DNA of 64,000 bases from assembly GCA_964536975.1 (NCBI GenBank), contig CAZHYS010000003.1, positions 15,419 through 79,418 of the forward strand, in the 5' to 3' direction. The notes under the pieces are model-generated. The model made no database searches, was not told the DNA's origin, and saw only the letters and a program-made list of their open reading frames with translations. The translations under genes were made by a program, and so were the position numbers. This stretch comes from an uncultured Gammaproteobacteria bacterium (lineage in GTDB: Bacteria; Patescibacteriota; Patescibacteriia; 2-01-FULL-39-33). The stretch's first letter is position 1; the number at the start of each line of letters is the position of its first letter. Positions 1-64,000 of this stretch are shown in pieces.

Positions 1-659
1 AACAATCCGGCGTTGATTTTTTTACTTCCGGCAATCATGCCTGGAAGAAGAACGGAGCCGACGAAATTTTGAATAATCCCAAAGAGCAGATCATCAGACC
101 CGCCAATTATTTGGCCAAAAAGTCCGGCCTTGGCTATCGGGAGGTGGATTTGACAAACAAGAAATCTCTGGCCAAAAAAATTGGCCAAAATAAGCTGATT
201 GTGGTAAACTTTTTAGGAAGAGTATTCATAGAGGATAAGTTGTCATGTCCTTTTAAGGCTTTTGAGAAAATCATAAAAGCCAATAAAAATGCCGTTTTTA
301 TCGTAGATTTTCATGCTGAAGCTACTTCGGAAAAGGTTGCTTTCGGCCGTTATTTTGACGGCCGGGCGGTAGCGGTTATGGGCACCCATACCCACATTCC
401 GACTGCCGATGAGACTGTTTTTCCCGGCGGGACGGCCTATGTCACTGATGTGGGCATGGTTGGTTATTATGATTCTGTCATTGGCGCCAACAAACAGCAA
501 ATCATAGGGATGTTTTTGGACAAGAAAGTCGGCGGCAGCCACAAGCATGATCTGCCCGAGACTGGTCAGTGCCAATTTAATGCTATTTATTTGGAAATAG
601 ACGAAAAGAAAAAAACAGCCAGAAAAATAAAAAGATTGGATTCAATTATTAAAATCTAA
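1..659 (+). CDS. ymdB: YmdB-like metallophosphoesterase (2',3'-cyclic-nucleotide phosphodiesterase family), 5'-truncated by window edge
   Basis: The frame is open from position 3 (QSGVDFFTSGNHAWKK...). Motifs GNHAW and DFHAEATSEK are typical of the YmdB/TIGR00282 family. Confidence 0.6.
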   Translation, partial: QSGVDFFTSGNHAWKKNGADEILNNPKEQIIRPANYLAKKSGLGYREVDLTNKKSLAKKIGQNKLIVVNFLGRVFIEDKLSCPFKAFEKIIKANKNAVFIVDFHAEATSEKVAFGRYFDGRAVAVMGTHTHIPTADETVFPGGTAYVTDVGMVGYYDSVIGANKQQIIGMFLDKKVGGSHKHDLPETGQCQFNAIYLEIDEKKKTARKIKRLDSIIKI

Positions 660-676
660 TTCATAACGAAAAGCTT

Positions 677-892
677 ATGGGTTTTTGGAACATGTTTGGC
701 GGAAAAGAAAGCGAAGCTGGCTCAACGCCGGTCGCTCCGGAAGAGACTTCAGCAGCCGAAACTTCCATGGACGAGGCGGAATCCACTGACGCCGCTCCGG
801 AGCAAGAGGTTGAGTCCGCGGATTCTTCTACCGGGGATACAACCGAAGAAGCCGCCACCTCAAGTGAAGGAGAAGTAGAAGGCCAAGAGTAA
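677..892 (+). CDS. small highly acidic hypothetical protein (71 aa, E/S/T/A-rich)
   Basis: ORF located between ymdB and hup. It is low complexity and I see no recognisable domain. Confidence 0.3.
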   Translation: MGFWNMFGGKESEAGSTPVAPEETSAAETSMDEAESTDAAPEQEVESADSSTGDTTEEAATSSEGEVEGQE

Positions 893-932
893 TAAATTGG
901 CTAAATAATAATAAAAGAAAGGAGGCAGCCAA

Positions 933-1280
933 ATGAACAAATCGGAATTATCGGAAAAAATATCCGAGCGACCCGGCGGTCTCAATAAGGCCCAGGTTGA
1001 ATCTGTCATTGACGGTTTCATTGATATCACCACCAGTGAATTGAAAAAAGGCGGCGAAGTCGCTTTGACCGGTTTTGGCACTTTTTCGGCTAGGAAACGG
1101 AAGGGGCGGGAAGGCATAAATCCCAGAAATCCCCAGGAAAAAATCACTATTCCGGCCGTCGTGGTTGCCAAATTTAAAGCCGGAAAACACTTGAAGGATG
1201 CTTTAAAAGGCGACCTGGATCGACCGGAGGCAATCTCCGAGCCCGAACCGGCAGCCGTTGAGCCATCACCTGAAGCATAA
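933..1280 (+). CDS. hup: HU/IHF family nucleoid DNA-binding protein with Pro/Glu-rich C-terminal tail
   Basis: The sequence MNKSELSEKISE...GFGTFSARKRKGREGINPRNPQEKITIPA matches the HU fold signature. An aaaggagg RBS lies 8 nt upstream. Confidence 0.85.
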   Translation: MNKSELSEKISERPGGLNKAQVESVIDGFIDITTSELKKGGEVALTGFGTFSARKRKGREGINPRNPQEKITIPAVVVAKFKAGKHLKDALKGDLDRPEAISEPEPAAVEPSPEA

Positions 1281-1299
1281 AGATTTTTGTCTGAAAAAA

Positions 1300-1350
1300 A
1301 TCACCCCTCTTTAAGCGAGTTAATCGCGTTTAAAGAGGGGTGATTTATTT
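1300..1350. terminator. intrinsic terminator hairpin after hup
   Basis: The inverted repeat atcacccctctttaa...ttaaagaggggtgat is followed by a T-run. Confidence 0.55.
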
Positions 1351-1352
1351 TA

Positions 1353-1425
1353 TGCGCCCACCAGGGCTCGAACCTGGGACCGTTTGCTTAAGAGGCAACT
1401 GCTCTACCAACTGAGCTATGGGCGC
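1353..1425 (-). tRNA. tRNA-Lys (anticodon CTT)
   Basis: The reverse complement folds as a cloverleaf: GCGCCCA acceptor, AGTTGGTAGAGC D-arm, anticodon loop cTCTTaa, TTCGAGC T-loop. A CCA tail is not encoded. Confidence 0.8.
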
Positions 1426-1452
1426 GCGTTTTATGAAATTATCGGTGTGTGT

Positions 1453-1484
1453 CTATTAGGACTCGAACCTATAGCCTTCTGGTT
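1453..1484 (-). repeat. orphan duplicate of the T-arm/anticodon-stem portion of tRNA-Arg(TCG)
   Basis: The 27-nt stretch ggactcgaacctatagccttctggt is identical to 1508-1534 inside the intact tRNA. The copy lacks acceptor ends. Confidence 0.6.
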
Positions 1485-1495
1485 TTCCGTAAAAA

Positions 1496-1569
1496 TGCGC
1501 CCGACAGGACTCGAACCTATAGCCTTCTGGTCCGAAGCCAGACGCTCTATCCAATTGAGCTACGGGCGC
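1496..1569 (-). tRNA. tRNA-Arg (anticodon TCG)
   Basis: The reverse complement reads GCGCCCG-TA-GCTCAATTGGATAGAGC-G-TCTGG-cTTCGga-CCAGA...TTCGAGT...CGGGCGC-A. Confidence 0.8.
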
Positions 1570-1624
1570 ATATTATTTTATTTAAAACAGCCATGGCTAA
1601 ATTTATCGCAACATTTTCCAACTC

Positions 1625-1690
1625 GTCTGCTCGTCTCGCGTCGGCGCGAGCCGAGGCGGAAGCTATGGGCACGCTTGATTATCTAACTCG
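1625..1690. repeat. hairpin (ctcgcgtcggcgcgag) + 'ccgaggcggaagcta' + copy of tRNA-Lys 5' end (agctatgggc)
   Basis: The same architecture recurs at 9183-9452 and 23752-23800, each time with the local tRNA's 5' end. Confidence 0.55.
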
Positions 1691-1726
1691 TTCATTTTAG
1701 CATATTAGGAGAAAAAAATCAATCCG

Positions 1727-1759
1727 CCCAAGGCGGATTGATTTTTTGATCAGAAGAGA
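1727..1759. terminator. bidirectional intrinsic terminator (downstream of pilT)
   Basis: The palindrome aatcaatccgcccaaggcggattgatt has T-runs on both strands. Confidence 0.6.
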
Positions 1760-1762
1760 TGA

Positions 1763-2794
1763 CTACCCTCTGATCTCGTAAGTATTCAAATCGTAAGTTT
1801 CTTTGCTGATAATATCTTTTTTGTAAAGATCTTCCAATGATTTATCCATCGTGACCATGCCTTCCCTGGCGCTGGTTTGGATAGTGGTCTTGATTTGAGC
1901 GATCTTATTTTCCCTAATCAGGTTGGAAATAGCTGGGGTATTAATAAGTATTTCTCTGGCTGCCGCCCGCCCGCCGCCATTTTTTGGCACCAATCTTTGC
2001 GAGACTATTGCCTTCAAAGTAATAGAAATCTGCATCCGGATTTGATTTTGCTGATGCGGCGGAAAAATATCAATAATACGATCAATGGTTTGAGCGGCGC
2101 TATAGGTGTGGAGTGTTGCAAACACCAAATGGCCGGTTTCCGCCAAGGTAATGGTGGTGGCAATGGTCTCCAAATTTCTCATTTCGCCGACCATAATGAC
2201 ATTTGGATCTTGCCGCAAGACATGGATAAGGCCGTTTTGAAATGATAACATGTCTTCCCCCAACTGTCTTTGGCGAATAATGCTTTTAATCGGTTTGAAA
2301 ACAAATTCAATCGGATCTTCCAGGGTGATGATATTGGTATTGCGATTTTGATTGATATAATTTATCATTGCCGCTAAAGAAGTGGATTTGCCGCAGCCGG
2401 TCGGACCAGTAACCAAGATCAGTCCTCGATCAAGATTGCATATATCATAAAGCGTTTGGGGCATTTCTATTTCTTCCATCGTCGGAATTTCCGAGGGAAT
2501 AGTTCTGGCTGACAGGCCGATATTACCTTTTTCCCAATGGATATTGACACGGAAACGCGACTCGTCGGATGTTTGGTAGGCAAAGTCCAGTTCTTTTTCA
2601 ATGGAAAACTTTTTGAATTGATTGCTGTCAATCATTGTGGAAACCAGAGACTCAATTTCTTTACCGTTAAGCGCTTTTTTGCCAATCGGTCTAAGCTCGC
2701 CGTCAATTCTGACAAACGGAGGCAAATCGGCGATCAGATGGAAATCCGAAGCGTTTTCTTTGACCGCTCCTTGAAGCAGGCTGTTTATATCCAT
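1763..2794 (-). CDS. pilT: type IV pilus retraction ATPase PilT (twitching motility)
   Basis: Walker A motif GPTGCGKST is present. The sequence matches the PilT/PilU family across its 343 aa. Confidence 0.85.
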   Translation of the reverse strand: MDINSLLQGAVKENASDFHLIADLPPFVRIDGELRPIGKKALNGKEIESLVSTMIDSNQFKKFSIEKELDFAYQTSDESRFRVNIHWEKGNIGLSARTIPSEIPTMEEIEMPQTLYDICNLDRGLILVTGPTGCGKSTSLAAMINYINQNRNTNIITLEDPIEFVFKPIKSIIRQRQLGEDMLSFQNGLIHVLRQDPNVIMVGEMRNLETIATTITLAETGHLVFATLHTYSAAQTIDRIIDIFPPHQQNQIRMQISITLKAIVSQRLVPKNGGGRAAAREILINTPAISNLIRENKIAQIKTTIQTSAREGMVTMDKSLEDLYKKDIISKETYDLNTYEIRG

Positions 2795-2816
2795 GGTGGT
2801 ATGTTAATTTATTTAA

Positions 2817-3515
2817 TTAATTCCACTTTTTCTTTTTGAGCGCTTTCTTGGCCGCTTCTATCTGCGCCTCTTGCTTGCTGGAGCCGCTGCCATCAGCGAT
2901 CATTTCTTTGTCCAAGAAAACACCGACACGGAAAGTCTTATTGTGGTCGGGACCGGCGGATTCCAGTACTTTGTAGCTAGGCGTGATACCGGAAATTTCC
3001 TGGGCTTTTTCTTGGAATCGACTTTTTGGGTCAATATACAGCTTATTTTCTATGATTTCTTCCAGTCCGGTCAGGATGTTTTTTTCAATGAATTTTTTGG
3101 CTTCTTTAATGCCTTGATCGATATAAATAGCACCAATGACCGCCTCCATAGCATTAGCCAAGATGTATTGTCTAGCTTTGGAGTTTGAATCCTTGCTTTC
3201 CCCCCGGCTCATTCTGATGAATTGCTCCAGCTCCATTTTTTTGGCGATCTGTGCCAGATTGACGCCATTGACCAGGCTGGCGCGCCAATTGGTCAATTCG
3301 CCTTCGGGATTGGGGTATTTTTGGTATAAATGTTCGGTGACCACTAGTTCCAAAACGGCATCGCCGAGAAACTCTAATCTTTCGTTATGATCAAGTTTGA
3401 ATTCCGGATGCTCATTGAGATAGGAACGGTGGGTAATAGCCTCGGTCAGAATGTTTTTATCTTTGAAACGGACATTAATTGTTTTTTCCAGTTTGCTAAT
3501 GTCTTTCATTGCCAT
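2817..3515 (-). CDS. rnc: ribonuclease III
   Basis: The catalytic signature ERLEFLGDAVL and a C-terminal dsRBD are present. The ORF track extends the N-terminus to 3647, but that extension overlaps nusB. The ATG at 3515 (MAMKDISK) lies 7 nt after the nusB stop. Confidence 0.8.
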   Translation of the reverse strand: MAMKDISKLEKTINVRFKDKNILTEAITHRSYLNEHPEFKLDHNERLEFLGDAVLELVVTEHLYQKYPNPEGELTNWRASLVNGVNLAQIAKKMELEQFIRMSRGESKDSNSKARQYILANAMEAVIGAIYIDQGIKEAKKFIEKNILTGLEEIIENKLYIDPKSRFQEKAQEISGITPSYKVLESAGPDHNKTFRVGVFLDKEMIADGSGSSKQEAQIEAAKKALKKKKWN

Positions 3516-3522
3516 TGGTTGG

Positions 3523-3990
3523 TTAATTTTGTGTTTCCGGTTTGGCGGCCGGTTTGGGATTTTTTTTGTCAATTTCTTTTTCACCCATATTTTTGTAAAC
3601 CGCGCCCAAAACTCCATTGACGAACTTGCCTGACGACTCGCCGCCAAAGGTCTTAGCCAGCTCTATGGCCTCATTGATGGCGACCTTGGCCGGAATATTG
3701 TCGTCAAATTTCAGCTCATAAATTCCAAGCCGCAAGACATTGCGGTCAACGATAGTAATCTGATTAAGCGGCCACTCCGGGGCGAATTTGGCGATTAGTC
3801 CGTCAATGCTTGTTTTGTATTCTATCACCCCTTGGGTCAGGTGCTTGATAAATCCGCCGTCGTCAAATTCCGGAGCGAAAGCTTTTTTGTTTTCCTCCAA
3901 GAGAGAATCAAGGTTTTGTTTTTGGCCATTGAAGTCCCATTGGTATAAGACTTGGACGGCGATGGTGCGAGCTAAATGTCGGTTAGACAT
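3523..3990 (-). CDS. nusB: transcription antitermination factor NusB
   Basis: NusB family similarity ([17 protein letters not shown]...). Confidence 0.85.
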
Positions 3991-4056
3991 CGGAAAATTT
4001 GATTAATTTTGATCCAAGCAAATTTAAGGCAAAATTATAATAATCCGGAAATGTGT

Positions 4057-4326
4057 TTATTTTTTTGATTCCTTCCCTTCTTTTTGAATCTCTTTTTCCT
4101 TGGCTTTGGCCTTGCGGTCTTGTTCTTTTTGCTTCAAAGTTTTTTTCTTGGTCTTAATTGCCAAAACTGCCTTGCCTTTATAGGTGCCGCAAAAAGCGCA
4201 GGCATGATGAGGTTGTTTTGGTTTGCCGCACTTGGGGCAGGTGTGTAGAGAAGTTTTTTTCAAGGCAAAATGCGATGCTCTTCGTCTTTTGGAACTCTTT
4301 GTTCTTTTCTGGCTGGGTAAACCCAT
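4057..4326 (-). CDS. rpmF: 50S ribosomal protein L32 with Lys-rich C-terminal extension
   Basis: The core MGLPSQKRTKSSKRRRASH...CPKCG...CAFCG contains the L32 zinc ribbon. Confidence 0.8.
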   Translation of the reverse strand: MGLPSQKRTKSSKRRRASHFALKKTSLHTCPKCGKPKQPHHACAFCGTYKGKAVLAIKTKKKTLKQKEQDRKAKAKEKEIQKEGKESKK

Positions 4327-4498
4327 AGTTTTAAAAAAATAATTTGTTAATTATCCCGCGTTATTCGTCTGGCTATTTGGGGCAAGGCGAGCCGCGGGCT
4401 CTTTTGTTTACAAGCTAATTATAACAGAAAGAAATATTTTTTTCAAGAAAAGGCCGGCTCCCGATTGGAGTCGACCCTTAGTCTGGCTATGGCCTTTC

Positions 4499-4954
4499 TT
4501 AGGCCTCTGATTCAATTGCAGCGGGATTAACGCGAGACCACTGTTCTCCTTCGCCAAGATAGCCCATCGCTGCAAGGGATGTTTGGAAGTCGTAACAATT
4601 CAGACAGTGAACGGAGCAGGTGGCTCCATCCTCGTTCATTGTTGTAACAGACCCCTCCGTGCAGGTTGCAGCTGTTTTCAATAGGACGGCGAAGTCGCCC
4701 GGCAAAATCACCTTGCCGCACTTGGCGCATTTGATCGCCCCCTTCGTTAAACAGTCTGGACAGAATTTTGGTCTCACAAACCATGGCGGGTGAATTTCCG
4801 TCCTTTTGCCGAACACCACAATGACTTGGCGGACTTTTCGGCATTTGTGTCCGCAGCCGGCGGTCACTTCCCGGCACAGGAAAAACATCAGGCCAAATGG
4901 CGCCGCGATGATAACCAGAACCAGTAATATAAAACCCCAGTCGTTCGGCTGCAT
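4499..4954 (-). CDS. hypothetical membrane-anchored Cys-rich (multi CxxC) protein
   Basis: It has an N-terminal TM helix and five CxxC-like pairs. An aaggagg RBS lies 8 nt upstream. GC is above that of its neighbours. Confidence 0.5.
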   Translation of the reverse strand: MQPNDWGFILLVLVIIAAPFGLMFFLCREVTAGCGHKCRKVRQVIVVFGKRTEIHPPWFVRPKFCPDCLTKGAIKCAKCGKVILPGDFAVLLKTAATCTEGSVTTMNEDGATCSVHCLNCYDFQTSLAAMGYLGEGEQWSRVNPAAIESEA

Positions 4955-5029
4955 TTTCGTTCCTCCTTAATGCGTTGCAGTCATGTTTCAGTTCCCGACA
5001 ATCTATTATATCTCAAATATCGCAGTTTG

Positions 5030-6067
5030 TCAACCCTTTAAAGTCGCGAGGAATGTTTGCAATTCTAGCGGCAGGTTGCTTGCAAAATGATATTGTTTTC
5101 CATCTGGTCCAGCAAAAGACAGCTCGCCCGCGTGGAGGAAAATTCTACCCGGGTCGGATTTTATTTTTTGTTTTCTGGCTTTGTATAATTTGTCGCCGAC
5201 TATCGGGTGACCGTAAGCCAGAAGATGGACGCGGATTTGGTGGGTACGGCCGGTGAGAATCTGGACTTCCAGCAGAGTATAATTTTTGTATCTTTTCACC
5301 ACCTTAAAAATAGTAAGCGCTTTTTTGCCTTCGTCCGCCTCGTTATCTTCACTGTTCGGCCGCGCGGCAAACAGCCCTTGTTTGGTGGAAGATCGGCTGA
5401 TGGGGAAATTTATTTCTGCGCTGTCGGCCGCGATTTCTCCGATGACTAAGGCAGAATATTTTTTGACAATAGTATGGTTTTTGAATTGCTGTTTGAAGTA
5501 ATCAAAAGCATCCTGCGTCCGCGGAACAATCATTAATCCGGAGACTTCCTTGTCCAAGCGGTGGACAATGCTGGCGCGCGCCGGATCTTCGCCGATTTTT
5601 TTCAACTCCGGATATTTGTCTGTCAGTAAATCCACCAACGTGTCGGTTTCTTCCTTGTCGGTCGGGTGAACCAGAATTCCCGCCGGTTTTTCAATAATAA
5701 GGAAGTCGGGGTTGTCGCTTATCACGGTTACTTTTTTGAATGGTTTGCCGGACTTTGAGGCGGGCGCGAGGGAAATCTTTTTTCCAGTAATCGGTAACTT
5801 GTGATCAGTAATCAGTAATTGAGTTTTTTTACTTGGAGTTTTCGCTTTTAGTTTTTCGTTTTTCGTTTTTCGCTTGATGTGGTCGCCCTCTTTAAGAAAA
5901 CAATGGACACTGGTCGGTTTATTATTGACTGAAATTTCTTTATTTAAAATTATTTTTTTGATTTGGGAGCGGGAAATGCCGGGAAGTTTTTCGGACAAAA
6001 AAACATCTAGCCGTTTTTTGGCATCCTGACTAGTTGCGGTAAAGGTGATATCATTGTTTGAAGGCAT
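5030..6067 (-). CDS. RluA-family 23S rRNA pseudouridine synthase (S4 domain + catalytic domain) with low-complexity in-frame insert
   Basis: It has an S4 N-terminus (RLDVFLSEKLPGISRSQIKKII) and the HRLDKEVSG catalytic motif. The insert at about 5790-5880 is built from word repeats gtaatcagtaat and cgtttttcgttttt. Confidence 0.8.
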   Translation of the reverse strand: MPSNNDITFTATSQDAKKRLDVFLSEKLPGISRSQIKKIILNKEISVNNKPTSVHCFLKEGDHIKRKTKNEKLKAKTPSKKTQLLITDHKLPITGKKISLAPASKSGKPFKKVTVISDNPDFLIIEKPAGILVHPTDKEETDTLVDLLTDKYPELKKIGEDPARASIVHRLDKEVSGLMIVPRTQDAFDYFKQQFKNHTIVKKYSALVIGEIAADSAEINFPISRSSTKQGLFAARPNSEDNEADEGKKALTIFKVVKRYKNYTLLEVQILTGRTHQIRVHLLAYGHPIVGDKLYKARKQKIKSDPGRIFLHAGELSFAGPDGKQYHFASNLPLELQTFLATLKG

Positions 6068-6135
6068 GAATTATTTTTTGGTATTTTTAAAATTAGTTTT
6101 ATTCTTGGAATCACTATTTCGCATTTTTTTCAAAA

Positions 6136-7662
6136 TTAATTTTGACTGTGCAGAAGACGCTTTCGTTCCTCTTCGTAGAAGGCAATATCCGGGTGCATGT
6201 TTTTCAATTCTTTCGCCGGCAATTCATTTAATTCCTTTATCCTTTCGGCCAGATATTTTTCATTATTTTTTTCCGGGTTTTCCAATACTTCGCCCAGTAG
6301 CGCATTGAGAATCAGTCCTATTTGCGGTCCGGGTGAGATACTCAATATTTCCATCACCTTGCTACCGTCGGTTTTGAGCATCTTGGGGCTGATGGGATCA
6401 AGCTGGACTTCTTTGAGCCGGCGTTCCAATTCCACCAGCTTCCACGGTTTGGCTTTTGGCCGGCCCATGCCCAGTCGGTCGCAAATGCGCAGATTGATAA
6501 AATCCTCAACATTGTCTTTGCCCAGTCGGTTGAGTAGTCGTCGCACTCCTGCGTCGCTGACGATATCCAACGCGTAATAAAACATATGATAGCGGACCAA
6601 GTGGACGACGCTCTTGATAATGTCGTTGGAATAATTAAGCCGCTTTAGGATTTGCTTTGTTTGGTGGGCGCCCTCTTGGTCGTGATTATAAAAGGTGGCG
6701 TCGCCGTCCTTGATTTGTTTGGTTCTTGGCTTGCCGACATCATGAAACAAAGCGGCCAATCTTATCTCCAATTTGTAATTTCTTTCTGCCGCCGCGCCGA
6801 GCGATCGGACATTATGATCAAATACTTCGTAAATGTGAGCTTTATTTTGTTTGACACCAACTCCATTTTCCAGCTCTGGTATCAATTCTTTGAGCAGGCC
6901 GATTTTTTGCATCAGGCGGATGCCGGCCTCGGCCCGCTCCGACATAATGATTTTGGTCAGCTCTTCATTGACCCGTTCAGCCGGCAGAGTGGCGATTTTT
7001 TTTGCTTTTTTACTGATGGTGGCCAAGGTTTCCTTCTCAATATCAAAGTCCAGTTGGCAGGCGAAACGCACCGCCCGCAGCATTCTGGTATAATCTTCCT
7101 GGAATCTTTTTTCCGGCTTGCCGATGGCGCGGATTATTTTTTTGTCCAAATCTTTGAGTCCGTCAAACTCATCAATTAGTTTTTTGTTTTTAATGTCCCA
7201 GGCCAAAGCGTTGACGGTAAAGTCGCGGCGGGAGAGATCTTTTTCAATCGGCAGATTTTTATCGCTCTGGATTTCAAAGTCTTGATAACCGCCAGACATG
7301 CCGGCTTTTTCCGTCCGCGGCAAAGCAATTTCAATCGGGTTGGCGCCGGTTATTTTGCTTGCTTTTGCCGATGAGACCTTCGCTTTCGCGGGGATGAATT
7401 TGAAGACGCCAAAACTTTTGCCGACAAGGTTGACTTCACCTAGATCTGACAAGAATTTTTCCAAGTCCTTAGCGTCCACTTTGCCGACGACAAAATCAAA
7501 GTCTTTCGTGTCACGGCCGATGATGATGTCGCGAGTCGCGCCGCCGACCAAATAAATTTCCGCTGCCGGAAAGGATTTGAGCAATTTTTTGACAAAACCG
7601 AAATCTTTCTGCTTCAACGCAGACTCTTGCCAAACGGTTAATTTTTTTTCAATATTTTCCAT
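6136..7662 (-). CDS. cca: CCA-adding tRNA nucleotidyltransferase with HD domain
   Basis: It has a PolyA-pol head (LVGGATRDIIIGRDTKDFDFVV) and an HD motif (LAALFHDVGKP). Confidence 0.8.
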   Translation of the reverse strand: MENIEKKLTVWQESALKQKDFGFVKKLLKSFPAAEIYLVGGATRDIIIGRDTKDFDFVVGKVDAKDLEKFLSDLGEVNLVGKSFGVFKFIPAKAKVSSAKASKITGANPIEIALPRTEKAGMSGGYQDFEIQSDKNLPIEKDLSRRDFTVNALAWDIKNKKLIDEFDGLKDLDKKIIRAIGKPEKRFQEDYTRMLRAVRFACQLDFDIEKETLATISKKAKKIATLPAERVNEELTKIIMSERAEAGIRLMQKIGLLKELIPELENGVGVKQNKAHIYEVFDHNVRSLGAAAERNYKLEIRLAALFHDVGKPRTKQIKDGDATFYNHDQEGAHQTKQILKRLNYSNDIIKSVVHLVRYHMFYYALDIVSDAGVRRLLNRLGKDNVEDFINLRICDRLGMGRPKAKPWKLVELERRLKEVQLDPISPKMLKTDGSKVMEILSISPGPQIGLILNALLGEVLENPEKNNEKYLAERIKELNELPAKELKNMHPDIAFYEEERKRLLHSQN

Positions 7663-7727
7663 GAAATTTATGGCTATCTATGCTATTATAACCTTAAGAA
7701 ATATAAAAATGGTTAATTTATATTGAC

Positions 7728-7833
7728 GCCCCCCCTCCTTGTTTGAAGGAGGGGGAAGGGGGGAGGTTTTAAAGTATTAAAATTAGGTTTATTCTAACCC
7801 TCTCCTATCCTCCCCCTTCAGACAAGGGGGAGG
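7728..7833. repeat. two copies of the CCCCTCC...GGAGGGG hairpin repeat
   Basis: Copy 1 is ccccctccttgtttgaaggagggggaaggggggagg. Copy 2 is cctcccccttcagacaagggggagg. Confidence 0.7.
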
Positions 7834-7919
7834 AAAATAAGGTGAAAAGAATCAATGATTATTATAAGTATTATTGTATCATAAGTTTATTATTTTAGCT
7901 TAAATTAAGCGTAAAGTCA

Positions 7920-8678
7920 ATGATCAAGCTAAGCATCATCATCCCGGCGCTCAACGAAGAACGGTTTTTGCCGTTTCTTCTTACCTCCATCAAGAATCAG
8001 AATTTTGCCGAGGCCGAGGTCATTATTGCTGACGCCGGTTCTACCGACCGGACACTGGAGATTGCCGACAAATTCCAGGCCAGGGTGGTGTCTGGCGGTA
8101 TGCCGGCGGTGGGTCGCAATCACGGCGCCGCGGTCGCCGCGGGAGGGTGGCTGTTGTTTTTGGATTCGGATGTTATTTTGCCCAAGAGCTTTTTGGCGGA
8201 TATTTTGACCAGAGCGGAGGAAAAACAGATTGATGTCGCTTCTTGCGCCGTGGTGCCTCTTAGCGACAAAAATATTGATCTCATTCTTCATGATGTGGTC
8301 AATGCCTATATGTCGCTGACCCAATATTTTTACCCTCACGCGCCGGGTTTTTGCATTTTGATCAAAAAATCGTTGCACCAAAAAATCGGCGGCTTTGACG
8401 AACAGCTCAAATTGGCCGAAGACCATAATTATGTCAAACGGGCGAAAGAGGAGGGTAAATTCCGCATTCTGCAAAAACCGAAAATATTCGTTTCCGTTCG
8501 CCGACTGGAAGCCGACGGCCGGCTCAATATTTCCACCAAGTATCTTTTGTGTGAAGCGTACCGTCTGCTTCTGGGCGAGATTGACACGGATATTTTCAAA
8601 TACAAGTTTGGGCATTATAATGAAAAAGAAAAAGAGAGATTTATTGATCGGATAAAAAATAAATTACACTTGAAATAA
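7920..8678 (+). CDS. family 2 glycosyltransferase
   Basis: The N-terminus (MIKLSIIIPALNEERFLP...) and DxD-region motifs are typical of GT2. Confidence 0.8.
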   Translation: MIKLSIIIPALNEERFLPFLLTSIKNQNFAEAEVIIADAGSTDRTLEIADKFQARVVSGGMPAVGRNHGAAVAAGGWLLFLDSDVILPKSFLADILTRAEEKQIDVASCAVVPLSDKNIDLILHDVVNAYMSLTQYFYPHAPGFCILIKKSLHQKIGGFDEQLKLAEDHNYVKRAKEEGKFRILQKPKIFVSVRRLEADGRLNISTKYLLCEAYRLLLGEIDTDIFKYKFGHYNEKEKERFIDRIKNKLHLK

Positions 8679-8680
8679 AA

Positions 8681-8706
8681 ACATCCGCCTCGGGCGGATG
8701 TTTTCT
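8681..8706 (+). terminator. intrinsic terminator after the GT2 gene
   Basis: The hairpin acatccgcctcgggcggatgt is followed by tttct. Confidence 0.55.
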
Positions 8707-8712
8707 ACTGTA

Positions 8713-9057
8713 ATCAATAAGGGTGGTCGCTAGTGGAGTCGCTTGCCTCGCCGAAGCTTTGCGAAGGCGGGAACCACTATTCCTGGACAGCGCTGGATGC
8801 TTACTATGGTCGCATCCATCGACGCTCTCCCGAGAATTCGGGATCGCTTCTGTCCGTCTCGTCAGCTATGGCTGACTTCGACCCTTCCCGATTCATCGGG
8901 ACGCTCTTTCTTTCCGTGACGCTAAGCGCGGCATTAATGGAATTGTTATGAAAGTGTGGTCGCTAGTGGAGTCGAACCACTGACCTTCCCGATTCATCGG
9001 GACGCTCTTTCTTTCCGTGACGCTAAGCGCGGCATTAATGGAATTGTTATGAAAGTG
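8713..9057. repeat. tandem and dispersed duplications of the tRNA-Val 3' end (100-bp unit x2 plus a diverged third copy)
   Basis: The 28-nt tRNA 3' end tggtcgctagtggagtcgaaccactgac occurs at 8958-8985 and in the real gene at 9058-9085. The unit 8885-8985 is repeated at 8986-9085. A partial copy lies at 8723-8741, next to a tcgccgaagctttgcgaaggcgg hairpin. Confidence 0.7.
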
Positions 9058-9131
9058 TGGTCGCTAGTGGAGTCGAACCACTGACCTCATCCACGTCAAG
9101 GATGCGCTCTAACCAACTGAGCTAAGCGACC
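9058..9131 (-). tRNA. tRNA-Val (anticodon GAC)
   Basis: The reverse complement reads GGTCGCT-TA-GCTCAGTTGGTTAGAGC-G-CATCC-tTGACgt-GGATG...GGTTCGACTCC...AGCGACC-A. Confidence 0.8.
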
Positions 9132-9182
9132 GTAATACTTATTTTAATAAAATTCTCAAAATAATTTGAAAATAGTGGTCAT

Positions 9183-9452
9183 TCTTTAAATATGCTTGTC
9201 TCGCCGTAGCCTTGGCGAAGGCGGAAGCTAAGCGACCAAATATCTAATTCCGGTAAGTTTTTAAAATTATTTAAAGACGTTGTCTACTCTTTAAATATGC
9301 TTGTCTCGCCGTAGCCTTGGCGAAGGCGGAAACTAAGCGACCAAATATCTAATTCCGGTAAGTTTTTAAAATTATTTAAAGACGTTGTCTACTCTTTAAA
9401 TATGCTTGTCTCGCCGTAGCCTTGGCGAAGGCGGAAACTAAGCGACCGTAAT
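9183..9452. repeat. about 2.6 copies of a 105-bp tandem repeat; each unit = hairpin tctcgccgtagccttggcgaaggcgga + agctaagcgacc (tRNA-Val 5' end)
   Basis: The units start at 9183, 9288 and 9393 and are near-identical. A single a/g difference separates copy 1 from copy 2. Confidence 0.75.
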
Positions 9453-9499
9453 CAAGAGTATCTTAGTAAAAAAATTGCCAATTGTCAAAGATTTTGCAG

Positions 9500-9572
9500 T
9501 AGGCCAGGGTGGATTTGAACCACCGACATCTACGTTATAAGCGTAGCGCTCTAACCCCTGAGCTACTGGCCC
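9500..9572 (-). tRNA. tRNA-Ile-like (anticodon TAT)
   Basis: The reverse complement reads GGGCCAG-TA-GCTCAGGGGTTAGAGC-G-CTACG-cTTATaa-CGTAG...GGTTCAAATCC. The 5-bp anticodon stem CTACG/CGTAG is perfect, so the anticodon reads UAU. Confidence 0.65.
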
Positions 9573-9624
9573 ATATTAATTATATTCTAAACATTTGTAA
9601 CTAATTTTATCACAACACCTTCTA

Positions 9625-9732
9625 GCCCCGCCTGCCCGCCTCGCGTCGGCGCGAGCCGAGGCGGAAAATACTATTCATTATTTTTTTGTCTTTAAACCCC
9701 TCCCTACCCTCCCCTTCGGATAATGGGAGGGA
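9625..9732. repeat. hairpin ctcgcgtcggcgcgag + ccgaggcggaa motif, followed by a CCTCC hairpin repeat (ccctccccttcggataatgggaggg)
   Basis: Both parts are members of the two repeat families seen throughout the window. Confidence 0.6.
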
Positions 9733-9800
9733 AAAAAGAAATATCACCTCTCTAAATATACTTCATTGTCGTTATTTTTTCAAGCTCTTTCAGTGAGTTT

Positions 9801-10946
9801 TTAAATCTTTTTCAGGAAATTATTGATCTCTTCAACAATTTCTCGCTCCGCCTCCACGAGCGATTTTCCAAACAGAGAAAATTTTGCCAAGTCAGCGTTG
9901 CCTTCAGAATTAAATCTTTTCGCCATCTCCCGTGAGTCAATGCTTTTGACGGAATAAAGCAAGCAGTCAATGCTTGTTTTGTTCAAGTCGCTATTTTCAT
10001 AGATGAGAGCGATAATTTCCGTTTTGGGCATGGTGGCAATAAGTTCCTCCACAACATCGGCAACCTCTTCCGGCGTGGTGGAAGTCTCCAAGAAATCTTG
10101 GCGGGAAATAGTGGACCAGACGACACGGCCATTGTCTTCGCTGTTGAGTCGCGAGAGTATCCGCCCCCACAATTTCAGGGTGGACAAAAATCGAGTTTGG
10201 TATAAATTTTGGATGATTTGCTCGCGCCGAGCTCCGCTAGCGATAAGTAATCCGGCCAGATTGAGAGTTCGCGGGGTTACTTCGGCGGTTTTAAAGTTTT
10301 TAGTCGCGCTGATTACGCCTGCTAGCAGGCTGGTGGCGATATTTTCATCAATCAGGCGTTCGTCCATATCCTTCACCAGCTGATAGACGATTTCCGAAGT
10401 TGAGGCGGCGGATAGATCGGTTAGGTTGATATCGCCATAATGCTCGTTTTTGTTGGAGTGATCCAAATTGATTTTTGGCGTGGCAAAAAAGAAATCGGAA
10501 TTTTTTTTGTATACGTCGCCAAGCGATTCCAGGTCAGGCGTATTGAGTAGAAAAATCAGATCGTATTTGAAGTCGGCGGCGGCAGTAGTGACATTTTGAT
10601 CTTGGAGTTTTCCTTCTTCTGGCGTAATATAAAAATTCAGTCGCCCATCCTCGCGGTCGTAATAAAATTCACCGACTTTTATCTGAGCCGTATCCACGCT
10701 AACAACGAATTTTTGGAGATTTTTGAGTTGGTTTTTGATTTTGTCCAGCGGTAGGAACGATAGGCTCGGTTTCGGCCGAAAATCCTGGCAGACAACGTCA
10801 ACGTTTTTTCCCATTTTTTCCAGTGCTTGCGCCAACGCCAAGCCGGCGGCGATGGCGTCGCCAGTCCATTCTTGCCGGAAAGCGACCATGATCGCTCGGC
10901 TTCTTTTGATTAGCTCCAATGTTTGCTGGGTTGGATTCAAGGCCAT
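9801..10946 (-). CDS. DHH/DHHA1-family phosphoesterase-like protein (NrnA-like; catalytic motifs look partly degenerate)
   Basis: The N-terminus AIMVAFRQEWTGDAIAAGLALAQALEKMGKNVDVV aligns to the DHH domain. It reads LDHS instead of DHH, and the GGGH-like motif is weak. Confidence 0.55.
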   Translation of the reverse strand: MALNPTQQTLELIKRSRAIMVAFRQEWTGDAIAAGLALAQALEKMGKNVDVVCQDFRPKPSLSFLPLDKIKNQLKNLQKFVVSVDTAQIKVGEFYYDREDGRLNFYITPEEGKLQDQNVTTAAADFKYDLIFLLNTPDLESLGDVYKKNSDFFFATPKINLDHSNKNEHYGDINLTDLSAASTSEIVYQLVKDMDERLIDENIATSLLAGVISATKNFKTAEVTPRTLNLAGLLIASGARREQIIQNLYQTRFLSTLKLWGRILSRLNSEDNGRVVWSTISRQDFLETSTTPEEVADVVEELIATMPKTEIIALIYENSDLNKTSIDCLLYSVKSIDSREMAKRFNSEGNADLAKFSLFGKSLVEAEREIVEEINNFLKKI

Positions 10947-11009
10947 AATAAAAAGGTAATTAAGTGATTTTAGCGAAAATCATCATGACTGTCAACCATT
11001 GTTTCCAAT

Positions 11010-11038
11010 TTGAAAAAAAACAGAAAATCGGGTAGAAT
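11010..11038 (+). promoter_or_regulatory. sigma70-like promoter for valS (ttgaaa-17-tagaat)
   Basis: The -35 ttgaaa is at 11010-11015 and the -10 tagaat at 11033-11038, with a 17-nt spacer. The valS ATG is 24 nt downstream. Confidence 0.5.
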
Positions 11039-11062
11039 ACAGTTATTCTAACTATATAAATT

Positions 11063-13750
11063 ATGTCCAAAATAGAACTGCCAAAATCGTATGACGCGTC
11101 GCTGGTAGAAGACGCGATTTACAAGTCCTGGGAGGAGTCGGGCTTTTTTAATCCTGACAATCTACCTGGTCGGCGGAAAGAAAAATTCGTCATCTCTATG
11201 CCGCCGCCCAATGTCACCGGCATTCTTCATCTTGGCCACGCTTTGGAAAATTCTTTGATGGATGTGGCGGTTCGCTATCAGCGGATGAAGGGCAAGAAAG
11301 CCTTGTTAGTGCCGGGCACCGATCATGCCGCTATCGCTACCCAAGCCCGGGTGGAAGATATGTTGAAAAAAGAGGGCATCAAAAATCCTCGGCAAGAGCT
11401 CGGCCGGGAAAAATTATTGGCAAAAATTCGCGAGTACGCCGAAAGTTCTAAGAAAACAATTTTATCGCAAATAAAGAAAATGGGCACCAGCTGTGACTGG
11501 TCGCGTTTGGCCTACACTTTTGATGAGCAAAGATCAAAAGCGGTTAATACCTTATTTGAAAAGATGTATAAGGATGGTTTGGTTTATCGCGGTTATCGGG
11601 TGATTAATTGGTCGGTCAAAGGGCAATCAACCTGTTCAGATGATGAGCTGGTGTATATTGATCAAAAAACCAAAGTTTGGACATTTAAATACGCCAAAGA
11701 TTTTCCCATTCCGATTGCCACTACTCGGCCGGAAACCAAGCTAGGCGACACGGCAGTGGCCGTCCATCCCGACGACGAACGCTACCAAAAATATATCGGC
11801 CAAAAATTTACCGTGGATGTCGGCGCCAGAAATCCGCTGACAATTACGATTATTGCTGACAAGAATGTTGATCCGGCTTACGGTACTGGCGCGGTTGGCG
11901 TTACTCCGGCGCATAGCCAGATTGACTATGAAATGTATCAGGCCAACAAAGATATTGGCATTATTCAGGTAATTGGCTCCGATGGGCGGATGACTCCGGC
12001 GGCGGGAGCGGCTTACGCCGGTTTGACTATTGGTGAAGCGCGGGAGAAATTTGTCGCTTGGCTCAAAGAAAATGATTTATTTATCAAAGAAGAAGAAATT
12101 ACCAACAGCGTCGGCACTTCTGATCGTTTTGGCGACGTGGTGGAATCACTGCCGATGGAACAGTGGTTTATTGATGTCAACAAAGAAATTCCCGGCCGTG
12201 GTAAAAGTTTGAAAGATTTGATGCGCGAGGCAATAACTACTGGTCACAACGGCGACAAAAATAAAATTATTAATATTACACCGGAAAGATTTAAGAAAGT
12301 TTATTTGCAAAGAATTGATAATCTATATGATTGGAATATATCCCGGCAGATTTGGTGGGGACATCGGATTCCAGTGTGGTACGAGAAAAATTCAAATGTC
12401 AAAAGTCAAAATTCAAAAGCCGACAAAGAAGATATTTATATCGGCGAAAATCCGCCGACAGAAGGAGAGTGGATTCAAGATGAAGATACTCTGGATACCT
12501 GGTTCTCTTCCGGTTCCTGGACTTTTTCCACGCTTGGTTGGCCCCAAAGAACCAAGGATCTCAAAGAATTTCACCCAACGACTTGGATGCAAATGGGTTA
12601 TGAGATTATATTTTTGTGGCTGGTTAGAATGATTTTACTTTCCACCTACGCGCTGGATGATATTCCTTTTCAAGATGTTTATATCCATGGCATCCTGCGT
12701 GACAAAAACGGCAAAAAGTTTTCCAAGTCGGCCGGCAATGGCCTGGACCCCTTGGAAATTATCGGTCAATATGGCACCGATGCTTTGCGACTGTCTCTTA
12801 TCAAGGGTATTACTCCGGGGAACGACGCCAGGTTTTATGAAGAAAAGGTGGCGGGCGCCCGGAATTTTGTCAATAAATTATGGAATATTGCCAGATATAT
12901 CTTACAGACTGTTGATGATGTAAAAATTATCAAAAAAGAACCCAAAACCAGAACACTTGCTGATGAGTGGATTTTACGCGACTTGTCTTCCGCTATTACC
13001 GCCGCCACGCAAGCGCTGGACGATTATTCTTTTTCATCAGCCGCGGAGAAGCTCCACGAATTTACCTGGAATGATTTTGCCGATTGGTATCTGGAGATCG
13101 CCAAGATTGAAGGCGGCAAAGATGAGATTCTGCTCTATGTCCTGCGGAACTTATTGAAATTGTGGCATCCATTTTGTCCTTTTGTCACGGAAGAAATTTG
13201 GAAAAACCTTCATGACAAAGATTTGTTAATAGTAGAAAAATGGCCGACTGTTTGGATTGATTCGGGTAAAAAGAGCCAAAAAATCAATGAAGACATAGAA
13301 TGTTTTATCGGCGTAGTCAAGGCCATTCGCAATTTGCGCAGCGAATCCAACATTGAACCGGCAAAATTAGCCGCGGTGAAAATAATCGCCAAGGAGAAAA
13401 AGGACTTGCTGGCCAGTCAGCAGGAAATAATTAAAAAATTATCTCGCTGTGAAAGTATAGAGATAATAGACGATGCCCAGCCGATCAAAGACAGCGCCGT
13501 CGCGGTTGTCGGCGGGGTTGAGGTTCATCTTATTCTGGCGGGACTTATAGATATTGCCGCGGAGAGACAAAGGCTGGAAAAAGAAATCGTTCAAGCGGAG
13601 AACTATATCAAAAATATAAATCTCAAATTGTCCAACAAGCAGTTCATTGACAACGCGCCCAAGGATGTGGTAGAAAAGGAGCAGGAGAAACTGGCCGAGC
13701 AACAGAGCCGGCTGGAAAAACTGAAAACTCAACTGGAAAAACTTGCTTGA
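11063..13750 (+). CDS. valS: valyl-tRNA synthetase
   Basis: It has HIGH-region PPNVTGILHLGHA and KMSKS-region KFSKSAGNG. The 895-aa length and C-terminal coiled-coil are typical of ValRS. Confidence 0.85.
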   Translation: MSKIELPKSYDASLVEDAIYKSWEESGFFNPDNLPGRRKEKFVISMPPPNVTGILHLGHALENSLMDVAVRYQRMKGKKALLVPGTDHAAIATQARVEDMLKKEGIKNPRQELGREKLLAKIREYAESSKKTILSQIKKMGTSCDWSRLAYTFDEQRSKAVNTLFEKMYKDGLVYRGYRVINWSVKGQSTCSDDELVYIDQKTKVWTFKYAKDFPIPIATTRPETKLGDTAVAVHPDDERYQKYIGQKFTVDVGARNPLTITIIADKNVDPAYGTGAVGVTPAHSQIDYEMYQANKDIGIIQVIGSDGRMTPAAGAAYAGLTIGEAREKFVAWLKENDLFIKEEEITNSVGTSDRFGDVVESLPMEQWFIDVNKEIPGRGKSLKDLMREAITTGHNGDKNKIINITPERFKKVYLQRIDNLYDWNISRQIWWGHRIPVWYEKNSNVKSQNSKADKEDIYIGENPPTEGEWIQDEDTLDTWFSSGSWTFSTLGWPQRTKDLKEFHPTTWMQMGYEIIFLWLVRMILLSTYALDDIPFQDVYIHGILRDKNGKKFSKSAGNGLDPLEIIGQYGTDALRLSLIKGITPGNDARFYEEKVAGARNFVNKLWNIARYILQTVDDVKIIKKEPKTRTLADEWILRDLSSAITAATQALDDYSFSSAAEKLHEFTWNDFADWYLEIAKIEGGKDEILLYVLRNLLKLWHPFCPFVTEEIWKNLHDKDLLIVEKWPTVWIDSGKKSQKINEDIECFIGVVKAIRNLRSESNIEPAKLAAVKIIAKEKKDLLASQQEIIKKLSRCESIEIIDDAQPIKDSAVAVVGGVEVHLILAGLIDIAAERQRLEKEIVQAENYIKNINLKLSNKQFIDNAPKDVVEKEQEKLAEQQSRLEKLKTQLEKLA

Positions 13751-13775
13751 TGGTTGGTTTTTCAAGGAGGTGAAG

Positions 13776-14027
13776 ATGAAATTGCACGCGTTAACTATTT
13801 TTGTCGTTGTTGTTTACAACATCGCGGCGGTTGTTATTGGATGCGTTTTGGCGCTCAATTCGCAGATGGCCGCGTATGTTATTTGGGGGGCCATTGTGGT
13901 CTTTTTTGCCAATATGGCAATTAATATCATCTGCGCGCTTATCATCCCGGCCAGCTGGGTGGCTAAGTATTCTGGCGTGGCCAAAGCCCACGAAATGGCT
14001 CGTCGCGAAGAGACTATTGGCGATTGA
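13776..14027 (+). CDS. small 2-TM hypothetical membrane protein
   Basis: An aggagg RBS lies directly upstream of the ATG at 13776. The protein is hydrophobic. The ORF track starts at 13743, overlapping the valS stop. Confidence 0.45.
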   Translation: MKLHALTIFVVVVYNIAAVVIGCVLALNSQMAAYVIWGAIVVFFANMAINIICALIIPASWVAKYSGVAKAHEMARREETIGD

Positions 14028-14053
14028 CCAGCGCAAAATCGGATTTCCCGCCG

Positions 14054-14087
14054 GGGAGGCGCGCGCAGGCCTCCCCTTATTTTTTTC
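14054..14087 (+). terminator. intrinsic terminator
   Basis: The hairpin ggggaggcgcgcgcaggcctcccc is followed by ttattttttt. Confidence 0.6.
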
Positions 14088-14111
14088 AATCAAATCTGTT
14101 AAAATATAATT

Positions 14112-15332
14112 ATGGCAAAAATAATAACCGACGAACCAAAAATAGAAGAGCTTTTGACGCGGGGAGTGGAGAATGTCTATCCTGACAAGGCGTCACTCAA
14201 AAAACTGCTTGCTTCTGGCCGGCAGATTACTTTGTATTGCGGCTACGATCCCACCGCGCCGACCCTTCATATCGGCCATGGCATTACTGTCCGCAAGTTG
14301 GCCAAATTTCAACAGTTGGGACACAAGGTGATTTTTTTGTTCGGCGATTTTACCGCCCAAATCGGCGACCCGACTGATAAGCTGGCGGCGAGAAAGCCGC
14401 TTACTCACGCCCAGGTTTTGAGCAATCTGAAAAATTGGAAAAAACAGATTAAAAACATTATCAATTTGCGACAGACGGAATTTAAGTTTAATTCCCGCTG
14501 GCTCGGCCGGTTGAAGTTTGCCGATTTAGTCAGGCTTTCCTCGCATTTTACCGCCCAGCAGATGCTGGCGCGGGGGATGTTCAAGGAGCGGATGAGCCAG
14601 GGCAAAGATCTCTATCTCAATGAATTCTTGTATCCGATGATGCAGGCATACGATAGCGTGGCGATGGATGTGGATTTGGAAATCGGCGGCAACGATCAGA
14701 TGTTTAATATGCTGGCCGGCCGGGATTTGATGAAGAAAATGAAAAACAAAGAAAAATTCGTCTTAACAACCAAACTACTTGAAGATCCGACCGGCAAGAA
14801 AATGGGCAAGTCCGAAGGCAATATGATTACCTTGGAGGATGCGCCGGCCGATATGTACGGCAAGGTGATGAGCTGGCCAGATGAAATGATTTTGCCGGCT
14901 TTGGAAATTCTGACCGATATATCAATGGAAGAAATCAAAGCGATTGGCAAAGAAATTTCTGCTGGCGCCAATCCTCGTGACGCCAAGATGAAGCTGGCTT
15001 ATGAAGTGGTCCGAATTTATCTGGGAGAAAAGTCCGCTCAGTTTGGCGCCGAGAATTTCAAGCGTGTTTTCCAAGAAGGCGACAAGCCCAAAGACATTCC
15101 GACCGTGTGCATAGAAGACAAGGATGGCAAGATTGGCGTTTTGGATTTATTTGTCAAAGCTGGGCTTGCCAAAAGCAACAGCGAGGTTCGTCGCCTAATA
15201 AAAGAAGGCGCCATCAGAATAAATGACGACAAAGTGACTAGTGATGAATTGGAGCTAGACATCTCATCGGATGAGCTCCTATTGCAACGCGGCAAAAAAC
15301 AATTTGTAAAAGCGATCAAAAAATCAAAATAG
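14112..15332 (+). CDS. tyrS: tyrosyl-tRNA synthetase (with C-terminal S4 domain)
   Basis: It has the HIGH motif (PTAPTLHIGHG) and the KMSKS motif (KMGKSEGN), and an S4 domain at the C-terminus. A tataat box ends 1 nt before the ATG, so the transcript may be leaderless. Confidence 0.8.
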   Translation: MAKIITDEPKIEELLTRGVENVYPDKASLKKLLASGRQITLYCGYDPTAPTLHIGHGITVRKLAKFQQLGHKVIFLFGDFTAQIGDPTDKLAARKPLTHAQVLSNLKNWKKQIKNIINLRQTEFKFNSRWLGRLKFADLVRLSSHFTAQQMLARGMFKERMSQGKDLYLNEFLYPMMQAYDSVAMDVDLEIGGNDQMFNMLAGRDLMKKMKNKEKFVLTTKLLEDPTGKKMGKSEGNMITLEDAPADMYGKVMSWPDEMILPALEILTDISMEEIKAIGKEISAGANPRDAKMKLAYEVVRIYLGEKSAQFGAENFKRVFQEGDKPKDIPTVCIEDKDGKIGVLDLFVKAGLAKSNSEVRRLIKEGAIRINDDKVTSDELELDISSDELLLQRGKKQFVKAIKKSK

Positions 15333-15339
15333 TTATTGT

Positions 15340-15428
15340 AGAGACGCATCCCGAGTACTCGGGATGCGTCTCTCATGTGAGTAAACCAAAATACTCTGCC
15401 TCAATAATCGTGGCAGAGTATTTTGAGA
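15340..15428. terminator. two hairpins between convergent tyrS and sdpI-like genes
   Basis: Hairpin 1 is agagacgcatcccgagtactcgggatgcgtctct. Hairpin 2 is aaaatactctgcc...ggcagagtatttt, with a T-run on the minus strand. Confidence 0.5.
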
Positions 15429-15442
15429 TTGTTGATTCTTAT

Positions 15443-16111
15443 TTATTTTTCTATTTTTCGTTCTTGCCTGAATAGCCAATAAGAATAACCAAAGCTGCCG
15501 GCCACAACTACTACGATTCCCAAGATAAAAATCGGAATTGCCAGAGATTCGGGGAGGTGAGGGATAATCATCATTATAATTCCTAAAGTTACAAACAACC
15601 AGCCGCCGACGCGATGAGTTTTGTTCCAGACGTTTTCCGACGACATCGTCCAAGGAGTTCTAATGCCCACAAACCAATTGTATTTTATTTTGCCCAGATA
15701 ATTACCAATGATAATAAATAGCGCGCCGACGCCCAGTGAAGTGGTGACGCCGATATTGATCGGGTAGCCGATATTGAACAGGCCGGTCGCCAAATAAATC
15801 AAAGCCATAAATAAAACAATCAGACTTTTGAATAAGTGGTAAGTTTTGGCGAATTCCTGGTAACGTTCTTTCTTGGGATCAAAATAGGGAAGAACCAGGA
15901 ACATGATATATATTGCCGCTATCAAAAAGGGGAAGAAAAAGGCGCCAAAGGATTTGTCTCCCCAATTGTCCGGTTGGCCCTGGAAGTTCCAGTGGATGGC
16001 GATCCGATCGGGAAAACGGGGGAAAAAGTAAAAGCTGGCGACAACACAGACGATAACCGCGAGTATCGGCAGCAGTTCAGTCTTTAATGTTGGTTTGAGC
16101 GGTGAAGACAT
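15443..16111 (-). CDS. SdpI/YhfL-family (DUF1648) membrane immunity-like protein
   Basis: It has 5-6 TM helices and the architecture of the SdpI family. It lies immediately downstream of an ArsR-like gene, as in B. subtilis sdpRI. Confidence 0.6.
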   Translation of the reverse strand: MSSPLKPTLKTELLPILAVIVCVVASFYFFPRFPDRIAIHWNFQGQPDNWGDKSFGAFFFPFLIAAIYIMFLVLPYFDPKKERYQEFAKTYHLFKSLIVLFMALIYLATGLFNIGYPINIGVTTSLGVGALFIIIGNYLGKIKYNWFVGIRTPWTMSSENVWNKTHRVGGWLFVTLGIIMMIIPHLPESLAIPIFILGIVVVVAGSFGYSYWLFRQERKIEK

Positions 16112-16143
16112 ATGTTTAAATGTTAAGCGATTAATTACGCCGC

Positions 16144-16410
16144 TTATTTGGTTTTCAAAAATTTGACGATTTTTTCGGCCACATCCTGGATAACGCTAAG
16201 ATTGAGGGAATACAGAATTTGCTGACCATCGCGGCGGCCGCTGATGAGGTCGGCTTTTTTAAGGATGTCCAAATGATGAGATAATGTCGCCATGGTGATA
16301 TCCAAGTTTTTTCCGATCTCTGAAACTGACATTTCCCGTTTTTTCAAGAGATCAATGATTTTTTGCCGGTTTGGCTCGGATAAGGCGGCAAAAGTTTTGG
16401 CCAGCAGCAT
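16144..16410 (-). CDS. ArsR/SmtB-family transcriptional regulator (SdpR-like)
   Basis: It has a winged HTH (LSEPNRQKIIDLL...MSVSEIGKNLDITMATLSHHLDILKKADLI). Confidence 0.75.
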   Translation of the reverse strand: MLLAKTFAALSEPNRQKIIDLLKKREMSVSEIGKNLDITMATLSHHLDILKKADLISGRRDGQQILYSLNLSVIQDVAEKIVKFLKTK

Positions 16411-16443
16411 AGGATAGATATTTAGATGTATATCTAAATATTA

Positions 16444-16472
16444 ACAAAACAAAAACCCCCTGTCAAGAGGGG
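16444..16472 (-). terminator. intrinsic terminator after the 544-aa membrane protein gene
   Basis: The hairpin ccccctgtcaagaggggg is followed by a T-run on the minus strand. Confidence 0.5.
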
Positions 16473-16487
16473 GCTTGGCTCCATTGG

Positions 16488-18122
16488 CTATTCGGCGATT
16501 TCTTCCTTTTTCTCATTGATAAACGAGACGGTTTTTTCCAAAAACTCCACCAGCATTTTGAACGGCGTTTCAATGATAAAATCCAGGATATACAAGAAGA
16601 TGTTGATTTTGGAAAAATTGGTGGAGAAAAATCGGCCGACGCGGATAATCGGCAGAGAAACAATGTCCACAAGCAAATTAATAAGATTATCTTTGCGCGG
16701 AACGACGGAAAGCTGTTTGGCGAGAGAGCGCAGTCGAAAACCGAAAAAACTGACGACAGTAAGAAAGAATACGAATAGTATCCCGCTCAAGATGTTGAAA
16801 TTCAGTCTTTGCAAGACAGCGACGACAATTCCAAAGGACACGCCAAACATTATTAAATAGATAAAATTAAACACAAAATATCCGGCCGACCCCTTGTCCA
16901 TTAGCTTTTTCGGTTTGAATATCAGATTTCTATCCTGATTATAGATGATCTTTTTTATTTCAGTAATAATAATATTGGTGTTTTTCACGCCAGGAATACG
17001 GATAGCCATGGCGATGATTGACATTAAAATCGGATGAAAAGAGATATTTATTATAAGCGCTTGCCAATTGATATGTTTGGCAATAAGAACATCATAAGGC
17101 AACTCCAGAATAAAAGCCAGGATTGTCTTGGTGAAAAAAATATAAATTATCACTCGGATGATCGTGCCCAATAGTTTGCTTTTTATCCGCGCCTGATCGG
17201 ATCTTACAATTTCTTTGATTTTTTCCTCCAGCTCATCAGAATTGGCAATAAGGGAATTGATGTTTTTTGGATTTTTATCAACAAGTTCTTTGATAATAGT
17301 GAAAAAAACCGCTTGTGTTTTGGCCGCTCGGCTCAATTGGAACGCGAAAGGATGCGACAAATTTTTATTGATTCGGCCATAAATCGTGGCAATATCTCGA
17401 CAGAATTCTTTTATCTCTACTTCTGTCGCCTGCCGCCAATTTGGCAGGTATAATTTTAGCAGGGCGTATCTTAGCGCCGGCAAATCGGCTTTATTGAGGT
17501 TTTTGAGAGTGGCGATGTAGAGTTGGAGATTTTTTTCCTTCTCGTCGATTTTGGTATTGGCAAAATGAAGATTCTCTACCAAATGAGAATACATCAGGTT
17601 GGCCGCCGCCTCGTCCTTGCGGCTTTGGACCGGTGATAGGAATTCATTGATTTCGCAGGAGGCAATGCCTACTGTCCAGGCAATCGCTTTCTTGGCCTGG
17701 GGCAACTCCTCTTTGGCAATATAATTGACGATGAGCAGATATTTTTCTATCACTCTGGCCAATTCGTCAATAACCGTCTCCGGCAGTTGGTCATTGGGCA
17801 GATATTTGGCGCGGATAAATTCGTAGACGAGGGTCTGGCTGATTTTTTGCGCCTGGCCTTCCTGCAGGAATAAAATCTGCCGCCGTAGGATTCGCTCAAT
17901 CGCGTTGCGGCGGACCAAGTGTTCTTCGTTGTAGTCAATGGCATTGCGGAATTTTTCATAAAAAAAACCGAGCTTGGAGACCAATTGGCTCAGTTTTATT
18001 TTTTCAACATTGTCGGGAATCGGTTGTTCATGGCTGTGAAGGTAGGTGTCTATCAGCCATTTGATTTCATTGCTTATTTCCATAGATAACTCCATTATAG
18101 CCTTTTTGGTCGGCTTTTTCAA
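16488..18122 (-). CDS. hypothetical protein: about 330-aa cytoplasmic N-domain + C-terminal multi-TM domain
   Basis: The ORF is long and uninterrupted and the C-terminal half is hydrophobic. I cannot assign a domain. Confidence 0.5.
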   Translation of the reverse strand: MKKPTKKAIMELSMEISNEIKWLIDTYLHSHEQPIPDNVEKIKLSQLVSKLGFFYEKFRNAIDYNEEHLVRRNAIERILRRQILFLQEGQAQKISQTLVYEFIRAKYLPNDQLPETVIDELARVIEKYLLIVNYIAKEELPQAKKAIAWTVGIASCEINEFLSPVQSRKDEAAANLMYSHLVENLHFANTKIDEKEKNLQLYIATLKNLNKADLPALRYALLKLYLPNWRQATEVEIKEFCRDIATIYGRINKNLSHPFAFQLSRAAKTQAVFFTIIKELVDKNPKNINSLIANSDELEEKIKEIVRSDQARIKSKLLGTIIRVIIYIFFTKTILAFILELPYDVLIAKHINWQALIINISFHPILMSIIAMAIRIPGVKNTNIIITEIKKIIYNQDRNLIFKPKKLMDKGSAGYFVFNFIYLIMFGVSFGIVVAVLQRLNFNILSGILFVFFLTVVSFFGFRLRSLAKQLSVVPRKDNLINLLVDIVSLPIIRVGRFFSTNFSKINIFLYILDFIIETPFKMLVEFLEKTVSFINEKKEEIAE

Positions 18123-18216
18123 TGGCTGGTTGTCATTAGTATTTTTGCCAGATGATTTAAAAAGAAAAAATCCGTTCCGAAACCCCTCGGAACGGATGAC
18201 GTGACATATAAGGCGG

Positions 18217-18420
18217 TTATGTCCGCCTCGTTTGTCTTTCTTGAAGGTATAAATCCCAACTGGTTTGCGCTTCAGAGATATTATTGGCTCCTATCGCCTT
18301 ATTGTGAAATTCCCAGTTCGAGTGCGTCAGGGCCATGCCTCGTAAGAACTCCAAGGCATTGTCTTCCCTCAACCTTTCCGGAGTGTTTGGCGGGCGTAGA
18401 TATGCCGGCGTTATGCTCAT
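18217..18420 (-). CDS. small hypothetical protein (67 aa)
   Basis: A strong taaggaggtg RBS lies 5 nt before the ATG. A hairpin plus T-run terminator follows at 18168-18200. GC is higher than in the flanks. Confidence 0.45.
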   Translation of the reverse strand: MSITPAYLRPPNTPERLREDNALEFLRGMALTHSNWEFHNKAIGANNISEAQTSWDLYLQERQTRRT

Positions 18421-18583
18421 AAGCCACCTCCTTAGTCATATTTGTACCGTACTGCGCCTCCTTTTACTTAAAGATATTATAAAATTTTCATCGTCTTTTG
18501 CAAACAGTTTTTGTCAATAGTCGGCCAAGACTTTCGTCGGATGTGCTATAATGATAAAGTCAGTTGGCAAAAAGCCGAAAAAT

Positions 18584-20068
18584 ATGAAAAATAGTAAAAA
18601 AGTCATTATTATTGGCGCCGGTCCGGGCGGCCTGACCAGCGGCATGATTTTGTCCCATCGGGGACTTGATGTATCTATTTTTGAGAAAAATGATTATTTG
18701 GGCGGTCGCAATGGAGCTATTTCTGAACAGGGATTTGTCTTTGATATTGGGCCGACTTTTTTGATGATGAAATATATTTTGGATGAGATGTTTGAGCTGT
18801 CCGGCCGACGAAGTGGCGACTATCTGGATTTTTACGAGCTTGATCCGATGTATCACCTCAAATTTTCCGATTTTGAATTACCGGTCAGCGCCAACCCTGA
18901 CAAGATGAGGCAAGCAATCAAAAAATATTTTCCCGGCGAGGAAGCCGGCTTAGATAAATTTATTGCCAAAGAAAAAAAACGCTTTGAAAAAGTCGTTGCT
19001 TGTTTTGAAAAAGATTATTCTGATTTTTATCACATGGTCGCGCCGCCGCTTCTGCCGGCCATTCCCCATTTATCTCTCGGCCGGTCGCTGTATCGGGAAT
19101 TAGGATCATATTTTCATAGCGATAAGCTGAAAATCGCTTTTACTTTCCAGGCCAAATACCTTGGCATGAGTCCGTGGCAATGCCCGGCGGCCTTTATGAT
19201 TATTCCTTACATTGAGCATCGATTCGGCATCTATCATGTTAAGGGCGGCCTTAGTAAGATTTCCGAGGCGATGGCCAAGGTGATCAGAGAAGACGGCGGC
19301 AAGATAAATTTGTCTTCACCGGTAAAAAGAGTGATAACAGAAAAGAAAAAAGCAGTCGGAGTAGAACTTGCCGATGGCAGCCGGATTTTTGGCGATTATA
19401 TTATTATCAATGCTGACTTTTCTCAAGCGATGACGACTCTGTTTGAGCCGGGCTTTCTCAAAAAATATGCTCCGGCAAAGATTATGAAAAAGAGATATTC
19501 TTGTTCCACCTTCATGCTCTATCTCGGCCTGGACAAGATTTATGACGAGCCGCATCATAAAATTATCATTGCTGACGACTACAAGAACAACATTGACAAG
19601 ATCTCAAAGCATCAGCCACTGAAAGATGATTTTTCCATTTATGTCAGGAATGCCAGTATTACTGATCCGACTTTGGCCCCGGCCGGCAAATCGGCAGTTT
19701 ATGTTTTGGTGCCGGTAGCCAACAATAAGAGCGGAATTGATTGGAATACCGAAAAAGAATATTTTCGGGACAAGGTGATGGAGATAATCAAGCGCCGCAC
19801 TTCCATGAGTGATATTGAAAGCCACGTTGAGCTTGAAAAAATAATAACACCTCTTGACTGGGCCGAAGAAAGAGATGTTTATTTGGGCGCCACTTTTAAT
19901 TTATCTCACAACCTATCTCAAATGCTTTATTTTCGCCCGCATAACAAGTTTGAAGAGGCGGGCAACTGTTTTTTGGTGGGTGGTGGCACTCATCCGGGCA
20001 GCGGCTTGCCGACGATTTATGAGTCCGGAAGGATCACGGCCGATTTGATAAGTAAATTAACCAAATAA
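18584..20068 (+). CDS. phytoene desaturase (CrtI)-family FAD-dependent oxidoreductase
   Basis: It has the dinucleotide-binding motif VIIIGAGPGGLTSGMILSHRGLDVSIFEKNDYLGGR. The ORF-track start at 18551 overlaps an extended -10 (tgctataat at 18543-18551), so I use the ATG at 18584. Confidence 0.7.
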   Translation: MKNSKKVIIIGAGPGGLTSGMILSHRGLDVSIFEKNDYLGGRNGAISEQGFVFDIGPTFLMMKYILDEMFELSGRRSGDYLDFYELDPMYHLKFSDFELPVSANPDKMRQAIKKYFPGEEAGLDKFIAKEKKRFEKVVACFEKDYSDFYHMVAPPLLPAIPHLSLGRSLYRELGSYFHSDKLKIAFTFQAKYLGMSPWQCPAAFMIIPYIEHRFGIYHVKGGLSKISEAMAKVIREDGGKINLSSPVKRVITEKKKAVGVELADGSRIFGDYIIINADFSQAMTTLFEPGFLKKYAPAKIMKKRYSCSTFMLYLGLDKIYDEPHHKIIIADDYKNNIDKISKHQPLKDDFSIYVRNASITDPTLAPAGKSAVYVLVPVANNKSGIDWNTEKEYFRDKVMEIIKRRTSMSDIESHVELEKIITPLDWAEERDVYLGATFNLSHNLSQMLYFRPHNKFEEAGNCFLVGGGTHPGSGLPTIYESGRITADLISKLTK

Positions 20069-20094
20069 AAAAACTAATTAATAAATCAAAAACC

Positions 20095-20886
20095 ATGAAA
20101 AAAATTATTTTTGGCGGAGGGTTGGCGGCGTTTGTTGGCATAGTTGTTTTCGCCGGCGCTGTTTCGGCGGCGGACAATGGCCAAAAGAGCCAAAACCAGA
20201 ATCAAAATCAAATTGAAGCCAGACAGGATTGCGAAGGCGGCGATTCAAATTCAGATTGCGTAGGAAGCGACGAACCGATTCTGATAACAGCGCAAGAGCA
20301 GGAAAGAGAAAGGGAGAGGATTAATAATACGGCAGGCTCATCTACTGCTACTACTACACCCGGACTGATAAGGGCGAGAAACATTCAGGAGCTTCAAGAA
20401 GCCATTAGGACGGCCAGGGAGGAATTCAAAGAAGAGTTGGACGCCCTGAAAGATCAGCGGAAAAAGGAAGTCCTGGAAAAACAAAATGCCGTTCGCGAAG
20501 CGGTTCATGCTCTGTTGGCTTCTGAGGATTTGACTGGCGGTATCGGCGAGCAGGTCTCGGCGATCGCGCGGGAGTTTAATAATTCCGTGGAAAAAACCAT
20601 TGCCAATGAGGAACGGATAAACAATCGCAACCGCGTGGCCAGATTTTTCTTGGGCGGCGACAAGGAAGCGGCTCGGGAAATGCAGCAGGAAGTCAATCAA
20701 AACATGGAAAGACTGAATAATTTGCAAGAATTGTATGATAATTGCAATTGCGATGAAGCGGTAAAAAATCTAATCCAAGAGCAGATCCAAAATATTGAAC
20801 AAGAGCAGGAAAGATTGCAGCAAGTGGTTGAAAATCAATCAGCTAAGGGAGTCTGGGGCTGGATAAAAGGATTATTTGGCCGATAG
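20095..20886 (+). CDS. secreted Q/N/E-rich coiled-coil hypothetical protein
   Basis: It has a signal peptide (MKKIIFGGGLAAFVGIVVFAGAVSAA) and a low-complexity coiled-coil region. Confidence 0.55.
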   Translation: MKKIIFGGGLAAFVGIVVFAGAVSAADNGQKSQNQNQNQIEARQDCEGGDSNSDCVGSDEPILITAQEQERERERINNTAGSSTATTTPGLIRARNIQELQEAIRTAREEFKEELDALKDQRKKEVLEKQNAVREAVHALLASEDLTGGIGEQVSAIAREFNNSVEKTIANEERINNRNRVARFFLGGDKEAAREMQQEVNQNMERLNNLQELYDNCNCDEAVKNLIQEQIQNIEQEQERLQQVVENQSAKGVWGWIKGLFGR

Positions 20887-20913
20887 ACACGGATTATTGT
20901 TACTTTTTTTATT

Positions 20914-20943
20914 AAAACCGCCCGAGCATTCAGGCGGTTTTTT
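20914..20943 (+). terminator. intrinsic terminator
   Basis: The hairpin aaaaccgcccgagcattcaggcggtttttt. Confidence 0.6.
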
Positions 20944-21082
20944 GTCTCTTGATTTTTTATGCCAGAAGGTGTAAAACTGAAAGCAGTAAATGGGTCATTC
21001 ACAATTTGGAAGAAGTTGGGAGAGAGGCGGGAATATCTGTTCCCGCGAAACGCCATGAGAGAGGAAAAAAAGGAGATAAGTC

Positions 21083-22510
21083 ATGTCAGGACAAACGGGA
21101 ACAGAGTTGACGGAAGTTGTCGGGCAAGGAGTAGGTGGTGTGTTGGGAGGGTTTTTGGCCGTTGTTTTAGGCCGGAGAGACGGCGGATCAAATGGCGACG
21201 GGCACATCAACCCTGAGACTTTTTTGACCGCCGGCCAAGAGTCGGGATTCAGGATTGATATGGCCGGCATGCTCGGTGGTGTCCTCGATGCCCAATTAGC
21301 CAATGTCGTATCCATGGAGGCGGCATGCCAAAAGATGAGAGAGCGGATCGAGGCGAGCCGGGTATTGGTTGCTGGACTAACCGTTGGTGTTGAGCCGGCG
21401 GTCAAACCGCCCGAGCCGGAGGAGGACGGCCGGAGTCCGACCAAAAAAGAAGAGGAAAAAGCGGCTGGCACCGAAACGGAACAGTCGGATGAGGCTATTG
21501 CCAAAATGTCGGCGCCGGAACACATCGTCTCAGTTTTGAAGCCCATTAAGGGCAGGGCGGTTGTTGAAGTCGCTCATATTAAGACCGAAGGAGTCAAACG
21601 CGGTGTATCGGCGATGAGCATTAACTCTGCCTTACATTGCCTTCAGCAGGCGGATGCCATTGAAAGAGTTGGCCGTGGCACGATCCGCAAGGCAGCGGGC
21701 TGGAAAGATTATTTGGTTAAGTTTCTTTCCAGACACAAGAAAAATGGCAAACCCAGGGATGGCGCGATTCCGGTCAAATGTTGCCAAAGTGCGCGAACCG
21801 ACGCCCCACAAAAACAGACAAAGTCTGTACCGAAACCCCCGGGTGTTTCTCGCCGTCGTTCCGGCCCAACCTTATTTGGCCTAACCAAGGACATTTTGGC
21901 CGCAGAGTATCCGGAAGGGCTGACTTATCAGGAGATTGCCGAGCGGCTCTGCGCCTCTGCCGATTTTCCCAACAAAGACAATGACAGCGTCGTCAATCAG
22001 TTGATGACGATGGCTTGTCAACATAAGGAGGATTTTGTCAGAAGCAAAGAACGGCCTGTTCGGTTGACATTGGTTGTGTCGGGAGTGTCGGAAGAAGCGT
22101 TACCGTCGGCCGAAGACGATATTTTTGGCAGTGGGCGGATTCAAGCGTCGCCGGCGCCTGAAAAAAAGTCGGCAAAAGATCGCCTGCAGGAGCGCTTGCG
22201 CGGAAGGAAAAATGTCGGCCATGCATTTGAGCCGGATGCTCCTTCGCTTAATCGCCCCAAAGATGAAGCTGGGCGAGCTGCCTGGATGAAAGCGATTGAA
22301 CAGGTGGTCAATCATACGGAACACTCCCAAATGTCGCGCGACGACATTGCCGCCGTGTTTATGGGGAATAAAAGCCGATTCTTCTGCGTAAACGCGGAAT
22401 TGGATCCGAGCCAGATCAGAGATATCGTCTCAACGACGATAAATGATATGATTCGGACCAAAAAACTGCGGACCTGTTCCCCCGGCATCGTGACGACAGG
22501 AACTTTCTGA
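21083..22510 (+). CDS. hypothetical protein (475 aa), compositionally atypical (higher GC); possible winged-helix/HARE-HTH-like segment
   Basis: An aaggag RBS lies 7 nt upstream and a terminator follows at 22530-22566. The segment GLTKDILAAEYPEGLTYQEIAERL looks HTH-like. No catalytic motif is recognised. Confidence 0.5.
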   Translation: MSGQTGTELTEVVGQGVGGVLGGFLAVVLGRRDGGSNGDGHINPETFLTAGQESGFRIDMAGMLGGVLDAQLANVVSMEAACQKMRERIEASRVLVAGLTVGVEPAVKPPEPEEDGRSPTKKEEEKAAGTETEQSDEAIAKMSAPEHIVSVLKPIKGRAVVEVAHIKTEGVKRGVSAMSINSALHCLQQADAIERVGRGTIRKAAGWKDYLVKFLSRHKKNGKPRDGAIPVKCCQSARTDAPQKQTKSVPKPPGVSRRRSGPTLFGLTKDILAAEYPEGLTYQEIAERLCASADFPNKDNDSVVNQLMTMACQHKEDFVRSKERPVRLTLVVSGVSEEALPSAEDDIFGSGRIQASPAPEKKSAKDRLQERLRGRKNVGHAFEPDAPSLNRPKDEAGRAAWMKAIEQVVNHTEHSQMSRDDIAAVFMGNKSRFFCVNAELDPSQIRDIVSTTINDMIRTKKLRTCSPGIVTTGTF

Positions 22511-22529
22511 CAGTTGGATATCACCAAGT

Positions 22530-22566
22530 CCGCGTAGCAGGCAAAGTGCTTGCTACGCGGTTTTTT
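22530..22566 (+). terminator. intrinsic terminator
   Basis: The hairpin ccgcgtagcaggcaaagtgcttgctacgcgg is followed by tttttt. Confidence 0.65.
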
Positions 22567-22817
22567 GTTGGGTTATTTTTGTAATAAACTCCGCTCATAG
22601 AGATAGGAATGGCGGGGCTGATCTGGACGCGGATCGGCCCTTTTGTTTTTTGTAAAACCATCCTCCAATTATGTGGTTTCATCCCACAACAAATTTAATA
22701 CACTTTTTTAAAAATAGGGCCAGAAGTTTTTTAATAAATTCAAGTCATTGGATATTGTTTTAAAATTAAAAATTAAAAATTGGAAATTACAAAACAGCCC
22801 AAACGGGCTGTTTTGTC

Positions 22818-23075
22818 TGTGGGTGGCTACTGGGATAATCTTCGCGAATCGCCAACAGAAACTTGGCGATTTGCTCCGCCCTGGGTGGCGGCCAATCCTG
22901 CTCGCTTCGCCGAATCTAGGCGAGCGCCAGCCCTGCCTGCCGGCAGGCAGCTCGGATCGGCCTGAAGTTTCGCTTTGGCGCTCGCCTTCCGTCTCGCTTC
23001 TCGCTCAACTTGCCACCCGTTCAACTCCCGACCCAAATTAAAAAGATGGACAAAATAATGTCCATCTTTTTAATT
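22818..23075. repeat. GC-rich about 240-bp segment bounded by a direct repeat of the tRNA-His 3' end, with an inverted partial copy and central palindrome
   Basis: The string gggtggctactggga at 22822-22836 matches 23078-23092 in the tRNA. The stretch 23010-23040 is an imperfect inverted copy (...caactcccgacccaaatt). The palindrome aaaagatggacaaaataatgtccatctttt lies at 23041-23071. Confidence 0.6.
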
Positions 23076-23149
23076 TGGGTGGCTACTGGGAGTTGAACCC
23101 AGACTAACGGGACCACAACCCGCTGTTCTACCGCTAAACTATAGCCACC
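23076..23149 (-). tRNA. tRNA-His (anticodon GTG, encoded G-1)
   Basis: The reverse complement reads G-GTGGCTA...GCGGG-tTGTGgt-CCCGT...GGTTCAACTCC...TAGCCAC-C. Confidence 0.75.
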
Positions 23150-23273
23150 ATATAATAACACTTAACAATTAACATTTAACTGATGCGCTATTCTTGGCAA
23201 TTAATCATTAGCAATTTACAGTATAACTTCAGACCGGTTAAAGGTTAACTGTCAATTGTTAACTATTAACTTA

Positions 23274-23345
23274 TGCCCCCAGTAGGAATCGAACCTACAT
23301 CACAGGTTCCGGAAACCTGCGTTCTATCCATTGAACTATGAGGAC
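23274..23345 (-). tRNA. tRNA-Arg (anticodon CCG)
   Basis: The reverse complement reads GTCCTCA-TA-GTTCAATGGATAGAAC-G-CAGGT-tTCCGga-ACCTG...GGTTCGATTCC. The acceptor stem has two G-U pairs. Confidence 0.7.
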
Positions 23346-23368
23346 GATTGCCTGACGGGATCGGGCGG

Positions 23369-23442
23369 CGTCCGCGGCAGGATTCGAACCTGCGACCTAC
23401 AGCTTAGAAGGCTGTTGCTCTATCCAGCTGAGCTACGCGGAC
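23369..23442 (-). tRNA. tRNA-Arg (anticodon TCT)
   Basis: The reverse complement reads GTCCGCG-TA-GCTCAGCTGGATAGAGC-A-ACAGC-cTTCTaa-GCTGT...GGTTCGAATCC...CGCGGAC-G. Confidence 0.8.
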
Positions 23443-23509
23443 ATGATCAACTTACTATTATTATTAATTTGTAAGTTTTGCCAGTATTATATATGCTTTA
23501 GCACCGTTG

Positions 23510-23800
23510 CATTTTCCTCCCCCTTTACAAGGGGGAGGTAGGAGGGGGTAAATTAATTATGATATTTACCTCAATTACCCCTCCCTAACCCGTTCCTGGG
23601 CAGAGCTAATCGCTCCCAATGGTCGCGATTATCTACGCTCGCTTCGCATCGCTTCTGCCCGTCCTTCGGACCCCTTATAAATGGGAGGGAAAGAATAATC
23701 GTAAACAATGCTAACAATTTTTATAATTAAATTTTTAAAATTTTATTTCTTTACTCGTCTCGCCGTAGCCTTGGCGAAGGCGGAAGCTACGCGGACATAA
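23510..23800. repeat. CCTCC hairpin repeats (23516-23549, 23671-23690) and hairpin + cgaaggcggaagcta + tRNA-Arg(TCT) 5'-end copy (23752-23795)
   Basis: The string ctcgtctcgccgtagccttggcgaaggcggaagctacgcggac matches the tRNA 5' end (g)agctacgcggac at 23432-23442. Confidence 0.65.
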
Positions 23801-23994
23801 TGATTCTCTTAGAAAAAATAACTGTAAATAACTGTCAAAACCAAAAAGAATTCTATAGGGCATAAATCATGATAACAGTTTTTTGGGCAAAAGTCAATTG
23901 ATTTTTTTCGGATTATCTGGTAAAATTTGTTTGTTCAAAAGAGGGGGCATAATGTTGGCAGAAACACCCTCCAAATATAAATTAACTCCCAAAT

Positions 23995-24498
23995 ATGATA
24001 GAAGCCATCAAAAAAAGGCGGTCAGTAAGGAAATATCTCAATCAGGATATTTCCGAAGACCAACTGAAGGAGATTTTGACTGCGGCGATGTATGCGCCGT
24101 CGGCCAATGCTATTTATCCTTGGGATTTGATCGTAGTTCGGCGGAGCGAGACTAAGGAACTTTTGTCCAAGACGACCCCTTGGTCGGCCCATGCCAAGGA
24201 CGCAGCCGTGGTAATTGTCGTCGTCGGCAACGAAGAAGAAAGCCCCGACTGGGTGGAGGATTGCGCCATTGTCGCCGAACATATCTGGCTGGCGGCGGCT
24301 GAGCAAAATCTGTCCAGTTGCTGGATTCAGATCCGCGGCAATGATAATGCCGAAAAGGATGTCAAAGAGCTTCTCAATATTCCCCAGAAATATCGGGTTT
24401 TATGCCTGATGCCGATTGGCGCGCCGACTCAAGAGCCGGAAGAGCATGGTGAAACGGATTTTAATAAGAGTCGGGTAAAAAATGAGAAATACAAGTAA
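23995..24498 (+). CDS. nitroreductase-family protein
   Basis: It has KRRSVRKY...AAMYAPSANA motifs typical of the NADH-oxidase/nitroreductase fold. Confidence 0.75.
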   Translation: MIEAIKKRRSVRKYLNQDISEDQLKEILTAAMYAPSANAIYPWDLIVVRRSETKELLSKTTPWSAHAKDAAVVIVVVGNEEESPDWVEDCAIVAEHIWLAAAEQNLSSCWIQIRGNDNAEKDVKELLNIPQKYRVLCLMPIGAPTQEPEEHGETDFNKSRVKNEKYK

Positions 24499-24514
24499 AA
24501 TCATCAGTAAAAAA

Positions 24515-24538
24515 AGGAGCCAAAACGGCTCTTTTTTT
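24515..24538 (+). terminator. intrinsic terminator
   Basis: The hairpin aggagccaaaacggctcc is followed by a T-run. Confidence 0.55.
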
Positions 24539-24645
24539 GTCTCTTGACAAAGATTTGTAAATATGATATAATTATATATAGTACGTAATATTAAATAGCA
24601 GGGTGCTGTGGTGCGACAGCGGCAAACAATAAGGAGGATTTGCCG

Positions 24646-25095
24646 ATGTATGAAAGGAAGGATAAGTTAGTCCGGCAGGCGCGTGATTTGTTGGCTAAGG
24701 CGGGCTATAAGATTTCTGCCCGCCGAATAAACCGTGCCTTCACTTTTTCAAGCAAGTCGAGTGATCAATCCGGCAGTCACGCATTGTGGGGCGCGCTTCA
24801 AAATGCCAACCCCACAATTCTGGCGCGAAAGCTGGAGGCACGAGGGGTGGTCTTTCGTGGCAAGGTAGCGGTCGGCCGAAGGCATGACAGCAACAATCCC
24901 ACCCGCGCCTGGCGAGGAGGAAAAAGAGGGACAAAGGGAGTCAAATTATCCCCGCCAAAGAAAGAGCCAACCGTGCCGACTGTCGAGATGTCCGTCGAAA
25001 TTGAGGATGGGAATATCTGTCCCAACCCAAACTGCGGATATCACGACCCCAGCCCCGAAGCGACCAGGTGTCCCAGTTGCGGGACACTCTACTAA
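24646..25095 (+). CDS. hypothetical basic protein with C-terminal C4 zinc ribbon (CPNPNC...CPSCG); higher GC
   Basis: An aggagg RBS lies before the ATG at 24646. Its composition is atypical. Confidence 0.45.
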   Translation: MYERKDKLVRQARDLLAKAGYKISARRINRAFTFSSKSSDQSGSHALWGALQNANPTILARKLEARGVVFRGKVAVGRRHDSNNPTRAWRGGKRGTKGVKLSPPKKEPTVPTVEMSVEIEDGNICPNPNCGYHDPSPEATRCPSCGTLY

Positions 25096-25211
25096 ACTCC
25101 GCTTCATCACGCGGCCTAACTGATCAAACGCGATCGACCGGGCCGCTTATTTTTTTGTCTAAAAATTTTATTTTAGTTATAATTAACACAAGCGAAATCA
25201 ATCAAAATTTT

Positions 25212-25436
25212 ATGTGGAGCGGCAAAATCAAAAAAAATCCGCCGGTCTATACCGACAACCCGGTCAAGAAAACCATGTTGCAAAAAGTGATGCGGCCAAA
25301 GGATTGGGTGATGCTGGGGATACTTCTTGTTGTGTCGGCGGTATGCTGGACTTGGGTCTGGCGGGCCTATCAAGAGCCATTTGTCTATGATGATTTCTTC
25401 ATCTCTTCGGATATTTCCGCGGAGGCCGGCGCGTAA
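25212..25436 (+). CDS. small hypothetical 1-TM protein
   Basis: An internal ATG of ORF 25068-25436 is followed by a TM segment (MLGILLVVSAVCWTWVW). The support is weak. Confidence 0.25.
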   Translation: MWSGKIKKNPPVYTDNPVKKTMLQKVMRPKDWVMLGILLVVSAVCWTWVWRAYQEPFVYDDFFISSDISAEAGA

Positions 25437-25446
25437 TTTCATCGGT

Positions 25447-25475
25447 TGACAAAAGGCAAAAAATGTAATAAGATA
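25447..25475 (+). promoter_or_regulatory. sigma70-like promoter for rpsO (ttgaca-17-taagat) followed by a structured leader
   Basis: ttgaca and taagat are separated by a 17-nt spacer. The downstream leader contains tggcggcttgattccgccgg, a possible S15 autoregulatory structure. Confidence 0.5.
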
Positions 25476-25560
25476 GACCCATAACAATTAATGGCGATTT
25501 TCTTGGTTTTGGCGGCTTGATTCCGCCGGTTACTCGGAAAATCGTGACAAGGGGTTACCC

Positions 25561-25920
25561 ATGATTGACAAAAAAAAGAAGCAGCAAATCATCAAAAAGT
25601 TTGCTATTCACGACAACGACACCGGCTCTTCCGAAGTGCAAATAGCGCTACTCACGGAAGAAATCAAGAATCTGACCGAGCATTTGAAAAATCACAAGAA
25701 AGATTTTTCCTCCCGCCGGGGGTTGTTGCGCAAAGTTTCCGAACGGCGCAAGTTGTTGCGTTATTTGGAAAAAGAGAATTTAGAAAGCTTTGAGGAGTTG
25801 GTCAAAAAGCTCAAACTCAAAATTGCCAGACGCACTGACGAGATGGCGGAGATTATAGAAGAAGAGCTGGCTGAAGAAAAAAACATTGACGCGGAAGAAG
25901 ATGGCGGGGAGGAGAATTAA
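25561..25920 (+). CDS. rpsO: 30S ribosomal protein S15 with acidic C-terminal extension
   Basis: The core GSSEVQIALLTEEIKNLTEHLKNHKKDFSSRRGLLRKVSERRKLLRYL is the S15 signature. Confidence 0.85.
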   Translation: MIDKKKKQQIIKKFAIHDNDTGSSEVQIALLTEEIKNLTEHLKNHKKDFSSRRGLLRKVSERRKLLRYLEKENLESFEELVKKLKLKIARRTDEMAEIIEEELAEEKNIDAEEDGGEEN

Positions 25921-26080
25921 TATTCTCCTCTTTGCTGTTTTAAAATAATAAAAACAATTAATTAACGCGAATCGATCAAGGCGATTATTTATTTGAAAGC
26001 AAGCGGATTGTTTGGACAAGGACCAAAGATTCCGATTGTCTTCAAATAAATGCCCGATCGATTCCAGAAAGGAATTTTTT

Positions 26081-28351
26081 ATGTCTAATGTGCAGAAGTT
26101 TGAAATGGATTGGGCTGGCCGCAAGTTGTCCGTAGAATTCGGACGCTTGGCCGACCAGGCTAACGCCGCTTGTCTTGTTTCTTATGGCGAGACAGTCGTT
26201 TTGGCGACAGCCGTGATGGGCAAAGAGCCGAGAGAGGGCGTTGACTTTCTCCCCTTCCAGGTGGAGATGGCGGAGAAGATGTATGCCGCCGGCAAAATCA
26301 AAGGTTCGCGATTTGTAAAACGCGAGGGCAAGCCGACCGACAACGCCATTTTGGACGCGCGGATGATTGATCGTGGCTTACGTCCATTATTCAATCAGAA
26401 AATTAGAAATGAAATCCAGGTCGTCGTCACCACCTTGTCTTATGATGATGAAAATCCGGCGGATGTTCTGGCGATTACCGCCGCCGCCATTGCCTTGCAC
26501 GCGTCCGACATTCCTTGGAATGGTCCGTTGGCCGGTTTGGCCATTGGCCGGATCGCCGGACAATTTGTCATTAATCCGACTGTTGCTCAGATAGAACAAT
26601 CGGATTTAAAACTGGTCGTTTCCGTGGTTGGTGATCGGATTGTGATGATTGACGCTGATTTTCAACAGGCGACCGAAGAGGATGCCGCCGCCGCGTTTGA
26701 GTTGGCAATCAAAGAAGCTCGTCCGGTGTTGGAATTCATTGAAAAAATTCGCGAGACAGTCGGCAAAGCCAAGCAAGATGAAAACAAGCTGATTGAGGCG
26801 GCGCAAGCGGCCGGCGAAGTTTCCTTGGCGGAAAAGGAAGCGGCTTTTGATGAAGCCAAGAAATTTTTCGCGCCGCAACTGGAAAAGTATCTGTTCAATC
26901 GGCCGCGCGGCACTAAGAGGGAACGCAAAGAAGTGGCCAAAGTATTGCTTGATGAGTTTGTTGAAAAAATAAAACAAGACGGCCGGCATGAAGAAATAAT
27001 CAATTATGTCAAAGATAATTTTGAAGCTTATCTGGAAGAAGAAGTCAGCCGGGCGATTTTGGAACGCGATTTGCGCGTGGACGGCCGCCGTTTGGATCAG
27101 ATCCGGCCGCTCTCTTGCCAAGTCGGCATCTTGCCGCGCACCCATGGCACCGGGTTGTTCAGCCGCGGTGAGACGCAAGTATTGTCAGTCGTGACCTTGG
27201 GCGCTCCCGGCGACGCGCAGATCCTTGATGAAATGACCGAAGACGATACCAAAAAGCATTATCTTCATTTTTACAATTGTCCGCCTTATTCTTTCGGCGA
27301 GGCGGGTCGGTTTGGCAGCCCTGGTCGGCGGGAAATCGGCCACGGCGCGCTCGCGGAAAAAGCGCTTTTGCCAGTGTTGCCGTCAAAAGAAGAATTCCCT
27401 TATACTATCATGGTCGTGTCTGAAGTGATGGGCTCCAACGGCTCTTCTTCCATGGCTTCTACCTGCGGCTCCACTTTATCACTGATGGATGCGGGCGTGC
27501 CAATCAAGAGTCCGGTGGCCGGTATTGCTATGGGTCTAGTTTCTCGCGGCGACAAATACAAGATTTTGACTGATTTGCAGGATTTGGAAGACGGTGAAGG
27601 CGGCATGGATTTCAAGGTGGCCGGCACCAAGGATGGCATTACCGCCATTCAGATGGACACCAAGACCAGTGGCTTAAACTTGGATATTTGCCGCCAGACT
27701 TTGGCGCAAGCTAAGAAAGCGCGCTTGGAGATATTGGATGAAATAATCAAGACGATTTCCTCACCGCGGCCAGATTTATCGCAGTATGCCCCGCGCATTG
27801 AAACTATGCGAATCAATCCTGACAAAATCAGGGATGTCATTGGCAGCGGCGGCAAGATTATCAATGAGATTATTGCTGTCTGCGATGTCCAGATTGATAT
27901 TGAAGACGACGGTTTGGTCACTATTACCAGCAACAATCCTGAAGGCATGAAGAAGGCGATTAAATGGGTTGAAGATTTGACCAAAGAAATACAAGTCGGC
28001 GAAGTTTACACCGGCAAAGTGGTACGATTGATGGATTTTGGCGCTTTTGTGGAAATTTTGCCCGGCCGGGACGGTATGGTTCATATTTCCGAGTTTGCCA
28101 ATCATCGCGTGGACAAGATTTCCGACGTTGCCAATATCGGCGACACTCTGACTGTTAAAGTGATTGAAATAGACGGCCAGGGACGAGTAAATTTGTCCGT
28201 CAAGCAAGCCGACCCGAATTATGATCCGGCCAGCGATCCCAAAAATGGCGCCGGCCATAGTAATGGCGGCTATCGCGGCAATAATGATCGCCGCAACGGC
28301 GGCCGCGGCTTTTCCGATCGGCCGCGGAAAAAATTCGGCTTCCGCCGGTAG
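26081..28351 (+). CDS. pnp: polynucleotide phosphorylase (PNPase) with RGG-rich C-terminal tail
   Basis: It has two RNase PH domains plus KH and S1 domains. The start MSNVQKF is preferred over the upstream in-frame ATG at 26012. Confidence 0.85.
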   Translation: MSNVQKFEMDWAGRKLSVEFGRLADQANAACLVSYGETVVLATAVMGKEPREGVDFLPFQVEMAEKMYAAGKIKGSRFVKREGKPTDNAILDARMIDRGLRPLFNQKIRNEIQVVVTTLSYDDENPADVLAITAAAIALHASDIPWNGPLAGLAIGRIAGQFVINPTVAQIEQSDLKLVVSVVGDRIVMIDADFQQATEEDAAAAFELAIKEARPVLEFIEKIRETVGKAKQDENKLIEAAQAAGEVSLAEKEAAFDEAKKFFAPQLEKYLFNRPRGTKRERKEVAKVLLDEFVEKIKQDGRHEEIINYVKDNFEAYLEEEVSRAILERDLRVDGRRLDQIRPLSCQVGILPRTHGTGLFSRGETQVLSVVTLGAPGDAQILDEMTEDDTKKHYLHFYNCPPYSFGEAGRFGSPGRREIGHGALAEKALLPVLPSKEEFPYTIMVVSEVMGSNGSSSMASTCGSTLSLMDAGVPIKSPVAGIAMGLVSRGDKYKILTDLQDLEDGEGGMDFKVAGTKDGITAIQMDTKTSGLNLDICRQTLAQAKKARLEILDEIIKTISSPRPDLSQYAPRIETMRINPDKIRDVIGSGGKIINEIIAVCDVQIDIEDDGLVTITSNNPEGMKKAIKWVEDLTKEIQVGEVYTGKVVRLMDFGAFVEILPGRDGMVHISEFANHRVDKISDVANIGDTLTVKVIEIDGQGRVNLSVKQADPNYDPASDPKNGAGHSNGGYRGNNDRRNGGRGFSDRPRKKFGFRR

Positions 28352-28388
28352 TCAAAGAATCACCTTATTGATATAGATTGCGTTTTTA

Positions 28389-29732
28389 ATGATATCTTTT
28401 AATCTCAAAAACAATTCCCTCCGTGGCAAAACCGCCCTTTTGCTTTTGGCGGGGATTGTTTTTTTGTCATTTTTTTCTTTTTCCGTTTACAATCAATATT
28501 TTGCCGATACCATTAGCCGCTATGTTCCGGCCGAAGCGGCGTTTTATGTCCGCTTTAGCCTGCCGAAGATAAAGAGCCGGGCAGAACTGTCCGATTTGGC
28601 ATCGCGGACAGTCACTGAAGTCTTATCGCCGCAATTGACGGAAGATTATTTTGATATCTCGCCGGTCAAGAGAGAGTTAGCAATAGTCGGCGCGGTCGCA
28701 AATGGCGAAATTCATCCGGCGGTTATCATTCGGACTGATCGGCCGGGCAAGACAGAGGAGTTTTTCAAAGAGCGCGGGATTTCTTATAAATTTTTGGCTG
28801 GAAATTATCTGGTCGCCGCCAATCGGCCGGAAACATTGGATTTTTTTTCATCTGACCGGACAGATATCTCAGGATTAATCAAGAGCAAGTTTTCCCGTCG
28901 ATCGTCCGTCAATGTTTTTATTTCTTCTTCTGCCGGAAGCGAACTAATTAAGGACAGTTTTTCTTGGAACATATTTTTGGCTGGTTTGGATTTGTCCAGC
29001 GATATTTTTGCTAATGCTCGGGTAAAAGGCGGCCGGCTGGAAGCGACAATTATTGGCAAAGAAAGCGGTCGCGCTGACATTCCCGACAAAATTGGCGATT
29101 TTGATTTTGTTTTGTCCACGGGGGATTTTTCCGCTTTGGCCGACAAATTCTCCGCCCAATTATCATCTGTTTCTTCTGCCGCCGAAAACAATTGGGCGTG
29201 GTGGCGGGAGCGTTATTTCGGCGAAGCTGGCAAAGATGTTTTTGGCCGGCAGCTGGTTTTTGCCGCCGCTGGTACTGGCCGCGGTTCCGGTTGGCCGGTC
29301 AGTGATTTTGATTTTTGTCTTAACGTCTATTTTCCCGACGAGGCGGCGCTGGCAGCCAATTTGCCTATTTGGGAAGAGACGATCAAAAAAATCATCGCTG
29401 AGCGGTTTTTTTCCCGGCAGTCGGTTTGGCTGGATGACGGCACCAGAGTAGTGGAGTATAGGCCGCTTTATTCCCGGCTGGATTATGGCCAGGATGGAGA
29501 TCTCAAAATCATTTCCGCTACCTCTACCAGTGAAGAAATTAGTATTTTTTATGCTTCCGCCGGTCCGGTTTTACGCATTTCCAACAACAAATCTCTGTCC
29601 TGCGATAATTTAGGAGGCGATGGCGATTATATAAAATGGAACACGTCTTTGGCGCCGTTTTATCAGCCGTTTGATTTTCTCAATGCTTTTAAGCAGATAG
29701 AGGCATCAGGGGACAAAGTGATTTTTAGATAA
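28389..29732 (+). CDS. hypothetical N-terminally membrane-anchored protein (447 aa)
   Basis: The ORF is long and has an N-terminal TM helix. I recognise no domain. Confidence 0.5.
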   Translation: MISFNLKNNSLRGKTALLLLAGIVFLSFFSFSVYNQYFADTISRYVPAEAAFYVRFSLPKIKSRAELSDLASRTVTEVLSPQLTEDYFDISPVKRELAIVGAVANGEIHPAVIIRTDRPGKTEEFFKERGISYKFLAGNYLVAANRPETLDFFSSDRTDISGLIKSKFSRRSSVNVFISSSAGSELIKDSFSWNIFLAGLDLSSDIFANARVKGGRLEATIIGKESGRADIPDKIGDFDFVLSTGDFSALADKFSAQLSSVSSAAENNWAWWRERYFGEAGKDVFGRQLVFAAAGTGRGSGWPVSDFDFCLNVYFPDEAALAANLPIWEETIKKIIAERFFSRQSVWLDDGTRVVEYRPLYSRLDYGQDGDLKIISATSTSEEISIFYASAGPVLRISNNKSLSCDNLGGDGDYIKWNTSLAPFYQPFDFLNAFKQIEASGDKVIFR

Positions 29733-29873
29733 TTCTGCTAAATTTAGCGAAAAAATATTTTTTAATCAACATTGTGAATAATATGTTGATAACTTGACAA
29801 GAACAGTTTTTTATTTTGGTGGATAAGTTTGGAATAACTTTATTTTTTGTTTAAAATTAGCCGTTATTTCATA

Positions 29874-29902
29874 TTGACCAGGTATTTGGAAAATGCTATA
29901 AT
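29874..29902 (+). promoter_or_regulatory. strong sigma70-like promoter (ttgacc-17-tataat with TG extended -10)
   Basis: ttgacc is at 29874-29879, then the 17-nt spacer aggtatttggaaaatgc, then tataat at 29897-29902. It points toward the GC-rich structured region and the dksA-like gene. Confidence 0.55.
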
Positions 29903-29999
29903 TAACATAGAAACGATAAAAACGCACCTTTAATCATCTGAAAAGTTGTCCTAAATGACCGTTTAAGACAGTTTTTCGCTTTTTACTATTCGCTTTATT

Positions 30000-30230
30000 C
30001 CCGGCGGGCGTGACTGCTTGCCGCCATTCCGAGGTTTGTCTCGGCCCAAAAAGAGAGCCTACAGCCGGCGCACAGTAGAAGGCAATAGTACCTTAGAATC
30101 TCTCCCGGTCAGAGAGATGCTTTCACTGGCGCGAGGTTGCGCGGATTTTTGCTTGCCGTTTTGGCGTTCAAAACGGCAGACAAACCGGTCTCGAGGCCTG
30201 TAGGCTCAAGAAGCCCACAATATTAATATA
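30000..30230 (+). ncRNA. candidate structured ncRNA or long structured leader (GC-rich, multiple hairpins)
   Basis: It contains hairpins ccgag-gtttgt-ctcgg, tctctc-ccggtca-gagaga, cgcg-aggttg-cgcg and ccgtttt-ggcgttc-aaaacgg. There are long-range complements gagcctacag/ctgtaggctc and ggtttgtct/agacaaacc. GC is far above the AT-rich flanks. It lies downstream of the promoter at 29874-29902. I could not match it to a known RNA class. Confidence 0.35.
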
Positions 30231-30378
30231 CAAATATAAATATGGGGTGTACGCTTGAGCCTCTTTTGTTTTCTCAAAAAATTTGTTATATTTAACTAAA
30301 CATAAATTTGCTTCATATAAGGAGGGCTCATTGCTGCGGCTTATAAAGGCCGCAGTCAAATTAATTTCTAACCATTTT

Positions 30379-30759
30379 ATGGACGAGAAAATTCTCCAAG
30401 AGCTGAAAAATCAGCTTGAAGAAAAAAAAGAAAGAATAATCGCCAACTTAGAAAGCATCGGCAATCGAGTGAAGGGCGATGACAACGATGAGATAAATTA
30501 CAACGCCGAGTTTCCCGATTACGGCGATTCCAGCGAGGACAGCGCGGTGGAAGTGGCTGATTATACCAAAAATTTGTCTTTTGAACGGGGGCTAGAAGGC
30601 GAATTGCGCGACGTGGAAGCGGCGCTCAAAAAAATAGCAGAAGGGGGATATGGTATTTGCAAGCACTGCGGCAAGCAGATAGAGCTGGAGCGATTGAAGA
30701 TCCGCCCCGAATCATCTTCTTGCGTCGCCTGCAAACAAGCGCTCAAGAATGGGGAATGA
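30379..30759 (+). CDS. DksA/TraR-family C4-type zinc-finger protein
   Basis: It has CKHCGKQIELERLKIRPESSSCVACK (CxxC-17-CxxC) and an N-terminal coiled coil. The ORF track starts earlier at 30283. Confidence 0.65.
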   Translation: MDEKILQELKNQLEEKKERIIANLESIGNRVKGDDNDEINYNAEFPDYGDSSEDSAVEVADYTKNLSFERGLEGELRDVEAALKKIAEGGYGICKHCGKQIELERLKIRPESSSCVACKQALKNGE

Positions 30760-30763
30760 AATT

Positions 30764-30797
30764 CCCTCCCCTTTACAAGGGGAGGGAAGGGAGGGGT
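30764..30797. repeat. CCTCC hairpin repeat copy
   Basis: The sequence is ccctcccctttacaaggggagggaagggagggg. Confidence 0.7.
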
Positions 30798-30845
30798 AAA
30801 ATAATGGAATAATATTTTCTTTTTTCAAGTGACAAAAAAGGATTT

Positions 30846-31331
30846 ATGAAGTTAATATATTTAAAAATTAATTCACTTAATGGTATAAAATTATTTTTCC
30901 TAAATCTGATTACTATTTTTTTATTTATCATTGACCGTTTGGCCAAAAAAATATTCTTCGCTAATCGCGAAGAGTATTTTATTTTCGGCGATTTTTTGCG
31001 GCTCAAGCTGGCGCTTAACTCCGGCATCGCTTTTGGCATCAGGTTGGATGCCATTGTCATCGCGATTTTTTATGTTGTTATTTTCTTGGTTTTGGTTTGG
31101 TTTTTGGCGGATGCCGTCAAAGAGCGACGGTATTTTGTGGTTTTTTGTCTTGGCCTCGTCATTGCCGGCGCTTTTTCCAACTTGCTTGATAGGTTATATG
31201 TCGGCCAAGTGATTGATTATATTGACGTCAAATATTTCAGTGTCTTCAACTTGGCGGACGCGATGATTGTTGGGGGAGTGATGGGGATTTTTGGGAAGGG
31301 TATTAATTTTAAGATTTTTAGTAAAAAGTAA
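30846..31331 (+). CDS. lspA: lipoprotein signal peptidase II
   Basis: It has four TM helices and the conserved FNLADAMI/VGG region. Confidence 0.75.
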   Translation: MKLIYLKINSLNGIKLFFLNLITIFLFIIDRLAKKIFFANREEYFIFGDFLRLKLALNSGIAFGIRLDAIVIAIFYVVIFLVLVWFLADAVKERRYFVVFCLGLVIAGAFSNLLDRLYVGQVIDYIDVKYFSVFNLADAMIVGGVMGIFGKGINFKIFSKK

Positions 31332-31484
31332 TACTATTTTAATAACCTAAAGTGGGATGTCGTGTTTACTTATTAAATATGGTATAATAAAGACAATCGA
31401 GATAAATAGCATATAAATACATTAAAAGTGACAAGTTAAAATACATCATGGTAGAAAAGTAAGAATGATACTAAAACCTTTAAA

Positions 31485-32015
31485 ATGGATTGTATGAGTT
31501 CGATTTGTATTAGTTTGATTATAAGTACCTTATTAACTTGGGGGGTTGGATTATCAATTCCATTAATTCTCCGTTTTTTAGTTTTTAAAAAACCAGTCGG
31601 TAAGATAACCGCTGTCGGCATAGTTTTTCTTAATTGGTTTTTTGATTTATGTTTTTTTATTGCGATTGGCAGTGAAAGTAAGACACACGGAGCTTTATTT
31701 CTTGTAGCCCTTGTTTCTTATGGAATACTTCGCGGTAAAGATGGCGTGAATAAGGTATTAAAGAAAAAAGATAACGAAGAATCTAAACCCCAACCTTTTT
31801 TAGAAAATGTAAAACCGATTGGTTCTCCAGAAGAATACGAGGATAGCATTTACAAGAGTTTAAGGAGCTTGAAAGAAGGGCATAATAATAATGATCTTGA
31901 AAAAATGATAATTAAGAAAATAAAAAGGGATAGTATCGCCAATAATAACTCCTATTATTCGGAAGATTGGCAAATTCATTACGCTAAAGAAAGAATTATG
32001 GATAAATTAAAATAA
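31485..32015 (+). CDS. hypothetical membrane protein (AT-rich island)
   Basis: It has 3-4 TM helices. GC is much lower than in the surroundings. Confidence 0.45.
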   Translation: MDCMSSICISLIISTLLTWGVGLSIPLILRFLVFKKPVGKITAVGIVFLNWFFDLCFFIAIGSESKTHGALFLVALVSYGILRGKDGVNKVLKKKDNEESKPQPFLENVKPIGSPEEYEDSIYKSLRSLKEGHNNNDLEKMIIKKIKRDSIANNNSYYSEDWQIHYAKERIMDKLK

Positions 32016-32033
32016 TATAAATAATAACTTTTT

Positions 32034-33116
32034 ATGAAAAAATTATTTATTATCCCACTACTATTATTGGCCTTTAGCTTTAATGAGGCGAAAGCATTTG
32101 GTTCTTTTAAATTGATTGATTTTAAATTAGAAAAAACAGGAATGGTGGGGGTTCCTTTTAGTGAATATATAAATTATATTTATAGTGGTGACTATTATTC
32201 CAAAATTTCAGTCATCGGTGCAAAGATACCAAATGGTTTAACTCTCGGATCAATTAATTATGGAACAAATGGAGTGGATTCGGTTAAATTAAGTATAACA
32301 CCTAAAGAATCTGGAGTGTATCCTTTAACATTAATTTTAACTGATAATAATGGCGCTGTATTAAGCCAACCGTTTAATTTTACTGTTAGTGATAACTCTT
32401 ATAGTATAATTACAACCGCTTTGCCAAGCGCTATGACTGGAAAACAATATGATGGGGTTATTAAATTAAAATATTTTGGTTTAGATAATCCAGTAACTGT
32501 TATGTTAGATGGTGATGGATTGTCTAAATTATGTCTGTATCCTAGAACAACGGTGATTTCTACAGATTACTCGTCTGGTTTTCCAGAAGAGACCATAGAG
32601 GTGTCTTTTTCTGGTTTGCCATGTTCGGCAGGACAATATACGGTAACACTTTATGTTGGAGAGGAAAAAGCTAAAAAGTACACTCTTTATATAGAAAAAA
32701 ACCCCAGCATTGCAACGGGGGAGTCAGAAGAGTCTGCTACGGCCGGTGTAGACAGCACGGAGGTATCATTAAATGTTCGAGAAAGATTGATAAAAACAAA
32801 GGACAATCCAGCCGTATATTTATTAGAGAATGGAGCTAGGAGATTATTTGTTAATTTTGATACTTACTACAGTTGGTATGGAAATGATTTTTCTTCCGTT
32901 GAAGAAATAAGTCAAGATGAATTCGACGATTTATCTTTAGGTAAAAATGTGGTAGTAAAATCTAATAGCTATATTAAATTTGAAAACGGCAATTCGATAT
33001 ACCGTATTCAAGATGATGTAAATATTTGCAAAACTATTGAAACTCCGAATAATTTTTACTTAATACAGACAGCATTTGAAATGGATTACACTAGAACAGG
33101 AGACTGCTTAGAGTAA
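32034..33116 (+). CDS. hypothetical secreted protein (AT-rich island)
   Basis: It has a signal peptide (MKKLFIIPLLLLAFSFNEAKA) and is beta-rich. I recognise no domain. Confidence 0.5.
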   Translation: MKKLFIIPLLLLAFSFNEAKAFGSFKLIDFKLEKTGMVGVPFSEYINYIYSGDYYSKISVIGAKIPNGLTLGSINYGTNGVDSVKLSITPKESGVYPLTLILTDNNGAVLSQPFNFTVSDNSYSIITTALPSAMTGKQYDGVIKLKYFGLDNPVTVMLDGDGLSKLCLYPRTTVISTDYSSGFPEETIEVSFSGLPCSAGQYTVTLYVGEEKAKKYTLYIEKNPSIATGESEESATAGVDSTEVSLNVRERLIKTKDNPAVYLLENGARRLFVNFDTYYSWYGNDFSSVEEISQDEFDDLSLGKNVVVKSNSYIKFENGNSIYRIQDDVNICKTIETPNNFYLIQTAFEMDYTRTGDCLE

Positions 33117-33399
33117 GCCATATAAATAAGCCAGTATTAAATTCAGTCGCCAGTTTTTTATAAAGAATATTTATTTTATTTAATCATTCGTCTTTGTTGT
33201 CTTAAAATAGAATTAATACTTAACTAGACTAAAGATATTTAGATTTTATAAAAAAAGGAAATTGGTCGTCTATCTTAATAAAACAAGATTCCATAATAAC
33301 AATATAACCCCAAGCATTTGGGGTTATATTGTGTTAAAATTACCATAAGCTATTAGTTATTAGCAATTATCTATACGCCATAAGCCATAAGTTATTTCC

Positions 33400-34926
33400 A
33401 TGTCCTCCAAAATTTTTTCCGCGGCCATCATCGGTCTTGATTGCGAAGTGGTGGAAGTGGAAGCGGACAATTCGCCGCACGGCCAGCCCGGCATCCATAT
33501 CGTCGGTCTGCCGGACAAGGCAGTTGATGAGTCCAAGAGCCGGGTGTATAGCGCGGTTAGGAATTCCGGCTTGGAATTTCCGCGCGGCAATGTCACTGTC
33601 AATCTGGCGCCGGCCGATCTCAAAAAGGTCGGCACTTATTATGACTTGCCTATAGCCGTAGCTTGCCTTGAGCAAAGCAGTGAGGTTGACTTGACCGGCT
33701 GGCGGGAAAACAGCCTGTTTGTCGGCGAGTTGGCGCTGGGCGGCGACTTGCGGCCAATTGCCGGTGTTTTATCAATCGCTCTGATGTGCCGCCGCCGCGG
33801 AATCAAGAATATTTTTTTGCCGCGCGGCAATGCCGCCGAGGCGGGACTTGTCAAGGAGATAAATATCTACCCCTTGGACAACTTGCGGCAGCTATATCAG
33901 CATTTCAAAAGTATTGAGCCAATCGGCGAGTTTGTCGCCGGCGATTACTTTTCTGCCGCTGCCGATTTTTGCCCGGATTTTGACATGTCTTCCATCAAGG
34001 GACAAGAGCAGGCCAAGCGCGCTTTGGAAATCGCCGCCGCCGGCAGCCACAACATTCTGATGTCTGGCCCGCCCGGCTCGGGCAAAACCATGCTCGCCAA
34101 AGCAATGTCTTCAATTTTGCCGCGAATGACGATGGAAGAAAGCCTGGAAGTGACTAAGATTCACAGCGCCGCCGGCGTTTTGGCCAAAGATCAGCCGCTT
34201 ATCACCGATCGCCCGTTCCGTTCGCCTCATCACACCGCTTCGGCCATTGCCTTGGTCGGCGGCGGTTCGTGGCCGCGGCCGGGCGAAATCTCTTTGGCGC
34301 ATCGCGGCGTTCTGTTTCTGGATGAATTTTTGGAATTTCCGAAAACCGTTTTGGAAAACTTGCGTCAGCCGTTGGAAGACGGCATTGTGACTGTCTCGCG
34401 CGTTGCCGGCACGATCAGGTTTCCGGCTAAGTTTGTTCTGGTGGCGGCAATGAACCCGTGCCCTTGCGGTTATCTGTCCGATCCGGACAAGGAGTGTATT
34501 TGCAGTCAAAGCCAGGTAGTCAGTTATCAAAAAAAAGCATCCGGTCCGTTGCTTGATCGGATTGATATTCATATTGAAGTGCCGCGGCAGAGCTTTGACA
34601 AATTGGAGGCGACTGAAATCGGCGAATCATCGGCTGTCATCAGGGAGCGGGTGCAAAAGGCGAGAGATCGGCAGCTGTGGCGATTTGCCGAAGACAATAT
34701 TATTAACAATTCGGAAATGGGCAGCCGGCAGATTGAGAAGTATTGCCAACTGGACAATGATAGCCGCCAATTATTGCGGCAGGCCGTGGACAAGTTTCAT
34801 TTGTCGGCCAGGTCATTTCATCGGATTTTGAAATTGGCGCGGACCATTGCCGATTTGGCCGAGAGCGAAAAGATAATGACCGAACACTTGGCGGAGAGCT
34901 TGCAGTATCGGCCGAGAGTGGAGTAG
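33400..34926 (+). CDS. comM: YifB/ComM-family Mg-chelatase-like AAA+ ATPase
   Basis: It has a Lon-like N-domain and the Walker A motif GPPGSGKT, and the C-terminus matches the ComM family. Confidence 0.85.
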   Translation: MSSKIFSAAIIGLDCEVVEVEADNSPHGQPGIHIVGLPDKAVDESKSRVYSAVRNSGLEFPRGNVTVNLAPADLKKVGTYYDLPIAVACLEQSSEVDLTGWRENSLFVGELALGGDLRPIAGVLSIALMCRRRGIKNIFLPRGNAAEAGLVKEINIYPLDNLRQLYQHFKSIEPIGEFVAGDYFSAAADFCPDFDMSSIKGQEQAKRALEIAAAGSHNILMSGPPGSGKTMLAKAMSSILPRMTMEESLEVTKIHSAAGVLAKDQPLITDRPFRSPHHTASAIALVGGGSWPRPGEISLAHRGVLFLDEFLEFPKTVLENLRQPLEDGIVTVSRVAGTIRFPAKFVLVAAMNPCPCGYLSDPDKECICSQSQVVSYQKKASGPLLDRIDIHIEVPRQSFDKLEATEIGESSAVIRERVQKARDRQLWRFAEDNIINNSEMGSRQIEKYCQLDNDSRQLLRQAVDKFHLSARSFHRILKLARTIADLAESEKIMTEHLAESLQYRPRVE

Positions 34927-35225
34927 GATGGCTAGTTTATAAAGTTAGAAAGTTTTTAAAGTTTATAAAGTAAATATATTTTGTAATCAGTAATAGTAAT
35001 TCTATAAAAACACCCATTCTGAGCACTCGGGATGGGTGTTTATTAGTGTTCTATGTTTCGTGATTTATGTTTCGTGATTTCCCGAGTCGCGAGTTACGAG
35101 TTCCGTTACCGATTACCGATTACTGATTACCATCTTACAGATGGTTCGGCTTCGCTCACCACAAGCTTTATAGACTTTATGACTTTCGACTTTCGACTAT
35201 CTAATATAATTCAACGGATTGACGC
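34927..35225. repeat. word-like short tandem repeats (tttataaagt, cgtgattt, acgagt, taccgattac, gactttcgac) plus a terminator hairpin
   Basis: Repetitive 8-12-mers recur here. Hairpin cacccattctgagcactcgggatgggtg at 35017-35044. Confidence 0.6.
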
Positions 35226-36510
35226 GGCTGCCATTGATGCGGACTTCAAAGTGCAGGTGCGGGCCGGTTGATCGGCCGGTCGTACCCTCGGCCATAATCA
35301 CCTGGCCGCGGCTGACCTTGTCGCCGACCTTGACATAAATCTGGCTGGCGTGTCCATACAATGTCGTGGTGCCGCCGCCATGGTCAATTGTCACATTATA
35401 GCCATAGCCGGTCCTAAGATATTGGACGCGGGTGACAATACCATCTTCGGCGGCGTAAATCGGCTTGCCTTGGCCGCAAGCGATGTCCAAACCGGTGTGC
35501 AGCCAGCCGCGGTAGTATTGGGTGATGCGACGGCAAGAGCTCGGCCATTGCAGTTTGCTGCTGGAAACAGCTGCCGGAGCAGTATTGGTCGGCGCGCTGG
35601 CAACCGCCGGAGTGCTGTAAGTTCTCGGTTTGGCAGTATAGACGACGCGGCCTCCGGGCACCATAAGAATGTCCCCGACTACCAAAAGTTCGTCATCAAT
35701 ATTATTAAAATCCTTAATGGCGTCGGCAGTAGCCTCGTATTTTTGAGCAATAGCTTTGATGGTATCGCCTTTTTTGACTGTATGAATGACACCGGAGGTC
35801 GGCGGGATGATGAGTTTTTGTCCGGGTTTAATGTAAGAAGTGGACGACAAATTATTGGCCCACAAAATAGTATTGACAGAGATATTAAAACTGGTGGCAA
35901 TAGCTCCAATGGAGTCACCTTCTTTGACAATATATTCTTGAATGCTGGTTTTGGTGATTTTTGCCGCTTCAGTGCTGGCTAAATCCGGCTTGACCAAGGT
36001 ACTGCCGCCTTCGGTCATAGCCAATTCCGAGCCGTACTGACCCTGATAAATGTCGTCCTCATTCATCTGTGATTGCGACAATAGATCGCGCGAAAGATAT
36101 GAACTTTTTTCCAAATAGCTGTTGCCGGTGATTTCTTCTGACGCCATTGTTGAGTCTTCAATTATTTCCAGATTCTCCACGCCGACAAGATCATAGATTA
36201 GAGCGCCTTGGCCGTAATCCTCCTCGTTATTGCCATAAGCAAAGATATTGGAAGTGACGACAAACAGTGAAATAACGATGACAACGACATGGACAATGTA
36301 TCTATTGGAGAACAACAAAATGACTTTTTCCATTTGGCCGGAAGTCTTTTTGGCGATTTTGTTTTTTGTCAGCAGATAACGGCCGAAAAAGGGAATTATT
36401 ATCAGTCGGAAAAAGATTTTTGCGACAGACAAAAATGGGCCTTTAAACAGCTTTAAAAGGCGCCAAATCATTTTTGCCAAAAATTCCAAACCAGTGATGG
36501 TCAGCGTCAA
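35197..36510 (-). CDS. M23-family metallopeptidase with two LysM domains and N-terminal membrane anchor
   Basis: The LysM domains (VKEGDSIGAIATSFNISVNTI; VKKGDTIKAIAQKYEATADAI) and the M23 motifs HTGLDIA...HLHFE are present. Confidence 0.8.
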   Translation of the reverse strand: MTLTITGLEFLAKMIWRLLKLFKGPFLSVAKIFFRLIIIPFFGRYLLTKNKIAKKTSGQMEKVILLFSNRYIVHVVVIVISLFVVTSNIFAYGNNEEDYGQGALIYDLVGVENLEIIEDSTMASEEITGNSYLEKSSYLSRDLLSQSQMNEDDIYQGQYGSELAMTEGGSTLVKPDLASTEAAKITKTSIQEYIVKEGDSIGAIATSFNISVNTILWANNLSSTSYIKPGQKLIIPPTSGVIHTVKKGDTIKAIAQKYEATADAIKDFNNIDDELLVVGDILMVPGGRVVYTAKPRTYSTPAVASAPTNTAPAAVSSSKLQWPSSCRRITQYYRGWLHTGLDIACGQGKPIYAAEDGIVTRVQYLRTGYGYNVTIDHGGGTTTLYGHASQIYVKVGDKVSRGQVIMAEGTTGRSTGPHLHFEVRINGSRVNPLNYIR

Positions 36511-36643
36511 AAACCGAATCGCGATTTTTCTAATAGATGATTTAATAATGGTGGTTTAAGTATTGAAACCTTGATTTTGATTATAAAATTATGAGGTTTT
36601 TTTGTCAATTGGTTTAAATGGCTTTTTGTGTTAAATTATTAAT

Positions 36644-37549
36644 ATGGATCAAGAAAAAATCAGCCAAAATATTATTCAGATAGTCTGCTATTTTGACCTG
36701 TTTGACTATCCTTTGACAGCAATAGAGATTCATAAGTGGCTGCCGGTCAAGGCGGGTTTGGCCGAGGTGGTCGCGGCTTTGAATTCATCCTGGTTTAATG
36801 GCAAAATTGATTGCCGCGACGGCCTGTATTTTCTTTTCGGTCGCCATGATTTGCCGGCCTTGCGCGGTCGCCGCTATCTCTTGGCTGAACGGAAATTCCG
36901 TCGGGCGATTTTTTTGGCAAAAATTTTTTCCCATTTTCCTTATATACGCGCGATCGCGATTTCCGGATCGCTTGCCTATTCCAATGCCCGGCCGGAGAGC
37001 GATATTGATTTATTCATCGTCGCCGCCAAGGGTCGGGCTTGGACGACGCGGTTTTTTGTCAATTCTTTTTTGTCTGTCTTCAATCTGCGGCCGCGTGGCG
37101 ACAATCGCCGCGACAAGATCTGCGCCAGTTTTTTTGTCGCCGCCGACGGGTTGGATTTGAGTTTTATCCGGCATTACCGCGAGGATATTCATTTTGCCTA
37201 TTGGCTGTCGCAGTTTGTTTTTTTGTTTGGCGATGAGGCCGGATTTTTTGCCGCCAATAGCTGGCTGGCCGATTGTTTGCCGAATTTTTATCCTTTCTCT
37301 CTTTCCGCCCGCCGCCGGCTTTCCGGTCGCGCTCTTAGTTGGGACTGGCTAGCCGCCTGGCTGCCAGAAAATTTTTTTCGCAAAATCCAATTGATTATTT
37401 TGCCTCGCCGATATTTGGCGCTCGCCGCCGCCGGCCAAGATGTGGTTTTGTCGGACCAAATGATCAAGATTCACACCGGCGCCAAGGGCCGGCAGGTGGC
37501 AGAAAGGTTAGCGCAAAAAATTGAATCAATTATAAAATCAAATGGATAA
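36644..37549 (+). CDS. nucleotidyltransferase-domain protein
   Basis: It has the minimal NTase motif GSLAYSNARPESDIDLFIV. Confidence 0.55.
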   Translation: MDQEKISQNIIQIVCYFDLFDYPLTAIEIHKWLPVKAGLAEVVAALNSSWFNGKIDCRDGLYFLFGRHDLPALRGRRYLLAERKFRRAIFLAKIFSHFPYIRAIAISGSLAYSNARPESDIDLFIVAAKGRAWTTRFFVNSFLSVFNLRPRGDNRRDKICASFFVAADGLDLSFIRHYREDIHFAYWLSQFVFLFGDEAGFFAANSWLADCLPNFYPFSLSARRRLSGRALSWDWLAAWLPENFFRKIQLIILPRRYLALAAAGQDVVLSDQMIKIHTGAKGRQVAERLAQKIESIIKSNG

Positions 37550-38924
37550 TCTTCGCAAAATAATTGACGGTCTGGTTTATCTTTTCGTCTTTTTACTGCC
37601 TTGGCAAACCGTTTGGATTGTGGAGGAAAGATTTTTGGGCGGCGCCAAGTGGCAGGCCGGCACAGTCGCTATTTACGGCACGGAGATCTTGTTGTGGCTG
37701 ATCATTATTTTGTCGTTGGTCGTTTGGGCTAAAGAAAAAAACAACAAAATGTCTTTTGATTCTTTCCGATCATCTATTACCAATCACTATTTGCCCGTCA
37801 CTGGTTACTCGTTGCTAATTTCTATTTTCCTTCTCTGCTCCCTCCTCTCAATTTTTTGGTCCGGCGATAAGCAGTTGGCGCTCTATTGGTGGATCAAGCT
37901 GGCTGAAGGCATCGTGCTATTTTTTGTTGTTTCATTCGGACGTCTCCGCGTCAGAAAAATCTGTTGGCCGCTCGCTCTATCTGGCGCTGTCCAAGGCGTT
38001 TTGGCGATTTGGCAATTTTTGGTCCAGGAAGTAGCGCCTAATAAGTGGCTCGGCTTGGCCGCGCATTTGCCCGCTGAATTGGGAACGGCCGTTGTGGCCA
38101 CATCGGACGGCCGCTGGCTTCGGGCTTATGGCGCTTTTTCTCATCCGAATATTTTGGGTGGATTTTTGGCAATTAGTTTTTTTGCCACCCTTTTTTTGTA
38201 TCTGAACTATCGTCCCGGCGGCCGGAAAATTATATTAGCGTCGTCTTTATTGGCTATCTCCGGCGGATTATTTTTCAGTTTTTCCCGCAGCGCGTGGCTA
38301 GCGGCAGTGACGGCTTATGGCGTATGGCCTATGGCGTATGGCCTATGGCGTATGGCCTATGGCGTATGGCCTATAGCAAATAGCAAATGGCAAATGGCCG
38401 GCAACAAAAAATTTTTGGAAATTATCAAACCGACATTGTATCTGCTTTTTGTTTTTTTGGTTTTATTCTCTATTTATCGCCCGCTGGTAGCGGCGCGCGT
38501 CGTTTCCAGTGACCGATTGGAGATAAAATCCGTTCAAGAGCGGCTAGACTCTGTTGCTAACGCCGAGCAAATGGTTAAAAGTCATTGGCTTGCCGGAGTT
38601 GGCATCGGTAATTATACTTTTTCGCTTCATCAAAAGAATCCCGGCTTGCCCGCCTTTGCCTATCTGCCGGCGCACAATCTGTATCTTTTGATCGCGGTCG
38701 AGCTGGGCCTGGTCGGCAGCTTGATTTTTCTGGCGATAATCGCATCTTTTTTTCTGTCCGCTTGGCGCCGATCACCCCGGGAGTTTTGGCCGGCAATCTT
38801 TCTGGCGATAATTTTGATCTTGGGCTGTTTTGACCATTACTTTTGGACCAGCTATTCCGGGCTCATGCTATGGTGGCTGACAGCGGCGCTAATTGTAAAA
38901 AAAGAGCCAGATAGCGGCTCTTGA
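37542..38924 (+). CDS. O-antigen ligase/polymerase (Wzy_C)-family membrane protein with an in-frame tandem-repeat insert
   Basis: It is polytopic and has a Wzy_C-like loop. A 14-bp tandem repeat sits at 38306-38396. Confidence 0.55.
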   Translation: MDNLRKIIDGLVYLFVFLLPWQTVWIVEERFLGGAKWQAGTVAIYGTEILLWLIIILSLVVWAKEKNNKMSFDSFRSSITNHYLPVTGYSLLISIFLLCSLLSIFWSGDKQLALYWWIKLAEGIVLFFVVSFGRLRVRKICWPLALSGAVQGVLAIWQFLVQEVAPNKWLGLAAHLPAELGTAVVATSDGRWLRAYGAFSHPNILGGFLAISFFATLFLYLNYRPGGRKIILASSLLAISGGLFFSFSRSAWLAAVTAYGVWPMAYGLWRMAYGVWPIANSKWQMAGNKKFLEIIKPTLYLLFVFLVLFSIYRPLVAARVVSSDRLEIKSVQERLDSVANAEQMVKSHWLAGVGIGNYTFSLHQKNPGLPAFAYLPAHNLYLLIAVELGLVGSLIFLAIIASFFLSAWRRSPREFWPAIFLAIILILGCFDHYFWTSYSGLMLWWLTAALIVKKEPDSGS

Positions 38925-38965
38925 CAGTCGCCCCTCCCTTGGGATAAAATGAGATTGGAAAACAT

Positions 38966-38992
38966 TTAGCACTCTAAATTATAGAGTGCTAA
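38966..38992 (+). promoter_or_regulatory. CIRCE operator (HrcA binding site) upstream of groES
   Basis: The sequence ttagcactc-taaattata-gagtgctaa is a perfect match to the CIRCE consensus TTAGCACTC-N9-GAGTGCTAA. Confidence 0.85.
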
Positions 38993-39028
38993 ATTATCTC
39001 AATTTAATAATAATTTCAGCTAAAATCT

Positions 39029-39304
39029 ATGACTATCAAACCGATTGGCGACCGCATTTTGGTCAAGCCGGTGACAGAAGAAGAAGTCACCAAATCCGGA
39101 ATTGTTTTGCCTGATAGTATTGATAAGGAAAAGAAAGCCGAAGGCGAAATCATCGCGCTCGGCGGCGGCGAGAAAGTCGCGCCGCTGGGATTATCCGTTG
39201 GTCAGAAAGTCCTTTTCGGCAAATACGCCGGCGAGGAAGTGAAAGTCGGCGATGACGAGTACAAGATTCTGAATCATGACGACATTTTGGCAGTCGTTGA
39301 ATAA
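39029..39304 (+). CDS. groES: co-chaperonin GroES
   Basis: The sequence IKPIGDRILVKP...GEIIALGGG matches GroES. Confidence 0.9.
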   Translation: MTIKPIGDRILVKPVTEEEVTKSGIVLPDSIDKEKKAEGEIIALGGGEKVAPLGLSVGQKVLFGKYAGEEVKVGDDEYKILNHDDILAVVE

Positions 39305-39441
39305 ATAATTAAATCGCAAATTAAATATCTTCTCTTTGTCTGAAGGAGACACCTCCATTCCCCCCCCCTCCTTGTCTGAAGGATGGGGGCGGGGGGAGGT
39401 AAAATCAATAATTACAATTAAAATTAAAAATTATAAATTAA

Positions 39442-41085
<1,644 letters not shown>

Positions 41086-41139
41086 GTATTAGTCCAAAGT
41101 TTATAAAGTTATAAAGTTCATAAAGTCAGGATTTGGAGG

Positions 41140-41480
41140 TGTAGGGGCGGGCAGCAGTTCCCCCTCCTTGTTTGAAGGAGGGGGTAGGGGGAGGTAGGGA
41201 AGGGATATTTTCCGACAACTCCTCCGCCCGAATCCGTAGAAGACGGGGCATGCCCCGTCTTTTTTGGTGTTATTATTGTTTTACCGCGGCGGACTTGGCA
41301 ATCCTATTTCCATACTGTCATCCCGACTAAGTCCGCCACGGCGGACGCATAGAGGGATCCCTCGGCTGCGCATTTCAATCGGGATCGCCATGGTTGTCCG
41401 TCCCAAAGACTCACAATAGCAGTATTTGCCGATTCCACGGATTATAATGTTTATCTGCCGTCGCGGATTCGTAGATTTGT
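41140..41480. repeat. composite repeat: about 110-bp CCTCC-hairpin element (also at 62570-62745), gacggggcatgccccgtc palindrome (also at 56955), and gtcatcccga...gggatccctcg / tccgccacggcggac elements (also at 63240-63600)
   Basis: The stretch 41146-41262 aligns with 62586-62700. The shared core is gttccccctcct..aggagggggtagggggaggt.gggaagggatattt.ccgacaa...cgtaga.gacg. Confidence 0.7.
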
Positions 41481-41574
41481 AATTAATTCGTAGATTTGTG
41501 GGGGATCAATGTTCCATTTTTTGTAATTTCATGCTATAATATTCTAAACTTCGCTAAAAAATAATCCTTAGCGT

Positions 41575-44001
41575 ATGACCAAGAGGTTGCCACTTTTTAT
41601 CCTGCCGATTTTGATGTTGGGAGGATTTTTTGTTTGCGCGGATTTCGCTCGCGCCGCTGATTATGATATTACCGGTACGGAAGTTTGGGAGGGCGGGCAG
41701 ACCATCGTCGTTGACCAGCTTCTAAGCGTCAATGTGACCGGCAAGTTGACTATCAAGCCGGGGACACTGATCAAGATGGGTGAGGGCGCGGCGATTATTG
41801 TTCGCGGCGAATTGATTATTGAAGGCGCGGCCGACAATCCGGTGGTAATCACTTCGCTCAAAGACGATAGTATCGGCGGTGACACCAATGGCGACGGCAG
41901 TGCCACTGTGGCAGCACCCGGCGATTGGTGGACTGTCGCCATCGCCTATCCGACGTCCAAATTTTTTGCTGATTACACGGTCATTCGGTACGGCGGCGGA
42001 CTAAACGGAACCATTGACAGTGTGATCATGTCCATGTCGGCCCAAGAAGTGAAGATAGACCACAGCACTATCGTTGACAACGCCGGCACCATCAGCAATC
42101 GCGTGGATAATTTTCATCTCAATAATTCCAATGTTTACGCTTTTTACGCCGACGAAGGCGAAATGAGCGGCATCAACAACACCGGCGAAGCGGCGATTGA
42201 TTTGACAAATAATTATTGGGGACATCCGGACGGCCCGACGACCGTGGCGGATTATATAAACGGCGACATCAAGGGGACGCTTGTAATGGGCGAGGCAAAT
42301 TATGAGCCGTACAACAGCGAAAAAATAATTTATTCCCGCCGGATTGATCCGGTCATTGTCATTCCGGGAATTTTGGGAAGCTGGAAAGTGAATGGCGAGT
42401 GGCGGTTGGACCCTATCTTGGGTACCTACAACAATCTGATGGAGGCGTTTATCTCCGCCGGCTACTATGAGCCGACTTGGGCAAATTGGCTCTTGGGTCG
42501 CAAGCCGACCCTATTTGCTTTTCCGTATGACTGGCGGCAGGACAACGCTATCACCGCGGATATGCTCAAGGAAAAAATTCAGGAGGTGAAGGAGAAATCC
42601 GGCCGCGACAAAGTGGATATTGTCGCGCATTCAATGGGCGGACTGGTGGCGCGGGCGTACATACAGAGCGACGATTATCAAAACGATGTGGATCAGGTGA
42701 TTTTTCTCGGCACGCCACATTTGGGGTCGGTGGATAGTTACAATAGAAGAGAAGGTGCTTATTTTGGAAATAAACCAATAGATTTTTTATTTAAAACAGT
42801 TTTTCAATTAGAGGCCAATGCCAACGGCTATTTGAGCTTGGTTGACTATATTAGAAATGAAGTGCCGACGGTCGGCCAATTATTGCCGATCTATGATTAT
42901 CTGAAAGACAAAACCGCCGGCGTTTGGCAACTCCGAAGCTATCCGACCAATTATCCACGAAATGAATTTTTGGAAGGCCTCAACTCCGCCGACAGGTTGT
43001 CGCGTTTGACCCAGCGGACAAATGTCACCAATATCATTGGTAATATAAGTGAAGGCACCTTGCGCTATATCCGAGTCGTTCCCGACCCAAATACCAAGGA
43101 CAAACTGTGGCAATACGGCTATCCGGAAAATCTGCGGGACAATGAAAATTCTTTTGAGTCGGCAGACGGCGACGGCACTGTCTCTGCCAACAGTTCTAAT
43201 GCGATTTCCGACGCGCGCATGATTGAGCTGTCCGGCGATCATCTGGCGCTCCCCACTCTCGCCCAGCAGGATGTGATTGAAGCTTTGACTGGCCGGCGGC
43301 CGACCGCGTATCTTGATAACGCGCAAGCTTACAATGCCCGCCGTTGGACTATTTTGCGGGTGTATTCGCCGGTGGATTTCGTGGTTATTGATCCGCTTGG
43401 CCGCCGCGTGGGCAAGGATTTTGCCAATAGCACGACGACCAATGAGATTGCCGGCGCGTTTTATACCGGCTTTGACAGCGAAGTGGAATTTGTCGCCATT
43501 CCCGATCCCGTGGACGGCGAGTATCGGGTGGAGCTTCAGGGTGTTGATGGCGGTGGCGAATACAAGCTGGCAGTGAGCTTTGTTGACGAAGATAATGCGT
43601 CTCTTAACAGCGAAGCGGAAGTGAAGTCGTTTATCGCCGCCGGCGCCGTTGATAGCTTCACGGTTGATTATAGCGCGTCTTCTACCGCCGAGCCGTCTTT
43701 TGAGTCGGAAGTTGATTTTGCCAAGTTGATAGATATTACCAATGCTCTATACGAGCAAAAGGAGATAGCCAAAAAAGAAATTTACAAGATCTTGATCAAT
43801 GATTTCCGCCAGCTGGAGAAAAACTACAATCAAATGGATGGCAAGCACAAGCTCAAAGATAAAATCTTGGAAAAATATATCATCGTCCGCTTGGAAATTA
43901 TCAAGAAAAGCCTGGAGCTGTATCAGCGCCATAAATGGATTTCTACTACCGCCAAAAATGTGCTCGTTTCAAATATAAATTTGTTAATTAATAAATTTTA
44001 A
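41575..44001 (+). CDS. secreted alpha/beta-hydrolase (lipase/PGAP1/LCAT-like GxSxG: VAHSMGGLVARAY) with N-terminal beta-helix-like domain
   Basis: It has a signal peptide, an N-terminal repeat-rich domain, a Ser hydrolase motif and a C-terminal coiled coil. Confidence 0.6.
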   Translation: MTKRLPLFILPILMLGGFFVCADFARAADYDITGTEVWEGGQTIVVDQLLSVNVTGKLTIKPGTLIKMGEGAAIIVRGELIIEGAADNPVVITSLKDDSIGGDTNGDGSATVAAPGDWWTVAIAYPTSKFFADYTVIRYGGGLNGTIDSVIMSMSAQEVKIDHSTIVDNAGTISNRVDNFHLNNSNVYAFYADEGEMSGINNTGEAAIDLTNNYWGHPDGPTTVADYINGDIKGTLVMGEANYEPYNSEKIIYSRRIDPVIVIPGILGSWKVNGEWRLDPILGTYNNLMEAFISAGYYEPTWANWLLGRKPTLFAFPYDWRQDNAITADMLKEKIQEVKEKSGRDKVDIVAHSMGGLVARAYIQSDDYQNDVDQVIFLGTPHLGSVDSYNRREGAYFGNKPIDFLFKTVFQLEANANGYLSLVDYIRNEVPTVGQLLPIYDYLKDKTAGVWQLRSYPTNYPRNEFLEGLNSADRLSRLTQRTNVTNIIGNISEGTLRYIRVVPDPNTKDKLWQYGYPENLRDNENSFESADGDGTVSANSSNAISDARMIELSGDHLALPTLAQQDVIEALTGRRPTAYLDNAQAYNARRWTILRVYSPVDFVVIDPLGRRVGKDFANSTTTNEIAGAFYTGFDSEVEFVAIPDPVDGEYRVELQGVDGGGEYKLAVSFVDEDNASLNSEAEVKSFIAAGAVDSFTVDYSASSTAEPSFESEVDFAKLIDITNALYEQKEIAKKEIYKILINDFRQLEKNYNQMDGKHKLKDKILEKYIIVRLEIIKKSLELYQRHKWISTTAKNVLVSNINLLINKF

Positions 44002-44006
44002 AATTT

Positions 44007-44402
44007 ATGAAAATAAATTGGTCAAAAATTTTAATTTCATATTTTTCGGTGTTAATTTTGGTAGTTTTCTTAAGCTCAGTCGCTGCCATCGTTTTTGCGG
44101 GTAATTTGTATCAGTCTATATTCAGTCCCGTTTATAACTCTGGTTTATTAACCTTAGGAGGAGAAGGTTTGGATACCTTTTTAGGTGGCTTTTTGTTGTC
44201 ATATGCTTTATTATTGCCTTTACTATCATTCCTTATCATTTCCAGTAAAAAATGGATTTGTTGGCTTATTTTTATAATTCCATTCTTATTTTTCTTTTTA
44301 ACTGATAGCAAATGGTTTTCATGCTTCATCATCCTCACTATCCTCGGCGGCCTCATCGGCTGGCTGATTAAGTTGGTTTACACAAAGATCAAAAAACAGT
44401 AA
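44007..44402 (+). CDS. hypothetical 4-TM membrane protein
   Basis: It is hydrophobic and lies 5 nt after the preceding gene. Confidence 0.45.
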   Translation: MKINWSKILISYFSVLILVVFLSSVAAIVFAGNLYQSIFSPVYNSGLLTLGGEGLDTFLGGFLLSYALLLPLLSFLIISSKKWICWLIFIIPFLFFFLTDSKWFSCFIILTILGGLIGWLIKLVYTKIKKQ

Positions 44403-44404
44403 AA

Positions 44405-44790
44405 CCATTTTCCCTCCCCTTTATAAGGGGAGGGCAGGGAGGGGTATTATCACCCTGTCCGCCTTTATATTACGAACGAGGGAGCCTTTATAATTCTTCC
44501 CCCTCCTTACGAAGGAGGGGGTAGGGGGAGGTCAGATTAATTTATCCCCCCAATTTTTCCTCCCCTTACCAAGGGGAGGAGCCTGCCCTGAGCGAAGCCG
44601 AATGGGTATCTCCCCCCCCCTTGTTCTAAAGAAGGCATCTCTGTTCTTCCCCCTCCTTACGAAGGAGGGGGTAGGGGGAGGTCAGATTAATTTATTTCCA
44701 CCGCCCCCGCCAAAACCGATTACAATTTTGGCGACCCCTCCTTCGGACAAGGAGGGGTAATAAAAATACGAGGGGAGGGTTTTTTATGTG
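44405..44790. repeat. cluster of at least 5 CCTCC hairpin repeats incl. an exact 54-bp duplication (44504-44545 = 44644-44697)
   Basis: Member sequences are ccctcccctttataaggggaggg, ccccctccttacgaaggagggggtagggggagg (twice), cctccccttaccaaggggagg and cccctccttcggacaaggagggg. The shared motif cctgccctgagcgaagccgaatgg is also at 52150 and 57590. Confidence 0.8.
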
Positions 44791-44805
44791 TAATAGATGT
44801 GATTG

Positions 44806-44841
44806 ATCTCCGGAGATGTCTCCATAGATATCTCCGGAGAT
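44806..44841. repeat. left boundary palindrome atctccggagat-gtctccatagat-atctccggagat
   Basis: It contains two perfect 12-bp palindromes. The right-hand counterpart is at 50951-50974. Confidence 0.7.
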
Positions 44842-44910
44842 TTTTAGTTTGACTTTTGGAGCCGAAAGTGGGAAAATTATGGTATTAATTTAATTCTTGT
44901 TTCCAAAATT

Positions 44911-46944
44911 ATGGCAAAAATCTTAGAAATCATCAAAGACTCAAGTTATAATCTTTCAATTTTTGATCAGAAACTGATTGACGAGCTGGAAGGTAAAGTC
45001 ACCACAAAAGACGGCAAATCTTATGTTGTTTGCGCTATCCGAGATAAAGAAATAATTTTGAAGCCGGAGGAGGTTGTCCGCCAGCTCTATGCGATGAAAC
45101 TGCTTGAAGATTACGGCTATCCAAAACAAAGAATCAAATTTGAACACGCAATCCATTTTGGCCGTGAGGTAAAATCTGCCGACATTGTTATTTTTGACAA
45201 AGACCGCCCGACTGTTGAATACATCATTGTTGAAATTAAAAAACCAAAACTCCAAGACGGAAAAAACCAGCTCCGCTCCTACACCAACGCCACTGGTGCG
45301 CCGATTGCCGTTTGGACCAATGGTGGACAAATTTCGCATTACAACCGCAAAGACCCAAATTACTTTGAAGACATTACCGATATTCCAAAAGCCGACCAAA
45401 CGCTTGAAGATATTTTGAAAGAAAGATTTACTCTTAAAGACTTAATCATCAAAGACAAAATCCCGAACGAGGGGAAATCGCTCAAAACCATTATTCAGGA
45501 AATGGAAGATGAAGTTTTGGCAAATGCGGGCGTAGATGTCTTTGAAGAAGTTTTTAAACTTATTTTCACCAAACTGTACGATGAATTACAGAGCAAAAAA
45601 GACAAAATGCGTCTGGAAATTTATCTTGAGGATAAATTAAGCAAAGAAGATCGCGGAGATTATGACAAAGTAAAAGAAATTTTGGCAAAAATTGACGATT
45701 CCAGTTTCAGAGTTTTGGAATTTAGAAACACAGGTCAATCCGAGAGCGAACTAAAAAATAAAATTCAAAAACTTTTTGACGAAGCCAAAGCCAAATGGCC
45801 GGGCGTTTTTGACGAAGCAAGCCAAATTCAGCTTTCGCCCTCTCATCTTTCCGTCAGCGTTTCCAGTTTGCAGGATATAAAACTTTTCAATTCCAATCTG
45901 CAAATCATAGACGAAGCCTTTGAATACTTGGTCAATAAATCATCAAAAGGCGAAAAAGGCCAATACTTCACGCCTCGTCATGTGATTGATATGTGCGTCA
46001 AAATGCTCAATCCGAAAGCTGGCGAATACATGGTAGATACTGCCGCCGGTTCTTGCGGATTTACCGTTCATACGATTTTTCAAATCACCGGACATTTATT
46101 CCAAAACACCGACATTTCCGAGGAAGAAAAAGAAAATGTGCTTAAAGTATTCGGTATTGATTTTGATGAAAAAGTCGTGCGCGTTGCTCGCACTTTAAAC
46201 TTGATCGCCGGAGACGGAAATACCAACGTTTTACATCTCAACAATCTTGATTATGAACGCTGGAATGAATCAATCCAAAATCGCGACTGGCTGGAAGTGT
46301 ACGGAGCGGGATTAAAACGCCTCGAAGCTCTACAAAAAGATAAAAGTTCCTACAAAGAATTTAATTTTGATATTCTCATGGCAAATCCGCCATTTGCCGG
46401 AGACATCAAAGAATCGCGCATAATCCACAAATACGATCTTGGCTACAACGAAAAAAACAAACCAAAATCAAAAGTTGGGCGCGATATTTTGTTTATCGAA
46501 AGAAACTTAAACTTTTTGAAGCCGGGCGGAAGAATGGCGATTGTTTTACCACAAGGCCGTTTTAATAATACTTCTGACAAGGCAATTCGCGAGTATATCG
46601 CCGAAAAAGGCAGAATCCTTGCCGTAGTCGGGCTTCATGTAAACACTTTTAAACCGCACACGGGAACAAAAACCAGCGTGCTTTTTGTGCAGAAATGGGA
46701 CGACAAGCTTTGCCCGAAAGTGGAGGATTATCCGATTTTCTTTGCCGTTTCCGAAAAATCCGGCAAGGACAATTCCGGCGAGTATGTTTTCGTCAAAAAC
46801 GGCAACAATCAGCCGAAACTAGATAAAAATGGGCACTTGATAATCAATCATGACTTGCACAATCACGACGGCGAATTGCCCGACGGCGTAGCGGAAAAGT
46901 TTATTGAATGGGCGAAGTCGGAAAAATTAAGTTTTTGGAAATAA
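44911..46944 (+). CDS. restriction-modification fusion protein: N-terminal PD-(D/E)xK (HsdR_N-like) domain + gamma-class N6-adenine methyltransferase (BcgI-like Type IIB / Type I HsdM-like)
   Basis: It has the nuclease-like motif ADIVIFD...EYIIVEIKKP. The MTase motif I is VDTAAGSCGF and motif IV is NPPF (LMANPPFAG). No HsdR is nearby. Confidence 0.7.
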   Translation: MAKILEIIKDSSYNLSIFDQKLIDELEGKVTTKDGKSYVVCAIRDKEIILKPEEVVRQLYAMKLLEDYGYPKQRIKFEHAIHFGREVKSADIVIFDKDRPTVEYIIVEIKKPKLQDGKNQLRSYTNATGAPIAVWTNGGQISHYNRKDPNYFEDITDIPKADQTLEDILKERFTLKDLIIKDKIPNEGKSLKTIIQEMEDEVLANAGVDVFEEVFKLIFTKLYDELQSKKDKMRLEIYLEDKLSKEDRGDYDKVKEILAKIDDSSFRVLEFRNTGQSESELKNKIQKLFDEAKAKWPGVFDEASQIQLSPSHLSVSVSSLQDIKLFNSNLQIIDEAFEYLVNKSSKGEKGQYFTPRHVIDMCVKMLNPKAGEYMVDTAAGSCGFTVHTIFQITGHLFQNTDISEEEKENVLKVFGIDFDEKVVRVARTLNLIAGDGNTNVLHLNNLDYERWNESIQNRDWLEVYGAGLKRLEALQKDKSSYKEFNFDILMANPPFAGDIKESRIIHKYDLGYNEKNKPKSKVGRDILFIERNLNFLKPGGRMAIVLPQGRFNNTSDKAIREYIAEKGRILAVVGLHVNTFKPHTGTKTSVLFVQKWDDKLCPKVEDYPIFFAVSEKSGKDNSGEYVFVKNGNNQPKLDKNGHLIINHDLHNHDGELPDGVAEKFIEWAKSEKLSFWK

Positions 46945-46970
46945 ATTATAATTTTAAATTACACAATCTT

Positions 46971-48053
46971 ATGAAGAAAAAAAATATTGAAGAATTAAAT
47001 AATGAATTTTTTGAAAAAGAAGATTCTGACGATGAATCTTTAAAACTTAAAGGGCCAATTATTAGTTATGGGGCGGACTACACTCTCGATTCAATTCGAC
47101 AGTACGTAAATGAGAGTAAGCAAATTATTGTACAGCCAAGCTTCCAAAGAAAATTTGTTTGGGATATAAAAAAGGCCAGCAAATTAATAGAATCTTTCAT
47201 TCTTGGTTATCCCGTGCCGAACATTTTGCTTGGGAGAGATCCTGATACTGAGGTCATGGAAGTAATAGATGGCCAGCAGAGAATTTTATCTATATGCGAC
47301 TTCTTTAAGGGCAGATTTAGAGACGAAAAAGTTTTTAAGTTAGCTGGCGATATTGACCAAAAATTTTTAAACAAAACCTTTGACGACCTAGATGAAGCTA
47401 TTCAAAAGAAATTAAGAAACGCGGTTTTGAAGGCTGTGGTCTTTGTCTATCCAAAAGATGACCCAAATATAAAATTTACAGCATTTCAACGTATTAACAC
47501 GGGGAGCGTTGTTTTAAACCAGCAAGAAATCAGAAACTGCATTTATGGGGGATCGTTAAATGATTTACTATTTAAAATAAATGAATACAACGAAGAATGG
47601 AGAGAACTCCTTGCTAAAAAACCGGATAAAAGAATGAAGGATGTAGAAACAATCTTGAGATTTTTTGCCGCTTACTTTAAAGGAAAAGATTATGAAAAGC
47701 CAATCACTAAATTTCTTAACGAATTTATGAATAAGAATAAAAATCTTTCTGAAGAAAAAGGAGCCGAATGGCAAGAATTATTTAACCAAACACTATCTAT
47801 CATTGTAAAAAATATTGGTAGCTCATTTCCCCGCACATCAAAATCAAAAACATTTAATAGAGCAGTTTTTGAATCTGTTATGACCGCCATAGCAGAACTG
47901 AAGAAAGAAAATAGGCTAAAAGTCAAATATTTAAAACGAAACTATACCAAACTAGTAGAAGATCCTAATTATCTTGATTCGGTAACTTCACAAACTTCCG
48001 ACAAGAAAAACTATAAAAACAGGATTGAAATAGCAATTAAAATGCTCTCGTGA
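46971..48053 (+). CDS. DUF262 (ParB/Srx-like NTPase/nuclease superfamily) domain protein
   Basis: The DGQQR motif (VIDGQQRILSI) is present. The ORF track starts at 46908, overlapping the RM gene stop. I use the ATG at 46971. Confidence 0.65.
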   Translation: MKKKNIEELNNEFFEKEDSDDESLKLKGPIISYGADYTLDSIRQYVNESKQIIVQPSFQRKFVWDIKKASKLIESFILGYPVPNILLGRDPDTEVMEVIDGQQRILSICDFFKGRFRDEKVFKLAGDIDQKFLNKTFDDLDEAIQKKLRNAVLKAVVFVYPKDDPNIKFTAFQRINTGSVVLNQQEIRNCIYGGSLNDLLFKINEYNEEWRELLAKKPDKRMKDVETILRFFAAYFKGKDYEKPITKFLNEFMNKNKNLSEEKGAEWQELFNQTLSIIVKNIGSSFPRTSKSKTFNRAVFESVMTAIAELKKENRLKVKYLKRNYTKLVEDPNYLDSVTSQTSDKKNYKNRIEIAIKMLS

Positions 48054-48063
48054 TTTTATATGT

Positions 48064-48624
48064 ATGAACGTTATTTTGGAAAGAAAAAAATATGTTGTTC
48101 GATTACTCGAGAATATAGAGAATTATCCTTCTACCAATCAATTCAAGCAAGAAATGATGACCTTTTCGTATGTTATAGTTTGTGGCGCTATTGAATTTAT
48201 GACAGAAACCATAATACAAGATTGGTTGAGTAAAACAATCAAACATCATAAAAGCTCATCCTACTATCGGGGGAGAAAATATGTTCAATATTTTTTAGAC
48301 ATTCAATCTCAAGCGCGAGAAAAAAATATTGACGATTTTCATAGTACAAACTTAGATAGCATTAGAAATCTTATTAAAGAGATGGCGGGAGAAACAGCGC
48401 GGAATAAATTTAATAACTTGTTTCAAAGTGCTCAAAACACTTTGGCATTGCAGCCGGATTTAAACGAGAGACTTAAACGAATTACCGATACTCGTCATTA
48501 TTTAGCCCACGGACAAAAAGTCCCAAATGATATACAACCCAATGTCCGGGAATTAAGAGAAGATTTTCTTTTTATATACAAGCATATTATAAATAATATC
48601 AAAAAATGTTTACCAAAAGTATAA
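48064..48624 (+). CDS. hypothetical protein, putative HEPN-like (Rx4H motif RHYLAH near C-terminus)
   Basis: It is alpha-helical with a C-terminal R-x4-H motif. It sits between the MTase and S subunit, like the abortive-infection and PrrC-like passengers of Type I loci. Confidence 0.35.
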   Translation: MNVILERKKYVVRLLENIENYPSTNQFKQEMMTFSYVIVCGAIEFMTETIIQDWLSKTIKHHKSSSYYRGRKYVQYFLDIQSQAREKNIDDFHSTNLDSIRNLIKEMAGETARNKFNNLFQSAQNTLALQPDLNERLKRITDTRHYLAHGQKVPNDIQPNVRELREDFLFIYKHIINNIKKCLPKV

Positions 48625-48631
48625 AATAACT

Positions 48632-50050
48632 ATGCAATATTCAGTTGTAAAATTCAAAGGAGTTTTAGTCGATAATGACATATTCAGATTCGATGCTGAT
48701 TATTTTTATCCAAAATCATACAACCTTTATAAAACGATAATAAATAAAAATTTTGCAAGAGTGAAAGAAAGTTTTAATGTTACAAAATTAGCTGGTTTTG
48801 AATACACCAAATATTTTACTGATCCAAATATCAATTCAGACGATTTCTATATTGTTTTAACCAGTAAGAATATTCAAAACGAAGAATTGGTCTTAAATGA
48901 ATATCTTAAAATTGACAAAAAAGTTGCTGACGAATTTTTGAAGCGTTCTAACCTTAAAAAAGGAGATGTTGTTTTGTCATATACTGGGGAATATAGAAGA
49001 GCATTAGTTCTAGAAGAGAACGATTTTCAACTTGGACCAAATATCTGCCTCATTCGTAGCAAAAATAAAAATATCGATTCTTATTATTTATCTACTTTTT
49101 TAAATTCTAACGCTGGTCAGCTTTTACTTGATCGTGAAAAAACACTTTCTGCACAACCTACTGTCGCGATGTCAAGAATAAGAGAAATACCAATTCCGGT
49201 GTTAGATATAGATTTTCAAAATCGAATTGGTGAAATTATTACATCATCAAAAACAAAAAGAAAATCTGCAAACAATCTCTATTTCCAAGCCGAACAATTA
49301 CTCCTTTCCGACTTGGGGCTTTTGGACTGGAAGCCAAAGCACGAACTGGCTTTTGTCAAAAACTTTTCCGCAACACAAGAATCCGAGCGTTTTGACGCAG
49401 AGTATTTTCAACCAAAATACGAGGAAATCGTTGATGCAGTGAAAAAATACAAAGGTGGATTTGATGAATTGGGCAATTTGGTAAAAATCAAAGACAAGAA
49501 TTTTACGCCCAAAGACAACGAGCAATACAAATACATTGAGCTTGCCAACATTTCATCAAACGGCGAAATAAATGGCTACATTGAAAATTTTGGCAATGAA
49601 CTGCCGTCAAGAGCGCGTCGTAAAGTACAAAAAGGCGATCTGATTGTTTCGTCCATTGAAGGATCACTTGAAAGTATTGCTTTAATAACGGAAGACTGGA
49701 AAAACGCTTTATGCTCCACCGGATTTTTTGCTGTCAATTCAGATAAAATTAATTCCGAAACCTTGCTTATTATATTAAAAACAAAAATCGGGCAATTGCA
49801 ACTAAAGAAAGGTTGCAAAGGAACAATTTTAACCGCTATCGGCAAAGAGGAATTGTCCAAAATAGTTTTGCCAAAAATTGATTCAAAAACGCAACAAGAA
49901 ATCAAAAAGAAAATAACTGAGATGTACGAAACGAAAAAATTATCTAAATCATTACTTGAAATTGCCAAGCGAGGCGTGGAAATGGGAATAGAAAAAGACG
50001 AGCAAGAAGCAGAAAAATGGATCAATAAAGAGGTTAAAAAAATTAATTAA
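48632..50050 (+). CDS. hsdS: restriction-modification specificity (S) subunit with two TRDs
   Basis: It has the HsdS/BcgIB-like duplicated target-recognition architecture and conserved spacer helices. Confidence 0.75.
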   Translation: MQYSVVKFKGVLVDNDIFRFDADYFYPKSYNLYKTIINKNFARVKESFNVTKLAGFEYTKYFTDPNINSDDFYIVLTSKNIQNEELVLNEYLKIDKKVADEFLKRSNLKKGDVVLSYTGEYRRALVLEENDFQLGPNICLIRSKNKNIDSYYLSTFLNSNAGQLLLDREKTLSAQPTVAMSRIREIPIPVLDIDFQNRIGEIITSSKTKRKSANNLYFQAEQLLLSDLGLLDWKPKHELAFVKNFSATQESERFDAEYFQPKYEEIVDAVKKYKGGFDELGNLVKIKDKNFTPKDNEQYKYIELANISSNGEINGYIENFGNELPSRARRKVQKGDLIVSSIEGSLESIALITEDWKNALCSTGFFAVNSDKINSETLLIILKTKIGQLQLKKGCKGTILTAIGKEELSKIVLPKIDSKTQQEIKKKITEMYETKKLSKSLLEIAKRGVEMGIEKDEQEAEKWINKEVKKIN

Positions 50051-50053
50051 CAT

Positions 50054-50950
50054 ATGTCCACCTACTACAACCCAAACAGAGACGCCTCTTGGAACTATGG
50101 CGGAAATAATTGGAAATTAAGCCGGTCAAAGATTGATTTGTTTTTGGAATGTCCAAGATGTTTTTATTTGGATAATAAACTCGGCACAAAGCGAGTGCCC
50201 GGATTCCCTTTTTCTATAAATAGCGCGGTGGATTATCTTTTAAAGCAGGAGTTTGATTCCTATCGTGTTAAAAACGAACAACATCCACTTCAAAAAGAAT
50301 ATGGTATAGATGCTCGGCCAATGTCGCACGCCGAGCTGGATGAATGGCGGCGGAATTTTGGCGGCGTCAGATATCTGCACGAACCGACCGGACTGTTGGT
50401 GACCGGCGCGATTGATGATTTGTGGGTGACTATCCCTCCCACCTCCCCTAGCCCCTCCTCGGGCAGGAGGGGAAAGTTAGAATATTCGGCAAACCCCTCT
50501 GTGTCTCCCCTTGGAAAGGGGAGAAAGTCAGAAGATTTGGCAAACCTCTCCGCGTCTCTCCTTGGAAAGGGGGGAAAGTTTGAGCCGGAATGTATTGTGG
50601 TTGATTATAAAGCTACAGCCAAAGATGAGGCCGTAAAGGAATTAGATAAAGAGTGGCAAGATGGCTACAAACGGCAAATGGAGGTGTACCAGTGGCTACT
50701 GCGGAAAAATGGTTTGAAAGTCTCTGATGTTGGTTATTTTGTTTATTGCACCGGCAAAATGGATCGCCAGGCTTTTGACAAGAAGATTGAATTTGATGTT
50801 AATTTAATTGAACATAGAGGTGATGATTCTTGGGTAGAGAAAACTCTTTTTGACATCAAGAAGTGTCTGGACGGCGACGTCATCCCGAAGTCTGGCAAAA
50901 GTTGTGATTGGTGCGCTTATTTCGCGGCCAGAAAAAAATCAGAAAAATAA
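50054..50950 (+). CDS. Cas4-like / RecB-family PD-(D/E)xK nuclease with 4-Cys cluster, carrying an in-frame insertion of CCTCC hairpin repeats
   Basis: The N-terminal CPRCFY and C-terminal CDWCAY form a CxxC pair. The core reads IVVDYK and the QxxxY-like motif is MEVYQWLL. The inserted repeats lie at 50440-50590 inside the frame. Confidence 0.55.
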   Translation: MSTYYNPNRDASWNYGGNNWKLSRSKIDLFLECPRCFYLDNKLGTKRVPGFPFSINSAVDYLLKQEFDSYRVKNEQHPLQKEYGIDARPMSHAELDEWRRNFGGVRYLHEPTGLLVTGAIDDLWVTIPPTSPSPSSGRRGKLEYSANPSVSPLGKGRKSEDLANLSASLLGKGGKFEPECIVVDYKATAKDEAVKELDKEWQDGYKRQMEVYQWLLRKNGLKVSDVGYFVYCTGKMDRQAFDKKIEFDVNLIEHRGDDSWVEKTLFDIKKCLDGDVIPKSGKSCDWCAYFAARKKSEK

Positions 50951-50974
50951 ATCTCCGGAGACATCTCCGGAGAT
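50951..50974. repeat. right boundary palindrome atctccggagac-atctccggagat
   Basis: It matches the left boundary at 44806-44841. Confidence 0.7.
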
Positions 50975-51058
50975 CGCCAGTTGATTTTTGGTGAATAATG
51001 TGAAAAGATTATAATTGGTAAGAATACAATTAATATATTGGTCGGTGATATTTTAATT

Positions 51059-51559
51059 ATGCATGACAAAGAAAAAAATTACGCTTTTATTGATAGCCAA
51101 AATCTGAACCTGGGAATTCAGAGCTTGGGGTGGAAGTTGGATTACAAAAGATTTAGGATTTATTTGCGGGAGAAGTATGGCGTTGAAGTTGCCTATTTGT
51201 TTATTGGCTATATACCAGGAAATCAGGATTTATATTCATCGCTTCAATCTTGCGGGTATGTTTTGGTTTTCAAGCCGACCATTCCCGATCAGAATGGAAA
51301 TATAAAAGGAAATGTTGATGCCGACTTGGTTTTGCAGGCGTTATTGGATTATGAAAAATATGACAAGGCAGTTATCATCACAAGCGATGGAGATTTTTAT
51401 TCTTTGGTTAAATACTTATATCGGCAGGGCAAATTAAAATTTGTCATGAGCCCATATATCAAAACTTGTTCCATATTGCTCAAGAAAACAGCACAAGAAA
51501 GAATTATTTTTATGGATAATCTAGAGAAAAAACTTAGTTATAATAAAAAACACCGCTAA
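51059..51559 (+). CDS. NYN/LabA-like PIN-fold domain protein (putative RNase)
   Basis: It has YAFIDSQNL, DADLV and ITSDGDF motifs typical of NYN domains. Confidence 0.6.
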   Translation: MHDKEKNYAFIDSQNLNLGIQSLGWKLDYKRFRIYLREKYGVEVAYLFIGYIPGNQDLYSSLQSCGYVLVFKPTIPDQNGNIKGNVDADLVLQALLDYEKYDKAVIITSDGDFYSLVKYLYRQGKLKFVMSPYIKTCSILLKKTAQERIIFMDNLEKKLSYNKKHR

Positions 51560-51670
51560 GGGATGAGGCCCGTAGAGGTATTTTTTATGTGTATTCTGAT
51601 TGTATTATAAAGCGTTTTATAAACTTTGTCAATAGCGGTAAATATTATTAAAATTAAACAATCAAATTCC

Positions 51671-51889
51671 ATGCGAAAATTGGAAAAACAAAACATCCGC
51701 AAGCTCGGCAAGACCGGCCGCGGCGCCAGCATCACCATCACCCTGCCGATTGAAATCATTCGTGATTTAAAATGGCGCGACGGCCAAAATGTTGTGGTCA
51801 CTCGGCGCGGTCAAGGAATCGCGATCAGCGACTGGCCGGCCTCCGCTAAAGCTTCGGCGAGCCGAGGGAAACCGCAAAATAAAAAATAA
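51671..51889 (+). CDS. small AbrB/MazE/SpoVT-like DNA-binding protein
   Basis: The sequence GKTGRGASITITLPIEIIRDLKWRDGQNVVV resembles the swapped-hairpin barrel. Confidence 0.4.
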   Translation: MRKLEKQNIRKLGKTGRGASITITLPIEIIRDLKWRDGQNVVVTRRGQGIAISDWPASAKASASRGKPQNKK

Positions 51890-51962
51890 TATTTTGTAAA
51901 TATAAGAAGTTATTGCATGCCCTTATTCGCGCGAATAGGAGAATAAGAAATATTTATATTTA

Positions 51963-52322
51963 GACCTCCCCTACCTCCTTCTCGTATTTTTATTACCCCT
52001 CATTGTTTGAAGGAGGGGTCGTCAAAATTGTAATCAGTTTGATTTTTCCTCCCCCTTGTTTGAAGGGGGAGGACAGGAGGGGGTGAAAAAATATTAATTA
52101 GACCTCCCCTTACCCCCTCCTTCAGACAAGGAGGGGGAAAAGATGCCAGCTCGGCTTCGCTCAGGGCAGGCTCCCTCCTCCATCCGCCAAAGGCGGACAA
52201 ATGGACAAGGAGGGGGAATAAATCCTGTATCTTTCCCTACCCCCCCCTCACCCCTAATTTTTAGCCCCTAACCCCTAATCGTTAAACGCTAACAGCTAAT
52301 CGCTAATTGCTAATCCCTGTCC
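51963..52322. repeat. cluster of CCTCC hairpin repeats + ctaatcgctaattgcta word repeats (left flank of helicase gene)
   Basis: There are at least 4 hairpin copies, and ccctaacccctaatcgttaaacgctaacagctaatcgctaattgctaatcc runs up to the ATG. Confidence 0.75.
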
Positions 52323-52324
52323 AA

Positions 52325-53992
52325 ATGACCCAAAACGAAGCGTTGGAAATTTTGAAGCTCGGCCACAATGTTTATCTCACCGGTTCGGCCGGCAGTGGCA
52401 AGACATATTTGCTCAACAAGTATGTCGGTTTTTTGAAATCCGCCGGCGCGTCAATCGGCATCACCGCTTCCACCGGCATTGCCGCCAGCCACATCGGCGG
52501 CGTCACCATTCATTCCTGGGCCGGCATCGGCATCAAGGATCGGTTGTCAAAAGGCGATCTCTCCGACTTGCGGCGCAACAACCGAGTGCATCATCGGCTG
52601 GCCAAGGCTGCGGTTCTTATTATTGACGAAATATCAATGCTGGATGCCAAGCGGCTGGATTTGGCGGATATAGTTTGCCGCCGGCTGCGTGAAGACGACC
52701 GGCCGTTCGGCGGCTTGCAAGTGGTGTTGTGCGGCGATTTTTTCCAGCTCCCGCCGGTGAACCGCGGCCCGGGAAAAACCGATTTCGCCCCCGCCTCGGC
52801 GGCTTGGCAAGAATTGGATTTGAAAGTCTGCTATCTGACCGAACAGCATCGCCAGACCGATGACGGCTTTTTGAAAGTTCTAAACGACATCCGCTCCGGC
52901 CTCGCCAATGACGAGACCAAAAAGATTTTAGCCAGCCGGCAGGATCGCGAACCGGCTGGCGATGTTTTTGCCACCAAGCTTTATTCGCACAATTTCAATG
53001 TTGACGCGGTTAATGATTTTCATCTGGCGCAAATAGACGAAGAATCAAGAGTGTATCCGATGTCCGGCTACGGCTCTCATCGGCTGATCGCCGATTTGAA
53101 AAAGAGCTGTCTGGCCAAGGAAGACTTGGAGCTCAAAGAGGGCGCCGCCGTGATGTTTGTCAAAAATAATTTTGAAGAGGGCTACACCAACGGCACGCTC
53201 GGAACGGTGGTCGGCTTTGACGAAGGGAGCGGTTATCCGGTAGTGCGGATAAAATCCGGCCGGAAAATAATCGCCTCGCCGGTTTCTTGGGCGTATGAAT
53301 TGGACGGCGAGGTGATAGCGGTCATCCGCCAGGTTCCCCTGCGATTGGCTTGGGCGATTACCATTCATAAGAGCCAAGGCATGAGCTTGGACGCGGCGGA
53401 AATTGATTTGAGCCGATCATTTGAACGGGGGATGGGCTATGTCGCCCTCTCGCGCGTGCGGTCGCTCTCCGGCATCAAGCTGCTCGGCCTCAATGATTTG
53501 GCGATCAGGGTAAACGAAGAAATACTTCGGCTGGATCAGGATTTGATGGCGCAATCGGAAACGCTCGCGGCCCAGATGCGTGCGGCTGATGGGGCGGAAA
53601 TCGGGGCGAGGCAGGCCGCTTTTTTGCGCGCCATTTCCTCGGCCGATGGGGAGAACAAAGGGGAGAGCAAAAAGGCTTCGCCCAAAAAAGCCAAAGGCGA
53701 AACATACCAAGAGACGAAAAAATTGGTGTTGCAAAAAATGTCCCTTGCCGATATGGCCGCCGCTCGCGGCCTGGTTGAGGGGACGATCATCAGCCATTTG
53801 GAAAAATTGTCGGCCGGCGACAAGCAGCTGGACTTAGATTATTTGCGGCCGGACAGTGATCGATTGGAAACGATCGGGGCGGCGTTTAAAAGGACTGGCG
53901 ACATCGCCCTGGCGCCGGTCCGCGATCTGCTTGGCGAGGATTTTTCTTTTGAGGAATTGCGTTTGGCCAGATTGGTTTTGCGCTTGCTTTAG
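52325..53992 (+). CDS. PIF1/RecD-family (AAA_30) ATP-dependent DNA helicase
   Basis: It has the Walker A motif GSAGSGKT, motif II LIIDEISM, and a C-terminal Pif1 2B/HTH-like region. Confidence 0.75.
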   Translation: MTQNEALEILKLGHNVYLTGSAGSGKTYLLNKYVGFLKSAGASIGITASTGIAASHIGGVTIHSWAGIGIKDRLSKGDLSDLRRNNRVHHRLAKAAVLIIDEISMLDAKRLDLADIVCRRLREDDRPFGGLQVVLCGDFFQLPPVNRGPGKTDFAPASAAWQELDLKVCYLTEQHRQTDDGFLKVLNDIRSGLANDETKKILASRQDREPAGDVFATKLYSHNFNVDAVNDFHLAQIDEESRVYPMSGYGSHRLIADLKKSCLAKEDLELKEGAAVMFVKNNFEEGYTNGTLGTVVGFDEGSGYPVVRIKSGRKIIASPVSWAYELDGEVIAVIRQVPLRLAWAITIHKSQGMSLDAAEIDLSRSFERGMGYVALSRVRSLSGIKLLGLNDLAIRVNEEILRLDQDLMAQSETLAAQMRAADGAEIGARQAAFLRAISSADGENKGESKKASPKKAKGETYQETKKLVLQKMSLADMAAARGLVEGTIISHLEKLSAGDKQLDLDYLRPDSDRLETIGAAFKRTGDIALAPVRDLLGEDFSFEELRLARLVLRLL

Positions 53993-54077
53993 CCGCTTGC
54001 GGCCGCTTGCCTGTTCGCCTGGCGAAACTAAATCATTGTTGTGGTATAATATAAGAATAAATTTGGTTAATTTTTTA

Positions 54078-54232
54078 ACCTCCCCCTACCCTCTCCTTTC
54101 CGCCCAAGGCGGACCGGCTACCCAGGAGGGGGAAGAAATATGGAATTTTTCCCTAATCGCTAATTGCTATCCTAAACGCTAATCGCCAACTCCTAACTCC
54201 TAATTCCTAACTCCTAATTTTTAACCCTAACC
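54078..54232. repeat. CCTCC hairpin + ctaatcgctaattgcta word repeats (right flank of helicase gene)
   Basis: The right flank has cctccccctaccc...tccgcccaaggcggac...ggagggggaag and then ccctaatcgctaattgctatcctaaacgctaatcgcc. Confidence 0.75.
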
Positions 54233-54234
54233 CC

Positions 54235-55164
54235 ATGCTACTCAAAATCAAAGAAGCGCTGTTCCGTCCGCTGGGCGGATTCGTGCCCGCGCCAATCAAG
54301 AATTTTTTCGCCCGGATCAGCCGGTCATTGTGGAAATTGGCGGTGGTCATAATTATCTTGGCTTCCGTTATTATTGTTTATAATGAGGCAATCTATCGGC
54401 TGGCGGATGACGACAGCGACTATTCGGATGAGGCGGTGAGCGAAGAAGAAACCGAAGCTGACGATTGCAATGTCATGGCTATAGAGCTTCATGGGTCGTT
54501 GCTTGACTATATTCCGCCGGAAAGCTTTGATACCGAGGGAAATCTTTTGTTTGATGAGACGGCTTCGGAAAATATTCTTGCCGCTATCAATTCCGCGCGT
54601 GACGACGAGAATATCAAAGCGGTTTTATTGGAAGTTGATTCTTACGGCGGTTCGCCTGTCGCCGGCGAAGAGGTGGCCAACGCTTTGAAAGGGTTGGACA
54701 AGCCGACTGTCGCCATGATTCGCAGTGGCGGGGCCTCGGGCGCCTATTGGGCGGCAACCGGCGCCGACAAGATATTCGCCTCGGCCAATTCCGATGTCGG
54801 CAGTATCGGCGTGACCATGTCTTATGTCAGCGAGGCCGACGAGGAGCTGGACGGAGGCTTGGTTTACAATCAATTGAGCGCCGGCAAATTCAAGGACTCC
54901 GGCGACCCGAACAAGTCGCTCTCCGCCGAGGAGAAAAAAATATTCATGCGGGATGTTAATATTATTCATGAAAATTTCATCGCCGCTGTCGTTGCCAATC
55001 GGAATCTGGATGCCGCCAAGGTGCGGGCGCTGGCCGACGGCTCCACCATGCTCGGGCAGATGGCGCTGGAGAATGGCTTGATTGACGCCATCGGCAGTTA
55101 TGACGAGGCAAAGGAGCATCTCAAAGAAATCATCGGCGAGGAAGCGATTCTCTGCTGGTATTAA
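54235..55164 (+). CDS. sppA: signal peptide peptidase SppA (S49 family, 36K type)
   Basis: It has an N-terminal TM helix and the motif LLEVDSYGGSP...SGGASGAYW...GSIGV. Confidence 0.8.
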   Translation: MLLKIKEALFRPLGGFVPAPIKNFFARISRSLWKLAVVIIILASVIIVYNEAIYRLADDDSDYSDEAVSEEETEADDCNVMAIELHGSLLDYIPPESFDTEGNLLFDETASENILAAINSARDDENIKAVLLEVDSYGGSPVAGEEVANALKGLDKPTVAMIRSGGASGAYWAATGADKIFASANSDVGSIGVTMSYVSEADEELDGGLVYNQLSAGKFKDSGDPNKSLSAEEKKIFMRDVNIIHENFIAAVVANRNLDAAKVRALADGSTMLGQMALENGLIDAIGSYDEAKEHLKEIIGEEAILCWY

Positions 55165-55181
55165 AATAATTTTTAAAAGCA

Positions 55182-55925
55182 ATGCCCATCCTGCTGACTA
55201 AAATAAAAAATCAGATAATTTGTGAATTTTTGCCGCCGGCCAAATCGTCAAATCAGGTGGTGATTTTTTGTTTTGGCATGCCTAGTTATCCTGGCCGGCG
55301 CAGCGAGCTAATGGAATTTTTTTCCAAACGAGGCTATTGGGTTTTTATTCCCCGCTATCGTGGCAGTTGGGAAAGCACGGGTAAATTTTTGGCCAAGTCG
55401 CCGCATCTTGATGTCATAGACATTATCAATCAATTGCCGAAAGGATTTAAAGATTTGTGGAGTGGCGAGAAAAAGAAAATTTTTTCGCCCCAAGTTTTTC
55501 TGATCGGCTCCAGTTTTGGCGGTCCGGCCGCGCTTTTGGCTTCGGCCGACAAGCGAGTCAAAAAAGTAGTTGCCCTAGCGCCGGTGGTGGATTGGCTGAC
55601 GGAAGGTCCGGCTGAACCGCTTGACCATTTAGCTCGGTTTGTTAAAAATGCCTTTACTGGCGCGTATCGTTCGGACGACGATATCTGGAAAAAATTGCGA
55701 GGTGGCAAATTTTATAGTCCGTCATTTTCAGCATCAAAACTCGTCGCCGATAAAATCATGATTTTTCACGCTCGGGATGATGAAGTGGTACCGTTTGGAC
55801 CGACCGCTGAACTGGCGCGAAAAATCGGCGCCAAGTTCGTCCCGCTTGAATCAGGCGGACACGGCTTAGCCAGGCGCATAATGGAGCCGTTTTTTTGGCG
55901 GAAGATCAATAAATTTTTAAAATAA
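55182..55925 (+). CDS. alpha/beta hydrolase (dienelactone hydrolase/prolyl oligopeptidase-like)
   Basis: It has GxSxG (LIGSSFGGPAA) and an Asp/His tail. Confidence 0.65.
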   Translation: MPILLTKIKNQIICEFLPPAKSSNQVVIFCFGMPSYPGRRSELMEFFSKRGYWVFIPRYRGSWESTGKFLAKSPHLDVIDIINQLPKGFKDLWSGEKKKIFSPQVFLIGSSFGGPAALLASADKRVKKVVALAPVVDWLTEGPAEPLDHLARFVKNAFTGAYRSDDDIWKKLRGGKFYSPSFSASKLVADKIMIFHARDDEVVPFGPTAELARKIGAKFVPLESGGHGLARRIMEPFFWRKINKFLK

Positions 55926-55941
55926 ATTTGTGAGAGAAAAA

Positions 55942-56859
55942 ATGTCTTCAATTGAAGAAGAAAATTATGATGTAATGAAAATCACCATGGAGATGATTGG
56001 TAGTGTTTTGGAGTCCTCTGGAATTAGCACGGAAAAAGTTTCTTTTAAAAAAATTTCCAGAGAACAGAACAGCTCGACCAATACTTATATGATTGAGGCC
56101 GGTGGCGAGAGACATGTTTTAAAAATTTTTTCCAATGACGAATTATTCATCTCCAGCCGATTATTTTCATCACTGGCCGAAGAGGGCGGGATATCGGTGC
56201 CCGTTTTATTGAACTCATCGGACGAATGTTCCGACCTGGCGGCAAGCCATTGGATATTATGGGAGTGGTCGGTCGGTCAGCCGATTAATGAAATCAAAGA
56301 TTCGGATAAAAAAACCGCCGCCGCTGTTGAAGCCGGCCGGGTGCTTCGCAAGATGCACGATATTGATGTTAGCGGCGCGAAAGAATCAAATCCAACAGTT
56401 GAATTCTATCGTAAAAAAATAGATAACTTGCCGACAAACGATGTTTTTTCTGATGAGGAAAGAAAAAAGATAGTGAAACTTACTTTAGAAAGCGATGAGA
56501 TATCGTCTTTACAAAGATCGAAATTGATTCATGGAGATATAGCGGGAGATAACATTATTTTTGATGAAGCGACCGGTAAAGCAACTTTTATTGATCCGGG
56601 AGAAATAACCGCCGGAGATCCAATGATGGATTTGGCCGGTTCTCAGCGTCCTCGGCTGAGCCGCGAATTCCGAGAAGGAATTATGGCCGGCTATACAGCA
56701 GAAAAGCCATTGTCCCGGGAAGAGGAGAGTCGTTTTTTGAGATGGCTGCTTTTGAAAAATTTTATTTTCGTCTGTCGGCCTGGCGCAAGGGACAATAAGG
56801 AAGTAGAAAAAACTGTTGCGGATGTCCGTTCATTAATAGAGCAGATTGAAAATTTATAA
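55942..56859 (+). CDS. aminoglycoside/choline-kinase-like phosphotransferase (APH family)
   Basis: It has the Brenner motif LIHGDIAGDNIIFD and the motif FIDPGE. Confidence 0.65.
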   Translation: MSSIEEENYDVMKITMEMIGSVLESSGISTEKVSFKKISREQNSSTNTYMIEAGGERHVLKIFSNDELFISSRLFSSLAEEGGISVPVLLNSSDECSDLAASHWILWEWSVGQPINEIKDSDKKTAAAVEAGRVLRKMHDIDVSGAKESNPTVEFYRKKIDNLPTNDVFSDEERKKIVKLTLESDEISSLQRSKLIHGDIAGDNIIFDEATGKATFIDPGEITAGDPMMDLAGSQRPRLSREFREGIMAGYTAEKPLSREEESRFLRWLLLKNFIFVCRPGARDNKEVEKTVADVRSLIEQIENL

Positions 56860-56924
56860 AAAATCTCGCTAATTAAGTCGCAAAATAAAAAAACTGCCTT
56901 GCCGTGATACCCTGTTTATGTTAT

Positions 56925-57130
56925 GCAATCCCTCGAGTCGCGAGTTCCTTAGAGACGGGGCATGCCCCGTCTCTACAATTATTACCGATTACCGTCTCAC
57001 AGATAGTTCGGCTTTGCTCACCGTTAGCTTTATGGACTTTGCGAGCTTTATAGACTTTATGACTTCATAATTACTGATTACTGATTACCGATTTTCGACT
57101 TTATAGACTTTCGACTTTATGGACTTTACA
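56925..57130. repeat. composite repeat (gagtcgcgagtt, gacggggcatgccccgtc palindrome, taccgattac / gactttatagacttt word repeats)
   Basis: It shares segments with 35050-35215, 41230-41262 and 63560-63600. Confidence 0.65.
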
Positions 57131-57155
57131 GACTTCCGCATGTTATAATACCCTC

Positions 57156-57578
57156 ATGGAAAGCTATAAATCAGCCAAAATCTGGGAGCCGATTGATTTC
57201 ACGGTTTACTTTAAATTTGTCAGATGGTATGTCCTGCTCCTGCTTATTTTGGAAATCGGCTTAAGAATCTTTGTCGGCAATTATCCCAACAGCATTTTTT
57301 TTGAACAAATTGAACTGGTCGCCTGGGCGGTCAGGATTTTGGTTTTTGGCTTTATGGGATTTAAGGTCGTCAAACATTTTGGCCATAGCGCGGCTGTGGC
57401 CGCGATGGCCGGATTCTTGGCCGGCTTCAGTTCAGGGCTGGTCGTCTCGCTTTATCGTTTTTTTGACGGCATCACTGTCTGGAAATTTTTCAACATCATC
57501 ACGGAGACGATCCTGGTCGGCGCTGTCGGCGCGCTCGTGTGTGTGTTGATGATTTTTGTTTTGAGTTTTAAAAAATAA
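57156..57578 (+). CDS. hypothetical 4-TM membrane protein
   Basis: It is hydrophobic. I recognise no domain. Confidence 0.45.
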   Translation: MESYKSAKIWEPIDFTVYFKFVRWYVLLLLILEIGLRIFVGNYPNSIFFEQIELVAWAVRILVFGFMGFKVVKHFGHSAAVAAMAGFLAGFSSGLVVSLYRFFDGITVWKFFNIITETILVGAVGALVCVLMIFVLSFKK

Positions 57579-57582
57579 TAAC

Positions 57583-57690
57583 CACTCCCTATCCCGTTCG
57601 GCTTCGCTCAGGGCAGTCTCCTCCCCTTAGTAAAGGGAGGGGAGAACGGCCCCCAAATAAGGGATGGCAGGAGGGGTAAGGGAGGTTTTT
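57583..57690. repeat. CCTCC hairpin repeat copy with shared cggcttcgctcagggcag motif
   Basis: The sequence is ccctatcccgttcggcttcgctcagggcagtctcctccccttagtaaagggagggg. Confidence 0.7.
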
Positions 57691-57748
57691 TAAAAAAAAT
57701 AGTAGAAGTATTTTTCAAAAAATAATAATTCAAAAATAATTCAAATCT

Positions 57749-58072
57749 ATGTCAGAAACAAAAAAGGTCTCGGCCGAAGAAAAAGTCTGGGGAGCGATCG
57801 CTTATATTTGGATTTTGAGCTTGGTCGCTTTGGCGGCGCGCAAGAATAATGATTTTGTCCGCTTCCACGCCAATCAGGGACTTCTTCTTTTTGTCGCCTC
57901 AATTATTTTCTGGTTCATCCCGATTTTGGGCTGGTTGCTCAACTTGCTCATCGGCGTGATGGCCATTGTCGGCATTGTCAAAGCGCTTCAGGGCAAAAAG
58001 TGGGAATTGCCGGTCGCGGCCGATTTGGCCGATAAATTCGGCAATTGGCTGGTCAAGACTGTCAAATTGTAA
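57749..58072 (+). CDS. DUF4870-family small membrane protein
   Basis: The motif HANQGL sits between TM helices. Confidence 0.5.
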   Translation: MSETKKVSAEEKVWGAIAYIWILSLVALAARKNNDFVRFHANQGLLLFVASIIFWFIPILGWLLNLLIGVMAIVGIVKALQGKKWELPVAADLADKFGNWLVKTVKL

Positions 58073-58093
58073 TTAAAACCATAAATTAATTTC

Positions 58094-59596
58094 ATGAAAA
58101 AGACCAAGATCGTCGCGACGATTGGCCCGGTTTCGGAAACCAAGACGATGATGGAAAAAATGATCAAAGCAGGGATGAATGTCGCCCGGCTTAATTTTTC
58201 CCATGGCACTTACAAGCACCATCAGATGCTCATCAACAATCTTCGCGCCGTCGCCAAAAGATGCAACGATAATATCGCGATCATCCAGGATTTGCAGGGC
58301 CCGCGCATCCGTATCGGCAGTGTCGCCGAGGAGGGAATCAAAGTTGATGAAGGCGAGGAAATTTCATTGGTGCCGGAAAATTATGTCGTGCCGATAAAAG
58401 CGTTGAGCTTGTACATCCCGATTCAGTATCCCGATCTTTATAAAGAAGTCAAAGTCGGTCACCCCATTCTCATTGACGACGCGACGATTGAACTGGAGGT
58501 CGTCAAAATAAAAAATCGCGCCATCAATTGCCGGGTGGTGACCGGCGGCGTCATCAAGACGCACAAGGGCATGAATTTTCCCAAATCCACGATCAAATGT
58601 CCCCCGATTACCGCCAAGGATTGGCAGGATGTGGAGTTCGGCATCAAGAACAAAGTGGATTTCATCGCTTTGTCTTTTGTCAAAGATGCGGCCGACATCG
58701 TCAAACTGCGGAAAAAGATTTTTCTTTTGGAAAAAAAATATTGGAAAGGCGGCAACGGCTACGGTTTCAAATTGGAAAAGCCGACTGCCAAAGGCAAGGT
58801 CGGCGGCGTGCATACGCGGATAATCGCCAAGATAGAACGGCGGGAAGCGATCAAAAACATGGACTCTATTTTGGAAGCAGCTGACGGCATTATGGTCGCC
58901 CGCGGCGATTTGGGCATTGAAGTGCCGTTTGAAAATCTGCCGCTGATTCAGAAGAGCGTCATTGATAAGTGCCGCAAGGCCGGCAAACAGGTGATTGTCG
59001 CTACCCAGATGCTTGATTCTATGATCAGAAATCCGCTTCCTACTCGCGCTGAAGTGTCTGATGTCGCCAACGCGATTTTGGACGGCACGGATGCGATCAT
59101 GCTCTCTGGCGAGACGGCCAGCGGCAAATATCCGCTCAAGGCTGTGCAGGCAATGACTCGGATTGCCGGCGAAGTGGAGAGCCGGCTGATCGCCGAGCAG
59201 GAAGTCAAAGAAGGCGAGTTCAAAAATCTCAATTCCATCACTCAAATAATGAGCTTTGTCGCTCAAGACTTGGCCGAAGACGTCGCTCATGCCAAATTGA
59301 TTGTCTGCGCGACCACCTCCGGCTTTACCGCCCGAAACATTTCCCGTTTTCGCTCCGAGGTGCCGATAGTGGCTATCGCGCCGGCTCAGACGACGGTCAA
59401 TCAGTTGAGTTTGAGCTGGGGAGTCAAGGCGTATCTGGTGCCGTTTACCGCGTCATTCAATTCATTGCTGACAAAAATAAAAAAACTTCTTTTGAACAAG
59501 AAATTGGTGGAAAATGGCGAGACGATTATCGTTGTCGCCGGCCATCCATTCGGTTTCAAAGGCCAGACGAATTTGATAAAAGTGGAGGAGGTCTGA
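58094..59596 (+). CDS. pyk: pyruvate kinase
   Basis: It has MKKTKIVATIGP, the motifs NFSHG and MVARGDLG, and a C-terminal allosteric domain. An about 30-aa Lys/Gly-rich insert lies near 58720-58810. Confidence 0.9.
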   Translation: MKKTKIVATIGPVSETKTMMEKMIKAGMNVARLNFSHGTYKHHQMLINNLRAVAKRCNDNIAIIQDLQGPRIRIGSVAEEGIKVDEGEEISLVPENYVVPIKALSLYIPIQYPDLYKEVKVGHPILIDDATIELEVVKIKNRAINCRVVTGGVIKTHKGMNFPKSTIKCPPITAKDWQDVEFGIKNKVDFIALSFVKDAADIVKLRKKIFLLEKKYWKGGNGYGFKLEKPTAKGKVGGVHTRIIAKIERREAIKNMDSILEAADGIMVARGDLGIEVPFENLPLIQKSVIDKCRKAGKQVIVATQMLDSMIRNPLPTRAEVSDVANAILDGTDAIMLSGETASGKYPLKAVQAMTRIAGEVESRLIAEQEVKEGEFKNLNSITQIMSFVAQDLAEDVAHAKLIVCATTSGFTARNISRFRSEVPIVAIAPAQTTVNQLSLSWGVKAYLVPFTASFNSLLTKIKKLLLNKKLVENGETIIVVAGHPFGFKGQTNLIKVEEV

Positions 59597-59661
59597 AAAT
59601 AGCTAATCAGCTGTTTAGCTTATTAGCTTGTTAGTTGCTTAGCTTTTTAGATTAATTAAAA

Positions 59662-60018
59662 ATGATAAACAGTTACAAAGATTTGATAGTTTGGCAAAAA
59701 GCCATGGATTTGGTTGTTGCTATTTATAGTTTAACTGAAAAATTTCCTTCTTCGGAGGCTTATAATCTAACTTCTCAAATTAGACGTTCGGCCGTATCAA
59801 TTCCTTCAAATATAGCAGAGGGCAGAAGAAGGTCTGGAGTTAATGAATTTCGCCATTTTTTATTTATTGCTTACGCTTCCGGAGCGGAATTGGAAACACA
59901 GATTGAGATAGCCAGGCGGCTGTCTTTTGGAAAAAACCTTGATTTTAATAAAGTCGATGAATTATTAAATGAAGTAATGAAAATGCTCAATAAAATAATT
60001 GGCACTCTTCAATCCTAA
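59662..60018 (+). CDS. four-helix-bundle protein (TIGR02436; '23S rRNA intervening-sequence protein' family)
   Basis: The sequence DLIVWQKAMDLVVAIYSLTEKFP...QIRRSAVSIPSNIAEG is characteristic. The gene is flanked by agctaatcagct direct repeats. Confidence 0.75.
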   Translation: MINSYKDLIVWQKAMDLVVAIYSLTEKFPSSEAYNLTSQIRRSAVSIPSNIAEGRRRSGVNEFRHFLFIAYASGAELETQIEIARRLSFGKNLDFNKVDELLNEVMKMLNKIIGTLQS

Positions 60019-60045
60019 TCAGCTAAAAAGCTAATCAGCTAAAAT

Positions 60046-62421
60046 ATGTCTAAAAATATTCTTTGGTTCAAAGAAGTCGGCATCAAGGATGTCGGCAAGG
60101 TCGGCGGTAAAAACGCTTCTTTGGGTGAAATGTATCGTAAACTTACGCCCAAAGGTGTCGCCATTCCCAATGGTTTTGCTATCACTGCCGGCGCCTACAA
60201 TCATTTTTTGGATCGGGCCAAAATTCGCCGCCCGATTTTTGCTTTGCTCAAAGGTATTAGCAAAGATAATTTGAGCGATCGCGGCCGCAAAATTCGGGAA
60301 ATTATTTTGAGCTCGCGTCTGCCAGCGGATTTGGAAGAAGAAATCGCCGCCGCTTATGGCCGCCTTTCGGCCGGCTATAAAATGTCCGCCGCCGATGTCG
60401 CGGTCCGTTCGTCGGCGACAGCCGAAGATTTGCCGAACGCTTCCTTTGCCGGCCAGCAAGAATCATATCTTAATATCGTCGGTGAAAAAAATCTATTGGA
60501 AGCGGTCAAAAAATGTTTTGCTTCGCTATTTACTGATCGGGCGATTTCCTATCGGATGGATCAAGGATTCAATCATAAAAAAGTTTATCTCTCGGTTTGC
60601 GTCCAGAAGATGATCCGTTCGGACTTGGCGACTTCCGGCGTGATGTTTACCATTGACACCGAGAGCGGCAATAGCAATGTCATCCTCATTAATGCCGCCT
60701 ACGGCCTGGGCGAGTATGTCGTCAAAGGCGTGGTCAATCCCGATGAGTATTATGTTTTCAAAGGAACTCTGGCCAAAGGATATCAGCCGATTATTTCCCA
60801 TCAGGCTGGCGACAAAGCAAAGAAGCTGGTTTACAACTCTGGCGATGGCGAACCGACCAAATCTTTGCCGGTGCCGAAAAATTTGCGGCGCCGTTATGCT
60901 TTGTCTGACAAAGAAATACTCCAGCTTGCCAAGTGGGGGATGGTGATTGAAAAACATTATGGCCGGCCGATGGATATTGAATGGGCCAAAGATGGTCGAA
61001 CAAAAAAATTGTTCATCGTCCAGGCGCGGCCGGAAACAGTCGGCTCGCAAAAGGATCCCAACACCCTGGAAGAGTACAAACTGGATTTATCGGGCAAGGT
61101 GTTGTTTACCGGCGACAGTGTCGGCATGCGAATCGGACAAGGCAAGGTGCGGGTAATAAAAAATGTCAATCAGCTTCATACTTTCAAAGATGGCGAAGTG
61201 CTGGTCGCGCCAATGACTGATCCGGACTGGGAGCCGGTGATGAAAAAAGCGGCGGCGATTGTCACTGATAGCGGTGGTAGGACGTGCCACGCGGCCATAG
61301 TGTCGCGCGAGCTGGGCGTGCCGTGTGTGGTCGGCACCGGCCGGGCGAGCAAGGAAATCAGAAACGGCAAAGAGATTACCGTCTCTTGCGCCGAGGGTGA
61401 AATCGGCAAAGTGTATTCCGGCTTGCTCAAATACAGTGTCAAAAGAACCAACTTGAAAAAGCTGCCTCGCCCCAAAACCAAGATCATGATGAATGTCGGC
61501 AATCCGTACGCCGCGCTGTCTTTCACTTTTATTCCCAACGACGGCGTCGGCCTGGCGCGGGAAGAATTCATCATTACCAATTACATCAAGGTCCATCCGC
61601 TGGCGCTGTTGAATTTTTCCAAAATCAAAACCGCCAAAACAAAAAAGATTATTGAAGCGCTCACTGTCAATCATCCTAAGAAGTCCGATTTTTTCGTGGA
61701 TAAGCTGGCCGAAGGCGTGGGCATGATTGCCGCCGCTTTTTATCCCAAGGATGTCATTATCCGTTTGTCCGATTTCAAATCCAACGAGTATGCCAATCTG
61801 GTCGGCGGCGATGAATTTGAGCCGCAAGAGCCGAACCCGATGATCGGCTGGCGCGGCGCTTCGCGCTACTATGCCGACAAATACAAGGCCGCGTTTGTCT
61901 TGGAGTGCCAGGCGCTCAAAAAAGCTCGTGAGGAATTCGGCCTCAAGAATATCAAGATAATGATCCCATTCTGTCGGACCGTGGAAGAAGGGAAAAAAGT
62001 GATAAAAATAATGGCGGAGAACGGACTTAGGCAAGGCAAGGAGGGACTGGAAGTCTATGTGATGTGCGAAATTCCGTCCAACGTGATTTTGGCTGAAGAA
62101 TTTTCGGATATTTTTGACGGCTTCTCCATCGGCTCAAATGATTTGACGCAGTTGACACTCGGCGTAGACAGGGATTCGGAATTGGTCGCTCATATTTATA
62201 ATGAAAAAAATCAAGCGGTCAAAAATTTGATTTCTCAAGTGATTAGAGTCGCCAAAAAACGCAAACGGAAAATCGGTATTTGCGGCCAGGCGCCGTCGGA
62301 TTTTCCGGACTTTGCTCAATTTTTGGTGCGGGAAGGGATAGATAGCATGTCGCTCGTGCCGGACACAGTCGTCAAAACGACCCTCGCTGTTCTGGCGCAA
62401 GAGAAGAAGGTGAGAAGATAA
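60046..62421 (+). CDS. ppsA: phosphoenolpyruvate synthase (pyruvate, water dikinase)
   Basis: It has the N-terminal ATP-grasp, the central phospho-His domain (TDSGGRTCHAAIVSRELGVPCVVG) and a C-terminal PEP-utilising TIM barrel. Confidence 0.9.
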   Translation: MSKNILWFKEVGIKDVGKVGGKNASLGEMYRKLTPKGVAIPNGFAITAGAYNHFLDRAKIRRPIFALLKGISKDNLSDRGRKIREIILSSRLPADLEEEIAAAYGRLSAGYKMSAADVAVRSSATAEDLPNASFAGQQESYLNIVGEKNLLEAVKKCFASLFTDRAISYRMDQGFNHKKVYLSVCVQKMIRSDLATSGVMFTIDTESGNSNVILINAAYGLGEYVVKGVVNPDEYYVFKGTLAKGYQPIISHQAGDKAKKLVYNSGDGEPTKSLPVPKNLRRRYALSDKEILQLAKWGMVIEKHYGRPMDIEWAKDGRTKKLFIVQARPETVGSQKDPNTLEEYKLDLSGKVLFTGDSVGMRIGQGKVRVIKNVNQLHTFKDGEVLVAPMTDPDWEPVMKKAAAIVTDSGGRTCHAAIVSRELGVPCVVGTGRASKEIRNGKEITVSCAEGEIGKVYSGLLKYSVKRTNLKKLPRPKTKIMMNVGNPYAALSFTFIPNDGVGLAREEFIITNYIKVHPLALLNFSKIKTAKTKKIIEALTVNHPKKSDFFVDKLAEGVGMIAAAFYPKDVIIRLSDFKSNEYANLVGGDEFEPQEPNPMIGWRGASRYYADKYKAAFVLECQALKKAREEFGLKNIKIMIPFCRTVEEGKKVIKIMAENGLRQGKEGLEVYVMCEIPSNVILAEEFSDIFDGFSIGSNDLTQLTLGVDRDSELVAHIYNEKNQAVKNLISQVIRVAKKRKRKIGICGQAPSDFPDFAQFLVREGIDSMSLVPDTVVKTTLAVLAQEKKVRR

Positions 62422-62424
62422 AAT

Positions 62425-62830
62425 TAGTTTATAAAGTCTATAAAGTTCATAAAGTTTGTAAAGTCAGGAACTAGGAGTTAGGAATTAGCGTTTAGCGATT
62501 AGGGGAAAATGCAATAATTATAAAGTCAAAAGCCTATAAAGTTCGTAAAGCTTGTGGTGAGCGAAGTCGAACCATCGGATGTAGTGGCGGGTAGCGGTTC
62601 CCCCTCCTGGTCAGGAGGAGGGGGATAGGGGGAGGTTGGGAAGGGATATTTCCGACAATGCCCCCGCTCGATTCGTAGAGACGCGATTCATCGCGTCTAT
62701 AGTAGAGATGTTCCGATCCCGAGGACTCGGAAGGGGCGCCTCTTTTTGTTTATGGTTGGGGATTTCTTAGGGATGGGGCTCTTGTCTCGCCGTAGCTTAT
62801 GCGAAGGCGGATGCCCCCGTCTGGTTTGAC
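62425..62830. repeat. word repeats (ataaagt), second copy of the about 110-bp CCTCC-hairpin element, gacgcgattcatcgcgtc palindrome, and tctcgccgtagcttatgcgaaggcgga hairpin variant
   Basis: The stretch 62586-62700 aligns with 41146-41262. Confidence 0.7.
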
Positions 62831-62984
62831 TTTTGATTGTTTTCGCGTTATGATTATATTTACGAAAAAAAGAGGAGGATGAGAATTGGAGGATAATAAG
62901 TCTCCGCCCAATCCAATAAAAGAGTCGAGTAGATTTATTTAGTTTTGGGGTATAAGGCAATGAGAAGTGAGAAAGGATGACACG

Positions 62985-63197
62985 ATGGGATTTACGGTCA
63001 CAGTTCTCGGAGAAGAAACGGAGGAACGATTTGAAGGATTTGCCAACCGGAAGGAGGCCGGAGAATTCGCGGGTCCGCATATTGAAATGGGACATCGTTT
63101 CAAAGTCAGGAGAGCTTCGAGAACAAAGAGTCCTTTCGGAAAACACGGGCGACGAACCAGAGTTTGTCATCGTCGTCCCGTGACGAATTGTAAGTAG
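62985..63197 (+). CDS. small basic hypothetical protein (70 aa)
   Basis: An aaagga RBS lies 8 nt upstream of the ATG and a strong terminator follows at 63203-63238. Confidence 0.4.
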   Translation: MGFTVTVLGEETEERFEGFANRKEAGEFAGPHIEMGHRFKVRRASRTKSPFGKHGRRTRVCHRRPVTNCK

Positions 63198-63202
63198 TTT
63201 TT

Positions 63203-63238
63203 CCCGCCCGGGTAAGGTGTCCGGGCGGGTCTTTTTTT
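63203..63238 (+). terminator. intrinsic terminator
   Basis: The hairpin cccgcccgggtaaggtgtccgggcggg is followed by tcttttttt. Confidence 0.65.
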
Positions 63239-63239
63239 A

Positions 63240-63600
63240 CTTTGTCATCCCGAGCAGGGCCGAGGGATCCCTCCACTCCGCCTCCGGCTCCGGTCGGGAT
63301 GACATAATTTTTGATTGCCTCGCCACGGTTCCACCAGAGGCGGACAAGCGGTCGCCCGAGGCTTTCGCCGTGGCGGACATGGCAATTCCATTTTCATCTT
63401 GTCATTGCGAGCGACCGTGAGGGAGTGTGGCAATCCCACATTGATTAATGGTGACTTTTTTAAAACATGGGATCGTCACGTCCGCCACAGCGGACTCGCG
63501 ATGACACAGTATTCCGAGTATCTCAACACAGACGCGATAAATCGCGTCTCTACGGATTTCTATTCCGAGTTACGAGTCGCGAGTTACGAGCCCCAAATAG
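63240..63600. repeat. composite repeat: gtcatcccgag...cgagggatccctc, tccgccacgg...ccgtggcgga, gtcattgcgagcgaccgtgagggag, gacgcgataaatcgcgtc, gagttacgagtcgcgagttacgag
   Basis: It shares modules with 41270-41480 and 56925-57130. Confidence 0.65.
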
Positions 63601-63638
63601 ATTTTGACTTTCCTTTCTCATCCGCCTATCATAAAAGT

Positions 63639-64000
63639 ATGAATTTCTTGCATACATTTGACCCGCAGCCGATTTTTTTGTCGCTCGGACCAATTGCCAT
63701 CCGCTGGTACGGCGTGTTTATCGTGGCAGGGATTCTGGCTGGGCTGATGTTCGCCTTGTGTTTGGCTCGCCGCCGGCAAATCCCTTCTGACGATGTCTAT
63801 GACTTGGCGCTCGGTCTCATTATCTCCGGCATTATCGGCGCACGGCTGTATGAAGTATTATTTATTGAGCCGCTTTACTATTGGCACAATCCGCTCTCGG
63901 TTTTAAAAATCTGGCAAGGCGGTTTGGCGATTCACGGCGCGCTTGCTGGCGGAATTATTTTTTTGTTTTTCTTTTGTCGCCGGAAGAAGATCTCTTTTTG
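63639..64000 (+). CDS. lgt: prolipoprotein diacylglyceryl transferase, 3'-truncated by window edge
   Basis: It has the Lgt N-terminal signature MNFLHTFDPQPIFLSLGPIAIRWYGVFIVAGIL. The frame is open to the end of the window. Confidence 0.75.
   Translation, partial: MNFLHTFDPQPIFLSLGPIAIRWYGVFIVAGILAGLMFALCLARRRQIPSDDVYDLALGLIISGIIGARLYEVLFIEPLYYWHNPLSVLKIWQGGLAIHGALAGGIIFLFFFCRRKKISF

Follow-up and report, generated by a model that had tools for sequence, protein, structure and literature searches.

Genes and repeats of the low-GC island

The window analysed here, that is, the whole stretch of 64 kb (64,000 nucleotides), includes an island in which the GC content falls from 0.48 to 0.32–0.40 over 44–51 kb. 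The island contains six genes, all co-oriented on the forward strand and tightly spaced. The first (positions 44911–46944), which begins at an ATG codon and encodes a protein of 677 amino acids (aa), is the RM subunit gene, as recognized from the listing of open reading frames (ORFs), the Pfam and PADLOC matches, and an AF2 model. Two adjacent, co-oriented accessory genes lie between this gene and the S (specificity) subunit gene. One of them (46971–48053, 360 aa) encodes a DUF262/GmrSD_N (ParB-like) protein (Pfam GmrSD_N, E 7e-29), which also matches the PADLOC models NsnA (E 3e-67) and PD-T4-2_A (E 4e-60), while the other (48064–48624, 186 aa) encodes a RiboL-PSP-type HEPN protein (HEPN_RiboL-PSP, E 7e-8) with the Rx4H motif R-H-Y-L-A-H. 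The S gene (48632–50050, 472 aa) is followed by the gene of a Cas4-like PD-(D/E)xK protein (50054–50950, 298 aa; PDDEXK_1, E 3e-11, residues 179–289), which carries an in-frame REP-like tandem insert with 51-nt repeat units at 50462–50583, and, still inside the island, by a gene for an NYN-domain protein (51038–51559, 173 aa; Pfam NYN, E 2e-14). An earlier note on this DNA had reported an S subunit with two target-recognition domains four genes downstream of the RM gene; the presence of the subunit is confirmed, but only two genes separate it from the RM gene, so that it comes third after it. The longest ORF after the RM gene starts at an overlapping ATG (46908), but the start codon is most probably that at 46971, as on metagenome contigs identical to this region.

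The same palindrome brackets the segment that extends from the RM gene to the Cas4-like gene. The left boundary (44805–44842) has two copies of ATCTCCGGAGAT, which form a 17-bp hairpin approximately 70 nt ahead of the ATG of the RM gene, while the right boundary (50950–50975), directly after the Cas4-like stop codon, has two tandem copies of ATCTCCGGAGA(C/T). The four copies found in the window, in comparison with the 0.15 expected by chance, are all located at these two boundaries, and no copy was found in 91 loci. The edges of the island are marked by long imperfect inverted repeats (REP-like GC-rich hairpins), with a left arm at 44456–44772, in which the repeats I1–I5 are 75–92% complementary to the right arm at 51981–52199. 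The metagenome contigs on which the identical island is found extend over only some 7 kb and contain the island genes alone, which is consistent with breaks in the assembly at these inverted repeats.

A nuclease–methylase fusion and its catalytic residues

The RM protein is composed, in order, of an HsdR-type PD-(D/E)xK nuclease domain, a helical connector, a gamma-class N6-adenine methylase domain, and a C-terminal tail. The Pfam domain HSDR_N_2 matches residues 52–159 (positions 45064–45387; E 8.1e-27; 93.9 bits, where the cutoff is 25). Residues 332–611 (45904–46743) match N6_Mtase (E 3.4e-34), with Eco57I also being matched; the HSDR_N_2 and N6_Mtase matches are far beyond what chance would produce. 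The HsdM_N domain, which is typical of the Type I HsdM proteins, is not listed in the Pfam scan of this protein. In the translation, motif I of the methylase, D376-T-A-A-G-S-C-G-F384 (DTAAGSCGF, encoded at 46036–46062), precedes the motif N492-P-P-F495 (NPPF, 46384–46395), an order that assigns the methylase to the gamma class, and the residues of these motifs do not vary among 86 relatives. The domain matches and the motifs bear out the description in the earlier note of an HsdR_N-type D...E-x-K motif ahead of a gamma-class methylase, and confirm that the protein is a nuclease–methylase fusion in a single chain. The PADLOC model MTase_I (PDLC03034) matches the protein over nearly its full length (E 1e-288), and the family, which numbers more than 8000 database proteins, is nearly always labelled “Type I M protein”.

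The nuclease motifs are D91 ... E108-I-K110 and Q120xxxY124, and the putative catalytic or coupling residues (E78, D91, E108, K110, Q120, and Y124) are encoded within 45142–45282. All six are unchanged in the 86 relatives (59–96% identity) and are present in 63 of 68 distant cluster representatives (32–71% identity), catalytic residues having been lost in the other five. The nuclease domain is conserved to the same degree as the methylase, with a mean identity among the relatives of 79% vs. 81%. Conservation of the catalytic Asp, Glu, and Lys had been proposed as a check, and with D91, E108, and K110 kept across the relatives, together with E78, Q120, and Y124, the nuclease domain appears to be intact, and its interpretation as a structural relic is disfavoured.

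The AF2 model of the protein, built from a diverse alignment, is confident, with a pLDDT of 88.1; a first AlphaFold model, which drew on no more than 56 sequences from two tight clades, reached a pLDDT of 50 and was discarded. The predicted topology of the nuclease domain is alpha-beta-beta-beta-alpha-beta, with helices at residues 52–66 and 114–128, and strands at 75–83, 86–95, 103–109, and 132–136. The best PDB match of the protein by sequence is RM.BsaXI (E 8.5e-17), and the best full-length structural match of the model is also this Type IIB enzyme, with Type I HsdM proteins matched as well. The overall TM-score against BsaXI is 0.43, with a high rmsd, as expected for flexibly linked domains, and the match does not, in itself, prove the same assembly. 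The profile of the N-terminal domain aligns with residues 47–116 of BsaXI (hhalign probability 86.5%, E 4.6e-6), with E78 being paired with E73, and E108/K110 with E105/K107, that is, with residues whose mutation abolishes cleavage by BsaXI (PMC11997821). D91 is displaced by two residues from D90 of BsaXI in both sequence alignments, so the putative equivalence of the two aspartates is based on the shape of the motif alone, and not on a superposition. A hidden Markov model (HMM) of the N-terminal 335 residues, compared with the PDB sequences, retrieved the Vibrio HsdR 3h1t at a marginal E of 0.94, which can be used only as a guide to the motifs, and did not retrieve BsaXI at E < 1. In this marginal alignment, D91, E108-x-K110, and Q120/Y124 stand opposite the nuclease motifs of HsdR. 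By sequence alone, the N-terminal domain is closer to the N terminus of HsdR than to BsaXI.

The conservation of these residues bears on the possibility that the RM and S proteins constitute an orphan M·S methylase, active in modification only and serving an epigenetic or anti-restriction purpose, in which the nuclease-like domain is an inactive relic. Engineered fusions of an HsdR nuclease with HsdM are known to methylate but not to restrict (PMC6158711), so the fusion architecture alone does not guarantee nuclease activity, and the five representatives that lack catalytic residues indicate that inactive variants do arise. Against this, the residues are intact in the window protein and in all 86 relatives, under a constraint equal to that on the methylase. 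Published cleavage mapping for members of the RM family was not found in the literature.

The specificity subunit, the related loci, and the search for HsdR

The S protein has two target-recognition domains (TRDs), given that the PADLOC model Specificity_I covers residues 135–465 (E 1.5e-33) and other models cover residues 33–221, so that both halves are matched; in the PDB, the ORF matches HsdS and S.BsaXI chains. In a survey of 87 related loci, each with 10 kb of flanking sequence, together with the window itself, the S gene was found in 77 of the 88 sources, and in nearly all of the 87 loci the RM and S genes are either adjacent or parted only by cargo genes. Among loci in which the RM proteins are 85–96% identical, the identity of the S proteins is merely 34–63%, which shows that S diverges rapidly relative to RM, and that specificity turns over. 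The family also includes self-contained R-M-S fusions, such as those of loci L084 (947 aa) and L067 (941 aa), and a protein of 1179 aa with two Methylase_S stretches from plasmid pAQ6 of PCC 7002, and many family representatives are 1100–1210 aa long. Lone RM+S pairs of the family are found on plasmids and mobile elements. There is no gene for a controller (C) protein upstream of the RM gene in the window, where the 500-bp spacer contains REP-like repeats and a palindrome, while a helix-turn-helix (HTH) gene is found just upstream of the RM gene in 11 of the 88 sources, six of which are near-identical copies of one element. A toxic restriction activity would fit the rapid turnover of S, the HTH genes that resemble controllers at some of the loci, and the position of the system in defence and mobile islands, and these features count against the modification-only reading.

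The other genes of the island vary much more. The DUF262, HEPN, and Cas4-like genes have no homologue in any of the 87 related loci, and the NYN gene has a homologue in only one of them (L015), so the Cas4-like and NYN genes are not conserved partners of the RM-S pair. One cluster of neighbouring proteins (c25) was considered as a relative of the Cas4-like protein, but it has a BRO-N-type appearance by eye, and no significant similarity to that protein. At other loci, the slot between the RM and S genes is occupied by DUF4145, RhuM/Fic, YhcG, AAA_15/OLD, or PDDEXK_3 genes, and by other unrelated cargo; variable cargo at this junction recurs across the family. The DUF262 and HEPN genes represent a known stand-alone pairing, given that RiboL-PSP HEPN proteins have been described in operons with ParB/DUF262 (PMC3710099), and the DUF262 protein matches PD-T4-2_A. 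The PD-T4-2_B model of PADLOC does not match the HEPN gene, so membership of the pair in PD-T4-2 would be only partial.

These data make it most improbable that the RM and S genes belong, as its methylase and specificity components, to a larger system of several genes, whether MADS-like (MAD2 + MAD5) or a six-gene unit with the DUF262, HEPN, Cas4-like, and NYN proteins as effectors. The co-orientation and tight spacing of the six genes, and the palindrome that brackets five of them, would be compatible with a unit of this type, and the nearest NCBIfam models are MADS2 and MADS5, with matches to the PADLOC mad2 and mad5 models as well. The MAD2 model spans residues 37–632 of the RM protein, including the N-terminal domain, MAD5 corresponds to the S subunit, and MADS, too, methylates a bipartite site. 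The scores are nevertheless far under the equivalog cutoffs, at 297 bits against 720 for RM, and 110.5 bits against 400 for S. No mad model (mad3, mad4, or mad6–8) matches any other gene of the island or of the window, the remaining essential mad genes are likewise missing from the related loci, and both the neighbouring genes and the cargo in the RM-S slot differ at these loci.

No HsdR was found in the 64-kb window, in which the other ORFs of at least 250 aa were listed and the large ones scanned. Those scanned have housekeeping functions (ValRS, PNPase, PPDK, GroEL, and a ComM-like protein), and an 808-aa neighbour is an alpha/beta hydrolase. A helicase gene at 52307–53992 is not an HsdR gene. 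It encodes an SF1 helicase of the Pif1/RecD type, with an HTH_40 domain (Pfam), it is located beyond the low-GC island and the repeats that flank it, and none of the 87 related loci has a counterpart. The comparison of these loci also rejected the Cas4-like, NYN, and Pif1 genes as conserved partners that might replace HsdR. Among the large proteins encoded near the RM gene in the related loci, ResIII, DEAD, or Helicase_C domains occur in three of 45 clusters, and a large ResIII/DEAD protein lies within 10 kb in at most three of the 87 loci. All of the scanned clusters that come from more than one locus carry domains of another kind, or none that Pfam recognizes. Large neighbour clusters at Poribacteria loci were considered as candidates for HsdR, but those with a Pfam match proved to be GlyRS, NACHT, a TPR-TIR protease, a sulfatase, and proteins of this sort, and the 991-aa cluster c16 is matched by no Pfam domain. 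The statement of the earlier note that no helicase-type HsdR is present thus holds for the window, and the search for hsdR in the operon context gave the same answer in nearly all of the related loci.

It is, in addition, quite unlikely that the pair is a classical Type I M2S methylase which borrows an HsdR motor-nuclease encoded elsewhere, with the fused N-terminal domain acting as a docking or structural element. Public annotation, and the PADLOC and REBASE-derived models, do name the protein a Type I M protein, its methylase domain and the S subunit resemble those of Type I systems, the portion of the genome inspected is 64 kb, and the sharing of HsdR between Type I systems is known (discussed in PMC8432527). 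Set against these points are the scarcity of large ResIII/DEAD helicases near the related loci, the existence in the family of self-contained fusions, and of lone pairs carried by plasmids and mobile elements, and the E-D-ExK-QxxxY residues, which are intact down to 32% identity, unlike those of a purely structural domain.

Further evidence is provided by a relative named Zymomonas mobilis by its sources (P0180), which is 52% identical to the window RM protein over its full length (690 columns), and retains E-D-ExK-QxxxY and NPPF in the same domain order. At its locus, the S gene directly follows the RM gene, with nothing embedded between them and no HsdR. Based on the organism, the size, the neighbours, and the chromosomal position, P0180 is probably ZMO1934. 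In Z. mobilis ZM4, ZMO1934/ZMO1933 (HsdMSc) methylates the sequence CAGN4CTG and causes a 5-fold restriction of a plasmid with one site, and deletion of the only HsdR of Zymomonas has no effect on this restriction (PMC8432527). If P0180 is ZMO1934, then bipartite methylation and HsdR-independent restriction have been shown for a 52%-identical relative of the window protein. The restriction is weak, which may be more favourable to the modification-only reading, but it was measured nonetheless, and this reading is considered unlikely here, while the unaffected restriction in the absence of HsdR weighs against a borrowed subunit. The Zymomonas system belongs to the same family and has the same architecture, an HsdR_N-HsdM fusion with an adjacent S, but it differs in its proteobacterial clade, in its level of identity, in the HTH controller-like gene upstream of RM, and in a downstream 263-aa gene, which has an Rx4H motif by eye only, without a HEPN family match. 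This 263-aa gene, which is found downstream of S in Klebsiella as well as in Zymomonas, has no relationship to the Cas4-like protein.

Proposed mechanism and comparison with known systems

Overall, the ORFs at 44911–46944 and 48632–50050 are probably the genes for the two subunits of a restriction-modification (R-M) enzyme that has no motor and follows the Type IIB (BcgI/BsaXI “RM + S”) design. In this enzyme, two RM chains would bind one S subunit to form a complex of the presumed stoichiometry (RM)2S, with the C-terminal tail of RM packing against the conserved S helices. The two TRDs would read a bipartite target, and the gamma-class methylase domains, with AdoMet, would methylate one adenine per half-site, and thus mark self DNA. 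Unmethylated DNA would be cut close to the site by the N-terminal HsdR-type PD-(D/E)xK domains (E78, D91, E108-x-K110, QxxxY), which would be tethered through the helical connector, with neither ATP-driven translocation nor HsdR. The DUF262 and HEPN pair would be an independent accessory defence cassette, which may be co-transcribed with the RM and S genes, but would not be a core component.

A more speculative reading, which must be regarded as doubtful, is that the RM family constitutes a distinct motor-less branch of the R-M systems that has kept the HsdR-type nuclease (QxxxY) without its motor, and that the RM-S junction is a docking slot for swapped immune cassettes. The DUF262 and HEPN proteins of the window might then be held inactive by RM·S, as a PrrC-like second line of defence, released when a phage inhibits the R-M system. 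The insertion of the pair between the methylase and S genes does resemble the accessory defences found in R-M operons (the PrrC-in-EcoprrI paradigm), and the embedding of accessory defence genes in Type I systems is documented (PMC3710099; bioRxiv 10.1101/2024.01.29.577857). The difference is that the host system in the window is of the motor-less RM+S type.

The label “Type I methylase subunit”, under which public annotation lists this protein and thousands of relatives, conceals that each RM+S pair is likely to be a restriction system complete in itself. The recognition of these pairs would change the inventories of defence systems, notably in the small genomes of the Patescibacteria (CPR), and would explain transformation barriers, as in Zymomonas. 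The family would also be an extensive source of candidate Type IIB-like enzymes whose S can be swapped, and which could be mined for new specificities.

The system shares with the classical Type I enzymes (EcoKI and EcoR124I, HsdR2M2S) the fold of the HsdM-type gamma-class N6-adenine methylase, a two-TRD HsdS, the logic of the bipartite target, the HsdR-type nuclease motifs (D, ExK, QxxxY), and the presence of accessory defence genes between M and S. It differs in that it has no SF2 motor subunit, and its nuclease is fused to the methylase; an HsdR with an SF2 motor and a nuclease, encoded beside hsdM and hsdS, is the classical element that is missing, both in the window and, with at most the few exceptions given above, in the 87 related loci.

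The Type IIB enzymes cut both strands at fixed distances to either side of their recognition site, and thereby excise a short fragment. The window enzyme may, by analogy, cut its target in this same way. The sequence and structural comparison refers to BsaXI, while the likeness to BcgI A/B is one of described organisation. In BsaXI (PDB 8w0p), as in the window protein, an N-terminal PD-(D/E)xK nuclease, a helical connector, and a gamma-class N6-adenine methylase are found on one polypeptide, and the RM + S group of these enzymes has a separate, Type I-like S subunit with two TRDs, and no translocase, in the same way that the window contains neither an ATP-dependent translocase nor an HsdR. Single-chain RMS versions are known in the Type IIB enzymes and in the family of the window protein alike. 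The two proteins differ in that they are only approximately 17–23% identical, BsaXI has 916 aa, with a knob and a paddle that are both lacking from the 677-aa RM protein, and the nuclease domain of the latter scores as HsdR-type (HSDR_N_2, QxxxY). The preference of the earlier note for a Type IIB-like organisation over classical Type I is nevertheless supported by the BsaXI match, the R-M-S fusions, the absence of HsdR, and the intact catalytic residues, with the examination of the HsdR context and that of the catalytic residues both being favourable. The RM + S architecture has been described previously, and the system conforms to this known design, rather than representing a new mechanistic category.

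The fused protein and its genomic island

The 677-aa nuclease-methylase protein (RM; ORF 44911–46944, + strand) combines the Pfam domain HSDR_N_2, the N-terminal nuclease domain of the Type I R protein (residues 52–159, E 8.1e-27), with N6_Mtase (residues 332–611, E 3.4e-34). Its translation contains the nuclease motifs D91, E108-x-K110, and Q120xxxY124, and the methylase motif I, DTAAGSCGF (376–384), precedes NPPF (492–495) in the gamma-class order, which bears out the fusion of an HsdR_N-type nuclease domain with a gamma-class methyltransferase proposed in the earlier note. The genes that follow on the + strand encode a DUF262/GmrSD_N protein (longest ORF from 46908, with 46971 the more likely start, because it is called there on identical metagenome contigs), a RiboL-PSP-type HEPN protein (48064–48624), the specificity subunit S, with two TRDs (48632–50050), a Cas4-like PD-(D/E)xK protein (50054–50950), and a NYN protein (51038–51559). 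The separate two-TRD S subunit is thus present downstream, as that note had stated, although it is the third gene after RM, rather than the fourth.

The GC content is 0.32–0.40 across 44–51 kb, versus about 0.45–0.54 on both sides. On either side of this island lie long, imperfect inverted repeats (44456–44772 versus 51981–52199; collinear segments, 75–92% complementary), made of GC-rich REP-like hairpins, CCCCTCCTT...AAGGAGGGG and CTCCCCTT...AAGGGGAG, which are also found at 7732, 30766, and 41161 in the window. The identical island turns up on metagenome contigs of only about 7 kb that contain no genes but its own, a pattern that fits assemblies breaking at these repeats. Within the Cas4-like gene lies an in-frame insert (50441–50614), in which three tandem copies of a 51-nt (17-aa) unit, akin to the REP-like hairpins, leave the reading frame open. 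The insert encodes a Pro/Ser/Gly/Lys-rich linker (about residues 128–180) that joins the N-terminal part to the PDDEXK_1 domain. Four copies of the 12-nt palindrome ATCTCCGGAGAT are present in the window, where chance would give 0.15. Two of them (44805–44842) precede the RM start by about 70 nt, and the other two (50950–50975) come directly after the Cas4-like stop codon, so that the pairs bracket the five-gene block from RM to the Cas4-like gene. The palindrome is absent from the 91 loci compared, and it could act as an operator or as a hairpin with a terminator or insulator role, or be a scar of recombination.

Nuclease domain and the search for HsdR

The conservation of the catalytic Asp/Glu/Lys, on which the earlier note had made its reading depend, is pronounced. 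The residues E78, D91, E108, K110, Q120, and Y124 are invariant in 86 family members (59–96% identity), in which the N domain and the methylase domain are equally conserved (mean identity to RM of 79% versus 81%). Among 1.84 billion cluster representatives searched, 712 proteins matched at E <= 1e-30; 68 of the representatives (32–71% identity) cover the N domain well, and 63 of these keep all six residues, a pattern that indicates a domain under selection. With a diverse alignment as input, AlphaFold gave a confident model (pLDDT 88.1, pTM 0.81), in which the N domain folds with the canonical alpha-beta-beta-beta-alpha-beta topology; D91 falls in strand 2 and E108 in strand 3, K110 lies just beyond the end of that strand, and QxxxY belongs to the next helix. 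In the alignment to the Vibrio HsdR structure 3h1t, a marginal match (E 0.94), D91, ExK, and QxxxY fall on the corresponding HsdR motifs. Judged by its sequence, the N domain is an HsdR-type nuclease.

The helicase-type HsdR of a classical Type I system, said to be missing in the earlier note, was not found among the scanned large ORFs of the 64-kb window, which encode housekeeping proteins (ValRS, PNPase, PPDK, GroEL, ComM-like) or an alpha/beta hydrolase. For 87 related loci, each taken with as much as 10 kb of flank per side, ResIII/DEAD/Helicase_C domains are present in only three of the 45 clusters of neighbors of at least 650 aa, the size class to which the screen was confined. The scanned multi-locus clusters have other domains, or no Pfam match (the 991-aa cluster c16), which makes the three clusters with helicase domains most probably single-locus. 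A Pif1/RecD-like helicase of the SF1 type (52307–53992) is situated outside the island, and is no HsdR. This gene, with a C-terminal HTH_40, a high GC content (0.54), and a TTG start, lies just beyond the right-hand repeats, and is unrelated to the R-M system.

Partners, cargo, and spread of the family

The S gene follows RM in almost all 87 loci, either directly or past one to three variable genes. Where RM is 85–96% identical to the window protein, S identity is only 34–63%, the divergence expected of a target-changing R-M system. Two loci encode R, M, and one TRD fused in a single chain (L084, 947 aa; L067, 941 aa), a 1179-aa chain with 60% identity on plasmid pAQ6 of Picosynechococcus PCC 7002 contains HSDR_N_2, N6_Mtase, and two Methylase_S stretches, and many cluster representatives of the family are 1100–1210 aa long. 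A Klebsiella IncF plasmid, in turn, carries a lone pair of RM (674 aa) and S. The self-contained pair and the fusions argue against the need for any further subunit. Immediately upstream of RM, a short HTH_3 gene, whose product resembles Type II controller proteins, is present in 11 of 88 sources (the window and the 87 loci) and, in addition, in Zymomonas; there is none in the window.

Homologues of the DUF262, HEPN, Cas4-like, and Pif1 proteins are absent from the 87 loci, and a NYN homologue is found in one. The RM–S junction elsewhere holds other cargo, unrelated to DUF262 and HEPN, such as DUF4145, RhuM/Fic, YhcG, AAA_15/AAA_21, an OLD-like TOPRIM ATPase, PDDEXK_3, Fic, and a cyclase-like protein, and the same embedding is known from Type I, BREX, and Hma systems (bioRxiv 10.1101/2024.01.29.577857). 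The RiboL-PSP HEPN family has been recorded in operons with ParB/DUF262 (PMC3710099), and the PADLOC models NsnA and PD-T4-2_A hit the DUF262 protein. Given these points, the pair is best seen as an accessory cassette, which may or may not be functionally coupled to the RM complex. A protein of ~200–270 aa with no significant Pfam domain often occurs after S or between RM and S (e.g., L090 11407–12198 in Zymomonas, L089 11389–12180 on the Klebsiella plasmid, and cluster c1 in 10 loci, such as L070 13501–14160). Its C-terminal Rx4H motif (RNALLH or RCNVVH), recognized by eye only, suggests a HEPN-like fold, and it may be a frequent accessory of the family.

RM proteins of 85–96% identity (P0001–P0120; L008–L015, L030, L060) occur with differing S genes in very distant lineages, namely several Patescibacteria/CPR groups, Peregrinibacteria, and MAGs labelled Gammaproteobacteria, Fusobacteriales, and Thiotrichales, a distribution that points to recent, wide horizontal spread of the RM gene. 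At one locus (L001; GCA_900198705.1, FZPS01000042.1, 3792–12862), a 93%-identical RM lies directly behind phage-like genes (portal, major capsid protein of the L. lactis phage type), followed only by a truncated S-like ORF (266 aa), and may be prophage-borne and partly decayed.

Comparison with known systems

The nearest NCBIfam models, MADS2 (297 bits; equivalog cutoff 720) and MADS5 (110 bits; cutoff 400), score far below their cutoffs, and the remaining mad genes are absent from the window. The related methylase Mad2 has a model that aligns to RM from residue 37, covering the N-terminal region. In MADS, mad5, the S gene, can be deleted only if mad2 or mad3 is also deleted (bioRxiv 10.1101/2023.03.30.534895), which hints that methylase subunits of this kind may be toxic when their S subunit is missing.

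A 672-aa protein of Zymomonas mobilis (P0180), from the proteobacterial clade, is 52% identical to RM over its full length; its S gene follows, and the locus lies on an integrative element. It is probably ZMO1934, given the agreement with ZMO1934/ZMO1933 in organism, size, neighbors, and position near the chromosome end. In ZMO1934, an HsdR_N domain is fused to HsdM (Lal et al., PMC8432527), and the ZMO1934/ZMO1933 system methylates CAGN4CTG and restricts a one-site plasmid 5-fold, an activity that persists after deletion of the cell's only HsdR (PMC8432527). Such fusions were viewed as the step from Type I to Type IIB by Bower et al. (PMC6158711, cited in PMC8432527), whose engineered versions methylated without restriction (PMC6158711), so that architecture alone is no proof of activity.

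The best PDB match of RM by sequence is the Type IIB enzyme RM.BsaXI (E 8.5e-17), which also ranks first in Foldseek (E 1.8e-23; 699 aligned columns, all three regions), ahead of Type I HsdM (about 1e-15; roughly 430–570 columns) and the Type IIG/IIL enzymes DrdV and BpuSI. The family N-region profile matches BsaXI residues 47–116 (probability 86.5%), pairing E78/E73, E108/E105, and K110/K107, with D91 two residues off D90 in both sequence alignments; alanine at E73, D90, E105, or K107 abolishes BsaXI cleavage (PMC11997821). The preference for a Type IIB organization over classical Type I is upheld by the lack of HsdR in the window, the first-ranked BsaXI match in sequence and structure, and the conserved nuclease residues. 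The evidence supports a fusion of nuclease and methylase that has no motor, is paired with a separate S subunit, and follows the Type IIB RM + S design; we infer the two-sided, fixed-distance cutting that defines Type IIB behavior. RM belongs to a very large family routinely mislabelled Type I M, the architecture and likely function of which are already in the literature. While it lacks the knob and paddle of BsaXI, it fits the description of the "RM + S" group, with R, helical-connector, and M domains, an EcoKI-like methylase, and an S-binding C-terminal helix (PMC11997821).

Follow-up and report, generated by a model that had tools for sequence, protein, structure and literature searches.

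Sequence comparisons place a DUF262-HEPN gene pair, nested in a restriction-modification-like operon, in the PD-T4-2 family of anti-phage systems

Gene organization of the locus

The window, the whole 64-kb stretch of DNA that was analyzed, contains a low-GC island in which a DUF262 gene and the gene for a 186-aa HEPN protein lie between a methyltransferase (M) gene and a specificity (S) subunit gene (Table 1). Both the placement of these open reading frames (ORFs) and the position of the pair between M and S had been proposed in a first-pass annotation of this DNA, and both agree with the ORF list, in which all of these genes are on the plus strand. Gaps of 26, 10, 7, and 3 nt separate the first five genes (M, DUF262, HEPN, S, and PD-(D/E)XK), and from this spacing we infer that the pair is co-transcribed with M and S. 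An alternative, longer DUF262 ORF begins at 46908 and overlaps the M gene; the start at 46971 is supported by gene calls in two independent assemblies of the same locus, as well as by an alignment of homologues in which M1 is invariant. The PD-(D/E)XK gene further downstream holds three in-frame 51-nt tandem repeats.

Table 1. Genes and other features of the island, in order of position in the window
Feature	Coordinates	Strand	Description
Left inverted-repeat arm of low-GC island	44456..44772	.	60 nt at 92% plus three further collinear arms
Upstream control region	44805..44877	+	two ATCTCCGGAGAT palindromes (44806, 44830), then promoter-like TTGACT at 44849 and GAAAAT ending at 44877
Methyltransferase (M), operon gene 1	44911..46944	+	677 aa; N-terminal HSDR_N_2 PD-(D/E)XK and N6_Mtase domains
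PD-T4-2_A-like putative sensor	46971..48053	+	360 aa; DUF262 (ParB/Srx-fold NTPase) N-domain and helical C-domain (NsnA-C / 'ParBDB'-like); no nuclease domain
PD-T4-2_B-like putative effector	48064..48624	+	186 aa; RiboL-PSP-HEPN family predicted RNase; R144-H-Y-L-A-H149, conserved E44
Specificity (S) subunit, operon gene 4	48632..50050	+	472 aa; PADLOC Specificity_I 1.5e-33
Cas4-like PD-(D/E)XK nuclease, operon gene 5	50054..50950	+	Pfam PDDEXK_1 3e-11
NYN-domain protein gene	51038..51559	+	87-nt gap after PD-(D/E)XK gene
Right inverted-repeat arm of low-GC island	51981..52199	.	pairs with left arm

The GC content of the island is 0.369, compared with 0.478 and 0.482 in the flanks, and a 23-mer of the inverted repeats is unique to the two island ends. 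The palindrome ATCTCCGGAGAT occurs in three copies in the 64 kb, against an expectation of 0.01; the third copy, at 50963, lies just after the PD-(D/E)XK gene. Promoter-like and terminator-like sites are no commoner than in shuffled sequence. Because neither an Rfam family nor a tRNA was found in or around the island, there is no evident RNA antitoxin or tRNA integration site.

The host operon

The M protein matches the Pfam families HSDR_N_2 (8e-27) and N6_Mtase (3e-34) and the PADLOC model MTase_I (1e-288), and it has NPPF at residue 492. Its N-terminal PD-(D/E)XK motif reads as intact (E53/E54, D91, and E108-x-K110), and its best solved relative is RM.BsaXI (8.5e-17), a type IIB enzyme that has a separate S subunit. 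For these two reasons, M may restrict DNA by itself. The S protein matches many S models in PADLOC besides the one given in Table 1.

What the first-pass annotation had called a restriction-modification (R-M) enzyme is not a classical type I enzyme, since no HsdR was found among those examined of the 33 ORFs of at least 250 aa in the 64-kb window. The large ORFs examined encode ValRS, PNPase, PPDK, a lipase-like protein, and pyruvate kinase. A classical type I system, in which HsdR accompanies HsdM and HsdS, was rejected for the host operon on this ground; M carries HSDR_N_2 instead.

MADS (mad1-8) was considered as well. The operon resembles it in having a MAD2-like M with an N-terminal HSDR_N domain, a MAD5-like S, and two nested genes. 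Nevertheless, MADS was rejected: against the NCBIfam models, M scores 296.9 bits for MAD2 (cutoff, 720) and S scores 110.5 bits for MAD5 (cutoff, 400), MAD3/4 are absent, and so are the mandatory MAD6-8, for which PADLOC returned no matches.

The DUF262 protein

The DUF262 domain, along with the DGQQR motif that the first-pass annotation had recognized in it, was recovered by Pfam, which reports GmrSD_N (7e-29) and no other domain, DUF1524/HNH included. The three motifs of DUF262 proteins are present as QRKFVW at residue 59 (QRxxxW), DGQQR at residue 100 (DGxQR), and FQRIN at residue 172 (FxxxN), and all three are invariant in the alignment of homologues. In an AlphaFold2 model (pLDDT 84), the N-domain is ParB/sulfiredoxin-like and the C-domain is helical; the best structural matches to this model among solved proteins are BrxU and SspE. 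A search of PDB sequences with the DUF262 protein gave zero matches, and NCBIfam gave zero matches for either protein of the pair.

Among PADLOC models, the DUF262 protein matches PD-T4-2_A (PDLC04027) at 4e-60, with residues 6-359 aligned to positions 7-361 of the 363 in the profile. It matches NsnA slightly better (1.5e-67, full length). The layout of a ParB-DUF262 domain joined to a DNA-binding 'ParBDB' domain has been described by Li et al. (2025), who regard such proteins as sensors.

The HEPN protein

The first-pass annotation had also predicted a HEPN domain, on the basis of a small helical protein with an Rx4H motif, and the evidence bears this out. Pfam assigns the entire 186-aa protein to HEPN_RiboL-PSP (PF18735), with a score of 33 bits where the curated cutoff is 28.4. 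Its sole Rx4H, RHYLAH at 144-149, has a polar residue after the arginine, as is characteristic of the conserved Rx4-6H motif of HEPN proteins. An AlphaFold2 monomer model built with 18 homologues is all helical (pLDDT 84, pTM 0.80) and has the HEPN fold; the closest solved folds are HEPN toxins of toxin-antitoxin (TA) systems (5yep, 8xdj, and 7ae2).

Conservation of the arginine and histidine could be followed among homologues at two depths. Among 18 close homologues, neither R144 nor H149 varies. Over 83 partners of DUF262 relatives, the H149 column holds histidine in 81, the other two being truncated ORFs, while the R144 column holds arginine in 68 and lysine in 13 (R/K in 81/83) and E44 is kept in 78. 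The family-wide HEPN signature among partners is a conserved E...[RK][NH]xxxH.

The HEPN protein belongs to a rare and longer subclade (185 to 193 aa), which comprises 19 clusters at 90% identity. When its profile was searched exhaustively, 13 representatives were retrieved among 1.84 billion proteins, and the wider family was not reached. The named relatives of the window copy are metagenome-assembled genomes of Patescibacteria, or candidate-phyla-radiation (CPR) bacteria. The PADLOC PD-T4-2_B models give zero matches to the 186-aa protein even at E = 10; at E values of up to 10, PADLOC returns weak Cas13-ApeA matches only. The HEPN family profile finds designed helical proteins only in the PDB, and a Foldseek comparison of the HEPN model with viral structures yielded nothing below E = 0.5.

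Membership in the PD-T4-2 family

The pair had been put forward as a system not previously described. This claim of novelty is unsupported, because Vassallo et al. (2022) entered PD-T4-2 as 'DUF262, HEPN' and confirmed it experimentally against phage T4 in E. coli and because the link of such HEPN proteins to ParB was noted as early as 2013, when Anantharaman et al. listed 'Ribo L-PSP-HEPN ... operon with ParB'. Vassallo et al. showed that PD-T4-2 defends E. coli K-12 from a 1.8-kb two-gene clone (region 338141-339964 of ECOR65 contig QOYX01000002), and a deletion in the native strain, ECOR65, also supports its anti-phage role; the ECOR65 system is the one for which anti-phage activity of the two genes is known. 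In their HHpred table, PD-T4-2A is assigned to PF03235, and PD-T4-2B is assigned to PF18735 HEPN_RiboL-PSP (97.8%) and then to PF18737. Mariano and Blower (2023) likewise enter PD-T4-2 under both DUF262 and PF18735, and RefSeq labels the E. coli copies 'GmrSD/DUF262 domain-containing protein' followed by 'HEPN domain-containing protein'.

On both sides, then, the pair is a two-gene operon in which the DUF262 (PF03235) protein is about 360 aa long and the RiboL-PSP HEPN (PF18735) protein, encoded directly after it, about 160 to 190 aa, with a DNA nuclease domain in neither. In the window, the first component is a DUF262/GmrSD_N protein that matches the PD-T4-2_A model and is free of DUF1524, and the second is a RiboL-PSP HEPN protein encoded directly downstream, 10 nt away. 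The top HHpred family of PD-T4-2B, PF18735, is the same family that the window's HEPN protein matches above cutoff. The window copy differs from PD-T4-2 in that its HEPN protein falls in the rare, longer subclade that the PADLOC PD-T4-2_B models do not match and in that an R-M-like operon surrounds it; plasmids and a prophage carry the E. coli copies that we retrieved. The missing match can be attributed to the narrowness of the PD-T4-2_B models, which also miss four other partners tested, two from E. coli plasmids and two from gammaproteobacteria.

Since these models were unmatched and the clade is small, the link between the window's HEPN protein and the wider family was tested by examining gene neighborhoods. 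When one genome was scanned for each species, relatives of the DUF262 protein turned up in 444, and the best 80 of these loci were fetched. In 86 of 87 loci, drawn from both Bacteria and Archaea, the gene that immediately follows DUF262 encodes a HEPN partner; the single exception is cut by a contig end. The downstream ORF encodes 150 to 200 aa and starts about -41 to +27 nt from the DUF262 stop. After a single profile iteration, all downstream ORFs join one family with the window's 186-aa protein. PF18735 is matched by 78 of 80 partners (23 of 80 match PF18737 as well), while the two PD-T4-2_B models match 11 and 4 of the 80. In a profile-profile comparison, hhalign matched the clade of the window's HEPN protein to a set of 47 further partners, E. 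coli plasmid and prophage copies among them, with 97.1% probability and E = 5e-11, and the conserved Glu and the R-H-x-x-A-H-G segment were aligned.

Searching E. coli genomes by blastn with a Marinomonas homologue retrieved variants on plasmids and in a prophage, other than that of ECOR65. Compared with an E. coli plasmid copy, which is not the ECOR65 PD-T4-2, the DUF262 protein is 35% identical over its full length (8e-60), and the HEPN protein is 19% identical (8e-4), with motifs aligned.

By these sequence criteria, the DUF262-HEPN pair belongs to the PD-T4-2 family as a divergent member: the system is already known, and the copy is new. We think it likely that the two genes form a self-sufficient anti-phage cassette of this family, one that lies within an R-M-like operon acquired by horizontal transfer. 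Several points tell against this reading, namely, the unmatched PD-T4-2_B models, the identity of only 19% to the E. coli HEPN partner, the slight preference of the DUF262 protein for NsnA, and a mechanism drawn by analogy.

A validated E. coli system is thus found to have a conserved two-gene core across Bacteria and Archaea, with a relative of its first component in 444 species genomes and the partner present at nearly every locus examined. A rare HEPN subclade, the named members of which are CPR bacteria, is identified too. For annotation, the label PD-T4-2-like should be preferred to hypothetical for these genes.

Comparison with other known systems

The RiboL-PSP-HEPN and MAE_28990 families of Anantharaman et al. 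(2013) include the same HEPN family, with the same link to ParB (DUF262), and the MAE_28990 HEPN family was also linked there to DNA methylase genes. That study was purely computational, and it defined neither a system nor a phenotype.

Menshen (NsnABC) shares the architecture of a DUF262 domain followed by a helical C-domain, in keeping with the NsnA match given above, and Li et al. (2025) found it near BREX and type I and III R-M systems in 27.9% of loci. Menshen was rejected, as neither an NsnB ATPase nor an NsnC effector was matched among the neighbors; the next genes encode HEPN and then S.

GmrSD, BrxU, and SspE, which are type IV-like DUF262-DUF1524 proteins, have the same DUF262 NTPase fold and motifs. 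In contrast to these proteins, the window pair has no DUF1524/HNH DNase domain. Its putative effector is a separate HEPN protein, which makes RNA rather than DNA the predicted target.

PrrC-EcoprrI is similar in that a HEPN-superfamily RNase and an NTPase are encoded within an R-M operon. Unlike the window pair, PrrC joins an ABC ATPase and HEPN in one fusion protein and invariably accompanies type Ic R-M, whereas the window's NTPase is of the ParB type and a separate protein, and R-M linkage in its family is optional and of mixed type. A PrrC-type nuclease was rejected on the strength of this variable linkage, the lack of an ABC ATPase, and the lack of HsdR among the ORFs examined in the 64-kb window.

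Association with R-M systems

The first-pass annotation had anticipated that the pair would recur beside R-M systems, and among close relatives it does. Thirteen independent contexts were compared, in which the DUF262 proteins are 51 to 81% identical. R-M genes are adjacent in 9 of the 13, including the window, where the pair lies between M and S. In type III systems, the pair lies between Mod and Res at three loci (L003, L088, and L096) and directly before Res at a fourth (L005), the upstream side of which is cut. In type II systems, it directly follows HaeII plus Vsr (L006), Tsp45I (L008), HinfI (L089), and NgoFVII (L092). R-M genes are not adjacent in the remaining four contexts (the P0012 contig, L090, L091, and L097).

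In the wider family (35 to 44% identity), the two upstream neighbors are mostly housekeeping genes. About 7 of 79 loci have a DNA methyltransferase no more than three genes away, a count from a seeded profile search that may miss unseeded methyltransferase classes. The difference between 9/13 in the close clade and about 7/79 in the wider family gives a Fisher p of 7e-6, with no phylogenetic correction. The E. coli copies, on plasmids and in prophage, are without any R-M.

The unrelated types of the adjacent R-M systems, the optional linkage, and the activity of the two-gene PD-T4-2 clone favor a self-sufficient cassette with a tendency to settle in R-M operons over one that depends, like PrrC, on a single enzyme. 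This arrangement matches the 'embedded defence' pattern outlined by Payne et al. (2024). The R-M genes are probably neighbors that provide complementary defenses and not regulators of the pair. The repeated nesting in type I-like, II, and III R-M operons makes these loci a clean example of 'embedded' defense genes, and it poses the question of whether a DUF262-HEPN module complements R-M by catching the phages that R-M misses.

Proposed mechanism

Our searches of the literature found no biochemical mechanism for PD-T4-2. With domain identities, motif conservation, obligate gene pairing, and family membership established, proposals can be made, by analogy with related systems, for what triggers the pair, what RNA it targets, and what becomes of the cell, and the idea of a defense module that joins a sensor NTPase to a HEPN effector, raised in the first-pass annotation, is supported.

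GmrSD and SspE recognize modified DNA; T4 DNA is modified, and PD-T4-2 was selected on T4. HEPN proteins form their Rx4H active site as dimers. Transcribed together with M and S, the 360-aa protein would act as the sensor, with its ParB/Srx-fold DUF262 NTPase and its helical C-domain of a DNA-binding type. By analogy with GmrSD, BrxU, and SspE and with the action of PD-T4-2 on T-even phages, it probably recognizes some property of the incoming DNA, possibly a modification that protects it from cutting by ordinary R-M. Nucleotide hydrolysis by the sensor would then switch on the 186-aa HEPN partner. The HEPN dimer would form the Rx4H active site, cut RNA, and stop phage growth, in what is likely to be abortive infection.

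Alternative explanations

The enrichment of R-M neighbors in the close clade (9/13 versus about 7/79) leaves room for some functional link. In the Patescibacteria-associated clade, the cassette could be wired functionally to R-M, such that DUF262 reads methylation or restriction status and HEPN fires when restriction fails; in the window, it would then be the effector arm of an HsdR-less M and S, by a logic like that of MADS. We regard such wiring as unlikely. If true, it would account for the R-M gene that immediately precedes the cassette, in the same orientation, in 9 of 13 close relatives, compared with roughly 10% in the wider family.

The MADS-like part of this proposal can be judged in its own right. 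Here, DUF262-HEPN, perhaps together with the downstream PD-(D/E)XK protein, would occupy the mad3-mad4 slot between mad2 and mad5 and act on DNA that lacks the methyl mark of M and S. This minority reading arises because MADS, too, has two genes between M and S, and MADS defense needs them; in addition, MAD2 and MAD5 are the closest matches to M and S, albeit below cutoff, no HsdR was found in the 64-kb window, and Li et al. (2025) raised the same idea for Menshen loci linked to nuclease-less methylases. We consider it very unlikely, given that the mandatory MAD6-8 are absent, that M has its own intact PD-(D/E)XK (D91 and E108-x-K110), is closest to type IIB BsaXI, and may restrict DNA alone, that the cassette also accompanies complete systems of types II and III and occurs by itself, and that a HEPN RNase would be an odd effector for a check on DNA methylation.

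Still harder to credit is a guard of the PrrC kind, which the first-pass annotation had favored. According to this explanation, the HEPN RNase is held latent by binding to the M/S complex and freed when a phage anti-restriction protein attacks that complex. The nesting of the pair between M and S, their probable co-transcription, the excess of R-M neighbors in the close clade over the roughly 10% of the wider family, and the precedent of PrrC itself (PMC3014915) are all in accord with it. However, a conserved protein-protein mask is unlikely across adjacent R-M systems that are unrelated (type I/IIB-like M and S; type III Mod/Res; and type II HaeII, HinfI, NgoFVII, and Tsp45I), four of the 13 close relatives and most of the distant ones have no adjacent R-M at all, PD-T4-2 works autonomously from a two-gene clone, and the pair has an NTPase sensor of its own, which PrrC-type masking would not need. 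The positional argument is also incorrect: the order in the E. coli prr locus is hsdM-hsdS-prrC-hsdR, which puts PrrC between hsdS and hsdR (PMC3014915) and not between hsdM and hsdS.

The least credible alternative is an addiction module that mainly stabilizes the mobile island, with HEPN as toxin and the DUF262 protein as antitoxin; although the closest solved folds are TA toxins, the island is low in GC with inverted-repeat flanks, and relatives reside on plasmids and integrative elements, the HEPN antitoxins known to us are MNT nucleotidyltransferases rather than 360-aa NTPases with conserved catalytic motifs, and the E. coli member of the family has a measured anti-phage phenotype, in its native strain included.

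Diversity and detection of the DUF262-HEPN family

The DUF262-HEPN family seems to be under-detected by current defense-system models, as evidenced by partner proteins from E. coli plasmids that match the Pfam profile PF18735 but miss the PADLOC PD-T4-2_B models. At least two further variants of the pair exist in E. coli (loci L093:3825-5465, L094:3825-5465, and L095:5859-7575), where they are sited on plasmids of ~40 to 150 kb and, amid capsid genes, in a lambdoid prophage. These variants match PF18735 (~1e-13), and the PADLOC PD-T4-2_B models returned no match among the E. coli plasmid partners tested.

The HEPN signature itself varies. In 13 of the 83 aligned partner proteins (those of loci L009, L010, L011, L013, L014, L031, L039, L042, L043, L047, L067, L068, and L080), the motif arginine is replaced by lysine, giving K-N-x-x-A-H-G, an unusual form of the Rx4H signature; several of these proteins come from archaeal and CPR genomes.

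At L092 (1324-8663), the pair and an NgoFVII-type R-M system lie beside integrase, Zot-like ATPase, and Rep protein genes, a neighborhood that suggests an integrative, inovirus-like element. At L088 (4901-8727), an AbiEii gene is also nested within the type III R-M operon that holds the pair. At L097 (6404-8010), the DUF262 protein is 52% identical, and the place of the HEPN gene is taken only by a 107-amino-acid ORF, 225 nt downstream and with no match in Pfam; the partner gene may have decayed.

The low-GC island and its repeats

The five-gene operon lies in a seven-gene island with a GC content of 0.369, versus 0.478 and 0.482 in its flanks. Four collinear inverted-repeat segments bracket the island, the best of which spans 60 nt at 92%, and a 23-mer is confined to its two ends. 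The island showed no sign of an integrase, a transposase, or a tRNA.

Features of the island and its surroundings (window coordinates)
Feature	Position	Remarks
Island	44773-51980	Seven-gene block between inverted-repeat arms 44456-44772 and 51981-52199
Palindrome ATCTCCGGAGAT, two copies	44806-44841	Upstream of methyltransferase promoter-like site
Palindrome ATCTCCGGAGAT, third copy	50951-50974	Directly 3' of PD-(D/E)XK gene
NYN-domain (LabA-like) protein	51038-51559	Within island
87-aa ORF	51626-51889	Within island; MazE/AbrB-like by a weak, below-cutoff Pfam match (E 0.0019)
PIF1-like helicase, C-terminal HTH_40 domain	52307-53992	Just beyond right repeat
Hairpin CCCTCCTT-N5-AAGGAGGG	7733, 39366, 41162, 44736, 51997, 52115, 62602	
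Longer 52-nt G-rich hairpin units	44494-44545, 44644-44695	

The 12-nt palindrome ATCTCCGGAGAT occurs three times in the 64 kb, against 0.01 expected, and may be an operator or terminator marking the bounds of the five-gene operon. The G-rich hairpin has seven matches in the window, against 0.02 expected; such elements are dispersed over the intergenic regions of the window and resemble REP-type repeats. Finally, the Cas4-like PD-(D/E)XK gene (50054-50950) contains three tandem, in-frame, G-rich copies of a 51-nt (17-codon) unit (50462-50614), which give its protein a Pro/Ser/Gly/Lys-rich insert.

Follow-up and report, generated by a model that had tools for sequence, protein, structure and literature searches.

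Several described systems resemble parts of the locus analysed here. The first are the Rickettsia palindromic elements (RPEs), palindromic repeats of approximately 100-150 bp that proliferated in a small genome (Ogata et al. 2000; PMC10969869). RPEs insert in-frame in many unrelated genes. They are found in conserved ORFs, are absent from the orthologues, encode a peptide compatible with the fold of the host protein, and leave the host gene intact (PMC10969869). REP- and MITE-type repeats, such as ERIC, BOX, and the Coxiella QMITE, are small non-autonomous hairpins that can also become coding sequence (PMC10969869).

A third group of repeats is known as BoxC, PIT elements, or TMECO (Hoyne et al. 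2000; Holder et al. 2015, PMC4666352). In the latter report, such a triplex motif consists of a C-rich stem, a loop, a G-rich stem, a short loop, and a mirror G-rich stem, with a complementary class on the other strand. The motifs are presented there as abundant, multi-copy, G/C-rich repeats that are almost all intergenic, frequently form tandem-inverted pairs, and are tied to variable or rearranged loci and to local instability. In-frame intragenic copies do not appear in the accessible text of that paper, and de novo insertion is not documented there.

The last system concerns the gene rather than the repeat. Solo-Cas4 and Cas4-like pfam12705 nucleases have a PD-(D/E)XK core with D...DxK and QxxxY motifs and conserved cysteines on either side of it. 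They are encoded away from CRISPR-cas loci, beside restriction-modification and other defence genes, and occur disproportionately often in small-genome CPR bacteria (Hudaiberdiev et al. 2017, PMC5704561).

Features of all of these systems are found in one gene of the window, by which we mean the whole 64,000-nucleotide stretch of DNA analysed. The gene encodes a Cas4-like nuclease in an intact ORF, and an array of repeats stands in-frame within its catalytic hairpin. The coordinates of the gene, the array, and the neighbouring features are collected in the table.

Table. Features of the nuclease gene, its insert, and its surroundings (positions in the window)
Feature	Position	Strand	Basis or remark
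Left arm, nested inverted repeats of triplex-motif units bracketing the island	44456-44772	.	I1 = 60 nt at 92%; also I2, I3, I5
Type I MTase	44911-46944	+	Pfam, PADLOC
GmrSD_N/NsnA-like	46908-48053	+	Pfam, PADLOC
HEPN RiboL-PSP	48064-48624	+	Pfam, PADLOC
Type I specificity subunit (HsdS-like)	48632-50050	+	Pfam, PADLOC
Cas4-like PD-(D/E)XK nuclease gene	50054-50950	+	Intact ORF, 298 aa
C33-P-R-C36 pair, N-terminal, candidate metal or Fe-S ligands	50150-50161	+	C36 invariant, C33 in 78/79 (81 family members)
D121-D122, catalytic Asp, start of strand beta2 (GAIDDLW)	50414-50419	+	Invariant in 81/81 family members; strand E122-126 in both AF2 models
Loop segment V125-P178, 54 codons, translates as VTIPPTSPSPSSGRRGKLEYSANPSVSPLGKGRKSEDLANLSASLLGKGGKFEP	50426-50587	+	Protein and DNA alignments
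Triplex-motif unit 1, CCTCCCC-TAG-CCCCTCC-tcgggca-GGAGGGG, after leader CCCTCCCACC	50442-50472	+	Mirror and inverted symmetry perfect
Linker 1, AAAGTTAGAATATTCGGCAAAC	50473-50494	+	22 nt; in the window only inside this insert
Triplex-motif unit 2, CCCCTCT-GTG-TCTCCCC-ttggaaa-GGGGAGA	50494-50524	+	Symmetry perfect
Linker 2, AAAGTCAGAAGATTTGGCAAAC	50524-50545	+	Matches linker 1 in 19/22 positions
Triplex-motif unit 3, degenerate, CCTCTCC-GCG-TCTCTCC-ttggaaa-GGGGGGA	50545-50575	+	Stem retained only by virtue of two T-G wobbles (+ strand)
D184-Y-K186, (D/E)xK catalytic motif, strand beta3	50603-50611	+	Invariant 81/81; strand E180-189 in model
Q208-M-E-V-Y212, QxxxY motif of RecB/Cas4-like nucleases	50675-50689	+	Q208, Y212 invariant 81/81
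C-terminal cysteines C271, C284, C287	50864-50914	+	Family alignment; C271 in 76/79, C284 and C287 invariant
Tandem palindrome ATCTCCGGAGAC-ATCTCCGGAGAT, directly past the nuclease stop	50951-50975	.	92% complementary to 44805-44841
NYN-domain gene, downstream	51038-51559	+	Pfam, PADLOC
Right arm, nested inverted repeats bracketing the island	51981-52199	.	Inverted-repeat comparison

The nuclease is a member of the PD-(D/E)XK superfamily, PDDEXK_1. Its match to the PDDEXK_1 HMM (PF12705) lies above the gathering threshold (44.1 bits against a cut-off of 22, E = 3e-11), and all listed homologues carry the same domain. Both Cas4 HMMs score below their cut-offs (PF01930, 18.6 bits against 22.7; TIGR00372, 24.3 against 65), and the PADLOC models for Cas4 give E = 6e-6 to 1e-4 at best. 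Because the PDDEXK_1 threshold alone is passed and the Cas4 thresholds are missed, the label “Cas4-like” is correct and “Cas4” is not. The predicted structure has a Cas4-like fold, nearest to Cas4, Dna2, and RecE and also matching MGME1 and Exo5. This placement is by fold comparison, a search of PDB sequences with the family profile having found no relative. The initial annotation had called the protein a RecB/Cas4-type nuclease, which holds for the PD-(D/E)XK core and the predicted fold; by HMM score the protein stays outside Cas4, and this also sets it apart from solo-Cas4, which it resembles in motifs, in conserved cysteines on either side of the core, and in setting.

In canonical Cas4 proteins, the Fe-S module rests on one N-terminal and three C-terminal conserved cysteines, in the pattern C ... 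CX2CX5C. The family of the window nuclease has the spacing CX2C ... C-X12-CX2C instead, and C232 is likewise near-invariant among the 81 members compared. All six cysteines are candidates for the four ligands, which may bind either Fe-S or Zn. At the columns conserved in at least 95% of the family, the window protein shows no deviation. The two CxxC pairs, the VVDYK core, and the QxxxY-like motif originally read from the sequence are all present, as C33-x2-C36, C284-x2-C287, VVD184-Y-K186, and Q208-MEV-Y212. More than 8000 homologues are known, approximately 249 aa long and unusually conserved (65-88% identity across candidate phyla). The 64-kb window contains no second copy.

The nuclease start codon lies 3 nt past the stop of the HsdS-like gene, and the defence genes upstream (44911 to 50050) all have the same orientation as the nuclease. 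The palindrome motif that follows the nuclease recurs upstream of the first gene of the island (44805-44841). As initially annotated, this is a defence island without cas1/cas2 or a CRISPR array: none of the 56 window ORFs compared with PADLOC matched Cas1 or Cas2, neither is among the listed Pfam families, and TRF detected no CRISPR-like array in the window. The nuclease is at best “solo” relative to CAS-Cas4. In approximately half of the 72 species loci with a placeable start, it is the terminal gene, and the cassettes ahead of it in those loci are of RT, RM, HerA, and OLD type. A role in defence would follow from guilt by association, which is strong across species. The earlier statement that a repeat had landed in a defence gene while preserving the frame can be kept for the insertion and the frame, and for the defence role as an association.

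Close homologues of the nuclease are 248-252 aa long and read GAIDDLWI-NGKG-EYIVVDYK. Where they have a turn of five codons (I-N-G-K-G), the window gene has 54, a net gain of 147 nt. The spacing from W124 to V182 is 57 codons (171 nt) in the window and 8 codons (24 nt) in 60 of 60 matching loci. The insert is absent from all 75 species-representative loci and from the best 120 protein hits; the latter also show no insertion elsewhere in the gene. An insertion of about 150 bp had been proposed at 50440-50590, and the alignment agrees with it to within about 15 nt; the Pro/Ser/Gly/Lys-rich peptide quoted for it is a real in-frame translation of the DNA. Repeat-free homologues with the same loop, which would have spoken against a repeat insertion, were not found among these 75 loci and 120 hits.

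The predicted loop product comprises 49 residues and is rich in Pro, Ser, Gly, Lys, and Arg; LEYSANPSVSPLGK is an example of the peptides within it. At the DNA level, the loop site is flanked by the pattern ATTGAYGAYYTNTGG...GTNGTNGAYTAYAAR. A search with the 54-aa peptide found no relative among 5.8 billion protein cluster representatives.

The insert stands at the tip of the beta2-beta3 hairpin, between the catalytic D121/D122 and D184-x-K186, as the alignment with homologues suggested in the initial annotation confirms. In the AlphaFold model of the window protein, the insert has a pLDDT of 31-47 (below 50 for residues 131-174), and both strands and the core are retained. The model of an insert-less homologue (AF2) has strands E122-126 and E131-141 joined by a four-residue turn, with a pLDDT of 93-95. 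The suggested comparison of predicted structures with and without the insert, made here with that homologue, thus shows both strands in each model. The insert is thus a predicted disordered loop beside an intact conserved core. Its modelled surface position is compatible with the fold, and from the fold topology it would lie at a distance from the active site. The loop-bearing enzyme is putatively active.

An assembly artefact or a dead gene would be a simpler explanation: the insert could be a chimera formed at a repeat, or the gene a recent pseudogene that is still open. Repeats do break short-read assemblies at this locus, a related genome has a pseudogenised copy, and an open frame is in itself unremarkable, since two of the six insert frames lack a stop. 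The exact 298-aa protein is found on five Logan contigs. Those from SRR11845626 and SRR11845623 match the window at 100% identity over approximately 7 kb; both read through the in-gene insert and end at the flanking repeat clusters. A one-off chimera is unlikely because separately assembled contigs carry the identical insert, with the proviso that the runs belong to one study and may sample the same population, so that their support is not fully independent. The three repeat units differ enough for unique assembly, no conserved residue is lost, and unrelated JGI metagenomes supply the ten other alleles with in-frame inserts at this site. This explanation is very improbable.

Alternatively, the insert might be removed or bypassed before or during translation, like an intron or an intein, leaving a normal mature protein of 249 aa. 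The insert is rich in hairpins, and Patescibacteria are known for intervening sequences in their rRNA genes. However, the insert matches no Rfam family, is too short at 150 nt for a group I or group II intron, and lacks intein junction residues. Its frame is open, and the loop lengths of all 11 known alleles are multiples of three, which would be unnecessary if the insert were excised at the RNA level. Removal is scarcely credible, and the loop is presumably translated.

The insert consists of three units of a three-segment repeat, each with a mirror C-rich block, a C-rich arm, a loop, and a G-rich arm. Three copies of the intergenic CCTCC hairpin repeat had been noticed at first, and they are confirmed at 50442, 50494, and 50545. 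The repeat goes beyond a hairpin: it has the mirror-plus-inverted architecture called an “intrastrand triplex motif” by Holder et al. 2015 (PMC4666352). Its sequence makes it a potential motif of this kind, and the DNA may adopt a triplex. The insert RNA folds no more stably than composition-matched shuffles (z = -0.12, ViennaRNA, Watson-Crick pairs only), so the hairpins are evident from sequence symmetry and not from energy.

Unit 1 has homologues in the single-unit inserts of two other nuclease genes (L095 and L096) and among the intergenic copies of L092, an unrelated Patescibacteria contig. TRF reports a 51-nt period over 50472-50579 with 85% matches. This period suggested that one unit had been tandemly duplicated along with host codons (K-L-E-Y), a reading that was rejected because the ATTCGGCAAAC linker, the CCCTCCCACC leader, and a unit with the TCGGGCA loop co-occur in the intergenic array of L092. 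This assigns the linker to the repeat family and not to the host gene. In the window, the linker motif ATTYGGCAAAC is absent from the other repeat copies, and its one exact 11-nt match elsewhere (37275-37285) is at chance level. Units 2 and 3 with their linkers may be a local duplication.

The repeat is common in the window. Strict three-segment elements number 15 (12 outside the three of the insert), against 0 in 30 Markov shuffles, and copies occur at a density of approximately one per 4 kb. Coding sequence fills about 85% of the window, yet 17 of the 20 hairpin loci lie between genes, and so do all repeat copies outside the nuclease gene. The repeats consist of a pyrimidine stem, its complement, and its mirror, with at most one mismatch, an arrangement that would permit C.G-G or C-C.G triads. 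The mirror segment co-varies with the arms: all copies that are not self-mirrors have 0-1 mismatch, where a direct copy would have at least two. By comparison, approximately 650 kb of other Patescibacteria loci contain only 3 such elements. The gathering scan of the window with Rfam returned seven tRNAs and nothing at the repeats. The GGAGG segments of the intergenic copies were also considered as a Shine-Dalgarno-like purine motif, with sequestration of ribosome-binding sites.

With BoxC, PIT elements, and TMECO, as portrayed in PMC4666352, the window repeat shares its architecture, the complementary class, the G/C-rich composition, the copy number, the intergenic preference, the tandem-inverted pairs, and the tie to variable loci, the window island being bracketed by such arrays. 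Relative to these elements, the window repeat has stems of 7-8 nt rather than 9, a sequence other than CCCTCNCCC, and a host that is neither a proteobacterium nor a cyanobacterium. It also lies outside the ITxF limits of PMC4666352 (loops of 1-6 nt, stems of at least 8 nt), with a first loop of 7-11 nt and stems of 7-8 nt.

The same turn is enlarged in other members of the family. A metagenome scan that covered loop gaps of 48-78 nt found ten more members with an enlarged loop at this site, all in-frame. Their gaps are 48, 72, 51, 72, 60, 60, 69, 60, 69, and 51 nt. That all are multiples of three has a chance of approximately 3e-5 if the alleles are independent, or 6e-3 for five independent events. 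Six to seven of these inserts contain triplex-motif units; in three others the repeat is a REP-like TTCCCGC..GCGGGAATGAC hairpin, and in one it is a different palindrome. Every insert-bearing allele retains the catalytic residues D, D, K, Q, and Y.

An NJ tree that excluded the loop places the window sequence among insert-less relatives and distributes the remaining insert alleles over at least three separate places. This suggests independent gains in at least four lineages. Filled and empty alleles are known in relatives that are 88% identical. The turn thus appears to be a recurrent, tolerated landing site for hairpin repeats.

These observations probably reflect a selfish or passenger repeat array that survives in the one permissive loop of a constrained nuclease. 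In this model, a G/C-rich three-segment repeat would first have expanded in the lineage of the window genome. An array of three units, joined by ATTYGGCAAAC linkers, would then have entered the gene where it codes for the tip of the beta2-beta3 hairpin. With no stop in the frame used and 147 nt gained, it would be translated as a disordered loop of 49 residues, projecting from the distal end of the hairpin and leaving the catalytic core and the conserved residues unharmed. The insert would persist since this turn is the sole place in the protein that tolerates extra residues, while insertions that break the frame or the core would be purged by selection. The same filter would therefore account for the at least ten other family members with in-frame insertions at exactly this turn.

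The passenger model finds a precedent in the RPEs. Like these, the window repeat is multi-copy, is absent from the orthologues, preserves the frame, leaves the ORF intact, and occupies a modelled surface position compatible with the fold. Unlike RPEs, to which it has no sequence relation, it is G/C-rich and mirror-plus-inverted and resides in a Patescibacteria-type genome. A further difference is that only one gene is hit in the window, and that the same nuclease loop is hit repeatedly by different repeat families. With REP- and MITE-type repeats, the insert shares the passage of a small hairpin into coding sequence. It differs from them in that neither terminal inverted repeats with a target-site duplication nor a transposase was identified at the window insert. 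No exact direct repeat flanks it; the 19-nt similarity between its flanks (79%) represents the two segments that code for beta-strands, and the junctions share only GAATA-type microhomology.

Another model holds that the site is targeted. The DNA that codes for the turn, ancestrally ...TGG ATT AAT GGA AAA GGC GAA TAC..., would be a preferred site of integration or template switching, which could act through microhomology, such as that of TGGAAAAGG with the TTGGAAAGG loops or that of GAATA in the right junction. If so, the recurrence reflects a mechanism and not tolerance alone. Several observations point this way. All 7 of 7 triplex-motif insertions share one orientation, as do 3 of 3 GGGAATGAC-type insertions. 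The window, L095, and L096 have the CTCCCACC leader and the TCGGGCA loop in common, despite host genes that are only approximately 52-55% identical. TTR-GAR-TAY is the reading of many right junctions, there is an overlap between the element tail GAATAT|TCGG and GAATAC|ATTG in the host, and the deletion in a Magasanikbacteria pseudogene (US58) ends at the same GAATA.

The orientation of the triplex-motif insertions, the shared subfamily, and the junctions are not readily explained by a pure selection filter and hint at some target or orientation preference. The absence of other insertion-tolerant sites in the family, as seen in the best 120 protein hits, could mean that the DNA at the turn is special, but the search for alleles was restricted to this site, which biases the comparison with other sites. 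Moreover, three unrelated repeat families use the site, neither a transposase nor a target-site duplication is evident, the site is empty in 75 loci from other species, and microhomologies of 5-8 nt are weak evidence. Targeting of some kind is unlikely as the main explanation, and it is more doubtful still that the turn is truly a site where hairpin and triplex-motif repeats integrate in a specific orientation. In a bolder version, by analogy with RAYT and REP, the nuclease may recognise or process hairpin or triplex DNA and act in cis on its own gene. This version is weakened because the nuclease is widespread in genomes in which the flanking 650 kb is almost free of such repeats.

Finally, the loop could be adaptive. 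It might serve as a flexible basic arm (Arg/Lys/Gly) that contacts DNA, as a variable surface that evades nuclease inhibitors encoded by phages, or as a structured mRNA or DNA element that tunes expression or favours local rearrangement of the island. The inserts are recurrent, always in-frame, and kept in otherwise highly constrained genes, and many of their translations hold GRG, GKG, or RGK stretches. Triplex motifs are also linked to local genomic instability (PMC4666352), and arrays of them bracket the island. However, the peptides differ widely among alleles, some being acidic or neutral (for example PYEGEGE). The window loop is predicted to be disordered and has no conserved motif, its peptide has no relative in the cluster search, and the vast majority of the family has no insert at all. 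An adaptive loop is improbable.

The passenger model extends the Rickettsia phenomenon of selfish DNA in protein-coding genes to another reduced-genome lineage. Earlier accounts of triplex-motif repeats came mainly from Proteobacteria and Cyanobacteria and treated them as intergenic elements whose mobility was unknown; these repeats also multiply in Patescibacteria-type genomes. Their apparent new acquisition at a defined site offers a concrete system for studying their spread. A single catalytic-hairpin loop in one conserved nuclease, occupied by at least three repeat families and always in-frame, makes tolerance and targeting testable against each other. If the turn were an integration site, the alleles would be the first direct snapshots of BoxC/PIT-type repeat movement, because clean empty and filled sites exist in close relatives. 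As a purely neutral passenger, the insert would illustrate a known process neatly but modestly. The extremely conserved nuclease itself is a candidate for a shared accessory or anchor of CPR defence islands.

A related observation comes from L084, the locus with the best protein segment (94% with the window). There, a run of 22 N starts exactly at the insertion point; it may be a scaffold gap that a repeat caused, or else masking.

The best-supported model for the insert in the nuclease gene is an event resembling the insertion of Rickettsia palindromic elements (RPE). In this model, a proliferating selfish hairpin repeat would have inserted into the gene and would be translated as a disordered loop. 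It would persist because no other turn of this strongly constrained protein is permissive. The RPE of Rickettsia, which are inserted in frame, provide a precedent (PMC10969869). The initial annotation is confirmed in its observation and, with refinements, supported in its interpretation.

The nuclease open reading frame exists and contains every motif ascribed to it earlier (C33-P-R-C36, VVD184-Y-K186, Q208-MEV-Y212 and C284-D-W-C287), along with GAID121-D122-LW. It exceeds the threshold of the Pfam model PDDEXK_1 (44 bits vs 22), falls below those of the Cas4 models (PF01930, 18.6 vs 22.7; TIGR00372, 24 vs 65) and has no detectable relative in a PDB search by sequence. Thus, it is a Cas4/RecB-like PD-(D/E)XK nuclease, of the kind that Hudaiberdiev et al. 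(PMC5704561) pointed out as "Cas4-like pfam12705"; they also found solo-Cas4 over-represented in CPR bacteria. Among 81 family members, D121, D122, D184, K186, Q208, Y212, D60 and E66 are invariant, as are C36, C284 and C287. Three further cysteines are nearly so: C33 (78/79), C271 (76/79) and C232 (78/81). The previously proposed pair of CxxC motifs is therefore correct as sequence and incomplete as a ligand set, C271 and C232 being conserved too. The family is 65–88% identical across candidate phyla in 75 species loci (Buchanan-, Falkow-, Harrison-, Nomura-, Blackburn-, Andersen-, Uhrbacteria and others).

The insert has a G+C content of 56%, against 43% in the remainder of the gene. A protein search returned at least 8000 homologues. 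The best 120 are, with few exceptions, 248–255 residues long and carry Patescibacteria names (for instance Staskawicz-, Uhr-, Woese-, Paceibacterota); the longer ones (261–278 residues), where aligned, differ by C-terminal extensions. Aligned homologues are 78–88% identical to the window protein outside the loop and read GAIDDLWI-NGKG-EYIVVDYKAT where it has 54 residues, which places the insert between catalytic D121/D122 and D184-x-K186. Measured with a degenerate DNA pattern, IDDLW...VVDYK spans exactly 54 nt (a 24-nt gap) in 60 of 60 matching fetched loci. The gap in the window is 171 nt, a net gain of 147 nt or 49 codons, so the in-frame insertion claimed earlier is borne out. Across 185,579 species, each represented by one genome, a scan recovered 75 loci of about 744–750 nt each; homologues without repeats do not share the loop. 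The junction peptides IDDLWVTI and GKFEPECI occur nowhere else in that set, and the 64-kb window holds no paralogue.

The locus sharing the best protein segment with the window nuclease (L084, 94%) carries a run of 22 N at the insertion point, which may be masked sequence or a scaffolding gap that a repeat gave rise to. A pseudogene copy (L014/L086), whose C-terminal fragment represents the 90% cluster of the window protein, has a deletion whose end coincides with the GAATA junction seen in the insertions; upstream lies a defence cassette (EcoRI-like MTase, GmrSD-HNH, reverse transcriptase). In three predicted viral contigs from IMG/VR (L100–L102, 55–59 kb), the loop gap of the nuclease has its canonical length of 24 nt; mobile elements may thus also carry the family, or these may be misclassified CPR fragments.

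One alternative is that the insert is an artefact, or the gene a pseudogene. The exact 298-aa product is found on five Logan contigs. Two of these were fetched; over 7.35 and 6.87 kb, respectively, they match the window with 100% identity. Both stop at repeat clusters near 44.7 and 52.0 kb, yet cross the in-gene array. Because of this, a one-off assembly chimera is unlikely, even though these contigs are not fully independent evidence. The window protein has no deviation at columns at least 95% conserved in 66 homologues and shows no sign of decay. Artefact and pseudogene are both rated less likely.

The predicted structure of an insert-less homologue (P0001, pLDDT 87.6) has a strand at 122–126, a four-residue turn and a strand at 131–141 (pLDDT 93–95). 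The window protein model keeps both strands (122–126 and 180–189), and residues 131–174 fall below pLDDT 50. The insert is thus predicted to lie at the tip of the hairpin whose two strands bear the catalytic Asp and DxK, respectively; judging by the fold topology, this tip would be five to six residues from the active site. An adaptive loop is a less likely reading.

The insert consists of three hairpins at 51-nt spacing, which are copies of the intergenic hairpin repeat, as had been proposed, and share its three-segment architecture. Each in-gene unit reads [C/T block]-2–3 nt-[C/T arm]-7 nt loop-[G/A arm]-AAAG, with the first block mirroring the arm and the last being the arm's reverse complement. 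Under strict criteria, the 64-kb window contains 15 such elements, and 30 Markov shuffles contain none. In all copies with a non-self-mirror arm, the third block fits a mirror rather than a direct copy, and the position of T co-varies among all three blocks; in intergenic copies a single T does so. This is, by its sequence pattern, the architecture of potential intrastrand triplex motifs (BoxC, PIT, TMECO). Holder et al. (2015, PMC4666352) give these the pattern 5'-CCCTCNCCC N3-6 GGGNGAGGG N3 GGGNGAGGG and describe them as abundant in intergenic DNA, frequently arranged as tandem-inverted pairs, and tied to local genomic instability. The window stems (7–8 nt) and first loops (7–11 nt), however, lie outside the search window published there. 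The folding energy of the insert does not exceed that of shuffles, and Rfam has no family at the repeat sites.

Although coding sequence makes up about 85% of the window, 17 of its 20 hairpin loci are intergenic, and the other three all lie in the nuclease. Loci from 75 other species, about 650 kb in total, contain just three such elements, so the repeat is a lineage-specific expansion in this genome. Where a repeat lies close to an ATG, its GGAGG block could double as a ribosome-binding site. A 95-nt extended form has four consecutive G-runs, a possible G-quadruplex motif.

Features of the nuclease gene, the repeats and related records (window positions unless a record is named)
Feature	Position	Description
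Nuclease gene	50054-50950 (+)	298 aa
Insert	codons 125-178	translates to VTIPPTSPSPSSGRRGKLEYSANPSVSPLGKGRKSEDLANLSASLLGKGGKFEP
Tandem period	50472-50579	51 nt, 85% matches (Tandem Repeats Finder)
Unit 1		CCTCCCC TAG CCCCTCC tcgggca GGAGGGG
Unit 2		CCCCTCT GTG TCTCCCC ttggaaa GGGGAGA
Unit 3		degenerate
Intergenic three-segment repeats	7731, 7799, 9698, 23517, 30765, 39358, 41161, 44413, 44500, 44650, 52048, 52103, 62600	tandem-inverted pairs 7731/7799, 52048/52103
Repeats near ATG	e.g. 23511, 30759	7-10 nt 5' of ATG
95-nt repeat	41140-41234, 62580-62674	73% identity; triplex-motif unit extended by GGTAGGGAAGGGATAT
Exact 101-nt tandem duplication	8883-9087	adjoins or overlaps tRNA-Val (9057-9131)
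105-nt tandem array, x 2.5-3	9150-9464	right before tRNA-Ile
Second hairpin family, CGTCTCGCC..GGCGAAGGCGGAA	9150-9464 (array), 1624, 23748, 62781, 63308	
14-nt microsatellite	38312-38399	GGCCTATGGCGTAT x 4.5, running into 7-nt repeats (ATAGCAA, GCAAATG)
Nested inverted repeats around island	44456-44772, 51981-52199	~300 nt, of triplex-motif units; I1 60 nt at 92%; I2, I3, I5 also present
Self-complementary ATCTCCGGAGAT	44805-44841	2-3 tandem copies 5' of first island gene
ATCTCCGGAGAT again	50951-50975	directly after nuclease stop codon
Apparently nested insert	L098, 1103-1201	REP-like ATTCCCGCCTACGCGGGAAT hairpin, then triplex-motif G-arm remnant (GGAAGGGGGAGACAATTG)
22-N run	L084, CAZKQL010000066.1, 780-801	starts exactly at ...GATGATTTGT, the insertion point
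Pseudogene	L014/L086, Candidatus Magasanikbacteria GW2011_GWA2_37_8, LBTN01000040.1, 4715-5360	~100-nt deletion; WRRNF...GAIDDLWINGKG lost, including catalytic Asp

The 22-nt linkers between in-gene units, AAAGTYAGAAKATTYGGCAAAC, have no other occurrence in the window. In a metagenome contig (L092), an intergenic array 3' of the nuclease reads ...GGGGAATATTCGGCAAACCACCCCCTCCCACCCCCTCTTACTCTCCCCCTCGGGCAGGGGGAG... twice and has the linker, the CCCTCCCACC leader and the TCGGGCA loop in common with unit 1. The insert is thus a piece of a multi-unit repeat family shared between Patescibacteria; for the same reason, an origin by duplication of host codons was dropped.

The same loop is enlarged elsewhere. 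Scanning metagenomes for these flanks at a spacing of 48–78 nt gave ten contigs (L090–L099), with gaps of 48, 72, 51, 72, 60, 60, 69, 60, 69 and 51 nt. All ten are multiples of three (P ~3e-5 if independent, ~6e-3 with five independent events), and all ten frames are open with catalytic residues kept; excision of the insert before translation is a less likely alternative. Six contigs (L091, L092, L094–L097) carry one triplex-motif unit each, oriented as in the window. Two of these, L095 (ARTPTPSDSPSGRGRELEY|IVVDYK) and L096, match window unit 1 in leader, TCGGGCA loop and TTAGAATA-type tail. L093, L098 and L099 have a different hairpin, TTCCCGCCTMCGCGGGAATGAC, and L090 a 13-bp perfect palindrome. 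The host proteins are only about 49–55% identical to the window protein. In a neighbour-joining tree built without the loop columns, the window sequence is nested among insert-less relatives and the other insert alleles fall in at least three separate places beside insert-less sequences, which means at least four independent gains. Different repeat families inside one clade make more than four probable. The apparently nested insert in L098 suggests that repeats turn over within the loop.

The main rival, considered rather improbable, adds a targeting component at the nuclease turn. It is retained because the RPE-like model does not fully explain the uniform orientation, the leader and loop common to three divergent hosts (window, L095, L096) or the likeness of right junctions among insert alleles. 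The kind of event and the repeat class were already known. As far as the searchable literature shows, the combination is new: a Patescibacteria genome has triplex-motif repeats that would be translated as part of a Cas4-like nuclease, with the same loop struck repeatedly across lineages.

The setting is a defence island, as described earlier. Upstream of the nuclease, in the same orientation, lie genes for a type I methyltransferase, a GmrSD_N/NsnA-like protein, a HEPN protein and a type I specificity subunit; downstream lies an NYN nuclease. None of the 56 window ORFs scanned against PADLOC matches Cas1 or Cas2, and the window has no CRISPR array. G+C is 29–35% across 47–50 kb, vs about 45% elsewhere. 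Of 72 species loci, 37 have an ORF on the same strand that ends at most 30 nt from the nuclease start. The 39 such neighbours include nine defence reverse transcriptases (AbiP2/DRT-like), five ResIII, three HsdR, HerA, OLD/AAA_15, methyltransferases, RhuM and others; linkage to defence genes is a general feature across species.

Across the 75 species loci (L015–L089), the nuclease usually lies 1–30 nt 3' of highly variable defence genes, and the near-identical contigs L003 and L004 differ solely by an MmeI-like gene inserted just upstream of it. This suggests that the nuclease gene either anchors a defence hot spot or moves along with one. The 7.2-kb island (MTase, GmrSD_N, HEPN, HsdS, nuclease, NYN, 87-aa ORF), bracketed by inverted repeats and with G+C down to 29–35% inside, resembles a cassette that is mobile or can invert, or else a hot spot of rearrangement. 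The ATCTCCGGAGAT copies are a possible operator or terminator delimiting a five-gene unit. The other 45 ORFs (alignment A5: all window ORFs of at least 80 aa minus eleven from 39448-50950, 51038-51559 and 52307-55164) are housekeeping genes. One ORF in A5 matches PADLOC Csa3 models (E = 4e-17), with no other cas gene. The window further encodes a 23S rRNA intervening-sequence protein (PF05635).
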